A DNA stretch of 64,000 nt from Coriobacteriia bacterium (lineage in GTDB: Bacteria; Actinomycetota; Coriobacteriia; WRKU01; WQUG01). The notes beneath the pieces are model-generated. The model had not been told where the DNA came from. It saw only the letters and a program-made list of their open reading frames with translations, and did no database searches. Within the stretch, counting starts at the first letter, position 1; each line of letters opens with the position of its first letter. Below, one piece after another: positions 1 to 64,000 of the stretch. A program made the translations under genes and the position numbers. Location: positions 1,857 to 65,856 of the forward strand of contig WRFR01000004.1 in assembly GCA_009778715.1 (NCBI GenBank), written 5' to 3'.

Positions 1-11
1 CCGGAACAAAG

Positions 12-1139
12 GTGGCTGCTCCTGCGCGCTATACCGTTGCCCAGATGAAGGCTGTTGCGGATGCTGATGTGCTAGCACCTTCTGGATATAATTCTTCCTG
101 GGTTTACAAGCATTCAGTGCTTGACAGTTCGGGAAATTGCCGCATTTATACCTCTTCAGGAGTTCTTTTAGTGGCTATTTTCAGAGCCACACACGCTACG
201 CTCTCTACTGGTAATTCAACAACGTTTACGGCCGGTGACGGCGCTTCAAAAACTTATCCATATAATCCAGGTAGTGATGCGCTATCAACAGAGCGTTTTG
301 TTTATGGCATTACCTATGACACCCCAGAAGGCATACCTCACGGTTCTCCGCTTATTGCCTGGAGTTCTTCTTATGTTACCTTGGGGACTGCAGCCCCTGT
401 AACAAAGGTCGCCTCTTCGCAGCTGCCCATGTTACTGGTGGGTCAGCTCAACGACTCCGATGTCAATGCCCCCTACCTGTTCAATTCTTCAGGTGGCCCA
501 ACGACAATCACGGTGGGCGCCCCTGATACCTCAGTAGTTTTGACGGTCAATGGTAAGGCCTATACGGCGCTTGACCTGCTGAAGAAGGCCGCAGTAACTG
601 GTAACTTCACCTACAGCGCAGCGGGCGGGAGCAAGACCGACTATGTTGAGGGTGTATCGCTCGCTTCGCTCCTTTCTGGCGTAGCGGATACCGATGTGGT
701 GACTTTCACGGCTGCCAATGGTGCAAATGCGACCTCTTATACCATGACCAAGGCGCAGCTTGTTGCTGCTCATGCGGTGCTGGCCTACGGCGCTGGCACA
801 AAGGCTAATCTTTTGACTCCGGTCAGCGCAGGCACGGGATATGGCCCTTCACCGACACTGTACCTGGATGGAAAGGCGCCGATCGAGCATATCGATGGGG
901 TGAAATCTGCTCCCGTTAAAAACGGGGGAACTACTGGCCAGGGCGGTGGCTCTGAAACGCCGGGCAAGAATCAGGCGAAGACAACGGCTTCTCCGGCAAA
1001 CCCGGTGATAACGAATTCTTCTTCGCTGCCTGCTTCGGGAGATAACACTACCTTTGGTCTGGCCATGCCAGCTGGACTCTGTGTTATTGCAGCGATGATC
1101 ACTCTGATAGCACGTCGTCGTATTTGGAGCCGACTCTGA
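12..1139 (+). CDS. cell-surface protein, 5'-partial (runs off the window start), with a C-terminal sortase-type sorting signal (LPASG + hydrophobic helix + RRR tail)
   Basis: ORF is open from the window edge and its first residues do not look like a signal peptide, so it is mid-protein. The sequence is Ser/Thr/Gly/Ala-rich. The C-terminus reads SLPASGDNTTFGLAMPAGLCVIAAMITLIARRRIWSRL, which is an LPxTG-like motif, a TM segment and a basic tail. Confidence 0.5.
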   Translation: MAAPARYTVAQMKAVADADVLAPSGYNSSWVYKHSVLDSSGNCRIYTSSGVLLVAIFRATHATLSTGNSTTFTAGDGASKTYPYNPGSDALSTERFVYGITYDTPEGIPHGSPLIAWSSSYVTLGTAAPVTKVASSQLPMLLVGQLNDSDVNAPYLFNSSGGPTTITVGAPDTSVVLTVNGKAYTALDLLKKAAVTGNFTYSAAGGSKTDYVEGVSLASLLSGVADTDVVTFTAANGANATSYTMTKAQLVAAHAVLAYGAGTKANLLTPVSAGTGYGPSPTLYLDGKAPIEHIDGVKSAPVKNGGTTGQGGGSETPGKNQAKTTASPANPVITNSSSLPASGDNTTFGLAMPAGLCVIAAMITLIARRRIWSRL

Positions 1140-1179
1140 ACCTAACAACTCGTATGTCCCTGCCGGGCAGGCTCAGCTA

Positions 1180-2208
1180 ATGAGGCGCAAGGACTCATCA
1201 GATGTTCATGCGCCTGTTGTGGTGCTGAAAACCTCGCGTGACGACGATCTGGCGCTCGCGAAGTCGATGTTGATGTCTGCTGATATCCCGTTCTATACGA
1301 AGAACGAGTGGATAGCTGATTTATTTGGGTATGCGCGCTTTGGTGGGCATAGCAGGATAACGGGGCCGATAGAGCTGCTGGTTGCTCCCCGGGACGCAGA
1401 TGACGCCTATGAGATATTGAAGCCGCTTGATCGTCCCGGTCAGACTACTGCAGTGAGCAGAGACAATGAAGAAGAGCGCACTCAGGCAAGTGAGCACGTG
1501 GTGGTTTTTTCCACACGGTGCAAAAGCGAGTTGGCGCCTGTCGAATCACAACTGAAAACAGCTGGTATTTCCTACTTGGTTACAGCCAAGGTGGTCGATC
1601 ACGAAACACAAGTGCAAGTCACCGTTGCTCGATGCGATAGGGAGCGCACCCGAAAAGTTCTTTCTTTACCTGAGGACTCGTTAGAGAACAGCAAGGATAT
1701 GTCTGTATCATCATCGCCGCCAGTCGATTCGCCGGACCAGTCGTCAGTAAACGACCACGGCTCAGGCTTGTGGGGTTCTGCGCCCCGAACGGTCCGATCA
1801 ATTGCTGTGATCATTCTTGCCATTGCCGTAATGAGCTGGGTCACTGGGCCGCTTCTCTCTGCTCTCGCTTCATCGGCGCCTGAACCTGAGTATCTAAGCT
1901 GGGGGGAACATTCGACAATCTCTGGCGGCGAAGTCCAGGGAGTGACAATTTCTGTCTCAGGAACCTCATGTCCTGATAGTTATCAAGCGATAGAGGACAA
2001 GATGATGGATCAGACCTCTATCACTGTTCAAGATGTGATAGATATGCTTTCCGAGCTGTCAACGTCTAGCGGTGTCAATGAGATTGCTGTTACGCTTCCC
2101 GGTTCATCCGAACCCCTGACTGTCCCGGAGGCGATAGCTCGGCTTTCCAAGATGACGCCTTCTCGTAGTATCCAGATTGGATCGCTCAGTTGGGCAAGCG
2201 AGTTATAG
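1180..2208 (+). CDS. hypothetical membrane protein with an N-terminal DUF2007-like (PII-like putative signalling) domain
   Basis: N-terminal segment VVVLKTSRDDDLALAKSMLMSADIPFYTKNEW...LLVAPRDADDAYEILK resembles DUF2007. A central TM helix (SIAVIILAIAVMSWVTGPLLSAL) is followed by a Ser-rich C-terminal region. Confidence 0.4.
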   Translation: MRRKDSSDVHAPVVVLKTSRDDDLALAKSMLMSADIPFYTKNEWIADLFGYARFGGHSRITGPIELLVAPRDADDAYEILKPLDRPGQTTAVSRDNEEERTQASEHVVVFSTRCKSELAPVESQLKTAGISYLVTAKVVDHETQVQVTVARCDRERTRKVLSLPEDSLENSKDMSVSSSPPVDSPDQSSVNDHGSGLWGSAPRTVRSIAVIILAIAVMSWVTGPLLSALASSAPEPEYLSWGEHSTISGGEVQGVTISVSGTSCPDSYQAIEDKMMDQTSITVQDVIDMLSELSTSSGVNEIAVTLPGSSEPLTVPEAIARLSKMTPSRSIQIGSLSWASEL

Positions 2209-2292
2209 CTATCGTGGTATGCTTTTCACGAAAGAGGAAATTTTCGCTGGTTGACACGCAAGCGAGCGAAAGGACAAGATCAGGAGGCCAAC

Positions 2293-2640
2293 ATGGCACG
2301 TTTCTCGTATGATTTTCAGACTCCCTATACGCCCGAGCAAGTCAATGCGTTTTTAAACGACTTTGCCCAGAAGGAGGGCTTTGAATTTACGTCGCGCGAT
2401 GGTGAACAAGTGCTGAAGAAAGGTTCCGGCTGGGTCACGGCTCCGCAGTTCGTCAAGGTCCTTTTTAGCCCAGGGACTGTTCATATTGAGGCCTGGATCA
2501 AGTTCGCGCTTCTCCCGGGTGTTTACATAGGGGAGCAAGGACTGAAAGGCGTTTTCGGCTTTGCGCTCAAAGATGTGCTTAAGACACGTGTCCGCAACAT
2601 CATCGTAGGGCTTGGTGGTACACCACCGGTAGATATCTGA
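2293..2640 (+). CDS. hypothetical protein
   Basis: ORF with AGGAGG RBS at 2282-2287, 5 nt before ATG 2293. The upstream ATG at 2251 lacks an RBS. No recognisable domain. Confidence 0.4.
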   Translation: MARFSYDFQTPYTPEQVNAFLNDFAQKEGFEFTSRDGEQVLKKGSGWVTAPQFVKVLFSPGTVHIEAWIKFALLPGVYIGEQGLKGVFGFALKDVLKTRVRNIIVGLGGTPPVDI

Positions 2641-2679
2641 ACGGTACAGAAGTAGACCGGGAAGAGGGCAAAACTGCGG

Positions 2680-3279
2680 ATGACGCGAGATCGTTCACAT
2701 ACTTCAAGACGCTTTCACGTCACTCTGCTTGTTGGGGTGATCTTCCTGGCGGCTGCGGTGATCGTGTTCGTGGTTGTCAGGCTGAATGGTCAGTCAGGGC
2801 TCTCTTCAGTGCTTACTGGTCTTCAGCGTGCGGTTTCCAACAATAAGCCAGCCCCACCACCAGCTCCAAGCGATCCAAAGACCGATCGTGATCGCTTGAT
2901 CGTTACTGCCTACTCCTATCTGGGGGTACCTTACGAATATGGCGGTAAGACGGTCAAAGCGCTTGACTGCAGCGGCTTTACCACGTTGGCGTATACAGGT
3001 ATTGGTGTGGCGATCCCTGATGGCTCGTATAACCAAGCGCAAGGGGAGAAACCTCTTACCTCCGCCGACCAACTACAGCCCGGCGACCTGATATTTTATC
3101 GCTTTAAGTCAGACGTGGGTGTAACGCATGTCACGATGTATCGTGGCGATGGTTGGATCATCGGCACGGGCACGCCGGGGCAGGCCCATGAGGTTAGCCT
3201 CTATCAAGCGAGTGACGATCTCACTCACGCGGGGTGGACGCTAACCTATCGCCATATCACGCTGCCGGACGAGCAGTAA
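2680..3279 (+). CDS. NlpC/P60 (C40) family peptidoglycan endopeptidase, N-terminally membrane-anchored
   Basis: N-terminal TM helix. The catalytic core reads YLGVPYEYGGKT...LDCSGFTTLAY (Cys), then GDLIFY...THVTMYRGDGWIIG (His), which is typical of NlpC/P60. Confidence 0.85.
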   Translation: MTRDRSHTSRRFHVTLLVGVIFLAAAVIVFVVVRLNGQSGLSSVLTGLQRAVSNNKPAPPPAPSDPKTDRDRLIVTAYSYLGVPYEYGGKTVKALDCSGFTTLAYTGIGVAIPDGSYNQAQGEKPLTSADQLQPGDLIFYRFKSDVGVTHVTMYRGDGWIIGTGTPGQAHEVSLYQASDDLTHAGWTLTYRHITLPDEQ

Positions 3280-3359
3280 ACATAAAGCTGAGATCGCTCT
3301 TGACTCGCTTCTTTTCTAAGTGTACTATGTGAATTAGTACAGTTAGTGAGGAGGCGAGA

Positions 3360-3779
3360 GTTACGCTTAATATCGATCGACATTCAGGAAAACCTTCCTA
3401 TCAGCAGGTCATCGATGGTATCTCGCAGCTCATCGCCTCTGGAGCGCTGGCCGCTGACGAGAAACTTCCTTCGGTACGCTCACTAGCGCTCGATCTCTCT
3501 ATCAATCCCAACACGATCCAGAAAGCCTACGCCGCTCTCGACACAAGTGGTATCACCTACTCGGTGACGGGGGTGGGCAGCTTTGTCGCGCCTGACGCGA
3601 TCGAGCGCATTAAAGCGGAGGGACAGGTGCAGCTTGACACACTGGCGTCGGCTTTGCGCGATCTTGCTTTAGCGCACGTAGATATTGAGGCGGTACAGAA
3701 TCTCGTTGAGGAGGTCTGGAAGGACGCCTCTCAAACGAACAAGTCCAATACATCCCAGAGAGGGGGCGAACAGCGATGA
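3360..3779 (+). CDS. GntR-family (YtrA-like) transcriptional regulator; no canonical start codon in frame
   Basis: Frame-0 translation from about 3360 gives TLNIDRHSGKPSYQQVIDGISQLIASGAL..KLPSVRSLALDLSINPNTIQKAYAALDTSGITYSVTGVGSFVA, a textbook GntR wHTH. A GAGGAGG RBS lies at 3348-3354. The first in-frame ATG (3564) would delete the HTH, and the frame has a TGA at 3330-3332. The stop overlaps the downstream ABC ATPase start (ATGA). Confidence 0.65.
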   Translation, partial: VTLNIDRHSGKPSYQQVIDGISQLIASGALAADEKLPSVRSLALDLSINPNTIQKAYAALDTSGITYSVTGVGSFVAPDAIERIKAEGQVQLDTLASALRDLALAHVDIEAVQNLVEEVWKDASQTNKSNTSQRGGEQR

Positions 3780-4705
3780 TCGAAGCAATCGACCTCACTA
3801 AACGCTTCAATGATGTGGTGGCGCTCGACCGGCTCTCCTGCCAGATTCCCAGCGGCGCTATCTATGGCCTGGTCGGCTCGAATGGGGCAGGCAAGTCAAC
3901 GCTCCTGCGCTTGATTGCCGGCGTTTATCAGCCGGATGGCGGGACGCTTACGGTCGATGGCGAGCCCATCTTCGAGAACCCTGGGCGCAAGGCAGACCTG
4001 GCATTTATTTCTGATGAGCTTTACTTCCTGGCGCAGGCAAACCTGAAGCGCATGAGTGAATTGTATGCCAGCGCTTTCGCCGACTTTTCCTGTGCGCGTT
4101 TTGATGAGCTGGTCGAACTCTTTCAGCTTGATCCCAAAAAGCGTATCGGGACCTATTCTAAAGGCATGCGTCGCCAGGCAACTTTGCTGTTGGCGCTCTC
4201 GCGTCGTCCACGCTACCTGCTGATCGATGAGATATTCGACGGACTTGATCCCGTCATGCGCAACATCGTGCGCAAGCTGATCTATACGGATGTCTGTGAT
4301 CGCCAGGCAACGGCTATCGTCTCTTCACACAGCCTGCGTGAGCTGGAAGATACCTGTGATCGTTTGGCGTTGCTCTACCAGGGACGCATCATCTTTGAGA
4401 GCGAGATGGACGATCTGCACACCGGCCTCTGCAAGTTGCAACTGGTCTTTGCTGAAAGTCCCGCTCTGGTGGTCGAGGAGCAGCTACGCAGTGCGGGGCT
4501 TGATCCGGTCAAGATATCACAGTTGGGTAAGATCGTGACGATCATCCTTGACGCACCGTTTAAGGGTGTCAGTGAACGAGTCACGGCTGCTCTTGATCCG
4601 CAACCGATGCTGCTGGAGGAACTCCCTCTGACGCTCGAGGAAGTCTTCACCTACAAGATGGAGGCCTTTGGCTATCACACCGAGGAGGTGCTGCCCGATG
4701 AGTAA
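3776..4705 (+). CDS. ABC transporter ATP-binding protein (ytrB-like)
   Basis: Walker A GSNGAGKST, an ABC signature region and Walker B LLIDEIFDGLD. Translationally coupled to the GntR regulator. Confidence 0.85.
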   Translation: MIEAIDLTKRFNDVVALDRLSCQIPSGAIYGLVGSNGAGKSTLLRLIAGVYQPDGGTLTVDGEPIFENPGRKADLAFISDELYFLAQANLKRMSELYASAFADFSCARFDELVELFQLDPKKRIGTYSKGMRRQATLLLALSRRPRYLLIDEIFDGLDPVMRNIVRKLIYTDVCDRQATAIVSSHSLRELEDTCDRLALLYQGRIIFESEMDDLHTGLCKLQLVFAESPALVVEEQLRSAGLDPVKISQLGKIVTIILDAPFKGVSERVTAALDPQPMLLEELPLTLEEVFTYKMEAFGYHTEEVLPDE

Positions 4706-7055
4706 CACGAAGCGTTTTCTGTCGCCCGGCCTCTACAAAGAAGGCCTTCGCCGGCTTCGTCCTGCAGGGATTTTATTCGGCATTCTGGGCATCGGGTTCC
4801 CGTTGGTCGAGCTCGTTATGACGGCTGTTTCAGCGATTGCCAAGACCGGTAATCCGAAGATGGCAATGTCTGACCTTACCTCGCTGGCTCAAGTTGTGCT
4901 TGTTGTTGCAGCGATCTTCGCTCTTGCTTCCGTGTTTTACCTGTTCAATTTCTTAAACAAGCGCGGTAGTTCTGATTTCTATCATGCGCTGCCTGTCTCG
5001 CGTACTACGCTTTATTTCAGCTTCCTGGCGGCGATTCTGACTTGGGTCTGGGGTGTGGGTTTCTTAGGGCTTTTGCTGGTGGTGGCGGTAGCCTTGATTG
5101 GCAGCACGCCTCTGACTGTTGCCATGATCGCGGTATCGCTCGGTATGCTTCTGAGCGCGACGCTGTTCGTGGTTGCCGCAGCTTTGATGGCGGCCAGCAT
5201 TACGGGGACGCGGTTCATGAACTTGTTTGTCCTGGTTCTGATCATGATAATACCTAATGCGATCGCGAGCGCTTTTACCCAGGCGGTAGTGGGGCGCGTA
5301 CCCAGCCTTCCCGTGGAATTTGTTGGCGCGATTGGTTCGGTCTCGCTGCATAATACGCTTTTCATGCTAGCCTCGGACATGTCGCTGTACGGCGCAGCCA
5401 CTTTTGCAGCGAGCATAGCGATGACGGTTCTCTGGAGTTTTGTACTTATTGGTGCCGGCGCGTGGTTTTTTAAGCGCCGTTTGAGCGAGTTGGCGGGAAC
5501 GATAACGTTCAGCAGAGGTTTTCTCTTGGTGTTTCGGGTGGCACTTGCTATCCTGGTGGTCGCTTTCGGGACAGTGCCTCTAGCGGGAGGAAGTGGGACA
5601 AACGGATTAGTAGTATTTTTGCCAAACTCATTCTCACACCCAACCTCATTTGTTACACTCCTAAGATATTCGATTCCACTACTGATCTTTATCCTGGTCA
5701 TTTTCCTGGGCTTTGAGCTTCTCGTGACAAGAAAACTGAAAAGCATGTGGCGTACTCTGCCTTCATTTGGCTTGGTGCTTATTTTTACACTGGCTTTTTT
5801 TGGTGCTATCTTTTTGTATAGTGCATCAGCACAACGTTTTACGCCGACAGCTGATCAAATCGCCTCAGTGCAGATGATAACTTCAAGTTATGGCGTTGTT
5901 TCGAGCTCGTCTTCTCCGATATTCAGCACATTGTTCTCATCAACTAATACGCCAGCTTCATTTAACGATATTTTGACGAGGAATATCACAGACAACGATT
6001 CTGTACTTTTACAAGCTACAGCGACAAAGTTACGTGAACCTTTTTCAGCGGAAGATTCTGTTAATTCTAATGGTGATCCCGCCGCAAGGCTCATAGTAGT
6101 TCGTATGAAAGATGGAAGTATGGCACATCGCCTGATTGCTATTCGTGGCGGCAGCAATCCTGATACATTTGAGCAGGCGCTGCTCAAATCTCCTGAGATC
6201 GCTAGCGCCTTACTCAGGTTACCAAAGCCTGATGCGCAGATGCGATTTGCAGGTTCGGCGTTTCCTTTGTCCACGGGAAGTTTGTCCATTACGAATTTCG
6301 TGAGTGCAACGCCGCAACAGTATTTCGTGGGTGCTGCACAACAGCAGCGTGCCTATCGCGCTCTTTATGGCCTCTTCTACGCTGAGTACCAGAAACTTAA
6401 CTCCAAAGAGCAGTATCAAGTACTTTACGGAGATCTGTCCCAGGGCCAAGTGACGGTTTCATCTGAAACCACAGCAGTTGCCGATTTTGTTGGCAAAGGA
6501 ACAGTCCAGGTGGAGGGAGCGCTGGGCGCACAGCAATTTTCGAATACGTATAACTTCAACACATCGAAAGCTTTACTACAGTACTGGGCGATGAACTGTC
6601 TGGATATGACCACAGCGTCCACCCGAGCGCCCTCGCGAGTTCATCTTGATGAGCTTAAGCTTTTCACGTCCTCAGCTGCGCGGGGCGTAAGCAGTGATAC
6701 GACGAGTACTGCCTCATCTGATCCATTCTGGGCGGTGAAATCCGCACGTTTCGTTGCTGCGGTACGAAGCGGAGGATCGACGATCACCATCACAGAAGCC
6801 GATGGTAGTAGCAGTACAACTTCTATTGATGATGATCCCACTGAGACGGAGATCAGCAACACGCTGATGCAACGAGCGGAAACGATCATCAAGCCAGCGT
6901 TGTCGCGCAAATTCAATCTTGATGCGCCTGTGTTCGCTTCACTCTCCGTAAACTACTACGAGGAAAACAATCGCAACCAGCTGAGCCAGGCAACCGTCAT
7001 AGTCCCCCTGACGGCCCAGGAGGTCGCGGCGTTGCAAGCGCTGACGAAGAAGTGA
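4698..7055 (+). CDS. ABC-2-type transporter permease with a large (~400 aa) Ser/Thr-rich extracytoplasmic C-terminal domain
   Basis: Start ATG 4698 overlaps the ATPase stop (ATGAGTAA). The N-terminal ~390 aa has multiple TM helices. The C-terminal half is hydrophilic and visibly AT-richer in codon usage than neighbouring genes. Confidence 0.55.
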   Translation: MSNTKRFLSPGLYKEGLRRLRPAGILFGILGIGFPLVELVMTAVSAIAKTGNPKMAMSDLTSLAQVVLVVAAIFALASVFYLFNFLNKRGSSDFYHALPVSRTTLYFSFLAAILTWVWGVGFLGLLLVVAVALIGSTPLTVAMIAVSLGMLLSATLFVVAAALMAASITGTRFMNLFVLVLIMIIPNAIASAFTQAVVGRVPSLPVEFVGAIGSVSLHNTLFMLASDMSLYGAATFAASIAMTVLWSFVLIGAGAWFFKRRLSELAGTITFSRGFLLVFRVALAILVVAFGTVPLAGGSGTNGLVVFLPNSFSHPTSFVTLLRYSIPLLIFILVIFLGFELLVTRKLKSMWRTLPSFGLVLIFTLAFFGAIFLYSASAQRFTPTADQIASVQMITSSYGVVSSSSSPIFSTLFSSTNTPASFNDILTRNITDNDSVLLQATATKLREPFSAEDSVNSNGDPAARLIVVRMKDGSMAHRLIAIRGGSNPDTFEQALLKSPEIASALLRLPKPDAQMRFAGSAFPLSTGSLSITNFVSATPQQYFVGAAQQQRAYRALYGLFYAEYQKLNSKEQYQVLYGDLSQGQVTVSSETTAVADFVGKGTVQVEGALGAQQFSNTYNFNTSKALLQYWAMNCLDMTTASTRAPSRVHLDELKLFTSSAARGVSSDTTSTASSDPFWAVKSARFVAAVRSGGSTITITEADGSSSTTSIDDDPTETEISNTLMQRAETIIKPALSRKFNLDAPVFASLSVNYYEENNRNQLSQATVIVPLTAQEVAALQALTKK

Positions 7056-7061
7056 CAAAGT

Positions 7062-7110
7062 GCCTGATGACAAAACGGTGCCTGACCCCCTTTTGTCACC
7101 CTTATTTTTT
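7062..7110 (+). terminator. family-2 palindrome (TGACAAAACGG..CCTTTTGTCA) plus T-run: rho-independent terminator of the permease gene
   Basis: tgacaaaacggtgcctgacccccttttgtcacccttatttttt, with GTGCCTGA duplicated just upstream. Confidence 0.6.
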
Positions 7111-7146
7111 GTGAAAGATTTTGAAAGATTTTTACAATGATTTTGC
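7101..7146 (+). promoter_or_regulatory. 10-bp-periodic direct repeats (putative Pho box / response-regulator site) plus candidate -10 upstream of the yfiH-pstSCAB operon
   Basis: gtgaaagatt|ttgaaagatt|tttacaatga|ttttgcatat gives four phased 10-nt units. TATAAT sits at ~7163-7168. The pst genes follow without an intervening promoter. Confidence 0.45.
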
Positions 7147-7206
7147 ATATTGCGACGGGCCAGTAGTCCCGTTATAATTTATAGAGGCGTACTAGTTTTG
7201 GACCCT

Positions 7207-8118
7207 ATGGCGACGACGGAGCGACCTCGTCGCCATCGGGTCCGCTTTCTGCGGGAGAGAGAGGCCTTTGTGCCCACGTTGATACGGTCTGTCTGGGGTA
7301 CTGTTACCTGGCACACCGATCCGGAACTCAGACCTGAGGGTGTCGTTATCGCCTTCTCCGAACGGACCGGTGGTCGTTCCGTTCCTCCCTATGCAACTTT
7401 GAATATGAGCGATACCGTTGGCGATAGCCCTGCCAACGTCAAAGAGAACCGTAAACTTTTGATGCAGGCTCTGGGACTGGACGGCGATACGCAGGATCAT
7501 CTGCGCAGTTGTATCCAAGTGCATGGGACTGCCGTGGCGCGCATCGACGAGCCGCTCTCTGACGACAGGGTGCTGCCCGATACTGATGCGCTCATCACGG
7601 AGACGCCGGGTATTCCGCTGCTGATATGTGTGGCTGACTGCGTGCCGGTCATCTTAGTAGAGCGGGGCCAACACCGGGCGCTGGCGGTGATCCATTCTGG
7701 CTGGAAGGGCACGCTGGCACGTATCTCAGAAGTAGCAGTCACGGCGCTGCAAGAGGCCTACGGAACAGATCCAGCGGATCTACAGGCCTACATTGGTCCT
7801 TATATCGGCTCTGAGTCTTTTGAGGTCTCACCGGAGATTGCCGCACAATTCGTGGAGGCCTTCCCGGAGCTGCCGCAGACAGCACGCGACGGCGGCGGTG
7901 GCGGCGCCGAGCCCACCGTTTCATTCGACTTGGGCACGGCTGTCTCGCTCACCTTGCAACAAGCGGGCGTGCCTGCCGCCGCGATCACGCTTTTGGGCGC
8001 GGATACCGCGACGGAACATGCGCATTACTTCTCCTATCGTGCTCAAAACGGCGTCACCGGGCGCCAGGCCGCCCTGGCCTGTTTGCTGCCCTTGCTGGCG
8101 GGGGGCTCCCATGCCTAG
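7207..8118 (+). CDS. pgeF: YfiH/PgeF (DUF152) family purine-nucleoside phosphorylase / peptidoglycan editing factor (ylmD homolog)
   Basis: Motifs GVVIAFSERTGGRSVPPYATLNMS, LLICVADCVPVILVE and VIHSGWKGT are present. The ORF track starts at 7150 but a TATAAT at ~7163-7168 argues for the ATG at 7207. The stop overlaps the pstS start. Confidence 0.7.
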   Translation: MATTERPRRHRVRFLREREAFVPTLIRSVWGTVTWHTDPELRPEGVVIAFSERTGGRSVPPYATLNMSDTVGDSPANVKENRKLLMQALGLDGDTQDHLRSCIQVHGTAVARIDEPLSDDRVLPDTDALITETPGIPLLICVADCVPVILVERGQHRALAVIHSGWKGTLARISEVAVTALQEAYGTDPADLQAYIGPYIGSESFEVSPEIAAQFVEAFPELPQTARDGGGGGAEPTVSFDLGTAVSLTLQQAGVPAAAITLLGADTATEHAHYFSYRAQNGVTGRQAALACLLPLLAGGSHA

Positions 8119-8959
8119 GGCTCAGTTAAAACGCCGGGTACTGCTTGCCAGCCTGCTCTGCATGCTGCTGCTTGCCTCGCTCATTTTGAGCGCCTGCTCA
8201 AAAGATACGACCGATGTGGTGGTCAGCGGGTCGACGACTGTTGAGCCCATCGCTGAGGTAGCGGGCGAGGACTACGGCAAAGCCCATCCCAACGTTTCTA
8301 TCCTGGTCAGTGGCCTGGGCTCATCGGCGGGCATTGAAGCGGTGGGGGTTACCAAGACCGCTGATATTGGCACCAGCTCGCGCGAACTTAAGGGTTCCGA
8401 GCTCAAGCTCGGCCTGAAAGTTATCCCGATCGCGCATGACGGCATTGCCGTGGTGGTCAATCCGGCTAATACCGTCAGGAATTTATCGATGTCTGACCTG
8501 CGCGCGATTTTTGCGGGGAAGATCACAAACTGGAAAGAGGTCGGCGGACCGGATGAGCCGATCACGCTTGTCAACCGCGATGAGTCCTCCGGGACCCGCG
8601 ACGCGTTCACGTCGTTTGTGATGGGAGACACTCCCTTCGAGATCAACGCGGTGGTCCTGCCGGGTACCGGCCAGGTGCGCGAGGTCATCCGGCGTACGAA
8701 GGGCGCCATCGGCTACATCTCCGAGGGCTTTGTCAAAGGCGATGTGCGCGCGCTGAGCATCAATGGCATCACGCCTTCTGCCGCTAATATTTCATCTGAG
8801 AAATATCCCCTGTCGCGCTCACTGTATTTTCTGACGCGCGCAGACCCGAGCCCGGAGGCGCAGGACTACATCAACTATGTGCTTTCCGACGCAATCCAGG
8901 AGGGGGCCGTGCGTGACGCCGGTTACCTTCCGATCAAGATAAAGAGCGGTGACAAGTGA
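8111..8959 (+). CDS. pstS: phosphate ABC transporter substrate-binding lipoprotein PstS
   Basis: ATG 8111 overlaps the yfiH stop (ATGCCTAG). Signal peptide with lipobox LSAC. PstS-like body VVSGSTTVEP...GSSAGIEAV. The ORF-track call 7793..8959 is an in-frame over-extension. Confidence 0.9.
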   Translation: MPRAQLKRRVLLASLLCMLLLASLILSACSKDTTDVVVSGSTTVEPIAEVAGEDYGKAHPNVSILVSGLGSSAGIEAVGVTKTADIGTSSRELKGSELKLGLKVIPIAHDGIAVVVNPANTVRNLSMSDLRAIFAGKITNWKEVGGPDEPITLVNRDESSGTRDAFTSFVMGDTPFEINAVVLPGTGQVREVIRRTKGAIGYISEGFVKGDVRALSINGITPSAANISSEKYPLSRSLYFLTRADPSPEAQDYINYVLSDAIQEGAVRDAGYLPIKIKSGDK

Positions 8960-9918
8960 TGACCCCGTCTGTGACCTTGCGTACGCCGGATAAGGCGCCG
9001 ACCGCTGTGCCGCAACAGCACAAGAAAGCGGAGCTGACGCTGGTCTCGCGCTCGACGCAGATCAAAGAGCGCGCACTTTCCCTGTTGTTCTTCCTCTGCG
9101 CCATCGTTGCGGTGCTCGGTGTGGTGCTGATATTTGCGTTTGTGGCGGTCAGGGCCGTACCGCTCTTCAAGCAGATCGGCTTTTTAAACTTCATCGCGGG
9201 CACGAAGTGGTCAGTTGCCAACTCGCAGTTTGGCGTCGTGCCCTTTATCGTGGGCAGCGTTGTGGTGACCGCTGGCGCTCTGGCCATCGGCGCGCCACTC
9301 GCGATTCTGACCGCGCTCTTTCTTTCTGAGATCGCCGGCCCCCGGGCTCGTGCGGTCATCCGGCCCGCAGTCGAGTTGCTTGCCGGTATCCCGTCTGTGG
9401 TATACGGCTTCTTTGGTGTGACGGTAGTGGCCCCGCTTGTCGGCAGGATGTTTGGCGGGGCGGGCTTTGGCCCCTTGACGGCCTGGATCGTGCTTTCCAT
9501 TATGATCGTACCGACCATCTCGATGCTTTCAGAAGACGCACTCGACTCGATTCCGATGGGCATCCGTGAGGCGAGCTTCGCGATGGGCGCGACGCAGTGG
9601 CAGACCATCTACAAAGTTGTCTTGCCAGCCGCCAAGATCGGCATTATCGACGCGACGATACTGGGCATGGGACGTGCCATTGGCGAGACCATGGCCGTGC
9701 TTATGATCGTGGGCAACGCGCCGCAGATGTTTGCCGGCCTGACCAAGCCGATCGCCACGCTGACCAGCCAGATCGTTCTGGGCATGAGCTATGCTACCCC
9801 GGGCGCATTCCAGACCGCGCTCTTTGGTATGGCGGCCCTGCTGTTCATTATCTCGATGGGTCTGGTACTGACGGTGCGTATTTTGTCGCGCGGCAAGAGA
9901 GGGACTTACGATGCGTGA
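8956..9918 (+). CDS. pstC: phosphate ABC transporter permease PstC
   Basis: Multi-TM protein with the EAA-like loop of ABC permeases, positioned between pstS and pstA. Confidence 0.9.
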   Translation: MMTPSVTLRTPDKAPTAVPQQHKKAELTLVSRSTQIKERALSLLFFLCAIVAVLGVVLIFAFVAVRAVPLFKQIGFLNFIAGTKWSVANSQFGVVPFIVGSVVVTAGALAIGAPLAILTALFLSEIAGPRARAVIRPAVELLAGIPSVVYGFFGVTVVAPLVGRMFGGAGFGPLTAWIVLSIMIVPTISMLSEDALDSIPMGIREASFAMGATQWQTIYKVVLPAAKIGIIDATILGMGRAIGETMAVLMIVGNAPQMFAGLTKPIATLTSQIVLGMSYATPGAFQTALFGMAALLFIISMGLVLTVRILSRGKRGTYDA

Positions 9919-10846
9919 TCTCTTCGCCGAAGATCGTGAGCGCCTCAAGGAGCTTGGCCCCGATGCCATGGACAAGGCCGTGCGCAATCAGCGACGCCAG
10001 GCGCGCCGTTTCCGTGAGCGCTTCGCAAACAATGCGGCGCTGATGGTCCTTTCGATCGCGGCGGGCATCACGGTCATGGCGCTGGCGATCATCATCCTCT
10101 ACGTTCTCATCAATGGGGCGCCTGCGATCGCATCGCATTTCCCCAGCTTTATCTTTACCTGGCCGCATGGCGTCAACGCCGCCGGCGGCATCTGGCCGAC
10201 CATCGTCTCGACCATCTATGTGACGGCGCTCGCCATGCTCATCGCGACGCCGATCGCGGTGCTTGCCGCAGTCTATCTGGCTGAGTATGCCAAGCAGGGG
10301 CGCATCGTGACGATCATCCGCTTCGCCGCCGACTCGCTCGCCTCGGTGCCGTCGATCGTCATGGGGCTCTTTGGCCTGGCATTCTTCATCGAGGCTTTCC
10401 ATATCCCGATGTCGATGCTTTCTGCTGCGCTTGCGCTTTCGTTGCTTATGCTGCCGATTATCATGCGCGCGACCGAAGAAGCCATTCGCGCGGTACCTCG
10501 CTACATCCGCTGGGGCAGTTACGGGATGGGCGCGACCAAGTGGCAGACCGTCAGGAGGGTGGTGCTTCCCTGGGCTATGCCGCGCATCATCACCGGGTTG
10601 GTGCTTGCGATGGGGCGCGCGATCGGCGAGACCGCGGTCGTGTTCTACACGATGGGCATGGCGATCAACATGCCGGTCACACCGCTTGATTCAGGCCGCT
10701 CGATGGCGGTGCATCTGTATATGCTTGCAGTTGACGGCATCAACCTGAAGTCAGCTTATGGTACGGCGCTGATACTGATGGTCGTCATCCTGCTACTCAA
10801 CACCCTGGCTCATGCAATACAACGACGTTATCGGAAGGTTCGCTGA
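9911..10846 (+). CDS. pstA: phosphate ABC transporter permease PstA
   Basis: Multi-TM permease paralogous to PstC, overlapping neighbours in operon order. Confidence 0.9.
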
Positions 10847-10847
10847 T

Positions 10848-11711
10848 ATGGCTCTAGATCCCGTCAACACAGGCGCGCTTGCTCCTGCAGTCGTCCATGA
10901 CATGCCGGTTTATTCGACCCCCCTTGTCGCAGTCCCGGAAGAGACGACCTTTTTTGTGCGCAACATGGAGTTTCACTATGGGGATTTCCACGCGCTGACC
11001 AATGTCTCCCTTGATATCCACGATGATGCCATCACGGCGCTGATCGGGCCTTCTGGCTGCGGCAAGTCGACGTTTCTGCGCTGCCTGAACCGCATGAACG
11101 ACCTGATCGCCGGTACCAAGGTCGAGGGTTCAGTACTGTTTGGTGGCGCTGATATTTATGGCCCCGGCGTCGATCCGGTTGACTTGCGTCGCCGTGTGGG
11201 TATGATCTTTCAGCAGCCAAACCCCTTCCCTCAGTCGATCTATGACAACGTGGCTTACGGGCCGCGCTTGCAGGGCATCCGTAAGAAGTCCGAGCTTGAC
11301 GGCATCGTCGAAGACTCGCTGAAACGCGCTAACCTCTGGAAAGAAGTCAAAGACATCTTAAACAAGAATGGCCTGGCGATCTCCGGGGGACAGCAGCAGC
11401 GCCTCTGCATCGCGCGCGTGCTGGCGGTCGAGCCCGATGTCCTGCTCATGGACGAGCCTTGCAGCGCTATCGACCCGACCTCGGTTCAGAAGATCGAGGA
11501 CCTGATGGCCGAGATCAAAGACGAAGTCACGACGATCATTGTCACGCACAATATGCAGCAAGCCGCCCGCGTGAGCGACTATACCTCGTTCTTCCTCCAG
11601 GAAGTTGCAGGAGAGCCGGCCGTGTTGGTGGAGTCTGGCAAGACCAACGACATCTTCACCGCGCCGCTCGACAAACGGACTGAAGACTACATAACCGGTA
11701 GGTTCGGCTAA
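10848..11711 (+). CDS. pstB: phosphate ABC transporter ATP-binding protein PstB
   Basis: Motifs [19 protein letters not shown] (Walker A), [16 protein letters not shown] and LLMDEP are present. ATG 10848 sits 1 nt after the pstA stop. Alternative start at 10812. Confidence 0.9.
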
Positions 11712-11885
11712 ACGCGTTTAAGGCCCTGAGGTAAAGATTTTGTAAAGATATGAGTCCGTTCTTGTAAGATTATCTGCCGTTCTCGTGACAGAATGCCCAT
11801 CGGCTGCGTACAGATGATATAAAAGAATAGGAAACCTGTACGAAAAAGAAAGGAACAGTCGAACCCTCGACAGTAAGAATATATT

Positions 11886-12578
11886 ATGAGAGAGCAATTC
11901 AAACAACAACTGGCAGAGATCAAAGCCGAGGTCGTGAGTATCCTTGCTGATGTGGAAGTTCTGGTACGCCAGGCGACCACAGCGCTGATAGAAGGCGACT
12001 CTGAGTTTGCAAAGCAGCTGGTGGCAAGTGACGACGAGTTCGATCGCCGTACGCTTGCCGTCGAAGACCGGGTCCTTGAGACTATCGCAACGCAGTTCCC
12101 GGTGGCACGCGACTTGCGTATGCTCCACTCGATGGCGTTCATCGCGATGTACGAGGAGCGCATGGCCGACCTTGCCGCTAATATCGCGAAGACCGCGGTG
12201 CGCGTTACGGACAAAGAGGGTACGCCCCGCGCACCCCAGAGTTTGGCAGACCTGATCGAGGAGCAAGGCGATCTGGTGACGCAAGTTCTTGCGGCTACGC
12301 GTGAGGCACTTGAAACAAACAACCTGGAGCTGGCGCTTAAACTGCCCGAGATGGATATCCCCATCGATGTGCTTTACAAGCAGTTCTTCCGGGCTTTGGC
12401 GCACCTGACCGATGAGAAGGAGATCGAGTGGGCAAGCCGCATGGTCATGTCTTCACGCTATCTGGAGCGCATCAGCGATAACGCCATTGATATCGGGGAG
12501 CGCATCGTATTCCTGATCACAGGAGAGCGTGACGCTTATGACGAGATTGAACTCAGTGAGCAGGGTGAACGCAAGTAA
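11886..12578 (+). CDS. phoU: phosphate transport system regulatory protein PhoU
   Basis: Two PhoU repeats (..EGDSEFAKQLVASDDEFD.. and ..LPEMDIPID..). Confidence 0.9.
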   Translation: MREQFKQQLAEIKAEVVSILADVEVLVRQATTALIEGDSEFAKQLVASDDEFDRRTLAVEDRVLETIATQFPVARDLRMLHSMAFIAMYEERMADLAANIAKTAVRVTDKEGTPRAPQSLADLIEEQGDLVTQVLAATREALETNNLELALKLPEMDIPIDVLYKQFFRALAHLTDEKEIEWASRMVMSSRYLERISDNAIDIGERIVFLITGERDAYDEIELSEQGERK

Positions 12579-12585
12579 CATAGAG

Positions 12586-13302
12586 ATGAGCGCGGAGCGC
12601 TTGGCGCACAACCTCGCGCAGGTGCGCGCGCGCATCGACGCTGCAGCCTTGCGTGCAGGCAGGGACCCCGTTGAGGTGACGCTGGTCGCCGTTTCAAAAA
12701 CGGTGAGTCCGGAGGTAGCTGCCCAGATGGTTGCTGCGGGGCAATCGATCCTGGGGGAGAACCGTGTTGATCGATTCCTGGAAAAGCATGTCGCGATCCC
12801 CGATGCTCAGATCCACCTGATTGGTAGTCTGCAGACCAACAAGGTTCGTTTCGTGGTGGGGCAAGCCCCGCTCATCCACTCAGTCGATAGCCGCCATCTG
12901 CTCGAAAAGATCCAGGCGCGGGCGGCGGCGATCGATATGATACAGCCCGTACTTCTGGAAGTCAACATCAGCGGCGAGGAAACAAAGCACGGCCTGATGC
13001 CCGATGAGGCGCGCGATCTGGCCACGGCAGTTGCTACTGATGAGCTTCATGCCCCCAATATTGAGATAAACGGCCTGATGACGATGGCGCCACTCGATAG
13101 TCCTGAAGCGGTACGCTGGGTGTTCAGGGACCTGAGAGGCCTGCGCGATGTGCTACGTGACTCGTTGCGCCCGGCGCCTTGCTGTGAGCGAGTCAAAATG
13201 TGCGAGCTCTCGATGGGGATGAGTAATGACTTCGAAGTCGCCATCGAGGAGGGTGCTACTCTGGTCCGTGTTGGAACATCGCTGTTCAAGGAGACGGATT
13301 GA
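12586..13302 (+). CDS. yggS: YggS/YlmE family pyridoxal-phosphate homeostasis protein (PLPHP)
   Basis: Motifs LVAVSKT (PLP lysine), ILGENRVD, IHLIGSLQTNKV and MGMSNDFEVAIEEGATLVRVGTSLF are present. ATG 12586 follows the phoU stop. The ORF-track start at 12529 overlaps phoU. Confidence 0.85.
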   Translation: MSAERLAHNLAQVRARIDAAALRAGRDPVEVTLVAVSKTVSPEVAAQMVAAGQSILGENRVDRFLEKHVAIPDAQIHLIGSLQTNKVRFVVGQAPLIHSVDSRHLLEKIQARAAAIDMIQPVLLEVNISGEETKHGLMPDEARDLATAVATDELHAPNIEINGLMTMAPLDSPEAVRWVFRDLRGLRDVLRDSLRPAPCCERVKMCELSMGMSNDFEVAIEEGATLVRVGTSLFKETD

Positions 13303-13303
13303 T

Positions 13304-13858
13304 ATGAGCATGTGGGAGAACGTAAAGTCGAAGTTCGGTTTCAGCGACGAGGACTACGACGAGTACGACGGATATGATGAGTATGAAGAGGAAGCGTCCG
13401 AGCAGGCGCCTGTTTCAGGCTCATCCAACTCATACGAGTATGAATCTCCCTATGGTTCGGGAGCCAGTGCTGGTTCAGTGCGCATGCGTCCCCGTACCCC
13501 CGACCTTGAGCGCGCATCCGCGATGACGGGCTCTCCGCTGCGTTCCGTACCCACGGGACCTGCTTCGGTCGCTCCGATGACGCCCCAGGTCCGCATTCAT
13601 AACGCGCGTCCGACCAGCTTTGAAGAGGTCAGCGTTCTGGCGGATAAGTTTAAGGCGGGAACCCCGGTGATTCTTGACCTGACGCGGGTTCCAGCTGCTC
13701 AGCAACGCCGTTTCATCGATTTCGCTTCGGGGCTTACCTATGCGCTTGACGGGGGAATCTCAAAAGTGGCGGATCTTATTTTCATGCTTACGCCCCATAA
13801 CGTTGAGATGCAGGATCTCGATCAGCATAAGTTCGGCTCTGCGCGCACCATCTTCTGA
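13304..13858 (+). CDS. sepF: cell division protein SepF
   Basis: Acidic DEDYDEYDGYDEYEEE N-terminal linker. The conserved SepF/DUF552 core reads FEEVSVLADKFKAGTPVILDLTRV...IDFASGLTYALDGGISKVADLIFMLTP. ATG 13304 follows the yggS stop. Confidence 0.85.
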   Translation: MSMWENVKSKFGFSDEDYDEYDGYDEYEEEASEQAPVSGSSNSYEYESPYGSGASAGSVRMRPRTPDLERASAMTGSPLRSVPTGPASVAPMTPQVRIHNARPTSFEEVSVLADKFKAGTPVILDLTRVPAAQQRRFIDFASGLTYALDGGISKVADLIFMLTPHNVEMQDLDQHKFGSARTIF

Positions 13859-13861
13859 AGC

Positions 13862-14005
13862 ACGCTAGATGCCCGTTGAGTGCGTTCCTGCAAAGTTCAC
13901 GTACTAAAGTACGCCACACTTTACAGCGCCTTCTCAACGAACATCAATCGTGCTTTATCTGCCGGCAATCGTTTCGCGGCGCCTTGCCAGTGGGCGTTGA
14001 TCGCA
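13862..14005. repeat. family-1 repeat element, degenerate copy D, starting 3 nt after the sepF stop
   Basis: gttcctgcaaagttcacgtactaaagtacgccacactttacagcgccttctcaac... and cgtttcgcggcgccttgccagtgggcg share the ccgcaaag/ctttgcgg and gccttgtcagg modules with copy A. Confidence 0.5.
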
Positions 14006-14063
14006 TTTTTAGACTCCGTAGTATACTGATAAAGCAAACTCTACTTAAGGAGATTCATCGTAT

Positions 14064-14915
14064 ATGGCGACACAGAACACAATAGGCCGCGTAGCAGTGA
14101 TCGGGGCGGGCAAGATGGGCTCGGCCTTGTTGGCTGGGTTCCTGAAGTCCAGGCTGGTCAACCCACGCAAGGCTGTGATCGTTGAGCACAACGCAGCTCG
14201 GCGCGCTCAACTTGAGGAAGAGTTTCCTGGGGTGACCTGTATGCAGAAGGCGACCCAACTCGAGTTGACTGCGGGTGATATTTGCCTGATAGCGGTTCAC
14301 CCTGAGACGGTTTGCGAGGTGCTCGCTCAGCTGCGCAATCGCCTGGGCGGGGCGCTGGTCGTCTCGATCGCTGGCGGCGTCACGATAGAGCAACTTCAAG
14401 GCGCGCTCCTTCCGGGATCGCCCGTGGTCCGGGTCATGCCGAACACGCCAGCCATGGTAGGCGAGGCGATGTCACTTTTGACTCCGGGTGAGCACGTGAA
14501 CAAGGCTGCGCTCAAGCTCGTGGTGAAGTTGTTCGAGAGCGTTGGGCGTGCCTGCGTCATCCCCGAAGAGCTTCAGCCTGCTGGCTCGGCGCTGTCGGGG
14601 AGCGGCCCTGCTTACTTTGCCCTGGTCGCAACAGCATTGACACGTGCCGGGGTATCCAATGGCCTACCTTTGGCGCTCGCTAATGAGTTGTCCGTGCAGA
14701 CCATGCTGGGTACTGCCCGGCTGCTCCAGGAGAGCGGCATGCATACCGAGACGCTGATCGACGCCGTCTCAAGCCCCGGGGGTACGACCGCGGTTGCCAT
14801 CGAAAAGCTTGAAGCGGCTGGCTTGCGCGCTGCTTTTACCAACGCGGTCAATGCAGCGGTTGCTCGTACCTTCGAGCAGGGATCTGATCACAGAGCAGAT
14901 ACAAATGCCGGATAA
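14064..14915 (+). CDS. proC: pyrroline-5-carboxylate reductase
   Basis: Rossmann motif VAVIGAGKMGSAL. ProC-like C-terminal dimerisation region SPGGTT. Confidence 0.9.
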   Translation: MATQNTIGRVAVIGAGKMGSALLAGFLKSRLVNPRKAVIVEHNAARRAQLEEEFPGVTCMQKATQLELTAGDICLIAVHPETVCEVLAQLRNRLGGALVVSIAGGVTIEQLQGALLPGSPVVRVMPNTPAMVGEAMSLLTPGEHVNKAALKLVVKLFESVGRACVIPEELQPAGSALSGSGPAYFALVATALTRAGVSNGLPLALANELSVQTMLGTARLLQESGMHTETLIDAVSSPGGTTAVAIEKLEAAGLRAAFTNAVNAAVARTFEQGSDHRADTNAG

Positions 14916-14967
14916 TGATAAAATGGCAAGCAATACCGGTTCACTGAATGAGAGCGAGAAAAACACC

Positions 14968-15987
14968 ATGAAGATCACTGCGCTTGATATCCATCAGAAA
15001 GAATTCGCTCGTGGTATGAGAGGCTACCGCGAAGCTGAAGTAGACTCCTATCTGGATCAGTTGGCCGTCGAGGTCGACGGGGCTGAAAAGCGTATCAAAG
15101 AGCTTGAAGAGCAGGCGGCGATGCTGGAGTCGCGGGATGCAAGCCTTGCGGCAGAGCGCAATACGATCAACAACACCCTGCTGACGGCTCAGCGAGCTGC
15201 TGACACGATGCTCAAGAAGGCGCAGACTGAATGTGCCGATACGCTTGAGGCGGCGCAGCGGCAGGCGGAGGCACAGTTGGAGAGTGCGCGCCAGCAAGCT
15301 GACCGTATTGTCGAGGACGCGCGGCAGAAGCGCCATCAGGTAATTGGTAGCTTCGCTCGCCTTCAGGGAGAGCAAGAGAAGTTCCGCAATGGCTATCTTG
15401 CCCAGCTGGAAAGCTTTCTGGCCGCAGTACGTAAGCTTGAGGCGGATTCTCGCGCATCAGTCGAGGAGATCGTGGTACCTCAGGATCTGAAAGAAGAGCT
15501 TTCGATGGCGCAACAGGCAGCCGTTGAAACGGATATAAGAGAGTCTGCTCCGGCCTCGTCAGAGACTGTTGCCCCGCCTGTTCCACCTGCTCAACAGCCG
15601 GCTGCACCAGCTCCGGCTCCGGAACCAGTTCAGCCAGCGCCGACTCCCCGTGCGGCTAAGGCTGTGCCAGCCAGTGCAGACGAAGACAAGGGGCCATTGG
15701 CTGCTGCCTTAGAGGAGTCCGACTTCTTTGAAGAGGAGAAGAAACCGTCGCCGAAGGGCGCCGACGAGTCAACCCTGTCGCAGGCGCCTGTGAAATCTGC
15801 GCCTGCGCCAGCTCCCGCTCCTGCGCCTGCGGCTCCTGCGGCAAAGCCTGCTTCAAAGGCCGCAAAGGCCAAGGCGCCGGCTCCTGCACCTGCAAAGGCG
15901 GCTGAAGCAAAAGCGCCTGAAGCGCCCTCGGTCGATCAGTGGGGCGACATGGATGATAATGATCTCGACATCGAAGAAATCGACTAA
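14968..15987 (+). CDS. divIVA: DivIVA-family cell division/polar growth protein with a Pro/Ala-rich C-terminal low-complexity tail
   Basis: N-terminus MKITALDIHQKEFARGMRGYREAEVDSYLDQL matches the DivIVA lipid-binding domain. Long coiled-coil follows. The C-terminus has PAPAPAPAP repeats. Alternative upstream starts at 14923 and 14905. Confidence 0.8.
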   Translation: MKITALDIHQKEFARGMRGYREAEVDSYLDQLAVEVDGAEKRIKELEEQAAMLESRDASLAAERNTINNTLLTAQRAADTMLKKAQTECADTLEAAQRQAEAQLESARQQADRIVEDARQKRHQVIGSFARLQGEQEKFRNGYLAQLESFLAAVRKLEADSRASVEEIVVPQDLKEELSMAQQAAVETDIRESAPASSETVAPPVPPAQQPAAPAPAPEPVQPAPTPRAAKAVPASADEDKGPLAAALEESDFFEEEKKPSPKGADESTLSQAPVKSAPAPAPAPAPAAPAAKPASKAAKAKAPAPAPAKAAEAKAPEAPSVDQWGDMDDNDLDIEEID

Positions 15988-16087
15988 GACGAGCCTAAAC
16001 GCCGTCTGACGTCGTTCCCGCAAAGCTCACGGCCTTTAAGGCCGCATCGCTTTGCGGTGCCTTGTCAGGCGACGTTTATTTCTCGTC
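15988..16087. repeat. ~100-nt imperfect-palindrome repeat element (family 1, copy A) immediately after the divIVA stop codon
   Basis: gacgagcctaaacgccgtctgacgtcgttcccgcaaagctcacggcctttaaggccgcatcgctttgcggtgccttgtcaggcgacgtttatttctcgtc. Terminal inverted repeat gacgag/ctcgtc. Nested hairpins ccgcaaagc..gctttgcgg and ggcctttaaggcc. Confidence 0.7.
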
Positions 16088-16150
16088 TTAATGTTCACAA
16101 TGCCCAATGAGGGCCTTTCTTTATGTCTTACACGAAACGATCCGTACCTT

Positions 16151-17536
16151 TTAGTGATGGCCGACCACCTGGAAGCTGGCGAGGGTAAGGCCGCCGGCAT
16201 GGCCGAAGATGAGGGCTTCTTGCCCGGCGCGTGAGTAGACACCTGCCAGATCCCCGTTGTACATATAGAGCCCGGTAAGGTCCTGAAAGGGCTCAAGTTG
16301 CGGTTCGCACAGCTGCTGCGGTTGACCACCGATGGGCAGCGAATAGACGTTGCGGATGTTAGTCGCACGGTATTGCTCAACGTATTCCTGAATGATATAG
16401 CCGGTATCGATCTTCTCGCGGATCGTTTGCTCCCATTCTGCCTGGCTGACGCCGCGTCCCGCAACGACTCCGCGCGCGGCATAAAGATCAAGCGGCTTGA
16501 TGATCCAGCGATCCTTACTGGCGAGAACATCGTTAAGGTCGACTGTGTCATTCTGCAAGCGCCAGGTGGCCGGGACATGATCGGCAACGAAGGCTGCCTC
16601 TTCAGGCGTCAATAGCGCATGGGTCTCGGGCCGGTGCAGGACCTCGAAGATGATCTTGGCATGAGCGACCTGAGTCTGAAATCCTCCTACGAGGCAAACT
16701 GCTCCAGCGCGTGCGGCGGCAAGGAAATCAGGTACCTCATCGTAGTGCGCCATGATATCAGTAGTGACCGCGCGGCGATAGAGGGCGTCGACGGGTTGTC
16801 CGTCAGTGGTCCTCAGTTGTTGTCCGTTCCACTGGAGCGTACGGATGTCGATAACCTCACAGTCGACGCCGCGAGCACGGAAACGGCGGGCGAACTCTTC
16901 CTGCTCTGCCGTGGTTGCCTCTTCCTGGAAGTCAACGATGGCGGCTCGGGGTAAAGCGTCGTGGGAGCCGCGGCGTAAAGACCAGTCCTGGTAGGTCTTT
17001 AGAAACGCCTCGACCCAGCTGTCGAAAAGCTCGAATGGCTGCAGTTCGTAGCCGCGTTTGAGCATCAGCTGAAACGCAGGGGTCTTTGCCAGGGCGGCGC
17101 AGAGCTCCCGGTCCTCGTTCATGGCAGAGGCGCCGTCGGTATTCAGTTCGCAGAACTTGAAGGCGCCGCTGTTTGCCTGGTAGAAGATATCAGCGCGCAT
17201 GATCGGGATCGGGCTCTCATAGCCGGGGTCAAGCAGGATCAGCTCCTCAAGGCGCTCATCAAAGCCGAAGAGCGCGCGATAGTGAGAATCTGCCTTGTAG
17301 CGAGTGATTACTTTTGCCAGGATATCGTACAGGGTGCTGACAATGTCACTGAACTGCTCGATAACTGAGGGCGGGTAGAGTTTGGGCAGGTAGGCGAAGT
17401 TGATCACCTCACCGTGATAGATCGCCGTTGAACTTGCCATGGCGCGCGCTGCTACAAGCTGGCCAGCACTGTCCAGTCCCGGGAGGCTGCAGACGATCTC
17501 TTTGTATTCCGCGTGGAGTTCGGGCGCGCTTTTCAT
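16151..17536 (-). CDS. ATP-grasp-superfamily carboxylate-amine ligase, possible glutathione synthetase / glutathionylspermidine-synthase-like
   Basis: 461-aa ORF translationally coupled (4-nt overlap) to the upstream gshA-like gene. C-terminal IIKPLDLYAARGVVAGRG resembles ATP-grasp nucleotide-binding regions. Exact family not resolvable by eye. Confidence 0.35.
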   Translation of the reverse strand: MKSAPELHAEYKEIVCSLPGLDSAGQLVAARAMASSTAIYHGEVINFAYLPKLYPPSVIEQFSDIVSTLYDILAKVITRYKADSHYRALFGFDERLEELILLDPGYESPIPIMRADIFYQANSGAFKFCELNTDGASAMNEDRELCAALAKTPAFQLMLKRGYELQPFELFDSWVEAFLKTYQDWSLRRGSHDALPRAAIVDFQEEATTAEQEEFARRFRARGVDCEVIDIRTLQWNGQQLRTTDGQPVDALYRRAVTTDIMAHYDEVPDFLAAARAGAVCLVGGFQTQVAHAKIIFEVLHRPETHALLTPEEAAFVADHVPATWRLQNDTVDLNDVLASKDRWIIKPLDLYAARGVVAGRGVSQAEWEQTIREKIDTGYIIQEYVEQYRATNIRNVYSLPIGGQPQQLCEPQLEPFQDLTGLYMYNGDLAGVYSRAGQEALIFGHAGGLTLASFQVVGHH

Positions 17537-18795
17537 GCGCGCGCCTCACGGGGAGTCAGCTTCTTCGCGACAAGTTCTGCGAGGGGCTTGAGGTAGTGCC
17601 GCTCATCTTCTGGCAGGTTGTGGTCTGCCAGTTCAACAATCAGGTTGAGCCAGGCGGTGGCAGGAAAGTCATAGACACAAGCTTCGTAGCCCTGCGTGCG
17701 CAGAGCCTCTTTGGCCGTCGCCACATCAGCGGCGCTGCGTTCGCTCATCTTCAGTTGCTGGCTGAGATCTGCCACCGTATCGCTGTCGTAGAAGACCCCC
17801 TTAATCAGCGCTGTCCAGGCTAGCGCCAGGTCAATGTCCATGCTGTCGGCCATGCGAATCTCAACGTAGTTCTTCAGGCGTACGTCGAAGAAGAACATCG
17901 AGAGCAGATGCTCGATCTCTGTACGGCTCATAAGTCGGTCACGGTAGAGCTCAGCAGCACTGTGGCCGTTTGCGTCGCTGAAAGTCCCGTCTGCACAGGG
18001 ACAGACGACCAGCGGAGCCGAATAAAGCGTACATGCATAGCTGGCAAACCCGAAGTCGGAGTCGAAAAGGCCGGACACGGTATTACAACGGACGGGGTCA
18101 ACGTTGTCCCAGATCTGAGTGCGGATCATGCGGCCGTCGGCGTCTGCGCCCTCGTAGCGGCTGGCGGTATCGGTTGCCAGGGCGAACAAGGGACCGAGCA
18201 GGGTGGCAAGGCGCGTCTTGAGTACCGCATCGGCCTCGTCGGTGTAGTCGATCGAGACCTGGGTCGAGGCGCTGCCCCGCATCATCTGGCGCCCACAGGT
18301 ACCAGTCGTCTGAAAGTAGGCGTCCATGAAGCGGTAGCGGTTCTTAGGGATGAGCTCGACATCATCGGCGCGCAGGTCAGGACGATAACCCTGGCGCAAG
18401 AGGTGTTGGCTGCGCGTGGTAAGGCGATCCTCGATCTCTGTGACAAAGCGTGCGTAGCTTTCCTCAAGCTGATGGATGCGGCAGAAGGGTCCCGTGCTTA
18501 TCTCGACCTGGGCGCCTGGCTCCAGGGTCAGAGTGGTGCCGGGGCGCGCCAGCCCCAGCCGATGTGTTCCCTCGCGCATCTCAGTTTCATAGTCGACCCG
18601 CAGTTCGCTAAGCAGCTGTTCGATGCCGCCAGGTCCAGAGAAGGGAACACTGGTCCCCGCGTCAGTCATGACGAATTGCTCCAGCTCAAGACCCAGCCTG
18701 CAGGCGCAGGCCTTGTCGCCGCTGCTCAAATAGGTAGCGATCGCGGCGGTATTGCGTTCAGTGAAATCAGCTTGCTGCTCTGGGCCCATGCTCAT
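17533..18795 (-). CDS. glutamate--cysteine ligase (GshA-like carboxylate-amine ligase)
   Basis: RLGLELEQFVMTDAGTSVPFSGPGGIEQLLSEL aligns with the E. coli GshA N-terminal RGLERETLRVNADGTL..GHPEALGSAL. YVEIRMADSMDIDLALAWTALIKGVFY aligns with YIEVRSLDINPFSPIGV...FMVWC. Confidence 0.55.
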   Translation of the reverse strand: MSMGPEQQADFTERNTAAIATYLSSGDKACACRLGLELEQFVMTDAGTSVPFSGPGGIEQLLSELRVDYETEMREGTHRLGLARPGTTLTLEPGAQVEISTGPFCRIHQLEESYARFVTEIEDRLTTRSQHLLRQGYRPDLRADDVELIPKNRYRFMDAYFQTTGTCGRQMMRGSASTQVSIDYTDEADAVLKTRLATLLGPLFALATDTASRYEGADADGRMIRTQIWDNVDPVRCNTVSGLFDSDFGFASYACTLYSAPLVVCPCADGTFSDANGHSAAELYRDRLMSRTEIEHLLSMFFFDVRLKNYVEIRMADSMDIDLALAWTALIKGVFYDSDTVADLSQQLKMSERSAADVATAKEALRTQGYEACVYDFPATAWLNLIVELADHNLPEDERHYLKPLAELVAKKLTPREARA

Positions 18796-18897
18796 CTTCT
18801 CTCTGTGTTGGAAGTATCTATTGTAGTCTATTGCCTGGTATCTGTATGTGGCAGCAGAACTCGCATTTGTGTTCCCTCCGCTGCTGCGTGCCAGGTA

Positions 18898-20241
18898 TTA
18901 TCGGGAAGCTTCCAGGGTAGCAATGCACTCAACGTGAGCGGTCTGAGGAAAGAGGTCGACGGGTTGCAGGCAGCACAGTGTGTAGCCCGTTGTCGTGAGA
19001 GCTGCCAGGTCACGGGCAAGAGTGGCAGGGTCGCAGCTGACATAGACGAGCCGTGCCGGGGAGAGGCGGAGAATCTCTGCGCGTGCAGCGGAGGTAAGCC
19101 CCGCGCGGGGAGGGTCGATGACCAGGGCGTCGACTGAGGAGATCCCAGCGCTGTCGCGCCCGACTTCGCCGCCGATAACCTCAGCGCAAAGCCCGGCGTC
19201 GCTTACGTTGCGGCGCAGGTCGCGCAAGGCGGGACCAGAGGACTCGACCGCGACAAGCGAGCCCGCCGCTGCCGCAAGGGGCAGGCTGAACGTGCCGACC
19301 CCGCAGTAGAGATCGGCGATGCGGTCGCTGCCATCTGCCGCGATCTCCTCACAGACGCGCGCGACCAGCAATTCGGCAGCGGAGGTGTTGACCTGAAAAA
19401 ACGATGGCGCGCTGATCTTGTAGGTAAAATTTCCCAGTTGCTCTTCCCAGTAGCCTGCGCCCGCCAACACTTCGACGCCCTTGAACTGAGGCGACGGCGC
19501 TCGGCGTCCCGCGCCGCGCGCAGGGGTTTTCTGCAGGACGCGGACGATGCTCGTGGCGCCCGGGCAGGCGGACTTCAGGGTCTGGGCGACACGGGAGCGG
19601 GGAAAGGTCCCGGGCTCGCTCACTAAGGCGATCTCGAAGGCGCCGGTCCGGCTCGAGTGTCTCAGGGCGACTCGTGACAGGCCAAAGTCAGTCGAGCCCA
19701 GGGCGTAGCGTAGCGCGCCAGATATGGCGCGTATGAGGTCCTTCTGAGGCGCTGAGAAGAGCGGGCACTCATCCGGGCTGACCAGTTCGTTGGAGCCAGC
19801 CCGATGAAACCCCAGCTCAAGGCGGCCTTTATGCAGGCGTGCTTCAAGCTCTATTTTATTGCGATAGCCATACACAACATCGGTGGTGAGCGGTTCCCGC
19901 GTCAGCGTGTCTGCATTATCAAGCTTACCGATGCGCGTGACAGCGTCAGCGACCTCGTCGCGTTTCGCAGCACGGGCCACGTCGATACTCAGATGCTGCC
20001 ACTGACATCCGCCGCAACCCCCCCAGCCAAAGGCGGGGCACCGCGGGTCCTGCCGCAGTGTGCTGGCTTCGACCAGGCGGCTGACATGCCCACGGACGAA
20101 TCGGGGTTTTTCGGTGTCGATCACTACTTCAGCTACATCGCCCGGACAACCGTAGTCGACAAAGGCGGTCCGCCCGTCAGCAAGTTGCCCGATAGCGGCG
20201 CCGCCGGCGCTCAGTCGCTTAAGGGATATCGTTTCGATCAT
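18898..20241 (-). CDS. rlmD: 23S rRNA (uracil-C5)-methyltransferase, RlmD/RumA family (TRAM + [4Fe-4S] + SAM MTase)
   Basis: N-terminal TRAM domain. Cys cluster FGWGGCGGCQWQHL. SAM-MTase motifs DLYCGVGTFSLPLA and VIDPPRAG. Confidence 0.8.
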   Translation of the reverse strand: MIETISLKRLSAGGAAIGQLADGRTAFVDYGCPGDVAEVVIDTEKPRFVRGHVSRLVEASTLRQDPRCPAFGWGGCGGCQWQHLSIDVARAAKRDEVADAVTRIGKLDNADTLTREPLTTDVVYGYRNKIELEARLHKGRLELGFHRAGSNELVSPDECPLFSAPQKDLIRAISGALRYALGSTDFGLSRVALRHSSRTGAFEIALVSEPGTFPRSRVAQTLKSACPGATSIVRVLQKTPARGAGRRAPSPQFKGVEVLAGAGYWEEQLGNFTYKISAPSFFQVNTSAAELLVARVCEEIAADGSDRIADLYCGVGTFSLPLAAAAGSLVAVESSGPALRDLRRNVSDAGLCAEVIGGEVGRDSAGISSVDALVIDPPRAGLTSAARAEILRLSPARLVYVSCDPATLARDLAALTTTGYTLCCLQPVDLFPQTAHVECIATLEASR

Positions 20242-20344
20242 CCACTCATATTAACAGAGCGGCCGCTCTTTAGCAGAAAACGTGATACTATTACTTAAAA
20301 CTAAACCTGTTGTGTAGGGCAGGTGAGTCAGAGAGGAGTCGACT

Positions 20345-20521
20345 ATGTCAGTACCTGTGGTGAATAAGGATATATGCACGGCATGTGGTACCTGCGTCGA
20401 TGATTGCCCGAACGGCTGTTACGACCTTGGAGATACTGCGGTACTTGCGCGTCCCGACGATTGCATCGAATGCGGGATTTGTGTTGATGACTGTCCTAGT
20501 GGCGCCATAACCATGGACTAG
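20345..20521 (+). CDS. 2x[4Fe-4S] ferredoxin (58 aa; not in the ORF track)
   Basis: Sequence is MSVPVVNKDICTACGTCVDDCPNGCYDLGDTAVLARPDDCIECGICVDDCPSGAITMD, with two CxxCxxCxxxCP motifs. RBS GAGAGGAG at ~20330. Confidence 0.8.
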   Translation: MSVPVVNKDICTACGTCVDDCPNGCYDLGDTAVLARPDDCIECGICVDDCPSGAITMD

Positions 20522-20526
20522 CATGA

Positions 20527-20595
20527 GACGAGCCTAAACGCCGCCTGGGGTCGTTCCCGCAAAAGCCCCTCGTTATTGAGGGGCTTTTGCTATTG
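20527..20595. repeat. family-1 repeat element, truncated copy B (5' module only) fused to the fdx/kinase terminator
   Basis: gacgagcctaaacgccgcctggggtcgttcccgcaaaagc matches the first 40 nt of copy A (35/40 identical). Begins 5 nt after the ferredoxin stop. Confidence 0.6.
20563..20590. terminator. bidirectional rho-independent terminator between fdx (+) and the lipid kinase (-)
   Basis: Hairpin gcccctc-gttattg-gaggggc followed by TTTTGC on the plus strand, with A-rich 5' flank for the minus strand. It abuts the stop of the minus-strand kinase gene. Confidence 0.6.
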
Positions 20596-21507
20596 GGGGA
20601 CGATGACCCGGAGGGCGGCAGGCACGATCCCAACTTCGAAATGATCGGCAGAGAACACCTCACCGTCCGTCTGAGCGATGACGGATGTTTCACCGACGGT
20701 GCTGATGTGCATGCTCTTGCAATCGCGGCTCTCAAATTCCTTGATGATCCCCTGTTTGGCGAAGAGTAGAAGCGGCAGGCTACTGACGAACTTCGGCTTG
20801 CTGACGTCGGCCACGATCGAGCTTGCAAGCAGGCCGTCATCAGGTTTCGCCTTGGGGTTGATACGGATGCCACCACCATAGGTCTGCCCGTTGGTCGTGG
20901 CGCAGAGCATCACTTCCCGCTCGCGCGTAGGCTCCCCGTCGTAGGCGATCCGGAGCTTGGTCGAGTGAAAATTACGGAACGCCGTGTAGATCAGCGCACG
21001 TACATAGAGCGCCAGGCCAGCGCTATGGGGATGGTTTTTGTATTCGGCGGTCTTTGCGACGACCAGGGCGTCCAATCCGACCGAGAAGCTGCTGAAGAAG
21101 AAGTGGTCGTTGCAGGTTCCCACGTCGAAGGAGCGCTCACGGCCGGCCTGCAGGACGGGAAACGCGCGGGAAAGCCCCGTGGGAATGCCGGTAAGCCTTG
21201 CGATGTCGTTGCCAGAGCCGCTCGGGATGATGCCGAGTGTCGGACGCTGGCCTGCTTCGATCTGCATCAACCCCGTGACGACTTCGCTGATCGTGCCATC
21301 ACCGCCGACGGCGACCACGCGTGTGGCTCCCGCCTGAGCGCTCTCCCAGGCAAGTGTAGTGGCATGGCTGGAGGCTTCGGTGACCAGAACGTCAGCGTCT
21401 TCTTCAGCGAAGAGGCTGCGCACGGTGTCGACCAGGCGCTCGGTAACACCATGTTGGGCATTGGGGTTGATGATGACGCGCGTAGCAGGCATACGGCTCT
21501 CTTTCAA
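20590..21507 (-). CDS. diacylglycerol kinase-family lipid kinase (YegS/DagK/BmrU)
   Basis: DAGK_cat motifs VVAVGGDGTISEV and LGIIPSGSGNDIARLTG. Confidence 0.8.
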   Translation of the reverse strand: MKESRMPATRVIINPNAQHGVTERLVDTVRSLFAEEDADVLVTEASSHATTLAWESAQAGATRVVAVGGDGTISEVVTGLMQIEAGQRPTLGIIPSGSGNDIARLTGIPTGLSRAFPVLQAGRERSFDVGTCNDHFFFSSFSVGLDALVVAKTAEYKNHPHSAGLALYVRALIYTAFRNFHSTKLRIAYDGEPTREREVMLCATTNGQTYGGGIRINPKAKPDDGLLASSIVADVSKPKFVSSLPLLLFAKQGIIKEFESRDCKSMHISTVGETSVIAQTDGEVFSADHFEVGIVPAALRVIVPQ

Positions 21508-21647
21508 AGGAATGCAAGATCAGATCAGTCAACAGGCTCCAGGTCCAGGCGCAGGGATTTCTTCGTAGAAGCCCCGAAGGATGGTTCGAAACGGCCTGAG
21601 GGCCTTGAGAACCAGCCTGAGCGGCTTATACGGAAAAAGACCAAGCC

Positions 21648-21724
21648 TGGTGCCCTCAACAGGATTCGAACCTGCGGCCTTCTGCTCCGGAGGCAGACGC
21701 TCTATCCATCTGAGCTATGAGGGC
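21648..21724 (-). tRNA. tRNA-Arg (anticodon CCG)
   Basis: Reverse complement is GCCCTCATAGCTCAGATGGATAGAGCGTCTGCCTCCGGAGCAGAAGGCCGCAGGTTCGAATCCTGTTGAGGGCACCA. 7-bp acceptor, D stem GCTC/GAGC, anticodon loop CTCCGGA, T-loop TTCGAAT and encoded CCA are present. Confidence 0.9.
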
Positions 21725-21922
21725 ATATCCGTCGGCTTTTTATTATACGACATGCCGTCTCACCGTCGCATCGGGTGCGATTAGTGCTTAATTTGTGCAA
21801 AGAGGGGTCGCGTTGCTGTGTTGTTGCTTTATACTGGACAAGGTAGATTAAGGTTCACGGAGACCCCTGTGTCTCCGGGGAACTCTTTATGTCCTGATGT
21901 TACAGATGAACAGGAGGCTGGA

Positions 21923-23983
21923 ATGGCAGACGCCGCAGGTGCCAAACTCAGAAATGTCGTCCTTGTTGGCCATGGAGGAGCGGGGACTACTTCGCTTGCC
22001 GAGGCTCTTCTTCATTACACGAAGGCGACGCCTCGCCTGGGCAATGTTGACGCCGGGCAAAGCAACCTTGACTATGACAGCGAGGAGATCGAGCGTAAGT
22101 TTACGATCAACCTCTCGCTCGCGCCGCTCACTTACAAAGGGGTCAAGGTCAACCTTATCGACACGCCGGGCTACGCCGACTTCATTGGTGACGCCATCGC
22201 GGGTATGCGCGCAGCAGAGATCGCGCTGTTTGTGGTCGACGCGGTCGGCGGGCCGCAGGTCACGACCGATCGCCTCTGGCAGATAGCTGGCGAGATGGGT
22301 ATCCCGCGCGCGATCTTCGTCAACCGCATGGACAAGGAGCACGCCGACTACTCGGAGACATTCGCGAAACTGCGCTCCCGTTACGGCAAGGCCGTGGTTC
22401 CCGTGCAGATCCCGATTGGCGCTGAGGAGAATCTTGAAGGTGTGGTCGACGTGATCCGCCAGCAGGCGTTCTATCATAAAGATCCTGAGAAGGCCTGCGA
22501 GATCCCAGCTGACATGCAGGAACGCGCGTCCAAGGCGCGCGAAGCGCTGGTCGACAGCACGGCTGACGCTGATGAAGAGCTGATGATGAAGTACCTGGAG
22601 GGTGAGGAGATCACGCTTGAGGAGCTCGACAGCCTGCTGGGTGTGGCGGTTACGGCAGGCACGGTCGTACCCGTCTTTGCCGGATCAGCTGCAAAGATGG
22701 CCGGTATCGATGACTTACTCCAGGCAATCGTTGACTACTTTCCCAAGCCGGGCGAAGGGCCGAAGTTCCCGCTGGCAGACGGCAGCGACTTTGACGCCAG
22801 CACGGCTTCTGGTTTTACCGGATTTGTGTTCAAGACGCTCAGCGACCCCTATGTAGGACGCCTGAGCTTTGTGAAGGTGCTTTCTGGTAGCGTCAAGGAT
22901 GGCGACGACTTCATTGATTCGCGTACTGGCGATAAAGAGCGCGCCTCTCATGTGGTCACGATGGTCGGCAAGGAGACAAAGAGCCTCACGGGGACCGTGG
23001 CTACGGGCGACATCGTTGTGTTGCCCAAGCTTGGCTCCGTTTTGACCAACGATACGCTCTCAACGACCGGCAAGGTGGCGCTTGCGCCGATGCCGTTTCC
23101 GGAGGCGCTCTATCCGGTGGCCATTGTGGCCAAGACCAAGGCTGATGAGGATAAGCTGGGGACTGCCCTGAAGACGATCGTCGAGGAGAATCCCACCGTC
23201 GAGCTGGAACGCAATGAAGAGACCCATCAGACCGTGCTCAAGACCTACGGGGATACCGCAGTCGACGTCATCGTCGCACGTTTAAAGGATCGCTATCACG
23301 TGGAGACGGAGCTTGATGAGCTGCGCATCCCGTATCGCGAGACCATCCGTAAGGTCGCCCAGGCACAGGGGCGCCACAAGAAGCAGAGCGGTGGTTCGGG
23401 GCAGTTTGGCGATTGCTGGCTGCGCCTTGAGCCTAACCCGGGCGGCGGTTTTGAGTTCCTCGATGAGGTCGTAGGCGGCAGGATCCCGCGCCAGTTCATC
23501 CCAGCGGTCGACCGTGGGGTGCAGGAGACCATGACGCAGGGCGTCATCGCCGGCTATCCCGTGGTCGACGTGAAAGTGGCAGTCTATGATGGCAGCTACC
23601 ATGCGGTCGATAGTAACGAGATGGCTTTCCGCTCGGCGGCCCGTATCGGGTTCCGCGCGGCTGCGGCGCTGGCCTCTCCCGTTATCCTCGAACCGATGGC
23701 GAGCCTGACCATCACGGTACCCGACGAGTATGCGGGCGCGGTCATGGGCGATATCAGCAGCCTGCGCGGCCGGGTGCTCGGTATGGGCGCCGGCGCGGCG
23801 GGCATGCAGGAGATCAAAGCGATGGCGCCTTATGCGGAGGTCGCGAACTACTCGCCCCACCTGCGCTCGCTTTCCCATGGCACCGGCATCTACACGATCG
23901 AGCTGGAAGGCTATGAGCAGGTGCCTGGTGAGGTACAGAAGCAGTTGATCGCCGACTATGAGGCGTCCAGGGCGCACGACTAA
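21923..23983 (+). CDS. elongation factor G-like GTPase-fold paralog with degenerate nucleotide-binding motifs
   Basis: AGGAGG RBS at 21911-21916 before ATG 21923. EF-G domain order with G3 motif DTPGYADF. The P-loop reads GHGGAGTTS (Lys replaced) and G4 reads NRMD instead of NKxD. C-terminal EF-G IV/V-like domains are present. Confidence 0.7.
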   Translation: MADAAGAKLRNVVLVGHGGAGTTSLAEALLHYTKATPRLGNVDAGQSNLDYDSEEIERKFTINLSLAPLTYKGVKVNLIDTPGYADFIGDAIAGMRAAEIALFVVDAVGGPQVTTDRLWQIAGEMGIPRAIFVNRMDKEHADYSETFAKLRSRYGKAVVPVQIPIGAEENLEGVVDVIRQQAFYHKDPEKACEIPADMQERASKAREALVDSTADADEELMMKYLEGEEITLEELDSLLGVAVTAGTVVPVFAGSAAKMAGIDDLLQAIVDYFPKPGEGPKFPLADGSDFDASTASGFTGFVFKTLSDPYVGRLSFVKVLSGSVKDGDDFIDSRTGDKERASHVVTMVGKETKSLTGTVATGDIVVLPKLGSVLTNDTLSTTGKVALAPMPFPEALYPVAIVAKTKADEDKLGTALKTIVEENPTVELERNEETHQTVLKTYGDTAVDVIVARLKDRYHVETELDELRIPYRETIRKVAQAQGRHKKQSGGSGQFGDCWLRLEPNPGGGFEFLDEVVGGRIPRQFIPAVDRGVQETMTQGVIAGYPVVDVKVAVYDGSYHAVDSNEMAFRSAARIGFRAAAALASPVILEPMASLTITVPDEYAGAVMGDISSLRGRVLGMGAGAAGMQEIKAMAPYAEVANYSPHLRSLSHGTGIYTIELEGYEQVPGEVQKQLIADYEASRAHD

Positions 23984-24017
23984 GGCCAAGTGAGATAAAG
24001 ATTAAGCGAGACTAACG

Positions 24018-25451
24018 GTGGACAGGACAAAATACGAAGCAGCACATCAGCTCTATCAGGAGCAGAACTATCGGAAAGCAGCGCGGCTTTTTCTGGAAGC
24101 AGCCGATGAGGGAACCCCCCTTGACAACGGGCTAACCTACCACGGCGCTGGCAACTGTTTTATGCGATTGAAGCGCTACCACGATGCGATCGTTGTCTAT
24201 GAGCAGGCCTTGCGCGACGACAGCTACCAGAAGCGGGGCACGGTCGAGAACAACCTTGCCAACGCCTATCTGCAGAACGGCGACTTCAGTCAGGCGATCG
24301 CGCATTTTGAGGCGGCGTTGGCTGAGAGTACGATGTATGAGCCCTACAAGTGCTATCAGGGGCTTGCTCATGCTTACTTTGAGCAGCAAGCCTACGAACA
24401 GGCGGCCTTAGCTTATAAGAACGCCGCCCTCGATGAGCGCAACTCGAACCCCGGTGCGTCGCTTGTCAATCTTGGGCTATGCATGATGGCTTTGGGACGA
24501 CCGGAGTCTGCGGTAGAAGCCTACAGCGCGGCACTGGGCGTCGAGAACTATCCAAACCGTGGTAAAGCCTTGGCGAACCTGGGGATGGCTTACTACGCGT
24601 GCGGGGACTATGTGCGTGCGAAACGGGCGCTAGAAGAAGCACAGGTCATGCACCACTACCAGCTAAACCCCGCTGCAGTTGGGGTGCTGGTAACCTGTCA
24701 GGAGAAGTTGGCTGCCCAGCCAGATGAGGTTGAGGGTGCAATGCCTGATGAGCCAGTAGCCGCAGCTGGAGCTCCTGCCGAGCCAGCCGTATCAGACGCG
24801 ACTGAAGAGGGAAGGGCCGAGGCGTCGGAAGAGGCGCCACTTGCAGGCGCAGATGTTGAGCCTGCGGACCCGGCTGCTCCCCTGGCGGCGGCCACCGGTG
24901 CGGAGCAGCAAGCGGCGGCGGAGCCGGGCGCCTCAGTTGAGCCAGAACCTGGCAAAGCACGGGCAGAACAGGATACTGGACAGGTCGGCCCCCTTGAAGA
25001 GGTCGACGCGTTTTATGAGCTCTCTGAAAAGGAGATCACAAAACGCAGCAAACAGGAACTGAAGCGCAAGCGGGGTGTGTGGCGTTGGCTGAAGCCGGTG
25101 CTCATCGTGCTGCTTGTTCTTGTGATCCTTGCCGGAGCGGCTGTGGCATTTTTCAGTACGGGCTTTGGTGTCCCTTCTATCAATAACACGATCACAAGCA
25201 TGTTCGCTGCCTATAAAGCGTCCGGAGACTATGAGAGTCATTGGGTCGCGGGTTCCCAGAATATTGACCGGCAGATGGCGGCGATACCTCCCAAGGCCGA
25301 TGTTTCAGTCAACACGATCGCTCCCAGTATGTTATCGAGCTCAGCCCAGGTAACGGTTGTCGACAACGCTTCAATGAACCTTAAATTTACGGTTATCTGC
25401 AAGCGGGTCGGCTTGGGTTGGAAAGTGTCTTCGGTCACAGGCGATTACTGA
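24018..25451 (+). CDS. TPR-repeat protein with acidic Ala/Glu/Pro-rich linker, single TM helix and small extracytoplasmic C-terminal domain
   Basis: Repeated TPR-like Y..A......A...Y periodicity in the N-terminal 230 aa. TM segment WRWLKPVLIVLLVLVILAGAAVAFF. Confidence 0.65.
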   Translation: MDRTKYEAAHQLYQEQNYRKAARLFLEAADEGTPLDNGLTYHGAGNCFMRLKRYHDAIVVYEQALRDDSYQKRGTVENNLANAYLQNGDFSQAIAHFEAALAESTMYEPYKCYQGLAHAYFEQQAYEQAALAYKNAALDERNSNPGASLVNLGLCMMALGRPESAVEAYSAALGVENYPNRGKALANLGMAYYACGDYVRAKRALEEAQVMHHYQLNPAAVGVLVTCQEKLAAQPDEVEGAMPDEPVAAAGAPAEPAVSDATEEGRAEASEEAPLAGADVEPADPAAPLAAATGAEQQAAAEPGASVEPEPGKARAEQDTGQVGPLEEVDAFYELSEKEITKRSKQELKRKRGVWRWLKPVLIVLLVLVILAGAAVAFFSTGFGVPSINNTITSMFAAYKASGDYESHWVAGSQNIDRQMAAIPPKADVSVNTIAPSMLSSSAQVTVVDNASMNLKFTVICKRVGLGWKVSSVTGDY

Positions 25452-25479
25452 TCACTAAGAAAATGAAAGGACTATCCTT

Positions 25480-25884
25480 ATGACAGAAACCACGTATGTG
25501 ATGATCAAGCCTGACGCAGTCGCTTCGGGAAAGATCGGTAGGATCATCAGTCGCTTTGAAGATGCAGGCCTTACGATCGAGCGCCTGGAGATGGGCATCC
25601 TGACGCGCGAACAAGCTGAAGGCAATTATGGGGAACATAAAGGCAAACCGTTCTATGAGGGGCTCATCTCCTATATCACGTCCGGTCCAGTTGTAAAGAT
25701 GGCGATCTCTGGTGAGGGAGCGGTCAAAAAATGCCGCACCTTGATGGGGCCGACCAATCCGGCCGAAGCAGCTCCTGGCACGATCCGGGGGGATTTCGGG
25801 CTTGTGACCGACGCCAATGTCATTCACGGGTCGGACAGTCCTGAGTCAGCGGCTCGCGAGGTTGCTCTCTTCTTCGGCGCCTGA
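25480..25884 (+). CDS. ndk: nucleoside diphosphate kinase
   Basis: Motifs TYVMIKPDAV and NVIHGSD (active-site His). 134 aa. Confidence 0.95.
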   Translation: MTETTYVMIKPDAVASGKIGRIISRFEDAGLTIERLEMGILTREQAEGNYGEHKGKPFYEGLISYITSGPVVKMAISGEGAVKKCRTLMGPTNPAEAAPGTIRGDFGLVTDANVIHGSDSPESAAREVALFFGA

Positions 25885-25985
25885 CGCGTCTAAACGCCGT
25901 CCGGCATTGCTCTCGCAGAACGCGCGCGCTTTAAGCCCGCTACGTTTTGCGGCGCCTTGTCAGCGGATGTTTACCTTGCATCAGG
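25883..25985. repeat. family-1 repeat element, copy C, overlapping the ndk stop codon
   Basis: gacgcgtctaaacgccgtccggcattgctctcgcagaacgcgcgcgctttaagcccgctacgttttgcggcgccttgtcagcggatgtttacc. Same module order as copy A, with compensatory changes in the inner hairpin (gcgcgctttaagcccgc). Confidence 0.65.
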
Positions 25986-26087
25986 TAGTGTATGCCGGTA
26001 ACAGCTCTAGAACACTTTACAGCGCTCCCAGAATCTTCAGGTGATAATTATATATACTCACGCAATGAAACGGAGTAGGAGACCTGT

Positions 26088-27128
26088 GTGTCACTAAGCG
26101 ATATGTTCTTCAAATCTATGGGTACCGATATTGCTGTCGATCTTGGGACGGCTAATACCCTTGTTTCGGTGCGCGGAAAAGGCATCGTCCTGATAGAGCC
26201 TTCAGTGGTCGCTATCGAGCAGGATACCGGTCGCGTACTGGCGGTTGGCAAAGAGGCCAAGCGCATGATCGGGCGTACGCCTGGCTCGATCGTCGCTACC
26301 CGCCCACTCAAGGATGGCGTCATCGCTGACTTCAATGTGACCGAGGCCATGCTTCGTTATTTCATTAACCGGGTTCGTGAACCCAAATTCTTGTTCCAGC
26401 CAAAACCCCGCGTCGTGGTCTGTGTTCCCTCCGGGGTGACCGAGGTCGAAAAGCGCGCCGTTTTCGAGGCCGCGATGACAGCGGGCGCCCGGCATGCGTT
26501 CCTGATCGAAGAGCCTATGGCAGCTGCTATTGGCGCCGGCCTCCCGATCCAGGATCCTACTGGTTCGATGGTGGTCGATATCGGCGGCGGCACGACTGAG
26601 ATCGCGGTCATCAGCCTGGGAGGCATCGTTGTTTCGACCAGCCTGCGAATCGCTGGTGATGAGTTTGACGAGGCGATAGTCGACTATGTGAAACGTGCTT
26701 ACAATGTGTTGATTGGCGAACGTACCGCAGAAGAGATCAAGTTCGAGATCGGGAGCGCGTATCCCCTTGATGAGGAGGTCGACGTTGAGGTGCGTGGTCG
26801 TGACCTGACCACGGGCCTGCCGGTCACGATCACGATGGAAAGCGAAGAGATTCGTGATGCAATCGAAGGACCGATCAGCGCGATACTTGACGCCATGAAG
26901 CGTACGCTCGAGAAAACCCCGCCCGAGCTGTCCAGCGATCTGATGGAGTTCGGGGTGGTTCTCACCGGGGGCGGCGCACTGTTGCGCGGCCTTGATGAGC
27001 GCCTGAAGGTAGAAACGAAAATGCCGGTCTACGTATCGGAAAGTGCTTTAATAAACGTCGTCAACGGTTCAGCCCAAGCTCTTGAAGAGATCGATGTGCT
27101 GAAGAAAGTCCTGCAGGGCACACACTAG
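26088..27128 (+). CDS. mreB: rod shape-determining protein MreB
   Basis: Actin-fold motifs [20 protein letters not shown] and [13 protein letters not shown]. Confidence 0.95.
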
Positions 27129-27144
27129 CGGGGGATTGATGTAG

Positions 27145-28041
27145 ATGCCCCCCCTGAAAATCTCTCCTTCAGAAAAGAAGAAACGCCCATATCTCTGGTT
27201 GATAGTGATGGTGGTCCTTTCGCTGGCGCTCATCACCATCTATGCGCGCGAGGACAACGGGGGACCCTTGCATAGCATTCGCGTGGCAGTTCAGACGACG
27301 ATCACTCCGGTGGGGCAGGCGGGAAAGTGGGGCACGACGCCCCTGCGTGACTTTGCAGCCTGGACCGCCGGCCTGGGGACCTCGCGCAGTGAGCTGGAGA
27401 GCCTGCGCACCCAGAACGCGGCGCTCAGGGCCCAGATAGTCGAGCTTCAGGAAGCCGCCAAAAACGCCAGCGCCCAGGCAGCCTTGGGTAAGATCGCGAC
27501 TGCCACGGGCTATAAAGGGGTGAACGCTGACGTTATCGGGCTTCCGGTCAGCCAGTGGCAACAGGTCATTGTCGTCAATGCCGGAAGCTCCAAAGGGATC
27601 AAGGTTGAAATGCCGGTGCTCGGAGCCAATGGATTGCTCGGCCAGGTCATCGAGGTCGGCCCAAACTATTCAAAAGTGCGCCTGATCACCGATCAGGAAA
27701 GCGGGATCGCGTCATATCTGCAGAACAACCGGGCGCAGGGGATCACTCGTGGGTCGCTTTCCGGGGATCTGACCATGAATTTCGTCAGTATGGAAGCGAC
27801 CGTCACAGCTGGAGACACCGTGATCACGAGCGGTCTGGGGGGCGTGTTCCCAAAAGGGCTTATCATTGGTCAGGTATCCAAGGTTAGCAAAGAAATCAAC
27901 AGTCTATACAAGACCATTCAGGTGCAACCTGCAAACGATATGGCGCAGGTCGAGAAAGTCATTATTTTGACTAACACACCCCCGGATACCAATAACCTGC
28001 CCAAACCGGTGGCTTCCGCTGGTTCACAGGGAGGCAATTGA
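27145..28041 (+). CDS. mreC: rod shape-determining protein MreC
   Basis: N-terminal TM helix, coiled-coil region and C-terminal beta-rich domain. Sits between mreB and mreD. Confidence 0.85.
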   Translation: MPPLKISPSEKKKRPYLWLIVMVVLSLALITIYAREDNGGPLHSIRVAVQTTITPVGQAGKWGTTPLRDFAAWTAGLGTSRSELESLRTQNAALRAQIVELQEAAKNASAQAALGKIATATGYKGVNADVIGLPVSQWQQVIVVNAGSSKGIKVEMPVLGANGLLGQVIEVGPNYSKVRLITDQESGIASYLQNNRAQGITRGSLSGDLTMNFVSMEATVTAGDTVITSGLGGVFPKGLIIGQVSKVSKEINSLYKTIQVQPANDMAQVEKVIILTNTPPDTNNLPKPVASAGSQGGN

Positions 28042-28589
28042 TGCTTACTCTCAACAATAAGGTCCTTACTGCGATCGCTGCCTTGCTTGTTGCGTTTCTT
28101 TTACAGGTTGCAGTTGGTCCCTATATCGCGATCATGTCGGTCCGCCCTAATTTCCTTCTGATCGTCACGATCATCATGGCATTGGTAAACGGGCCAGTCG
28201 AAGGTGTGTTTGTTGGTTTTGCGGCGGGCATCCTGCTGGATCTGCTGGGTACCGGGCCCTTCGGCCCGGCGGCACTTGTCATGTGCGTCGTTGGCTATCT
28301 TGCGGGCGTCTTGCATGAGCGCATTTTTGCGCAGGGATGGTTGCTGCCGGTTCTGGTGCTTGCTGCGAGCAGCCTTCTCAATGAGATCCTGTACCTTATT
28401 GCACAGATATCACTGGGGCAGAGGATGAGCTTTTTTTCAGCGCTTCTTACCAAGGCCATCCCGACTGTGCTCTATACCACGCTGGTGGCAGTGATCGTGT
28501 TCCCTGTCGTTTCACGCTTGCTGCGCGAAAAACCGACCATGGCAACCGTGCGTCACCTGCCCCGAAGTTTTGGAGGCAAGTATGAGTGA
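28038..28589 (+). CDS. mreD: rod shape-determining protein MreD
   Basis: Small polytopic membrane protein overlapping mreC and mrdA in conserved order. Confidence 0.75.
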   Translation: MMLTLNNKVLTAIAALLVAFLLQVAVGPYIAIMSVRPNFLLIVTIIMALVNGPVEGVFVGFAAGILLDLLGTGPFGPAALVMCVVGYLAGVLHERIFAQGWLLPVLVLAASSLLNEILYLIAQISLGQRMSFFSALLTKAIPTVLYTTLVAVIVFPVVSRLLREKPTMATVRHLPRSFGGKYE

Positions 28590-30462
28590 TGTGAGCAGCA
28601 TGTTGCGTGTACGCTTCCTGGTCCTGGGGGCGCTGATACTTGCCATCTTTGCGATGCTGGGAGTGAAACTCTGGTCCCTGCAGCTCTTGAACGGTAAGCA
28701 GTATACCCAGCAGGCAGCCAACAATCGCCTGCGTACCTCGACCACCTCAGCTACCCGGGGTCGGATATTCGATCGCAACGGAGTTCCCCTGGTCGTCAAT
28801 CGCTCCTCGATGGCCGTCCTGGCTCCTACCTATATCGAAGATGATACAGCGTATCCAGGCCTGATTGCTCGTCTGGCCTCCGTGCTGAACATGACAGAAA
28901 AGGAGATCACCGACAAGCTGAACAACTACCGCGATGCGCCCCTTGATCCCCATGTGCTCGCTATCGATGTGTCGATGCAACAGATCGCCTACATCAGCGA
29001 GCACTCGACGCTGTTTCCCAACGTGACGATTCAGGCGATGGCGGTCAGGCAGTACCCTCAGGGTGCGTTGGCGGCCCAGGTTCTGGGCTACACCGGCGAG
29101 ATCAGCGATAACGAACTTAACAGCTCCGCGTTCAAGGGCTATCAGGCAAGCGACATCGTGGGTAAGAGCGGCGCTGAGAGTGAGTTCGAGAACGTGCTGC
29201 AGGGCGTGCGCGGTACGACGCAGCTGGAAGTTGACGCCGATGGCATCCCCAAGCGCATCATGTCCTCAACGCCAGCCCAGTCGGGTGAGGATGTACGCTT
29301 GACGATCGACGCCAAGGTGCAGAAGTTGACCGAACAAGCGTTGGGCGAGGCGCTCAAAACTGCGCAGCAAAAGGGCGCGAAGAATGCAAAAGCCGCTAGC
29401 GCCGTTGCGCTGAATGTCAAGACCGGCGAAGTCTTGGCTATGGCATCGCTGCCGAGTTACGATCCGTCTTTATTTATCGGAGGGATATCGACCACCGCCT
29501 GGAACCAGCTCAATGCCAAGGGTTCTGAGTACCCGCTGACCAACCGGGCGATCAGCTCGATGTATCCTCCTGCCTCGACCTTCAAGTCATTCGTTGCCCT
29601 GGCGGCGCTCAATGATGGCATCGCGACGGCGAACACGACCTTTGACTGTCAGGGCACCTGGTATGGCCTGGGTAACAGCTGGGGTAAGCGGTGCTGGGAC
29701 CTTTATGGGCATGGCAAACTGGATATGACGCAGGCTATCACGGAGAGCTGCGATATTTATTTCTATAACCTGGGCAAGGCCTTTTATGACAAGGGCGGCA
29801 AGGACGGCGTGCTTCTCCAGGATTACGTGAAAAAGTTTGGCTTTGGGTCTTTGACGGGCATCGACTTGCCGGGAGAGGCAGCCGGACGTGTTCCGACCCC
29901 GGCGTGGAAAGCCGCCTACAACGCGAACTACCCTGAGCTGAAGGGGTGGGTCCCGGGTGACACGGTCAACATGGTCATCGGCCAGGGCGATATGCTGGCG
30001 ACCCCGCTTCAGCTGGCGGTCGCCTACAGTGCAATAGCAAATAACGGCGTGGAGATGACGCCGCACATCCTCAAGTCGGTCGCGAACAATGAAGGTCAGA
30101 CGATCAGCGCCTATGCGCCCAAACCCGAGGCGACCCAACCGACGGCCAGCGCGTCCTCGCTTGCCACTCTTCACACAGCGCTCTTCGATGTGACTACGGC
30201 CTCCAATGGCACGGCGCACTCGGCGTTTCGCAGCTATCAGACCGAGGTCGCGGGTAAGACCGGGACAGCCCAGGTGCTAGGTAAAGACGACTACGGCTGG
30301 TTCGTGGGCTATGCGCCCGCCAATGACCCGCAGTACTGCGTTGCGGTCATGATCGAGCAGGCGGGGGAAAGCTCGGTGACAGCTCCGGCAGCGCGCCAGA
30401 TCTTCGAGGCGCTCTTCGGGCAGAAATCTGAACATATCGTTGCAAATGACACATCAAGGTAG
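28570..30462 (+). CDS. mrdA: peptidoglycan D,D-transpeptidase PBP2 (elongasome)
   Basis: N-terminal TM helix, PBP dimerisation domain and transpeptidase motifs STFKSF (SxxK), SCD (SxN-like) and KTGTAQV. Confidence 0.9.
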   Translation: MEASMSDVSSMLRVRFLVLGALILAIFAMLGVKLWSLQLLNGKQYTQQAANNRLRTSTTSATRGRIFDRNGVPLVVNRSSMAVLAPTYIEDDTAYPGLIARLASVLNMTEKEITDKLNNYRDAPLDPHVLAIDVSMQQIAYISEHSTLFPNVTIQAMAVRQYPQGALAAQVLGYTGEISDNELNSSAFKGYQASDIVGKSGAESEFENVLQGVRGTTQLEVDADGIPKRIMSSTPAQSGEDVRLTIDAKVQKLTEQALGEALKTAQQKGAKNAKAASAVALNVKTGEVLAMASLPSYDPSLFIGGISTTAWNQLNAKGSEYPLTNRAISSMYPPASTFKSFVALAALNDGIATANTTFDCQGTWYGLGNSWGKRCWDLYGHGKLDMTQAITESCDIYFYNLGKAFYDKGGKDGVLLQDYVKKFGFGSLTGIDLPGEAAGRVPTPAWKAAYNANYPELKGWVPGDTVNMVIGQGDMLATPLQLAVAYSAIANNGVEMTPHILKSVANNEGQTISAYAPKPEATQPTASASSLATLHTALFDVTTASNGTAHSAFRSYQTEVAGKTGTAQVLGKDDYGWFVGYAPANDPQYCVAVMIEQAGESSVTAPAARQIFEALFGQKSEHIVANDTSR

Positions 30463-30471
30463 AATCTGGTT

Positions 30472-31698
30472 ATGGCAGAAGCGCTGAGAGCATGGATAAA
30501 AAGGTGGGTCAATCTGCCGCTGGTCATAGTTACCGTGGTTCTGGGAATCTATGGCGCAGTTATCGTGACGGCGGTGGTCCAGGGCTATGCCTCCGCTGCC
30601 AGCATGATCAAAAAGGAATACCTGGGGCTTATCCTGGGGGCGATTCTGGCCATTGGCGTGGTCGCTATCGACTACCGGCGTTTCAAGACCTGGTGGCTTG
30701 GTTTTCTTATCATGGCGGGCATCCTGCTGTTCCTGCCCAAGGTCCCGGGCCTTGGCGTCAGGGGCGGCTTGGGTGGCACCCTCTGGGTGGGCATCGGCCA
30801 TACCGCTTTGTTCCAACCCTCTGAACCGGCAAAGCTGCTGACCATCCTGGCGGTGGCCGCCTATGTCGCGCGCTTTGAGGGCCGTATTGAGCGGGTACGC
30901 GACTTCCTGAAGGCGGCAGGTGTCGCCTTCATCCCCTTCGCGCTCCTCATCATCCAGGGCGACCTGGGCACCGGCCTGGTGACTCTGGCTATTATGCTGG
31001 GCATCCTGTTAGTCGGCGGAGCGAATCCCCGCCATCTGCTCATCTTCATTGTGACCGGCATCGCGCTGATCGCCGGGCTTTTGTGGGTGAACACAAAGTG
31101 GACGTATGTGGTCACTCCCACTGATGGGAGCAAGCCTTATGTCGAGCATCACCTGATAAAAAATTATCAGCTTGATCGCCTGACGGTCTTTGTGAACCCA
31201 AGTGGTGACACCGGCAACGCTGGTTATCAGTTGCAGCAGTCAAAGATCGCAATCGGCTCCGGGCAGTTTACGGGGAAAGGCCTGAGTAAGGGTACTCAGA
31301 GCACCCTGAACTTCCTTCCGACTCGCCATACCGATTTCATTTTTGCGGCTATGTCGGAGAAGGTTGGTTTTATCGGGGGTATGTTCCTGATAGCGCTTTA
31401 TCTGGCACTGTTGACCATAAGCCTTTCGATCAGCAGTGGGGCTGAAGACCTATTTGGTACACTGATAGTAGTAGGTATCATCTCGATGTGGTTGTTCCAG
31501 ATCCTGGAGAATATCGGCATGAACATGGGGCTTATGCCGATCACTGGTATTCCGTTGCCGTTCATGAGCTACGGAACGTCGGCGCTGATAACCAACATGG
31601 TATGTGTGGGAGTCTTAGGTTCGATCTGGAGCCATCGCCCGTATTTGGCAGCGACGAAAGGGACGATTAAACGTGGCATCTCCTATAAAAATTACTGA
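30472..31698 (+). CDS. rodA: peptidoglycan glycosyltransferase RodA (SEDS family)
   Basis: FtsW/RodA/SpoVE 10-TM architecture. Conserved GIPLPFMSYGTSAL. Confidence 0.9.
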   Translation: MAEALRAWIKRWVNLPLVIVTVVLGIYGAVIVTAVVQGYASAASMIKKEYLGLILGAILAIGVVAIDYRRFKTWWLGFLIMAGILLFLPKVPGLGVRGGLGGTLWVGIGHTALFQPSEPAKLLTILAVAAYVARFEGRIERVRDFLKAAGVAFIPFALLIIQGDLGTGLVTLAIMLGILLVGGANPRHLLIFIVTGIALIAGLLWVNTKWTYVVTPTDGSKPYVEHHLIKNYQLDRLTVFVNPSGDTGNAGYQLQQSKIAIGSGQFTGKGLSKGTQSTLNFLPTRHTDFIFAAMSEKVGFIGGMFLIALYLALLTISLSISSGAEDLFGTLIVVGIISMWLFQILENIGMNMGLMPITGIPLPFMSYGTSALITNMVCVGVLGSIWSHRPYLAATKGTIKRGISYKNY

Positions 31699-32614
31699 TC
31701 TTTTCAAACTGAGCAAAAAGTTCATGGGAGCACAGCAGAAAACGATGCGCCTGACGATCTATATCGATCCGCATTGCTCAGATGAGGTCGTCGCGGATAT
31801 CTGCGAGCTTCTGCGTCCGGCGACGAGCCGCTCGCATGTCTTCGTGCGTGTGCTCAGTGGGCAGCGGGGCACAGACAGTGCGCAGTTGGGGCTTGAGAAG
31901 GACATGACGGCTCGTTTGATTTTGTGCGCGCATGCGGCAGAGCTTGCTGGCCTGACGCCGCTTCCTCCTAAGACCTGTGTGGTCACAAGCGATGAGTTGC
32001 GCAGTGAGGGGGCAGATTCGCTGGGACTCTCGATACTTGATGTCGTCTCGCCACTCTCGGGTGACCTGGAAACGCAGGTGGCGACCTGGCTTTCGACGGC
32101 GCTTCCTTCCAAACATCTGACGATCGCGGGTGATTTCCCGTTCACACGAGCTGAGATCTCGCGTGATATCTGCAGCGCGACAGCCCGGCAGAACGCGATG
32201 ATAGCTCTTGTGCCGTTTACCCGGGGCGCTGATATGCCCGTGCTGGTCGCTAACCAGACCAAGATGCTGTTCCAGCTTGCGCTGGTGCGCGGATTAAAAC
32301 TTAACACGCAGCGCATACCGGAGCTGCTGGCGACTGGCGCCGTGGCTTTTGCGGGGCGGCTTCTGGCTTCGCGCCTGACGCCGCCATTTGCTCCGGCTCG
32401 CTGGCTTGTGCGAGGTGCGGTCGCCTTTGGTCTGACGACGGCATTGGGACAGGGCGCCTGCCTCTATTACGATAAACAGGCCCAAAAGGAGAATGAGCGG
32501 GCAGCGGTAGAAGCGCTGAACGCGGCCGAGCAGCACCTGGAAGCAGCGGGGCTGAAGAATCCGACGGACGTATTGTCCGGTTTGCTTGAGGAAGGCTCTG
32601 CGGCGCAGGGCTGA
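31673..32614 (+). CDS. hypothetical protein (conserved position between rodA and the radical-SAM pair)
   Basis: Long ORF with no recognisable motif. Start ambiguous (31673 vs ATG 31724). Confidence 0.4.
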   Translation: MASPIKITDLFKLSKKFMGAQQKTMRLTIYIDPHCSDEVVADICELLRPATSRSHVFVRVLSGQRGTDSAQLGLEKDMTARLILCAHAAELAGLTPLPPKTCVVTSDELRSEGADSLGLSILDVVSPLSGDLETQVATWLSTALPSKHLTIAGDFPFTRAEISRDICSATARQNAMIALVPFTRGADMPVLVANQTKMLFQLALVRGLKLNTQRIPELLATGAVAFAGRLLASRLTPPFAPARWLVRGAVAFGLTTALGQGACLYYDKQAQKENERAAVEALNAAEQHLEAAGLKNPTDVLSGLLEEGSAAQG

Positions 32615-34565
32615 GGTCGCGATGCCGGCACACCAACTCTCTGAGCAGTTTCTGCGGCTGGCCGCACGCGCGCAGTACCCTTCGCGCTCACTTGACCATG
32701 AGTGGGGCGTGTCCACGGCTCTGGCAGAAGTTCAGGAAGGGTGTGAGATACCGCCCGGCGTCCTGCACGGGGCATTCTGTTATCCGGCTTCCTATGAGCT
32801 GGGTCAGTCCAACAACGCAATCAAGATACTTACTGCACTGGCAAACGCTTTACCGGAGGTCCTGGCAGAGCGGGTCTTTTTGCCCGGTGACGACCTGCGG
32901 GCGCTGATGCGCTCAGACGGCGTGCCGCTTTTGACCCTTGAGACCAACACCCCCGTGCGCGAGCTTGATTTTTTAGGGGTGACCTTGCCCTACGAGTTGT
33001 CGTTTCCTGCGGTGCTGGAAGTGCTGGATCTGGCTGACTTGCCCCTGCGCGCGGCCGAGCGTGATGAGTCGTTGCCGCTCGTGATCGGTGGCGGGCCGTG
33101 TGTTTATAATCCAGAACCACTGGCCCCGTTTTTTGACGCCTTCTTCTTGGGCGAGGCCGAGGAGGAGCTGCCCTCACTGATGCAGCGCTTGACTGAGCTG
33201 CGCGGGCAGGGTGCAACGCGGGCAGAGCAGCTCTGCCAGCTGGCCACCTTGCCGGGTATGTATGTTCCCTCGCTTTATGAGGCGGTCGCCACGGGTTCGG
33301 GGACGCGCACCGTGCCAGTCGCGGGTACCGGCGCGCCTCCGGTGATCGAGCGGGTGGTCGCGCGCAGCTTCGCGGACAGCCCGGCTGTCTGTGGGAGCGT
33401 AGTCCCTTACAGCGAGGTGATCCATGATCGTCTGGCGGTCGAAGTGCAACGGGGTTGCTCACGGGGGTGTCGTTTCTGCCAGGCAGGCATGACGTATCGC
33501 CCGGTACGCCAGCGCCGTCCTGATGATCTGCTGCGCGAGATCCTGGCCGGGCTGAAGGCGACCGGCTACGACGAAGTATCGCTGACCTCGCTTTCGACCA
33601 CGGATTACGCGCAGCTACCAGAGTTGTTGCGGCGTCTGAAAAGCCGATTGGATCCCGTAGGTGTCTCCTGCTCGCTTCCCAGCTTGCGCATCGATGCGTT
33701 CTCGGTCGAAGCTGCGCGCCAACTCAGCGGGGGGGCCAAGAAAAGTGGCCTGACCTTTGCTCCTGAGGCAGGCAGTCAGCGTTTGCGTGATGTCATCAAC
33801 AAGAATGTGACCGAGCAACAGCTTCTCGACACCGTCCGTGCGGCGGCGGCAAACGGTTGGCGACGGGTCAAGCTGTACTTCATGATCGGGCTGCCCACGG
33901 AGACTGACGCTGATGTCAGGGCGATCGGGGAGCTTTTGCAGCGGCTTCAGGAGATGCTGTTCGAAGAGTTCGATCGCTCGCTGGCGCGCGCGTTTACGCT
34001 ATCTGTGAGCGTGGCCAGTTTCATACCGAAACCTCATACGCCGTTTCAGTGGGAGGCACAGGACAGCCGCGAAGAGCTCCAGCGCAAGCAGCGATTGCTG
34101 GAGGATTCGCTCCCACGCCGGGGCGTGACCTTGCACTATCATGGGGCTGATACCTCGTTTGTGGAGGGGGTCCTGGCTCGAGGTGACCGCCGTGTGGCTG
34201 CAGCGATCGAGGCTGCCTGGCGTGCGGGCGCCGGCACCGATGCCTGGGAAGGCAACTTCGACCTAACGCGTTGGGAGCAGGCTTTTGCGGACTGTGGCCT
34301 GGATGCGGTCAATATCTCACAGCGCCAGCGCACTTTAGACGAGGACTTGCCTTGGGGCCATATCTCGACAGGAGTAAGCCTTGAGTACCTGCGCCGTGAG
34401 GCGGAGTTGGCGCGCGCAGAAGCGACCACGGCGGACTGCACGTTTGAGGCCTGTAGCGCTTGCGGCGCCTGCCAGGCTGCGGGCATCGACCCGAAAACGG
34501 TGGCAGGACTGCGACGGGGCGTGTCAGGCGATCGGCAGCAGGCGCGCAGGGGGAGTGATGCCTGA
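32586..34565 (+). CDS. TIGR03960-family radical SAM protein (B12-binding-like N-terminal domain + rSAM core)
   Basis: CxxxCxxC at GCSRGCRFCQAG. ~650 aa. Conserved position immediately upstream of DUF2344 and rne/rng. Confidence 0.8.
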   Translation: MRKALRRRAEVAMPAHQLSEQFLRLAARAQYPSRSLDHEWGVSTALAEVQEGCEIPPGVLHGAFCYPASYELGQSNNAIKILTALANALPEVLAERVFLPGDDLRALMRSDGVPLLTLETNTPVRELDFLGVTLPYELSFPAVLEVLDLADLPLRAAERDESLPLVIGGGPCVYNPEPLAPFFDAFFLGEAEEELPSLMQRLTELRGQGATRAEQLCQLATLPGMYVPSLYEAVATGSGTRTVPVAGTGAPPVIERVVARSFADSPAVCGSVVPYSEVIHDRLAVEVQRGCSRGCRFCQAGMTYRPVRQRRPDDLLREILAGLKATGYDEVSLTSLSTTDYAQLPELLRRLKSRLDPVGVSCSLPSLRIDAFSVEAARQLSGGAKKSGLTFAPEAGSQRLRDVINKNVTEQQLLDTVRAAAANGWRRVKLYFMIGLPTETDADVRAIGELLQRLQEMLFEEFDRSLARAFTLSVSVASFIPKPHTPFQWEAQDSREELQRKQRLLEDSLPRRGVTLHYHGADTSFVEGVLARGDRRVAAAIEAAWRAGAGTDAWEGNFDLTRWEQAFADCGLDAVNISQRQRTLDEDLPWGHISTGVSLEYLRREAELARAEATTADCTFEACSACGACQAAGIDPKTVAGLRRGVSGDRQQARRGSDA

Positions 34566-35308
34566 TGGCGAACTTCCGTCTGCGGTTTTCATTCTCTGAG
34601 CAGGGCCGCGGCGCGCTTCTCTCGCATCTTGAGGTGCAGCGTGCGTTGACCCGACTCCTGCGTCGCGCGGAACTTCCGTTTGTTTTGACCCAGGGTTTCA
34701 GCCCGCGCATGAAGCTTGCGACGGGTCCAGCGCTCCCGGTGGGCATAGCATCACAGGCTGAGTACGCTGATGTCGAGCTGAGCCGCTTTGTTAAGCCTGC
34801 CGAGGCGACCTGCCGCCTGCAAAGCGCTGCTCCGCCGCTTCTTCCGGTGCTGGACTGCGCCTACGTCAGGCCCCAGGAGCCCTCATTGGACGCCTGGCTT
34901 AACGCGCAGACCATAGAGCTGAGGATTGATCAGGCTCTGTTGGCGGACCGCAGCCTGGAAGAGGTGTGCCGCCAGTTTGAAGCCGTGCGCACGGGCCCGG
35001 CGCTTGAGGTCGAGCGCAAAGGCAAGCTCCGCCAGTATATCCCTGCCGATTTCGTCCCGGATCCCCTGGAACTTTCTGCAAGGACCGCCGACTCCGAGGG
35101 GGAGAGGTCTGTGATCGCGCGCTTCATGTTGTTGCTCCCTGCCGCCGGCGCGTTGCGTTCTGACGTGTTTGCGGCGGCGCTTTTGAGTCCTTTGGGTATC
35201 GACTTGTTCGATATTACGGTTACACGTATTGCACTTTTTCATCTGAACCCTGATGGCTCCTGTCAGTTTGCTTTGCCAGGCAGGGCCGCAGGTGTTGGTA
35301 GCCAATGA
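34565..35308 (+). CDS. TIGR03936/DUF2344 family protein (radical-SAM-associated)
   Basis: N-terminus MANFRLRFSFSEQGRGALLSHLEVQRALTRLLRRAELPFVLTQGFSPRMKLATGPALPVGIASQAEY matches the DUF2344 consensus. Confidence 0.75.
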   Translation: MANFRLRFSFSEQGRGALLSHLEVQRALTRLLRRAELPFVLTQGFSPRMKLATGPALPVGIASQAEYADVELSRFVKPAEATCRLQSAAPPLLPVLDCAYVRPQEPSLDAWLNAQTIELRIDQALLADRSLEEVCRQFEAVRTGPALEVERKGKLRQYIPADFVPDPLELSARTADSEGERSVIARFMLLLPAAGALRSDVFAAALLSPLGIDLFDITVTRIALFHLNPDGSCQFALPGRAAGVGSQ

Positions 35309-36489
35309 AGCGGCGTTGGCTTTTTGCGCGCGATGACCTGCGCACGCGGGTGGCCTTGACAGAAGATGGCGCCCTCGCCGAGTACTATGAGGAACTTCTG
35401 AGTGGCCCGGTTCGTTGCAGGTCGATCTATGCGGGCATCGTGCGTGACGTCGTACCAGCGATCGAGGCGGCTTTTGTTGAGGTCGGCCCAGGAGAGAAAG
35501 TCTTTTTGCAGCTTGCTGGGTCGGACGTGTTGCCGCAGGTCGGGGAGCGGGTACTGGTCCAGATCACTCAGGTCGCGCGCGCGACGAAAGCGCCCCAGGC
35601 TTCCCGTGAGCTTAAGCTGGCGGGGCGCTTTGTGGTCCTTACCACAGGAAGCGATCATGTGGGCATTGCGAAGCGCATTACGAATGCTGCGCTCAGGGAT
35701 GAACTCCGCGCCGGGCTTCAGGCTCAACTTGAGCAGCTCAGGCAGGAGCAGGACGACGCCCCGGACTTTGGTGTGATCGTGCGTTCGCTTGCGGCCTCTG
35801 TAGATATCGAGGTGATGGGAGCTGAACTCAAGGCTTTGATGTGTTGTTGGGGTCAGATCAAGGAGCGCTTCGCTCATGAGCGACAAGCGAAAAGCGCTGC
35901 GCCGGCGCTCTTGCATGAAGAACTTTCTTTGTCTCTGCGCATGTTGCGTGATCGCGTTACGGTCCTTGATGAGGTAGTGATCGATGATAGGCGCCTGTTC
36001 GATGAGGCATCGTCTTTGTTCGCATCCTTGTCAGAAGGCCCGGATATGTTTGAGGCCGCGCAGCTTCCTCGGCCTGAGCTTTTTGTCGCACAGGACGCCT
36101 CCCTGTTTGAGCGTGAGAGTGTCCAGGACCAGCTTCTTGCTTCCCGCGCGCGTCTCTGCCTGTTGCCCAGCGGAGGCAGCGTTGTGATCGACGTGGGCGA
36201 AGCGCTCTGTGCTATCGACGTGAACAGCGGAAGCAGCACTAACGCTGCTACTTTGGAAGCAACGGCGTTTCAGACAAACTGCGAGGCGGCGGTAGAGGTC
36301 GCCCGGCAGCTGAGGCTTCGTAACATCGCGGGTATCGTTATCGTTGATTTTATCGAGATGCGCGACCAGTCGGATGAGAAAAAGCTGATGGGGCTGTTTG
36401 CCAAAGAACTTGCGCGTGATCATGCCCGAATCCGCCTGCTACCTCTTGATGAGTTTGGCTTGGCGAAACTTACCCGCAAACGGCAATAA
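35305..36489 (+). CDS. rng: ribonuclease E/G family endoribonuclease (short RNase G-like form)
   Basis: S1 domain GIVRDVVPAIEAAFVEVG. Catalytic DNase-I-like motif IDVNSGSS and IVIVDFIEM. Confidence 0.85.
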   Translation: MKRRWLFARDDLRTRVALTEDGALAEYYEELLSGPVRCRSIYAGIVRDVVPAIEAAFVEVGPGEKVFLQLAGSDVLPQVGERVLVQITQVARATKAPQASRELKLAGRFVVLTTGSDHVGIAKRITNAALRDELRAGLQAQLEQLRQEQDDAPDFGVIVRSLAASVDIEVMGAELKALMCCWGQIKERFAHERQAKSAAPALLHEELSLSLRMLRDRVTVLDEVVIDDRRLFDEASSLFASLSEGPDMFEAAQLPRPELFVAQDASLFERESVQDQLLASRARLCLLPSGGSVVIDVGEALCAIDVNSGSSTNAATLEATAFQTNCEAAVEVARQLRLRNIAGIVIVDFIEMRDQSDEKKLMGLFAKELARDHARIRLLPLDEFGLAKLTRKRQ

Positions 36490-36821
36490 GATACGCCAGG
36501 CATTGCCTGGCGCCGTTGTCGTGAGGCTCAAAGAATCACCCCTGAGCCAGATCCAACTCAGGGGTGAGGTGAGGTGACCCCTACAAAAAAATGAGGAAGG
36601 AGGGGCGAGGCCACCACGCAGTCTTTTCAGACCTTTTCAGTTTATCAGGGCAATTGATCTCTCCACAGATTCTTCAAACTTTAGATATTTATATAAATAT
36701 TCTAAGGTTTTGATTACCAAGCAAACGGAAGCTCGCAAATAAAGGTTCTTTTTGTTTGACGAGGGGCGACGGGATTTGCTACTATTAATGATTGCGAATC
36801 AACTGTCAGGAAAGGCATCAT

Positions 36822-37133
36822 ATGTATGCAATCGTTGCCACAGGCGGCAAACAATATAAGGTAGAAGAAGGCGACGTCTTAGAGGTCGAGAAGCTTGACG
36901 GCGAAGCGGGTGCTTCTGTTGAGCTGCCAGTCGTCATGATCGCGGGCGACAAAGCGGTCGTTACCGACGCAAAGAAGCTTGCGAAGGCGAAAGTGACCGC
37001 AGAGATCGTTGACCAGTTTAAGGGCGAGAAAGTCGTCATCTTCAAGTTCAAGAAGCGTAAGGGATACAAGCGTACGCGTGGGCATCGGCAGAATCTGACC
37101 CGCCTGCGTATCACGAAACTGAGCGAGGCATAA
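36822..37133 (+). CDS. rplU: 50S ribosomal protein L21
   Basis: Starts MYAIVATGGKQYKVEEGDVL. ATG 36822 has RBS GGAAAGG upstream. The ORF-track start at 36792 is an extension. Confidence 0.95.
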   Translation: MYAIVATGGKQYKVEEGDVLEVEKLDGEAGASVELPVVMIAGDKAVVTDAKKLAKAKVTAEIVDQFKGEKVVIFKFKKRKGYKRTRGHRQNLTRLRITKLSEA

Positions 37134-37136
37134 GTC

Positions 37137-37394
37137 ATGGCACACAAAAAAGGATTAGGTTCTACTCGAAACGGGCGTGACTCCCAGGCCAAACGCCTGG
37201 GTGTGAAGCGTTTCTCTGGCGAGCAAGTTACGACCGGTACGATCATCGTGCGCCAGCGCGGCACTCACATTCATCCCGGTGACCTGGTCGGTCGTGGTGG
37301 CGATGACACGCTGTTCGCTCTGGCGGATGGTACCGTCGAGTTTACGCACGGCAAGAAGCGCCAGGTACATATTCGACCGGCCGAGACCGTATAA
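37137..37394 (+). CDS. rpmA: 50S ribosomal protein L27
   Basis: Starts [26 protein letters not shown]. Confidence 0.95.
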
Positions 37395-37445
37395 GAGCGG
37401 GGCCTGACGCATGGCAGCGTAAGCGCATAAGTAAAATCAATTACT

Positions 37446-37472
37446 GAGCCCCTCTGCTGAGGGGCTTTTTGT
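37446..37472 (+). terminator. rho-independent terminator after rpmA
   Basis: Hairpin gagcccctc-tgct-gaggggctc followed by TTTTTGTT. Confidence 0.7.
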
Positions 37473-37527
37473 TACAGTAAGACGGTGACGACGGCAAGGG
37501 AGACAAGGGTGACAAGGGATCAGGTAG

Positions 37528-37587
37528 GTGACAAAGGGTCAGGTACTTTGTCAGGCGTTCCTGACAAAGTACCTGACCCTTTGTCAC
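37528..37587. repeat. family-2 element: perfect 28-bp-arm palindrome between rpmA and obg
   Basis: gtgacaaagggtcaggtactttgtcagg-cgtt-cctgacaaagtacctgaccctttgtcac. Preceded by GACAAGGG direct repeats at 37502-37520. Confidence 0.8.
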
Positions 37588-37633
37588 CTTGTCACTGAGC
37601 AGAAAGCGGGAGATGAGCGATACCGGCGGAAAT

Positions 37634-39022
37634 ATGTTCCTGGATCAGGTGAGCGTCTATGTCAGGAGCGGCGACGGCGGCGCGGGCTGCATGTCGTTTC
37701 GCCGTGAAGCGCACGTGCCCAAGGGTGGACCTGACGGTGGTGACGGTGGCAAGGGCGGCGACGTCATCTTGCGCGCGCAACCTCAGGTGGCCTCGCTTAT
37801 CGACTACCGCTTTAAGCATCACTTCTCTGCTGAGCGCGGCACGCACGGCAAAGGCTCTAAACTTAATGGCGCGCGTGGGGCGGACCTGATCCTCCCCGTG
37901 CCGGTCGGTACTGTCGTGCGCGATCTGAACACCGGAGAGCTCTACGGTGACCTGGACGAGCCAGGCGCCGAGCTGATCGTGGCCGAGGGGGGCCATGGCG
38001 GTCTTGGCAACCCCCACTTTGTGACGAGTACACGCCGGGCGCCGGCTTTCGCCCAGCTTGGTGAGCCAGGCGAAGAGCGCGCGCTGCAGCTGGAGCTGAA
38101 GTTGCTGGCAGATGTTGCGCTGGTCGGTATGCCGAGCGTAGGCAAAAGCTCGCTCATTGCGCGGATGTCAGCGGCGCGCCCCAAGATTGCCGACTATCCT
38201 TTTACCACGCTGATCCCTAACTTGGGGGTCGTCAAGGCGGGCGAGGCGCGCAACTTCGTGGTCGCTGACGTGCCGGGGCTCATCGAGGGCGCAAGCCAGG
38301 GCAAGGGCCTGGGGCATGCCTTCCTGCGCCATATCGAGCGCTCAGCGCTCATCGCGCAGGTGGTGGACTTGAGCGGTGGCTTTGAGGAGCGCGATCCGAT
38401 TGCCGAGTATGAAGCGATCCGTGCGGAGCTTGGGGCGCACGCGGCGGATCTGCGCCAGCGCCCGCATGTTATCATCGGCAATAAGTGCGATACGCCGGGC
38501 GCCGAGAACCGCTCCACAGAGCTTGCCGCCTACGCGGACGGGCGTGAGATCGCTTACTATGAAGTATCCGCTGTCACCGGGCAGGGGGTCAGCTCGCTGG
38601 AACGTGCGTTGGCCACGAGGGTGGCCGAGCTGCGCGAGGCTGCTGCGACAGCGCGCGCGGCACAGCCTCGCTACGAAGCGCGCTATATCTATCGCCCGGA
38701 TAGCTCTGCTCCCTCGGCCTATCAGGTCGCCCGGATTGGCGATCACCTCTGGGGCGTAACGGGGCGCGGGATCGAGCGTCTGGTGCTCCAGACTGAGTGG
38801 GAAAATGAGGAAGCGCTTGTCTACTTGCAAGGCCGCCTGATTAAACTGGGTGTCGAGGAGGCGCTCATCAAGGCGGGCGCGTGCGATGGGGATACGGTGC
38901 GGATCCTCGGGCGCGAGTTCGAGCTTGACACCGGGCTTGCGACAGAAGATGATACTGAGAACTGTCAGGAGGAGCGCTCGGTGTCCGATGCTCCCGGAAA
39001 AGAGGAGAGGGCTGATGCCTGA
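37634..39022 (+). CDS. obg: GTPase Obg/CgtA
   Basis: Obg fold MFLDQVSVYVRSGDGGAGCMSFRRE..GGPDGGDGGKGGDV. G-domain motifs GMPSVGKSS and DVPGLIEGA. C-terminal OCT/TGS-like region. A TTG at 37589 could extend the ORF but lies inside a palindrome. Confidence 0.9.
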   Translation: MFLDQVSVYVRSGDGGAGCMSFRREAHVPKGGPDGGDGGKGGDVILRAQPQVASLIDYRFKHHFSAERGTHGKGSKLNGARGADLILPVPVGTVVRDLNTGELYGDLDEPGAELIVAEGGHGGLGNPHFVTSTRRAPAFAQLGEPGEERALQLELKLLADVALVGMPSVGKSSLIARMSAARPKIADYPFTTLIPNLGVVKAGEARNFVVADVPGLIEGASQGKGLGHAFLRHIERSALIAQVVDLSGGFEERDPIAEYEAIRAELGAHAADLRQRPHVIIGNKCDTPGAENRSTELAAYADGREIAYYEVSAVTGQGVSSLERALATRVAELREAAATARAAQPRYEARYIYRPDSSAPSAYQVARIGDHLWGVTGRGIERLVLQTEWENEEALVYLQGRLIKLGVEEALIKAGACDGDTVRILGREFELDTGLATEDDTENCQEERSVSDAPGKEERADA

Positions 39023-39836
39023 GAACACCATCCCGGATACCTGCCGTTGCCCGCGGACCATCGTGATCAAGGTCGGCAGCAACACCTTGACCGATGAGCG
39101 CGGCGCGCTGAACCGACGCTATATCGCGAGCCTTGCTGACCAGATCTCAGACCTTATGAGCGAGGGCGTGCGTGTGGTACTTGTGACAAGCGCAGCCATT
39201 GCGGCGGGCCTGGAAGTGCTGGGCTGGCGGGAGCGCCCAACTGACATCGACAGCTTGCAGGCGGCCGCGAGCATCGGCCAGGCGGCCTTGCTCGACGTCT
39301 ATGCCGCGGAATTTGGCCGCCGCGATATTCCGGTTGGCCAGATACTGCTCACGCGCTACGACCTGGAACATGAGAAGAGCTACGCTAACGCGCGCAACGC
39401 TTTTGAGCGCCTGATGGCGCTGGGCGCCTTGCCGCTGGTCAATGAGAACGACGCGACCGCGGTCGATGAGATCCGCTATGGTGACAATGACGCCCTGGCG
39501 GCGCTTGTCGCAAAGATGGTCTCGGCCGAGCGCATGATCTTTTTGACTGATGTCGACGGACTCTATGACGCCAATCCCGCCGTCTGTGCGGAGGCCCATC
39601 GCTTCGATCGCCTTGATCATGTGGATGCCGAGCTGTTGGAAGTGGCTCCCGAGGGGAGCACGGGTTCTGCGATCGGCTCGGGTGGGATGCGCACGAAAGT
39701 ACAGGCAGCTGCGCTGCTGCTGGACTGCGGCGTTGAGACGGTCATCTGTGACGGGCGGCGTGGCAACGTGGTGCGTGACTGCCTGGATGGCTCGGTGTCC
39801 GGTACGGTCTTTTGCCCGGTTAAAGAAGGAGAGTAG
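39015..39836 (+). CDS. proB: glutamate 5-kinase (short form without PUA domain)
   Basis: Starts IVIKVGSNTLTDERG, with AAK-family motifs. ATG 39015 overlaps the obg stop. The ORF-track start 38850 is an in-frame over-extension into obg. Confidence 0.9.
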   Translation: MPENTIPDTCRCPRTIVIKVGSNTLTDERGALNRRYIASLADQISDLMSEGVRVVLVTSAAIAAGLEVLGWRERPTDIDSLQAAASIGQAALLDVYAAEFGRRDIPVGQILLTRYDLEHEKSYANARNAFERLMALGALPLVNENDATAVDEIRYGDNDALAALVAKMVSAERMIFLTDVDGLYDANPAVCAEAHRFDRLDHVDAELLEVAPEGSTGSAIGSGGMRTKVQAAALLLDCGVETVICDGRRGNVVRDCLDGSVSGTVFCPVKEGE

Positions 39837-39839
39837 ATT

Positions 39840-41180
39840 ATGAGCGCAGCTGAAACAACGACAGTGGCAACGGCGAGTAGTTTGACGGTGCAGCAGTGGG
39901 CTAGCTGTGCGCGGACCGCTGCGGTAGAGCTGGGAGTATCTGTGGCTGAGCAGCGCAACAGCGCGCTGACCGCGATGGCCGAAGCACTGGGCGCCCATGA
40001 AGCCGAGCTGCTGGTGGCTAATGCGCGTGACGTGGAAGCGGCGCGGGAGTGCGGTACCAACGAGGGTCTGATCGACCGCCTCATGCTGGACCACGGACGC
40101 CTGGAGGGCTGCGCGGACGCATTGTTGCAGCTTCGCGAGTTTCCTGATGTGCTGGGCGAAGTCATCGATACCCGCACGATCTCGGGGGGCGTTGAGATGG
40201 AGCAGGTACGGGTGCCGCTCGGCGTGGTGGGCATGATCTATGAGGCGCGCCCGAACGTGACGGTGGACTCTGCGGGTATCGCGATCAAGACGGGCAACGC
40301 GATCCTGCTGCGCGGCGGCTCGCTGGCGCGTCACTCTAATGACGCGCTTATCGCCGTGCTGCGCGAGGCGATTGCGGGCGTGGGGCTCTCGCCCGACTGT
40401 ATCTGCCCAATCGACGCGACCTCGCGTGACACCTCGGCGGCACTCATGGAGGCCCGGGGACTCATCGACGTGCTGATCCCGCGTGGTGGCGCCGGGCTGA
40501 TTTCTGCGGTCGTTGAACACAGCAAGGTTCCCGTGATCGAAACCGGCACGGGCAACTGCCATATCTACATCGAGCAGACAGCGGAGGCAGAGATGGCGAC
40601 CAGCATCGTCGTCAACGCCAAGTGCCAGCGCCCAAGCGTCTGCAACGCGGCCGAGTCACTGGTGATCGATCGGGCGGCGACAGAGCGCGTGCTGCCGCAG
40701 ATCGTGCGCGCTCTGCATGAGCGCGGCGTGACGATCGTGGCCGATGACGCCAGCTATCCGGTAGCGGCCCAAACGCTCGGTGAGGCTGCGCTGGCGGACA
40801 GCACGGGCGGCAGTGTGGCGATCGGCCTTGAGCACGCCACTGAAGATGACTTTGGCACGGAGTACCTTGACCTGATGATTAGCGTCAAGGTGGTCGAGGA
40901 TTATCGTGAGGCTGTCGAGCACATCAACCGCTATGGCACGCATCACTCTGAGGCCATCGTGACAAGCGATGCGGCCGCCGCTGACTACTTCCTGGCGCGT
41001 GTTGACGCCGCCGCCGTCTACGTGAACGCGTCGACCCGCTTTACCGACGGGGGAGAGTTTGGTCTGGGCGCCGAGATCGGCATTTCGACCCAGAAGCTTC
41101 ACGCGCGCGGACCGATGGGCCTGCGAGCATTGACGTCCAGCAAGTATCTGCTGCGCGGTACTGGCCAGGTACGTGGGTAG
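39840..41180 (+). CDS. proA: gamma-glutamyl phosphate reductase
   Basis: ALDH-fold protein. Catalytic Cys region VCNAAESLVI. Follows proB. Confidence 0.9.
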   Translation: MSAAETTTVATASSLTVQQWASCARTAAVELGVSVAEQRNSALTAMAEALGAHEAELLVANARDVEAARECGTNEGLIDRLMLDHGRLEGCADALLQLREFPDVLGEVIDTRTISGGVEMEQVRVPLGVVGMIYEARPNVTVDSAGIAIKTGNAILLRGGSLARHSNDALIAVLREAIAGVGLSPDCICPIDATSRDTSAALMEARGLIDVLIPRGGAGLISAVVEHSKVPVIETGTGNCHIYIEQTAEAEMATSIVVNAKCQRPSVCNAAESLVIDRAATERVLPQIVRALHERGVTIVADDASYPVAAQTLGEAALADSTGGSVAIGLEHATEDDFGTEYLDLMISVKVVEDYREAVEHINRYGTHHSEAIVTSDAAAADYFLARVDAAAVYVNASTRFTDGGEFGLGAEIGISTQKLHARGPMGLRALTSSKYLLRGTGQVRG

Positions 41181-41181
41181 A

Positions 41182-41212
41182 TGACAAAATGGGGTCAGGC
41201 ACCATTTTGTCA
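41182..41212. repeat. family-2 element overlapping the nadD start
   Basis: tgacaaaatgg-ggtcaggca-ccattttgtca gives 11-bp perfect arms. The loop contains GGTCAGG as in the other copies. Confidence 0.7.
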
Positions 41213-41884
41213 CGGGAGCGCATCGGCATACTGGGGGGCACGTTCGACCCGCCACACCGTGGGCACGTCGACCTAGCGCGTGCGGCGCGTGACGCGGCAG
41301 GACTTGACCGCGTGCTCTTCGTGGTCGCGTCGCACCCGCCGTTTAAGGAGGGAGCGACCCACGCTTCTGCCGAGGATCGTCTCGCTCTGGTCGAGGCGGC
41401 GCTGGCGGATGCGGGTGAACCGACGTTTGAGGCTTCGCGCATCGAGTTGGATCGTCCCGGCGTGAGTTACACGATCGATACGGTTCGTGAGCTGCAACGC
41501 CGCGATCCGGAGGCCGAGCTCTACTTCATTGTTGGCAGCGATACCATAGCTGACCTCCCGCAGTGGAAAGATGCCGCGGAGCTTGCCCAGCAGGTACGTT
41601 TCATCGTGAACTTGCGTGAGGGCGGGCCGCAGCAGGTCAGTACGCCAGCAGGATTCGACCTGATGGTCATCAAAGGCGATGTACCCGAGGTTTCTTCCAG
41701 TCAGATGCGCCAGGCGCTCGCAGCAGGACAGCCGACAGGTGGCCTGCTCACTCCGTCAACCAGGGCGCTCATCAAGGAGCGCGGATTGTACGCCAACCTC
41801 AAACCTGACCCCGGACAATGCGTAGGGCGCGACGCCCCCGGCGCGCCTCTGTCCCAAGAGGCAACGAGTAGCGGAAAAGGGTGA
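41189..41884 (+). CDS. nadD: nicotinate-nucleotide adenylyltransferase
   Basis: Motif GILGGTFDPPHRGH (HxGH nucleotidyltransferase). The start region overlaps a TGACAAAATGG..CCATTTTGTCA palindrome. TTG 41207 is an alternative start. Confidence 0.85.
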   Translation: MGSGTILSRERIGILGGTFDPPHRGHVDLARAARDAAGLDRVLFVVASHPPFKEGATHASAEDRLALVEAALADAGEPTFEASRIELDRPGVSYTIDTVRELQRRDPEAELYFIVGSDTIADLPQWKDAAELAQQVRFIVNLREGGPQQVSTPAGFDLMVIKGDVPEVSSSQMRQALAAGQPTGGLLTPSTRALIKERGLYANLKPDPGQCVGRDAPGAPLSQEATSSGKG

Positions 41885-41887
41885 TGC

Positions 41888-42682
41888 ATGAGCTTTATTG
41901 ATAATCAGCAGGACTTCGACCTGCTCGTCTCCCGTATCAAGGAGCAACTTGAAGCGCGTGAGGACGAGTACGGCTACCGCCACTCGCTGGGCTGCGCGCA
42001 GTGCACGGCGCAGATGGCTGTCGTCTATGGCCTCGATGAGCCGCGCGCCTACCTGGCGGGGTTGCTACATGACTGGGATCGCTGCGTGCCCAAGCCGGAG
42101 CTCATCGAAGAAGCGCGCAAGATGGGCTTCGATATCACGCCTGAGGTGCTTGCCGCCCCCGCCATCCTGCATGCGCACACGGGAGCGGCTGCTGTTGCGG
42201 CACAGTTCCCGGAAATCGCTGCAGAAACCCCGGAGATCATCACCGCGATCGAACACCACACCGTCGGTGTGCCGGACATGGCGCCGCTTGACGAGTTGCT
42301 CTACATCGCCGATATGATCGAGCCGACCCGCCTGTCTCCCAATATCGCCGATTTGCGTGAGATGGTCGGCACGGTCGACCTCGACACGCTCTTCATGCAG
42401 GCCTATCAGAGATCCATGGCTCACCTGGTGCGGCGGCGCAAGGTCATGCATCCCGATACGATCCGCGTCTGGAACGCGCTCGTAATGCGCGGTGAGATCG
42501 GGCAGGACGTCGTCTTCCCGGATCCCGCGACCATCACTCCCGAGCTCCGTGAGCTGGACCCCGGCGAGATCCCGCCCGAGCTGCGCGGCACCTGGCGCAA
42601 CTTACCGCCCGATACCACTCCGAACCCCTCGGTAGGCGATGACGCCGCCGACGCCCCTTCTGTATCTACTCCTGACCAGTAA
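41888..42682 (+). CDS. yqeK: YqeK-family HD-domain phosphohydrolase (bis(5'-nucleosyl)-tetraphosphatase type) with Pro-rich C-terminal extension
   Basis: HD motif ..RHSLGCA...GLLHDWDR... Conserved nadD-yqeK-rsfS order. Confidence 0.8.
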   Translation: MSFIDNQQDFDLLVSRIKEQLEAREDEYGYRHSLGCAQCTAQMAVVYGLDEPRAYLAGLLHDWDRCVPKPELIEEARKMGFDITPEVLAAPAILHAHTGAAAVAAQFPEIAAETPEIITAIEHHTVGVPDMAPLDELLYIADMIEPTRLSPNIADLREMVGTVDLDTLFMQAYQRSMAHLVRRRKVMHPDTIRVWNALVMRGEIGQDVVFPDPATITPELRELDPGEIPPELRGTWRNLPPDTTPNPSVGDDAADAPSVSTPDQ

Positions 42683-42697
42683 GGAACCTGCTGCCAC

Positions 42698-43081
42698 ATG
42701 GAAAAACAACGCCCCACTTCAGAAGAACTTGTCAAGACGATCTTTGCCGCCGCCCTGGACAAGAAGGCGACGGATGTCGTGTCGCTTTCTATGGCGCCGC
42801 TGATTGGCCTGACCGACTACTTTGTGATCGCCACGGCGGCCAACGATCGCCAGATCGAGGCCATCGTTGATGAGATCGAGCGTCGCGTGCGCACCGAGCT
42901 GCAGGTCCATCCCGCGGCACGTGAAGGCGAGCGGGGCGACAGCTGGATCGTGCTCGACTACCTTGATGTGGTCGTGCATGTCTTCCTGCAGGATGCGCGC
43001 GACGAGTATCGTCTGGAGAAGCTCTGGAGTGAAGCCAAGCAGATCCGCGCCGAAGAACCTAAGCAAGAATCCAATGCCTGA
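42698..43081 (+). CDS. rsfS: ribosomal silencing factor RsfS (Iojap)
   Basis: Motif DVVSLSMAPLIGLTDYFVIATAANDRQIEAI. Confidence 0.9.
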   Translation: MEKQRPTSEELVKTIFAAALDKKATDVVSLSMAPLIGLTDYFVIATAANDRQIEAIVDEIERRVRTELQVHPAAREGERGDSWIVLDYLDVVVHVFLQDARDEYRLEKLWSEAKQIRAEEPKQESNA

Positions 43082-44093
43082 TCGCTCGACCCTGACACAA
43101 CACCGCCTGGCCCCGACGCTGGCCATGTTGGGCGTGACACTCGTTTGGGGCGCCACGTTTTTAACGGTTCAGAGTGTGCTGCGGGTCTATCCACCGTACC
43201 TGTTTTTAGCGCTACGTTTTGCCCTGGCGGCTCTTTTCCTTGTGATCCTGCGCCCCAAGCTCTTCAAACACATTCATCGCCGCGATCTCCTCTTTGGTGG
43301 AGTTGCTGGCCTGATCCTTGCCGCGGGTTACATCCTGCAGACGATGAGCTTGTTGCCGGCCGCCCTCGGTGGCACCACAGCGGCGCGCTCCGCTTTTATC
43401 ACCGGGATGTATGTGGTGATCACGCCGATCGCCGCCGCCATTATTTATCGCAAGAAGCCAACGATCGGGGTCGTATTGGGCGGCTTGCTGGTTGTGGCAG
43501 GCCTCTACTTCATGTCCGGCATCACCTTTGGCGCCTCCCAGATCAGCTGGGTTCGTGGCGATACCCTGGTGATGATCGGGACTTTCACCTACGCGGCGCA
43601 CATCCTCTGGCTTGCGCACCCCAAACACGCTCACGATACCGTTGCTTTGACGTTCGTCCAAATGGTGATGGTCACGCTGGCCTGCACGGTGCTTTCAGTC
43701 GCGACGGGCGAGAAGTGGAGTCTGCCGCCCTCGCTCAACGTCTGGCTGATGATCATCTTCTGCGCGATCTTTGCCTCGGCGCTCGCGTTTATGATCGAGA
43801 CCTGGGTACTCAAGCGCCTGCCGCCGAGCCGGGTGGCGTTGCTCGAGATCACTGAGTCATTCTTTGGCGGCGTAGCGGGTTGGCTCTGGACGCGCCATGC
43901 GCCCACGTTCGAGGTCGTAGGAGCCGCCTGTATTCTCGGCGGCATGCTGCTTTCCGAGTTGGTGGCCATGTGGCGCGCTAATCGCGACAAAACACCGGTC
44001 GAGTTCTACGGCGACCCTTTCGAGGGTCCGCCGCTCGTCATCACCGAGAGCAACAACGAGGAAGACCTGACCCCAGGAGTCGATCCTACCTAG
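43074..44093 (+). CDS. EamA/DMT-superfamily transporter
   Basis: Two EamA-like 5-TM halves. ATG 43074 overlaps the rsfS stop. The ORF-track start 42867 over-extends into rsfS. Confidence 0.75.
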   Translation: MPDRSTLTQHRLAPTLAMLGVTLVWGATFLTVQSVLRVYPPYLFLALRFALAALFLVILRPKLFKHIHRRDLLFGGVAGLILAAGYILQTMSLLPAALGGTTAARSAFITGMYVVITPIAAAIIYRKKPTIGVVLGGLLVVAGLYFMSGITFGASQISWVRGDTLVMIGTFTYAAHILWLAHPKHAHDTVALTFVQMVMVTLACTVLSVATGEKWSLPPSLNVWLMIIFCAIFASALAFMIETWVLKRLPPSRVALLEITESFFGGVAGWLWTRHAPTFEVVGAACILGGMLLSELVAMWRANRDKTPVEFYGDPFEGPPLVITESNNEEDLTPGVDPT

Positions 44094-44134
44094 CGCACTT
44101 GCTCCCGCTTGTCATTGCGGGGAGCGCGGAGCGC

Positions 44135-44159
44135 GACAAAGCAATCCGGCGTTTTGTCA
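44135..44159. repeat. weak family-2-like palindrome downstream of the EamA transporter gene
   Basis: gacaaag-caatccggcg-ttttgtca, preceded by hairpin ctcccgcttgtcattgcggggag. Confidence 0.4.
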
Positions 44160-44323
44160 TTCTGCGCTCACCTGGAACTTTTCCGCAAGCACTTTGAGCG
44201 TGTCGATGGTCGGCGTGGTCTCGCCCTTTTGAAAGGAGAACATCAGAACGAGGGTCCAGTGAATAAGGCCTTGAGAGCGCTATAATCTCTGTCAGAGAAA
44301 CAAAGGTGAGAGGAAGAAGTAGT

Positions 44324-44557
44324 ATGAATCCAGGACAAGAGATGTTTCATAAGTTCGCGCTTGCACGGGTACAGACAGGCAAAGAGGCCAAGATGGAAGC
44401 GCTTATGACTGAGAGTTTCAAACGTCAGGATGAGGGCAGTTTCACGCCGGTGTATATGGGTGAAGTTCTGCCGAAGATGCTTGCGCTGTTGCGTCCTGAA
44501 TGTATTGATGAGTTCAAACAGGCAGCGGCACACATGAGCAGTCAGATCGGATCGTAG
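44324..44557 (+). CDS. small hypothetical protein (77 aa)
   Basis: RBS GAGAGGAAG upstream of ATG 44324 (MNPGQEMFHKF...). No recognisable family. Confidence 0.4.
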   Translation: MNPGQEMFHKFALARVQTGKEAKMEALMTESFKRQDEGSFTPVYMGEVLPKMLALLRPECIDEFKQAAAHMSSQIGS

Positions 44558-44588
44558 CAGGATTGACTGATCGAGCTCAGCCAGACAC

Positions 44589-45821
44589 ATGAAAGAGAAT
44601 CAGATCCAATCAACGAGCATTGAGCTGCTGGCGCCTGCGGGCGGTCCTGAGCAGCTGGAGTGCGCGCTGCGTTATGGGGCGGACGCGGTCTATGTGGGCG
44701 GCGATCGTTTCGGGCTGCGTCAAAAGGCGCAGGGTTTCGATGACGAGGAGCTCCGGCAGGCGGCCGCCAGGGTACACGGCGCGGGCAAGCGGATCTATGT
44801 GACGCTTAACGCCATCATGCATGACGAAGATATTGAGCCTCTGGCAGCGTACGCCGCGACGCTTGAGACGGCGGGCGTTGATGCCGCGATCGTGAGTGAT
44901 CCGGCGGCGTTTGTGATCGTGCGGCGAGTTGCTCCCAGTTTGAGGATTCATATCAGCACACAGGCCTCCGTCGCAAACGCGGAGGCGGCGCGGTTCTGGC
45001 AGAACCAAGGGGCGTCCCGCATTGTGCTCGCGCGTGAGCTCTCGCTTGCAGAGATCGAGGCGATCCGCCGCAAGACGCCTCCTGAACTTGAGTTGGAAGT
45101 CTTTGTTCATGGCGCGATGTGTATGGCCTATTCCGGGCGCTGTCTGATTAGCAACTATCTCACAGGCCGCGACGCCAATCGCGGCAACTGCGCGCAGCCC
45201 TGTCGCTGGCGTTACAATGTGACCGAGGAGACCCGCCCTGGGCAGGAATTTCGCCTTGAGGAAGACGAGCGGGGCGCTTACCTCTTCAACTCGCGTGACC
45301 TTATGATGCTGGATCACATCCCGGAACTGGCCGCGACGGGCGTCACCAGTATCAAGATCGAGGGGCGCATGAAAAATGCGCTCTACGTGGCCACCGTGGT
45401 CAAGGCTTATCGCCAGGTCCTCGGCGGAGCAGACCCTGCAGAGTTCCTGCCAGAGCTGGAGACGGTAAGCCATCGCCCGTATTCAACGGGGTTCTTCTTT
45501 GGCCCGGCGCAACAATCCCTTGATGAGGCGCGCTATCTTAAGACCCGGGAATTGATCGGCGTTGTTCAGGACTGCGCTCAGCAACCAACCGGCCCCTATC
45601 GGGCAACCTTTGAGCTCCGTAATCGCGTACGGCAAGGCGAGGAGCTCGAAGTGGTTTCTCCCACGATCCCCATCCGTCGCTTCCGCGTTGACAGCCTGTT
45701 TGATGATCAGGGAGTTCCCGTTGAGCTCGCCAATGTTGCCATGCGCTCGTACCAGATAGAGGTCCCCTTCGAGCTTGGCGCCTATGACCTCTTGCGCAAA
45801 GAGCTCAACACGCCAGCCTAG
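44589..45821 (+). CDS. peptidase U32 family protein (PrtC/YhbU-like)
   Basis: Signature region ELEVFVHGAMCMAYSGRCLISNYLTGRDANRGNCAQPCR (E-x-F-x-H-G-A-x-C...C). Confidence 0.85.
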   Translation: MKENQIQSTSIELLAPAGGPEQLECALRYGADAVYVGGDRFGLRQKAQGFDDEELRQAAARVHGAGKRIYVTLNAIMHDEDIEPLAAYAATLETAGVDAAIVSDPAAFVIVRRVAPSLRIHISTQASVANAEAARFWQNQGASRIVLARELSLAEIEAIRRKTPPELELEVFVHGAMCMAYSGRCLISNYLTGRDANRGNCAQPCRWRYNVTEETRPGQEFRLEEDERGAYLFNSRDLMMLDHIPELAATGVTSIKIEGRMKNALYVATVVKAYRQVLGGADPAEFLPELETVSHRPYSTGFFFGPAQQSLDEARYLKTRELIGVVQDCAQQPTGPYRATFELRNRVRQGEELEVVSPTIPIRRFRVDSLFDDQGVPVELANVAMRSYQIEVPFELGAYDLLRKELNTPA

Positions 45822-45868
45822 CCTGCGCCATCCCTGGCTTCCGCCGCCGCTCCCGTTCTCGCGCTCCC

Positions 45869-48673
45869 TTATTTGCTACCAGGCTTTGCCGGTACCTGCG
45901 CGTCTTGCCTTTGCACCCGGCGTTTTCGCTCATAAAGCACGATGATAACAACAAACAACACTACGCCAACCAAGGATAAGATACAGCCAAGGCGGAAGTA
46001 GGGCGTCTCATAATGCAAGGTAATCGTATGATTGCCCGCGGGTAAATACAAGCCGCACCACAGGGTGTTAACATTGAGCACCGCTGCTGGTTTGCCATCG
46101 ACTTGCGCGCTCCAACCCTTGCTGTAAGGGATAGTGAGGCAGAGCAGCTTGGCCTTGTCGGCGCTCACGGTTCCCGTAATGGTGTCAGCTCCGCGCTGCA
46201 CGTTTTCAAGCGTGGTCTGCTTCAGCGCTTTGACCTGGTTGCCATAGGCTGATATCGGCTGACAGACGACCTGAAGATCATCCAGCGAGTATGTTCCTGT
46301 TCTTCCAAACTCCAGTGTGATTGTCGTTTTCTGCTTTGCTGCATAACCGAGGTTGACAAGGAAATCATGCTGATTTGCATACCAGGAATAATTAGGCCCC
46401 TGGTATGTAATCGTTTTCTTGATCGTGCCCGAAGAGATGGTCAGAGGAATATGGGTGGAAGGTCCGTTCATGTAAAGGTCATCGACGCCGGACAAAGATG
46501 ACAGGTCGATCGAGCCAGGCTTTTGGACGGCGGCCTCGCGCGCGTACTGGATGTTCTTCAAATATAGATACGTTTCACAATTCTTAAGGCCTGAGAAATT
46601 CAACGTTACCGAAGCTCCCGCCTTGGTAACAACAAAAGTTCCCTTTCCAGAAGTAACCCCCGCGCCGCACTGAGCCTGATAGGGCAGGACGGCATCATTA
46701 AACGCAGGCGTTGTCGTATCCAGGGAAGGAGCAACAGCATTGTTGACAACGGCGCCTTGCAGCAAAGCTTGTTGCTTTTCGACCGGCGTAAGTTTCTGGT
46801 AGCTCGCCTCAGGAATGACCTTGTCATAGGTATAGCCAAAAGGCAGCGCATAGGCATTCTTATAGACTTCGTAACCGTTGGCTTTTTTCACAAGCTTGTC
46901 ATAGCCATAGGGGAGGTACCGTTTTTCGCCGTCCCTTATGACAAAGTATTTCACGTTCGCAAGGGTGCCCATAGACGTCCGGTTATCAAGCGAAGTTACA
47001 GAACAGTTAGCCCGTACATAAAGACCGATATCATCTATGAGGCTATCGATCATACGAGAGTTCGTCAGGCTGAAATAAAAGCCCGTGCTATTTACGCCGT
47101 TTAACAGGGAGCGGTTCTGGATGATCGCCTGCCCTCCATACTCGTTCTCGTCATAGCGATAAAAAGACGTATCGCCTATCGACTTCACGACTGATGACGA
47201 GTTCTTTGTGAGCGAATCGATCGCTTCACCTGATCCCACATAGTCAGATGCGAGGCCACCTTGTGCTGGTGCGTACTTGTAGTATCCGTTTATTACAAAC
47301 CCCGCGCACATCAGGAGAAGCGCCACAAATAAAGCTATCCGGCCAGGCCTGCTCCCTTGCTTGCCCCTGCCAGAACGATGGTAAAGATACGATCCCCACA
47401 TGAACAGCACGAGCAGGACCAGTATCAGATAGGAAGGAACAGCTCCGCTCGCGCCCACTTTACCGGCAAAAGCCATCGGAATGGCATAGATCGCGGCAAA
47501 TATCGTAAGAATCACTATCTGCTTTTTTGTCGGCCTGAGTATATCGGGGAGTATGACAGCCGTGATCAGGGCGATTACAAAGCTATAGCCAAGGACCCAG
47601 CGGTTCGTTACGTAAGAAAAGCCGTTAAATACATCACCCACTATTGGAAACATCAAAAACACAGTGAGCAAAATGAACGTGAATTTCAAGGCGCCCTGCG
47701 TTTTTCTTTTTGTGAACAAAAGGATGATCGCGGCAAATGAGAGCGCGGAATAGCCGAAATAAGTCCAGGGTCCCGGGGGATAGGTGGTGATAAAGCTCGG
47801 GAAGAAACGGAGATAATAACCAGGGGAATAGAACAGGCTGATGATCTGATGGATGCCTGCTCGGTAGCTGATGAGCATATACATTATTATCGGCAGAAAC
47901 ACGAGGCAAGCCATCAACAGGCCAACGAGATAGAAGAGCGCGAACGTGCCCGCCCATGAGAAAAAGCTTTTCAGGCTTTTCTTATCATCGAGAGTAAAGA
48001 ACCGGATCACCAGGTAAATGATAAGCAGAATGGTCAGCAGGTAAAAGAAGTAGAAATCAGTGATCGCGGCCAGGCAAACGACGGCGATGAAGAAATAGGG
48101 GCGCTGCTTCCTGAAAATCTGCTCGACCCCGATAAGCAAGAGCGGAAGATAGATCAGCGGATTAAGAAAGTTCGGATGTACGATGGCTTGCAGGACAAAA
48201 CCGCAAAACACATAAGCTGAGCTCCCGAACAGCTGGGAAGACCGTGAAAGCTTCAGCTTGTGGCAATAAGCAGAGAATGCCACGCCTATGAGGTACAGGC
48301 GAAGCACGATCAGGGCAGAATAAAGGTAAGGCGCCTTACTCACGGGGATTACCGCAAACAGGAGGTTAAAAGGATCGCCTATGGCGTACCAGTTAAGCGT
48401 GGTGAGCAGATCCGAGCCATAGCCGATGCTGAAGTCGAAATGGGGGGCGACAAATCGCCCGGTATGTATCAGAGTAGAGAAAATTTGCCGTAGATACTGG
48501 CCGTAGTAGGCCATTGCGGCAAGATGCTGCCGCACGCCATCCGGAGTCCAGATCAGTGACTTTCCATTCAAGGGGAACCAGATGAACACGAGAGCGGCGA
48601 GGACTGCGAAGGTAAGCGAGTAGATCAGGTAGTAGGAAATGCGTTTCTTACTCTCTTGTCGTAACCTGTTCAA
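45869..48673 (-). CDS. YfhO-family polytopic membrane protein (putative glycosyltransferase), AT-rich relative to the core
   Basis: 934 aa. 14+ TM helices in the N-terminal ~450 aa plus a large C-terminal extracytoplasmic domain, typical of YfhO. Confidence 0.7.
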   Translation of the reverse strand: MNRLRQESKKRISYYLIYSLTFAVLAALVFIWFPLNGKSLIWTPDGVRQHLAAMAYYGQYLRQIFSTLIHTGRFVAPHFDFSIGYGSDLLTTLNWYAIGDPFNLLFAVIPVSKAPYLYSALIVLRLYLIGVAFSAYCHKLKLSRSSQLFGSSAYVFCGFVLQAIVHPNFLNPLIYLPLLLIGVEQIFRKQRPYFFIAVVCLAAITDFYFFYLLTILLIIYLVIRFFTLDDKKSLKSFFSWAGTFALFYLVGLLMACLVFLPIIMYMLISYRAGIHQIISLFYSPGYYLRFFPSFITTYPPGPWTYFGYSALSFAAIILLFTKRKTQGALKFTFILLTVFLMFPIVGDVFNGFSYVTNRWVLGYSFVIALITAVILPDILRPTKKQIVILTIFAAIYAIPMAFAGKVGASGAVPSYLILVLLVLFMWGSYLYHRSGRGKQGSRPGRIALFVALLLMCAGFVINGYYKYAPAQGGLASDYVGSGEAIDSLTKNSSSVVKSIGDTSFYRYDENEYGGQAIIQNRSLLNGVNSTGFYFSLTNSRMIDSLIDDIGLYVRANCSVTSLDNRTSMGTLANVKYFVIRDGEKRYLPYGYDKLVKKANGYEVYKNAYALPFGYTYDKVIPEASYQKLTPVEKQQALLQGAVVNNAVAPSLDTTTPAFNDAVLPYQAQCGAGVTSGKGTFVVTKAGASVTLNFSGLKNCETYLYLKNIQYAREAAVQKPGSIDLSSLSGVDDLYMNGPSTHIPLTISSGTIKKTITYQGPNYSWYANQHDFLVNLGYAAKQKTTITLEFGRTGTYSLDDLQVVCQPISAYGNQVKALKQTTLENVQRGADTITGTVSADKAKLLCLTIPYSKGWSAQVDGKPAAVLNVNTLWCGLYLPAGNHTITLHYETPYFRLGCILSLVGVVLFVVIIVLYERKRRVQRQDAQVPAKPGSK

Positions 48674-48766
48674 AAGCCCGCCTCCTCATGGCAAAACAAG
48701 AAGGGCGAGCGTCTGCAAAGAGGCGCCCTACCCTTTACTCATAAGTTATTATCCTCTACTTAGGCT

Positions 48767-49693
48767 TTACTCAAACAATGCCGTGCTGAAGTAACGCTCC
48801 CCGGTATCCGGCAGCAAGGTGACCACCGTTTTGCCAGGGCCAAGCTTTTTGGCCATTGCCAGGGCAGCGGCTACGTTGGTGCCGCTCGATATACCACAGA
48901 GCAGGCCCTCTTTTTGCGCCAGGTCCTTTGCAGTTTGAAGCGCTGTTTCGTCGCTCACGATGTAGATGTCAGAGTAGATCTTCGTGTCGAGATTCTCCGG
49001 GATCAATCCGTCGCCGATACCCATCTGAATGTGGGTGCTGATCGCGCCGCCGGAAAGTATCGCGGCGTTTTCCGGCTCAACTGCCCAGATCGCTACGTCG
49101 GGGTAGAGCGCTTTCAGGATCTCGCCAATGCCTGAGATCGTGCCCCCGGTACCGATGCCGGAACAAAAGCCATGGATCGGCTTTGCTGCCTGCTCGACGA
49201 TCTCTAAAGCGGTGCCATATTTGTGTGCCAGGTTGTTAGCAGGGTTGATGAATTGCTGGGGGATGTAGACGTTTTTATCGTTTGCAGCCATTTTCAGCGC
49301 GGTGTTCAGGCAGTTCTCTATGCAGACGCCAATGTCGCCTTCATCCTTTACGAGGACCACCTTTGCGCCATAGTGTTCGACCAGTTTGCGGCGCTCAATG
49401 CTCACCGAATCCGGCATGATGATGACCACGTGATAGCCTCTCACAGCGCCCACGAGAGCAAGCCCGATACCCTGGTTTCCGCTGGTGGGTTCAACAATGA
49501 TCGTATCAGGGCTGATAAGCCCCTTTTTTTCAGCTTCGTGGATCATATTGTAAGCGGTTCGGGTCTTGATCGACCCGCCGATGTTGACCGCTTCGAACTT
49601 CACCAGGACCTCGGCATCGTCCGGCCCGGTCATCTTGTTCAGTCGGATCAGCGGGGTGTGCCCTATCGCTTCCAGGATGTTATCGTAGATCAT
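48767..49693 (-). CDS. cysK: cysteine synthase A (O-acetylserine sulfhydrylase)
   Basis: PLP-fold motifs KFEAVNIGGSIKTRTAYNMI and GIGTGGTISGIGE. Confidence 0.9.
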   Translation of the reverse strand: MIYDNILEAIGHTPLIRLNKMTGPDDAEVLVKFEAVNIGGSIKTRTAYNMIHEAEKKGLISPDTIIVEPTSGNQGIGLALVGAVRGYHVVIIMPDSVSIERRKLVEHYGAKVVLVKDEGDIGVCIENCLNTALKMAANDKNVYIPQQFINPANNLAHKYGTALEIVEQAAKPIHGFCSGIGTGGTISGIGEILKALYPDVAIWAVEPENAAILSGGAISTHIQMGIGDGLIPENLDTKIYSDIYIVSDETALQTAKDLAQKEGLLCGISSGTNVAAALAMAKKLGPGKTVVTLLPDTGERYFSTALFE

Positions 49694-50090
49694 AGTTAAG
49701 CTCCAGGATCATCTTCTCACCTTCTGCAGAATAATGGCCAGTTCCTGATATCCCCGTCAACTCTCCAGTGCCCGTGCCGGGTTTTATCATCAGCTCGCTG
49801 ACGGGTCCGGCAGGGGAGTACTCGCCGTGATCTTCCAGCACGAGCGTCCCGGATTTTCCCTCGATCGACCCAGAAAAGGTCAGGTAGCCGATATAGGTGG
49901 CTGTAGAAGCGTGCCGATCATTTTCACCGTGGTCGGTGTAGTGCACGAGATACTCAACATCGAGCTTGCCGTCGATCGCGCCTGACACTTCATAGATAGC
50001 CGATGCTCGCGTTACCTGGCTATCGCCAACCGGCCCCCCGCATTTCTCTTCGTCCCATTTCGCAACGCTAAACTCACTTTTTACTTCCAT
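49680..50090 (-). CDS. DUF3224-like hypothetical protein
   Basis: Small beta-rich protein with YIGYLTFSGSIEGKSGTLVLEDHGEY. Overlaps the cysK start. Confidence 0.45.
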   Translation of the reverse strand: MEVKSEFSVAKWDEEKCGGPVGDSQVTRASAIYEVSGAIDGKLDVEYLVHYTDHGENDRHASTATYIGYLTFSGSIEGKSGTLVLEDHGEYSPAGPVSELMIKPGTGTGELTGISGTGHYSAEGEKMILELNYDLR

Positions 50091-50132
50091 GTGCTCTACT
50101 TTTCTCTAACATCCGTACTTGCTTTGGAATCT

Positions 50133-50390
50133 CTAGTGCTCAACGACGATGGTACACTCTGTTGCCAAAGCAGCAGCTGTTGCTGCTGCCGCGAAAACAG
50201 GAGCCAACACGACGCCGGCCACTCCGACCGTCAAGGGAAAGCTCATAATCTCCCGGTCATCTTTGCCCAGGATCGTGACCTTTTTCGCGTTGCCCTCTTT
50301 GATGATCTCCTTGAGTTTCGTGATCAATTCATCACTCTTAATGCGGAATGCTTCGGTTCTCTCGTCATCCATCGCCATATCCCTCTTCAT
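50133..50390 (-). CDS. DUF4342 domain protein
   Basis: GKDDREIMSFPLTVGVAGVVLAPVFAAAATAAALATECTIVV matches DUF4342. Confidence 0.6.
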   Translation of the reverse strand: MKRDMAMDDERTEAFRIKSDELITKLKEIIKEGNAKKVTILGKDDREIMSFPLTVGVAGVVLAPVFAAAATAAALATECTIVVEH

Positions 50391-50447
50391 TGCTCGAATC
50401 CCTGATGTTCTGGCTGCCAGCCAGAAGCTTCTCTACATCTAATGGCA
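50391..50447 (-). repeat. degenerate partial copy of the tRNA-Ala 3' half (older att-site remnant)
   Basis: gctcgaatccctgatgttctggctgccagccagaagc matches ctcgaacccctgaccttctggctgccagccagacgc of the intact tRNA-Ala. The following flank carries a hairpin with compensatory changes relative to copy 2. Confidence 0.6.
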
Positions 50448-50731
50448 AACCATCCCAAATTATAGCAGTTTTGGGATGGTCTATTTGGTGGGGGCATCGC
50501 ATTAAAGCAGCAGAGTGGGCGCTAGATTTTACGGATTCCGGTTGAGTAGAGCTTATGATGTTTGATAGGTGATAGAGCAATCAAGACCGCCGGGTGATTA
50601 GTCGGGGCACATGAGAATGAGAGGTTGCAGACGAGATGAGCCGTCATCGCTCTTCAACTGAGGGCGGAGCAAAACTTTTTATCGTTGATTAAAGTGAAAA
50701 TGCCACCTGAAGGGAGGGCAACTGCGCGTGG

Positions 50732-50789
50732 TGGTGGAGCTTAGGGGGCTCGAACCCCTGACCTTCTGGCTGCCAGCCAGACGCTCTCC
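50732..50789 (-). repeat. 58-nt exact direct repeat of the 3' half of tRNA-Ala(GGC); left boundary (att) of the genomic island
   Basis: tggtggagcttagggggctcgaacccctgaccttctggctgccagccagacgctctcc is identical to 60610-60667 (CCA end through anticodon arm and D-stem). The sequence then diverges. Confidence 0.85.
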
Positions 50790-50991
50790 TACACCTAAAT
50801 GGTAAACCACCCCCAAACTATTGCAAGTTTTAGGTGGTCTTTTGGCGAGCGTCGCAGGTTCTCAAGCTCAATCCAAGCTCCACGTCAACAGCGAACTTCA
50901 TTTTACCCCGGCTTGCGCAGCGTGAGCAAGAGGCTGTTAAGCCTCAAAAGAAACGCTCGCAAGGTTCCTTTCGTGTTTTGCGACGTTTACC

Positions 50992-51056
50992 CCCGCTTGG
51001 ATGGCATGCACACCCCGTCTGGATGGCAGTCAATACCCCGCTTGGATGGCAGTCAA
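50992..51056 (+). repeat. three tandem ~20-nt direct repeats (ccccgYtYggatggcaKKca) upstream of the first island gene
   Basis: Units read ccccgcttggatggcatgca / ccccgtctggatggcagtca / ccccgcttggatggcagtca. Related copies (one direct, one inverted) at 60466-60502. Confidence 0.6.
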
Positions 51057-51159
51057 AATTACTCTTTCGTGAGGCATCAACTAATGCTTGAGAGTATAAT
51101 AACTACCATGTTGCGATTAGGATGTTCGACATAGACAGAGGGGTTAACCTGCGGAAAGA

Positions 51160-51513
51160 GTGATGGAAGAAATGGCGTCATGCCGCTGTAAAGAAATAGC
51201 TCAATTGCGAGGCGAGGTGACAGAACTCTTCGTGTTACTCCCAGCAGATCAGGCGGTAACACGAGCAAATGAGACATTATCAGTCGGTCTCAAAAATCTG
51301 GTCGATACCTTACCTGCTTCTATCCCTGAGCGAGCTCGCACAATCATCACCAATGCAGCAGATCTACATCATACGAGCGTGATGACACATTCTGCGGTTG
51401 ACGTTCAGATCATCAATGCAATTGGCAATCTGAATCAAACTATTGCCTCGCTAGAAGCTGAGGATAAAAAGTTCCATACGCCTTGGGCGCAGATGGTTAC
51501 AAGAGGAGATTAA
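51160..51513 (+). CDS. small alpha-helical protein, candidate T7SS toxin adaptor/chaperone (paralog of 60074..60394)
   Basis: First gene of the cassette. TATAAT at ~51094 upstream. The C-terminal segment LEAEDKKFHTPWAQMVTRG matches LIEEDKAFHQKEVAQGR of the island-distal ORF. Confidence 0.4.
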   Translation: MMEEMASCRCKEIAQLRGEVTELFVLLPADQAVTRANETLSVGLKNLVDTLPASIPERARTIITNAADLHHTSVMTHSAVDVQIINAIGNLNQTIASLEAEDKKFHTPWAQMVTRGD

Positions 51514-51518
51514 GTCAT

Positions 51519-51824
51519 ATGCCCCAGATAAAAGCAGACAATAACGCCTTTCTAGCCACTAAATCAAAACAACAGGCTACCATCAATGTCTTAATGAATC
51601 TCTCCAATACCCAGACCCAGTTTCTCAACCAACTCGGAGATGCATGGAAAGGTGATAGCGGCACAATATTTCATGCAGCGATAGCAGAAATCTCGCGCGA
51701 GATGGAATCCGGTATCTTCATGATCCAAACCCTCAATAATCAGACAACAGCGGCCCATTCGCTCTTCTTACAGGCAGACGCGTTTCTTGCAAATGCCCTA
51801 GGTAATCCGCAAAAAGGAAAGTGA
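51519..51824 (+). CDS. WXG100 (ESAT-6/EsxA-like) family type VII secretion substrate
   Basis: 101 aa. RBS AAGAGGAG 10 nt before ATG 51519. Central W-x-G motif LGDAWKGDSGTIFHAAIAEI flanked by helical segments, as in EsxA (WxGxaA.aF). Confidence 0.7.
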   Translation: MPQIKADNNAFLATKSKQQATINVLMNLSNTQTQFLNQLGDAWKGDSGTIFHAAIAEISREMESGIFMIQTLNNQTTAAHSLFLQADAFLANALGNPQKGK

Positions 51825-51830
51825 GTTATT

Positions 51831-52166
51831 ATGTCTTCTTCCTGGTGTCCCTATTGCGCTGAAATCTCTAAATATAATAACGACATCAGCGTGATTACCT
51901 CTATGCAAAAAACGTTTCAGAGAATGGTGGACAGAAACTCAAGCAAGAACTCTGCGCTCAAATCACTTTCGGGAAGTGTAATTGCTACGATAAGCCCAGC
52001 TAATCCCTCGGGGCTTACCGGAGAGATCAATGATTTTAACAAAGATACTGCCAAGAAGATCGGTGATTTCATGGCTGCCGCCTCAGATGAATTGGCTTCT
52101 TTGAAAAGTAAGCTTGCAACTGCTAAAGCAAATGACAGGAAATACCATGCTGAGCATGGCTATTAG
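51831..52166 (+). CDS. small hypothetical protein (111 aa) in the WXG100/LXG-toxin accessory position
   Basis: Sits between the WXG100 gene and the RHS toxin with 6-24 nt gaps. Helical C-terminal half. CPYC motif at the N-terminus. Confidence 0.35.
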   Translation: MSSSWCPYCAEISKYNNDISVITSMQKTFQRMVDRNSSKNSALKSLSGSVIATISPANPSGLTGEINDFNKDTAKKIGDFMAAASDELASLKSKLATAKANDRKYHAEHGY

Positions 52167-52190
52167 GCTAGATATGGAAAGCTGAGAGTT

Positions 52191-55100
52191 ATGGCAAACT
52201 TCTCTTTAGACATAAACGTTCTAAATAGCACCATTGCAAAGATGGGCAATTTCATCACCAGCATAACTGGTGCAGGCTCCAGTTTTGCTCAGACAAATGA
52301 AAACCTCACTATAACTGGCTGGACGGGTAAAGGGGCCAATGTCTTCAGTATGAAAAGCGGCAAGTTTTCAACGGACTGGGCAAAGTTCGTAAGCAACGAG
52401 ACGGCTCTGAAAACAAGCCTGAAGTCAGGCGCACAACAGGCAGAAGTAATAGTCAAGCAGCTTAACAGCATCGCTGCCGTCTTCGGGGCCTCTGCAAAAA
52501 GCGCTACCAAGATCGGGTATAACCCGAACGCAAAAGCCGCAGCGGTTCAAGGTTGTATGTCGGTAAAAAGTAAGTTCAGTGACGACCTTTCTGATCTGGA
52601 ACAGATCATGTCGCTGGGCGGCAGACTTCAAATATCAAAGTTCAATGCCTACAGCAAAGCTATTTCTATTTACACCCTTATTGAAAACAAACAAACAAAG
52701 CTCGTCAAATTGGCCAGCGCCCTTGATACGTATGAGGCAGACGTCTTCAGGCTTACAACGATCATGAAGGGCTGGAAGCCAGTGCCACTTCCCGTGTGGC
52801 AAAACTTTGTAACCACCTATTTCACCCATACTGGCATGGGTGAGAATGAAGCGCTTGCGCTTTGGGGTGATGCGAATGCAATCAATGTGCTTCTGGCTGT
52901 GATGTTGGGCGTCAACTATAAGACTCAGTATGGTGGCGACCCAGTTAATATGTCTACTGGCAACTTCGTCTATCAAAAAGAGTACCTCAAAGTTGCTGGC
53001 TACTTCCCCCTCTCATTTTTGATGACCTACAACAGTACCGAGACCCGTACAGGAGCTCTGGGGCCAGGTTGGACACACTCATTTGAAATTAGCATCGAAC
53101 GGCAGGATGATAAAGCGATCATTCTTCTTGAAGATGGACAGCGAGAGGTGTTCGAGTACAGAGGTTCCTGGCGCCACGCCCAAGGCGAAGACGCTTCTTT
53201 AACTGAGAATGACGGTCAGTTCACCTATAGAACTCATCAAGGAGTTGAGTACCTCTTCGACAACCAGGGCAAATTGATACAGATCACTGATCGCAACGGC
53301 CACTTCCTGAAACTGTCCTACAACGATTCTGGGCAACTGCAAACCGCAGAAAACGATTCTGGGGCGCAGTTTAACTTCAGCTACGAAGAAGGCAGGTTGG
53401 TTCAAGTTGCTGATAATGCGAGCAGAGCAATTAGCTTGACCTATAGTGATGGCATACTTGCTTCGGTCACTGGCGAAACAGGGGCCGTCTATTCTTATGC
53501 CCACAATGATGCGGGCAGAATCACTCAGGTCACAAATCCACTGGGCATAGCGGCAGTTGAAAACGAATACGATGAGAATGGACGCGTAATCGCCCAAAGC
53601 CTTGCTGGTGGAGGCAAACTTTCATTTGTCTTTGATGACGATGCACAAAGCGTCAAATTTACCGAGCAAAACGGTAATGAGGTCACTCATATTCACGACA
53701 ATCGCTATCGCAGTATCAAGACCATCTATTCTGATGGAACAGAAACTTCCGAGTACGATAATCACAACCACCTCACTTCTTTTACTGATAAGTTGGATAA
53801 TACTGTTTCTTACGGCTATGATGAGCGTGGCAACCGAACGAGCATCACTAATGCCTTGGGCGAAGAAACCACAACGACCTACAATGAGCTTAATCGTCCC
53901 ACTGAGGTTGCTGTTTGTGGGGTGCCGCAACTCAAAGCGATCTATGATGAGCGCGGTAACGCGATTGAGACTTCTGATGGCTTAGGGCGCACCATAAAGA
54001 CTAAGCGTAATGAGGCAGGCCAGCCTGAAAAGATCACCCTGTCTGATGAAAGCGAGATTACGCTGGCTTTTGATGAGCGCGGAAACATTACATCAGCAAC
54101 AGATCCTTCAGGCACGGCAACCTGTGAGTATGACGAGCTTAATCGTCCGGTACTGGTAACTGACCCGCTTGGTAATGAAATGCACTTCGTTCGTGACGCA
54201 CGGGGAAACACGACACAGGCCACCAACGCTGCCGGAGATGTCTGTGCCTGCGAGTACAACGGACTTGATCGTCCAACAAAGATCATCGACTTTGATGGTT
54301 CTACCGCGAAGTATGGCTACCACAAAAACGGAAGACCGGAGAGCTTTACAGACCAGGAGGGAAATACAACTACTCTTGAATACGATCTGATGGGCAATCC
54401 CATTAGGCGCACCGACGCAGAAGGCTTCAGCACCCAAACTGAGTACGACCAATTCAATCGACCGATCAAAGTGATTGATGAGGAAGGTATTACCGTTGAA
54501 CAATACGTCTACGATGCGCTTGGTAATAAAACCAAGATCACAGGACCGCGAGGAGAAGAAACGTCCATTGTCTATGACGCGTTGTCGCGCCCGATAGAGG
54601 TTACAGAACCAGACGGAGCAAAGCTCTCTGCCATTTACAACGTACTGGGTAAGCCAACATGCATTACTGATGCGTTGGGACATAAATACCTGCGGGAGTA
54701 TGACATAGTAGGTCAGTTGATAAAGGCGACTGACCCGACAGGAACTATCTTCACTTTCAGCTATTCGCTTTTGGGTAAGCTTGCATCCATTACTAATCCC
54801 GCAGGGCTTACCACCACCTTTGATTATCTGCTTGGCGGCCTGCTTGAAAAGATCACCTATCCTGATGGTCGCTACAAGACTTTCACGTATGATGCAGCTA
54901 AGAACCTGACTAGCCAGACTGATCAGGACGGCTTCAGCCTGTATTACACCTATGACTGCCTGAATCGCATTATTGAAATTTCAACGAGCACCGGTCAAAA
55001 GACCACCTACTCCTACGACGCCGTAGGGCGTGTTATATCGGCGACTGATACGCTCGGCAACACTACTTGTTTTGCCTGGTCGCCAACAGGCAGGCTCATC

Positions 55101-64000: not shown

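Follow-up and report, generated by a model that had tools for sequence, protein, structure and literature searches.

The 3′ ends of sepF, divIVA, fdx and ndk in the window (the whole 64,000-nt stretch analysed) carry members of a previously undescribed family of ~100-nt structured palindromic elements of a termite-gut, Coriobacteriia-like actinobacterial lineage. The host of the window is itself an uncultured Coriobacteriia-like actinobacterium from a termite gut. Elements of this kind are already known as REP/ERIC-like hairpins; the family itself is new. In our best reading, to which we give a probability of about 0.5, it is an old REP/ERIC-like family of 3′-end hairpins that has been passed on vertically. 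Full copies follow sepF (13859-13953), divIVA (15988-16084) and ndk (25883-25979). A 3′ half copy lies at 13958-14005 and, 3′ of fdx (20527-20593), a 5′ module is joined to an ordinary terminator hairpin.

Copies in the window and their place at gene ends

All four sites listed in an earlier sequence-only reading are present, and at each the element starts 0-5 nt after, or overlapping, a stop codon, as that reading had stated. Its single element at 13862-14005 is real as a site and is a composite of the full divergent copy E1a and the half copy E1b. Its truncated copy at 20527-20595 does contain the 5′ module (~40 nt), the rest being an unrelated canonical terminator hairpin (Table 1).

Table 1. 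Elements and adjoining genes in the window
Feature	Coordinates	Strand	Basis
sepF	13226..13858	+	Pfam SepF E=9e-22; ORF list
E1a, full but divergent copy	13859..13953	+	cmsearch 88-92 bits, E 1e-25 to 1e-27
E1b, 3′ half copy (CGTTTCGCGGCGCCTTGCCAGTGGGCGTTGATCGC)	13958..14005	+	nhmmer model positions 59-94, E=2.6e-4; pattern match
proC (pyrroline-5-carboxylate reductase), downstream of E1	14064..14915	+	Pfam P5CR_dimer E=1e-31
divIVA ORF	14794..15987	+	Pfam DivIVA E=3e-24
E2, best-preserved copy	15988..16087	+	cmsearch 101-102 bits
fdx, 58-aa 2x[4Fe-4S] ferredoxin	20345..20521	+	ORF, translation with two CxxCxxCxxxCP motifs
E3, 5′ module only (GACGAGCCTAAACGCCGCCTGGGGTCGTTCCCGCAAA)	20527..20566	+	nhmmer model positions 3-40, E=0.0045; 92% identical to E2
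Canonical intrinsic-terminator-like hairpin (GCAAAAGCCCCTC GTTATT GAGGGGCTTTTGC, then TATT)	20561..20593	+	fold, sequence
ndk	25480..25884	+	PF00334 NDK
E4, full copy	25883..25979	+	cmsearch 79-84 bits
mreB, first gene of mreBCD-pbp2-rodA, downstream of E4	26088..27128	+	Pfam MreB_Mbl

The three full copies match the covariance model at E = 1e-21 to 1e-32, with nothing beyond them in the window; overall the model recovers 11 full copies (E 1e-14 to 1e-28). E2 (15988-16078) and E4 (25883-25973) are 76% identical over 91 nt, the first 38 nt of the fdx copy are 92% identical to E2, and pairwise identity among copies is 55-76%. The 3′ module TTTGCGGYGCCTTGTCAG occurs three times in the window at ≤3 mismatches, against 0.17 expected. 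The 81 kb of source contig hold four sites, all inside 12 kb, with no further copy outside that stretch.

A pattern scan of 185,579 species genomes returned no family member, and blastn against plasmids found nothing for the element. When the window was scanned with Rfam 15 at gathering thresholds, only two tRNAs passed, leaving the element without a family. No Rfam 15 match overlapped a full window copy even at E up to 10, or a full copy at the relatives' loci at E up to 1. Below threshold, the only matches touching an element come from microRNA models and from rnk_pseudo (27 bits, threshold 55), and all of them fall on the terminator hairpin at E3. In these scans of window and relatives the element thus belongs to no known Rfam family, in line with the earlier reading.

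All nine termite-lineage copies begin 0-5 nt from the stop codon of a co-oriented upstream gene (9/9; forward matches 65-101 bits, reverse 16-31 bits), and eight of them fold with all of the stop codon paired in the outer helix. The sepF TGA (13856-13858) sits within the outer helix of E1a and the divIVA TAA (15985-15987) is paired in that of E2; the ndk TGA (25882-25884) overlaps the GACGCG box of E4, and the fdx TAG occupies 20519-20521. Because GC skew stays positive throughout the window, the element's orientation with respect to genes and the direction of replication are confounded. E2 and E3 stand between convergent genes, the hairpin that takes the place of the remaining E3 lying between fdx, whose orthologs match Fer4 families, and a DAGK-family gene. 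E1 is upstream of a conserved, promoter-like proC block (CCGTAGTATACTGATAAAGC, 14016-14035), with E1b directly 5′ of it, and E4 is upstream of a block before mreB that is conserved in relatives (GGTAACAGCTCTAGAAC, 25997-26013). The true start of divIVA is probably downstream of 14915.

Fold, covariation and conserved loops

Each copy forms a single long imperfect hairpin, which runs from an outer stem, usually holding the stop codon, through a lower stem, an internal loop and a middle stem to a short apical stem capped by an A/T-rich loop. Terminal inverted repeats of 6-9 bp are of the GACGAG/CTCGTC, AGCACG/CGTGCT and ACGCG/CGCGT types. Minimum-free-energy folding of E2 yields the nested hairpin that the sequence-only reading described (-58.8 kcal/mol, z = -9.4). 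Its GACGAG/CTCGTC outer stem lengthens to TAAGACGAG/CTCGTCTTA (15985-16093), and above this come in turn the lower stem, an internal loop that is conserved and rich in pyrimidines, a middle stem (CCGCAAAGC/GCTTTGCGG) and an apical stem (GGCC-TTTAA-GGCC). The outer stem of E1a, stop codon included, pairs TGAAGCACG with CGTGCTTTA (-27.8 kcal/mol, z=-4.95), and the outer helix of E4, CCTGACGCG / TGCATCAGG, covers 25880-25988 (-47 kcal/mol, z=-3.9).

In the 11-copy alignment 90.9% of cells are paired, and 20 of 28 pairs show changes on both sides; none of 500 shuffles reaches the observed value and slid controls give 31-45%. An independent MAFFT and RNAalifold analysis found compensatory changes in 14 of 28 pairs. 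The compensatory stem changes proposed for the window copies are therefore confirmed across 11 copies, and the element stands as a multi-copy family with a covarying long hairpin.

The internal loop is pyrimidine-rich and conserved in sequence, with GYGTTSC on the 5′ side opposite GYGCCTTG on the 3′ side; these motifs are nearly invariant and the stems covary. Sequence-conserved internal loops are more than a plain terminator would need.

Nearly invariant loops within covarying stems would also suit a regulatory recognition site, in RNA or DNA, at which one dedicated protein couples expression of sepF, divIVA and mreBCD-pbp2-rodA, with the internal loops as its putative binding site. Genes for division or cell shape adjoin three of the four sites in the window, the element has long been retained at the same genes, and copies are few and clustered rather than genome-wide. 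However, fdx and an ABC transporter gene carry it too, several relatives have lost it from divIVA, sepF or ndk and show no motif in its place, and the clustering may merely reflect the small amount of sequence sampled. No candidate for the binding protein came to light, and we regard such a site as improbable.

Relatives and the question of mobility

Related metagenome contigs contain six more copies, five at the same three gene ends (sepF, divIVA, fdx) and the sixth 3′ of an ABC transporter gene (L020). Related genomes thus carry the element. In the syntenic region of these relatives copies occur at the same three sites and never at new ones. E1a has an ortholog in L032 (1843-1936), which also has a degenerate arm orthologous to E1b; E2 has orthologs in L032 and L031, and full copies occupy the site of E3 in L029 and L030. 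A 1-nt gap and a ...CGTG 3′ tail are private to the sepF copies, and the divIVA copies of the window and L032 have a common flank, TTAATG. Among positional orthologs of the divIVA element identity is 68-74%, whereas between window and relatives it is only 38-52% at the four-fold degenerate sites of proC. We count this difference as support for probable constraint on the element.

At the fdx site the window, L031 and L034 have a canonical hairpin and T-tract terminator, that of L034 reusing the element's GGCCGCATCG. We count these terminators in favour of our best reading, as probable functional replacements of the element. Short matches, recognised by eye, remain after divIVA in L029/L030 (GCGGCGCCT...TTCCGYCTRAG), after fdx in L031 (ACGCGCC, then CGACGTTCTCTC) and after ndk in L007 (TGCCAGCAGCGTCGCGTC). 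Sites in relatives without the element thus look like deletion remnants or hold canonical terminators, and do not resemble virgin targets.

As reconstructed from these loci, the comparison shows a common ancestor of the sampled relatives with copies at the 3′ ends of sepF, divIVA and fdx, and probably also at that of ndk. The same reconstruction shows vertical inheritance, with the shape kept by compensatory substitutions in some lineages and the copies deleted or exchanged for ordinary terminators in others. The 5′ module of E3 resembles E2 (92%) more closely than it does the ortholog at the same position in L029 (~70% by eye), which points to conversion or recent copying and is not predicted by pure vertical descent. 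An apparent inverted pair in L014 was rejected as an assembly palindrome.

The sequence-only reading had the elements inserted exactly at stop codons, in one of its two options through a target preference, and in that form this part of it finds no support. Of the features of a MITE, terminal inverted repeats are present and a direct target-site duplication is absent: flanks of copies are inverted (TAA...TTA, TAG...CTA) and lengthen the stem. No transposase is annotated in 81 kb of contig or in the other loci, and no parent IS with matching ends was found in the ~290 kb of loci examined. Together with the shared sites in relatives and the remnants at empty ones, these results are better explained by constrained elements that are old and vertically inherited than by insertion into specific sites in recent times.

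An active non-autonomous mobile element (MITE or REPIN-like), served by a transposase elsewhere, inserting by stop codons or terminator-like palindromes and without host function, would nevertheless explain why copies stand at unrelated genes, including the ABC transporter gene, and why those at different genes have GACGAG/CTCGTC terminal inverted repeats in common. It would also accommodate varying presence among close relatives (E4 is missing in three with NDK 87-88% identical), the tandem half copy E1b, internally deleted copies in L018 and the closeness of E3 to E2. The GACG...CGTC ends recall the CGTC-tagged REP superfamily, with members ≤20 bp from ORF ends (PMC3733652). Besides the evidence against insertion already given, the confinement of copies to 12 kb and their strictly single orientation speak against this explanation, and the pairwise identities argue against recent bursts. 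Nor is the element a REP doublet, because its arms are not independently palindromic in every copy: the E2 5′ arm could self-fold but not the arms of E1a and L031, and covariation is confined to the long-range pairing. Current mobility seems unlikely to us.

Known repeats and a possible role at mRNA 3′ ends

REP/REPIN/BIME repeats (Di Nocera et al. 2013, PMC3733652; Bertels and Rainey 2011, PMC3116915) are, like the element, extragenic palindromes mostly 3′ of ORFs and often <20 bp from the stop. A REP terminus can overlap the stop codon or provide it, as the element overlaps or adjoins it. Both can form roughly 100-nt hairpins, and both are vertically inherited, long-lived and thought to act as RNA 3′-end elements. 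About half of the element copies have GACG...CGTC ends. In contrast to the two self-folding 20-40 nt units of a REP, the element is one long hairpin with no unpaired GTAG/CGTC tag, its GACG/CGTC boxes pairing with each other in the outer stem. It further differs in its single orientation and sparse, clustered sites, and no RAYT was seen in the window, its flanks or the related loci. The host is actinobacterial, whereas the listing of tagged REPs (GTAG/CGTC) in Di Nocera et al. 2013 (PMC3733652) has them mainly in Proteobacteria.

ERIC/IRU and related MITE-like hairpin repeats of enterobacteria or Gram-positives (Correia/NEMIS, RUP, YPAL, EFAR; PMC2229807) are likewise imperfect palindromes of ~100-170 nt, and the 5′ end pairs with the 3′ end as in the element. 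They lie in transcribed intergenic space and are co-transcribed with flanking genes, as the element would be. ERIC affects mRNA stability via ribosome-dependent refolding, proposed to hinge on a ribosome opening the hairpin base (Delihas 2008, PMC2229807). The element has no known sequence similarity to these repeats, no TA or other target duplication and no known parent IS; it was not seen in both orientations, and its copies are far more diverged and kept at orthologous sites.

A further reading makes the elements integron-type attC sites, or another site-specific recombinase target after each gene. The attC sites are similar-length imperfect palindromes directly 3′ of ORFs, with bulges and internal loops, and several copies have AAAC...GTTT at the main-stem base. 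Yet the attC core RYYYAAC ... GTTRRRY is not conserved, since the main-stem base covaries (AAACG/CGTTT, AGATG/CATCA, AGGCG/CGCCG), unlike attC cleavage sites, whose AAC/GTT triplets would be invariant. The genes are syntenic core genes rather than cassettes and no integrase is nearby. The non-conserved triplets refute attC identity, and a recombinase target of any such type is scarcely credible.

By analogy with REP/ERIC-type repeats, we infer that the elements probably mark and protect mRNA ends, through termination or mRNA stabilisation. The element would be transcribed as the last ~100 nt of the upstream mRNA. With the stop codon inside the basal helix, closure of the hairpin would have to wait until the terminating ribosome has left. 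Once closed, the hairpin would define and protect the transcript 3′ end by termination, by blocking 3′-to-5′ exonucleases or by both, a mode of action also attributed to REP, ERIC and the long, U-tract-poor stem-loops usual at actinobacterial 3′ ends. A protein would probably recognise the conserved internal loop, be it an RNA-binding factor or the enzyme responsible for the family's past dispersal.

The sequence-only reading had also offered a structured 3′-UTR RNA. Position and orientation fit this proposal, but the sense RNA gains no preference. G-T cells number 26 against 12 A-C cells (18 with an extra position, alignment columns 15/103), and the antisense strand folds better than the sense strand by 4.4 kcal/mol on average. 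Because the sense strand folds no better, a role as RNA is itself something we infer, and constraint could act on the DNA or on either strand.

A 3′-UTR-derived small RNA family, whose pyrimidine-rich loops (UUCC, GCCUU) might pair with Shine-Dalgarno regions of targets, would match the C/U-rich, anti-SD-like character of the conserved unpaired residues and the mRNA 3′-end position typical of processed 3′-UTR sRNAs. These motifs are, however, placed in small internal loops within a very stable helix and not in accessible apical loops, and we found no independent promoter or sign of processing; we hold this purely sequence-based idea to be very improbable.

The proposed 3′-end hairpin can also be set beside ordinary terminators. 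At actinobacterial 3′ ends the stem-loops are long and often have no U tract (PMC13613805). They share with the element a long stem right after the stop, a position at the unit end, a weak or absent U tract and an A-rich 5′ flank (stop codon) that pairs with a T-rich 3′ flank. At the fdx site the element and canonical terminators substitute for each other. Ordinary terminators form no sequence family, whereas the element copies share loop sequences and termini at unrelated genes. Hairpin and position agree with an intrinsic terminator, and some copies have the T-rich tail: it is found in E2, L029, L032 and L030 and is weak in E4 and L031. A simple consensus terminator scan flagged only the inner sub-hairpin of E2.

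Hairpin elements at four stop codons

Elements lie, as the sequence-only reading had proposed, at the stop codons of sepF, divIVA, fdx and ndk, and gene identities were checked with Pfam (SepF, P5CR, DivIVA and NDK) or by translation (ferredoxin). The stretch past sepF had been taken as a single element; it does hold one, but resolves into a divergent full copy (E1a) followed by a 3′ half copy (E1b). At the fdx site, first described as a truncated copy, the 5′ module (E3) stands, while the remainder is a terminator-like hairpin of the ordinary type, T-rich in its tail. The likeness among the window copies exceeds chance: the copies past divIVA (E2) and ndk (E4) have 76% identity across 91 nt, the 5′ module at fdx matches E2 at 92% identity over 38 nt, and the 18-nt 3′ module occurs three times in the window against 0.17 expected. 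In-frame read-through of divIVA into E2, where the frame past the stop stays open for ~40 codons, was dismissed; the ndk frame is closed by a stop after two codons.

E1a also has a 13-nt match, CACTTTACAGCGC, to a block upstream of mreB, which we took as coincidence; a match of such length has roughly even odds of arising by chance in 64 kb, and the mreB block is kept in relatives without the element. Two short blocks, GGTAACAGCTCTAGAACACTT before mreB and CCGTAGTATACTGATAAAGC before proC, are kept in relatives with or without the element and probably serve these genes as promoters or leaders.

The predicted fold of E2 is one long nested hairpin, as first described (−58.8 kcal/mol, z = −9.4), and the same predicted architecture recurs in E4 and in the first part of the sepF stretch. 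Compensatory stem changes had also been noted, and in an alignment of 11 copies fitted to the model, 20 of 28 pairs are altered on both sides and standard pairs fill 90.9% of cells, with none of 500 shuffles equalling the observed pairing values. Pairing falls to 31–45% when partners are slid by 1–3 columns, and an independent MAFFT and RNAalifold analysis of six copies returns 14 of 28 compensatory pairs. The stems vary, and two unpaired stretches of the internal loop are near-invariant, 5′ GYGTTSC and, opposite it, 3′ GYGCCTTG; the termini GACGMG...CKCGTC are found again at different genes.

A MITE- or REP-like element had been one of two initial proposals, beside a 3′-UTR RNA. Terminal inverted repeats are present in the element; there is no direct target duplication at its copies, none of the genes in the window and its flanks (housekeeping genes apart from one island) encodes a transposase, and no parent IS was found in about 290 kb of fetched loci. 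One contig considered as an IS with inverted ends (L014) is a perfect inverted repeat over its whole length, an assembly palindrome or artefact. A REP doublet was rejected, the arms not being self-folding REP units in all copies, as was an integron attC site, because the AAAC/GTTT stem base of the element (core triplets) covaries.

Coordinates and contexts of the elements and other features (L-numbers denote other contigs, with their own numbering)
Feature	Location	Position	Strand	Context
sepF stretch	window	13859-14005	+	begins immediately past TGA of sepF
E1a	window	13859-13953		within sepF stretch
E1b	window	13958-14005		after E1a
E2	window	15988-16087	+	directly abuts TAA of divIVA
E3, 5′ module	window	20527-20566	+	5 nt past TAG of 58-aa ferredoxin gene
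E4	window	25883-25985	+	overlaps TGA of ndk
Short conserved blocks	window	25997-26030 and 14016-14035		upstream of mreB and proC
Full copies	L032, L031			divIVA site
Full copy	L032			sepF site
Full copies	L029, L030			fdx site
Full copy	L020			directly past TAG of ABC-transporter gene
Internally deleted copies	L018	8535-8713	−	adjoining tRNA gene
Soil hairpin, ~113 nt	L019	1193-1305		SDR-FAH spacer
Soil hairpin, ~113 nt	L023	969-1082		SDR-FAH spacer
Soil hairpin, ~113 nt	L033	9837-9950		SDR-FAH spacer
tRNA-Ala(GGC)	window	60610-60685	−
59-nt duplication	window	50731-50789 and 60609-60667		3′ part of tRNA-Ala
Interval of lower G+C	window	~50790-60608
RHS/YD-repeat protein gene	window	52191-57467		within the interval
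Paired small hairpins	L020	4525-4553 and 5237-5265		bracket toxin-antitoxin genes
Phd/YefM-ParE pair	L020	4564-5125		just downstream of the element
Similar small hairpins	L029	~2853-2889 and 3124-3152

Further copies and known families

The element had been thought to lack an annotated family, and Rfam at gathering thresholds yields two tRNAs only in the window; with E up to 10 no match overlaps the full copies there, and copies in relatives have no match. The proteins nearest to NDK and ProC belong to termite-gut metagenomes and to MAGs with the label Actinomycetia or Coriobacteriia bacterium. Syntenic contigs of relatives were fetched via these two proteins and searched with a covariance model; these termite-lineage contigs carry five further full copies. 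A pattern scan of metagenomes found two termite-gut contigs, one with a full copy (L020) and one with internally deleted copies (L018), and also picked up a soil locus. No further copies are present elsewhere in the window, in an additional 17 kb flanking it on a metagenome contig that includes the window (ERZ27257295:k141_1786855, 113 kb), or in L003, L005, L007, L034 and L035.

When 185,579 species genomes were scanned with the pattern TTYGCGGYGCCTTGYCAGNNNNYGTT, no family member emerged; only two contigs matched, both of them Acidobacteria MAG contigs. These and nine metagenome contigs were rejected as members; they hold one common unrelated conserved sequence and score at most 11 bits with the model. 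That sequence is found on soil Acidobacteria contigs among L009–L017, L021 and L022. None of three pattern matches on viral contigs fits the model, and blastn of E2 and of a soil hairpin against plasmids gave short chance matches only.

This soil hairpin, on three contigs from Casimicrobiaceae-like Betaproteobacteria (L019, L023 and L033), follows the stop codon of an SDR gene at 9–12 nt, precedes a FAH-family hydrolase gene, and is single-copy in 20 kb. It has the lower stem and internal-loop motifs (GYGTTGC / GCGCCTTG) in common with the termite elements, and a model of termite copies only scores the soil loci at 28–32 bits against at most 11 bits for all other pattern-selected controls, a resemblance that is partly by construction, the loci having been found via a 26-nt pattern from the 3′ arm. 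The soil hairpin has a CU-rich 3′ tail, TTCTCCTCGC, that could base-pair with AAGGAGG, the ribosome-binding site of the downstream gene.

Palindromic repeats dispersed at the ends of genes are well known from Proteobacteria and from some Firmicutes; in Actinobacteria descriptions are scarce, and such repeats are not known from Coriobacteriia-like gut lineages. Among structured palindromic repeats at gene 3′ ends the element forms a new family, unusual in its strict orientation, its low density, the inclusion of the stop codon in the helix and its long retention by vertical descent. The nearest described systems are tagged REPs, ERIC-type hairpin repeats and actinobacterial 3′-end stem–loops. 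Tagged REPs, like their hairpin-forming dimers, are located no more than 20 bp from ORF ends and are able to provide stop codons (PMC3733652). ERIC-type repeats are transcribed along with the flanking genes and affect mRNA stability via ribosome-dependent refolding (PMC2229807), and the actinobacterial stem–loops are reportedly long and poor in U tracts (PMC13613805).

History at orthologous sites

Between the window and its relatives, four-fold degenerate sites of proC are 38–52% identical, near saturation. The divIVA copies, at 68–74% identity, are above this level, which shows the elements to be constrained. In relatives, the syntenic region has copies only at the three sites also used in the window. 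The sepF copies have in common a private 1-nt gap and a ...CGTG tail, and a TTAATG flank is common to the window and L032 copies at divIVA.

Insertion with a target preference for stop codons, as initially suggested, at first seemed to fit the ndk site, where the spacer is ~100 nt shorter in three relatives. Comparison of all sites weakened this reading, as element pieces lie within the short spacers. By eye, fragments are seen after ndk in L007 (TGCCAGCAGCGTCGCGTC), after fdx in L031 (ACGCGCC|CGACGTTCTCTC) and after divIVA in L029 and L030 (GCGGCGCCT...TTCCGYCTRAG), and the fdx terminator of L034 reuses GGCCGCATCG. These short matches are suggestive of element remnants and, together with the sharing of sites, speak for elements that were present in the ancestor and decayed differentially, rather than for repeated targeted insertion. 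The fdx module of the window is nearer to the window divIVA copy (92%) than to the L029 fdx copy (about 70%, by eye), which suggests conversion or copying within a genome and cuts against purely vertical descent. At these orthologous sites, with neutral sites near saturation, retention, compensatory evolution, decay and terminator replacement are visible side by side.

Position, strand and putative role

All nine full copies from the window and related termite-gut contigs begin 0–5 nt from the stop codon of the upstream gene and are co-oriented with it, scoring 65–101 bits forward against 16–31 bits in reverse. In eight of the nine, all bases of the stop codon are paired in the predicted outer helix, its A-rich context pairing with a T-rich 3′ flank. 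Transcription units end at the element sites; two of the sites fall between convergent genes, E1 is upstream of the conserved promoter-like block before proC, and E4 is upstream of the conserved block before mreB.

We propose that the element acts in cis as a 3′-end hairpin, transcribed together with the upstream gene. The basal helix includes the stop codon, so the hairpin would close once the ribosome is released, and the closed hairpin would then terminate transcription and/or block exonucleases. At the fdx site a canonical terminator stands in place of the element in three lineages, and this replacement is the best indirect support for such a role. The role is weakened by the strand tests and by confounding of orientation with replication. 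Wobble counts give no support for the sense strand (26 G–T against 12–18 A–C), and folding of both strands does not favour the sense, the antisense being better by 4.4 kcal/mol on average. GC skew is positive across the whole window, so gene orientation is confounded with replication direction.

A mere terminator needs no conserved loop sequences, and some protein therefore probably reads the loops. That the element is a structured cis-acting motif rather than a decaying selfish repeat, with a dedicated protein reading the invariant pyrimidine-rich internal loop and with folding gated by the terminating ribosome, used at the division and morphogenesis genes sepF, divIVA and the mreB operon, we consider unlikely as a whole (probability of about 0.15). 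If it were true, the module would be older and wider than one lineage, given the soil hairpin, and if the conserved loop is a protein-binding site, a new RNA–protein or DNA–protein pair would follow. With the stop codon in the basal helix, coupling of translation termination to 3′-end folding is directly testable, and the covariance model is usable to annotate 3′ ends in termite-gut metagenomes.

Elsewhere in the window, the 3′ 59 nt of tRNA-Ala(GGC) is exactly duplicated 9.9 kb away. The intervening stretch has a G+C of about 0.50 against 0.58, codes for a WXG100-like protein, an RHS/YD-repeat protein of 1758 aa and LRR_5 repeat proteins, and has the look of an island that integrated into the tRNA gene, although no integrase was found for it. 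The internally deleted element beside the tRNA gene of L018 lies in a ~70-nt unit that is repeated at a 109-nt period, with 5′ GTCTAAAC fused directly to the 3′ arm TCGCTTTGCGGCGCCTTGCCAGACAACGTTTATCCTTCGTC. Downstream of the ABC-transporter gene in L020, two identical-type hairpins (GTGACAAA-N13-TTTGTCAC) bracket a toxin–antitoxin pair, and similar GTGACAAA...TTTGTCA hairpins occur in L029; these may represent another family of small hairpins or else the boundaries of cassettes.
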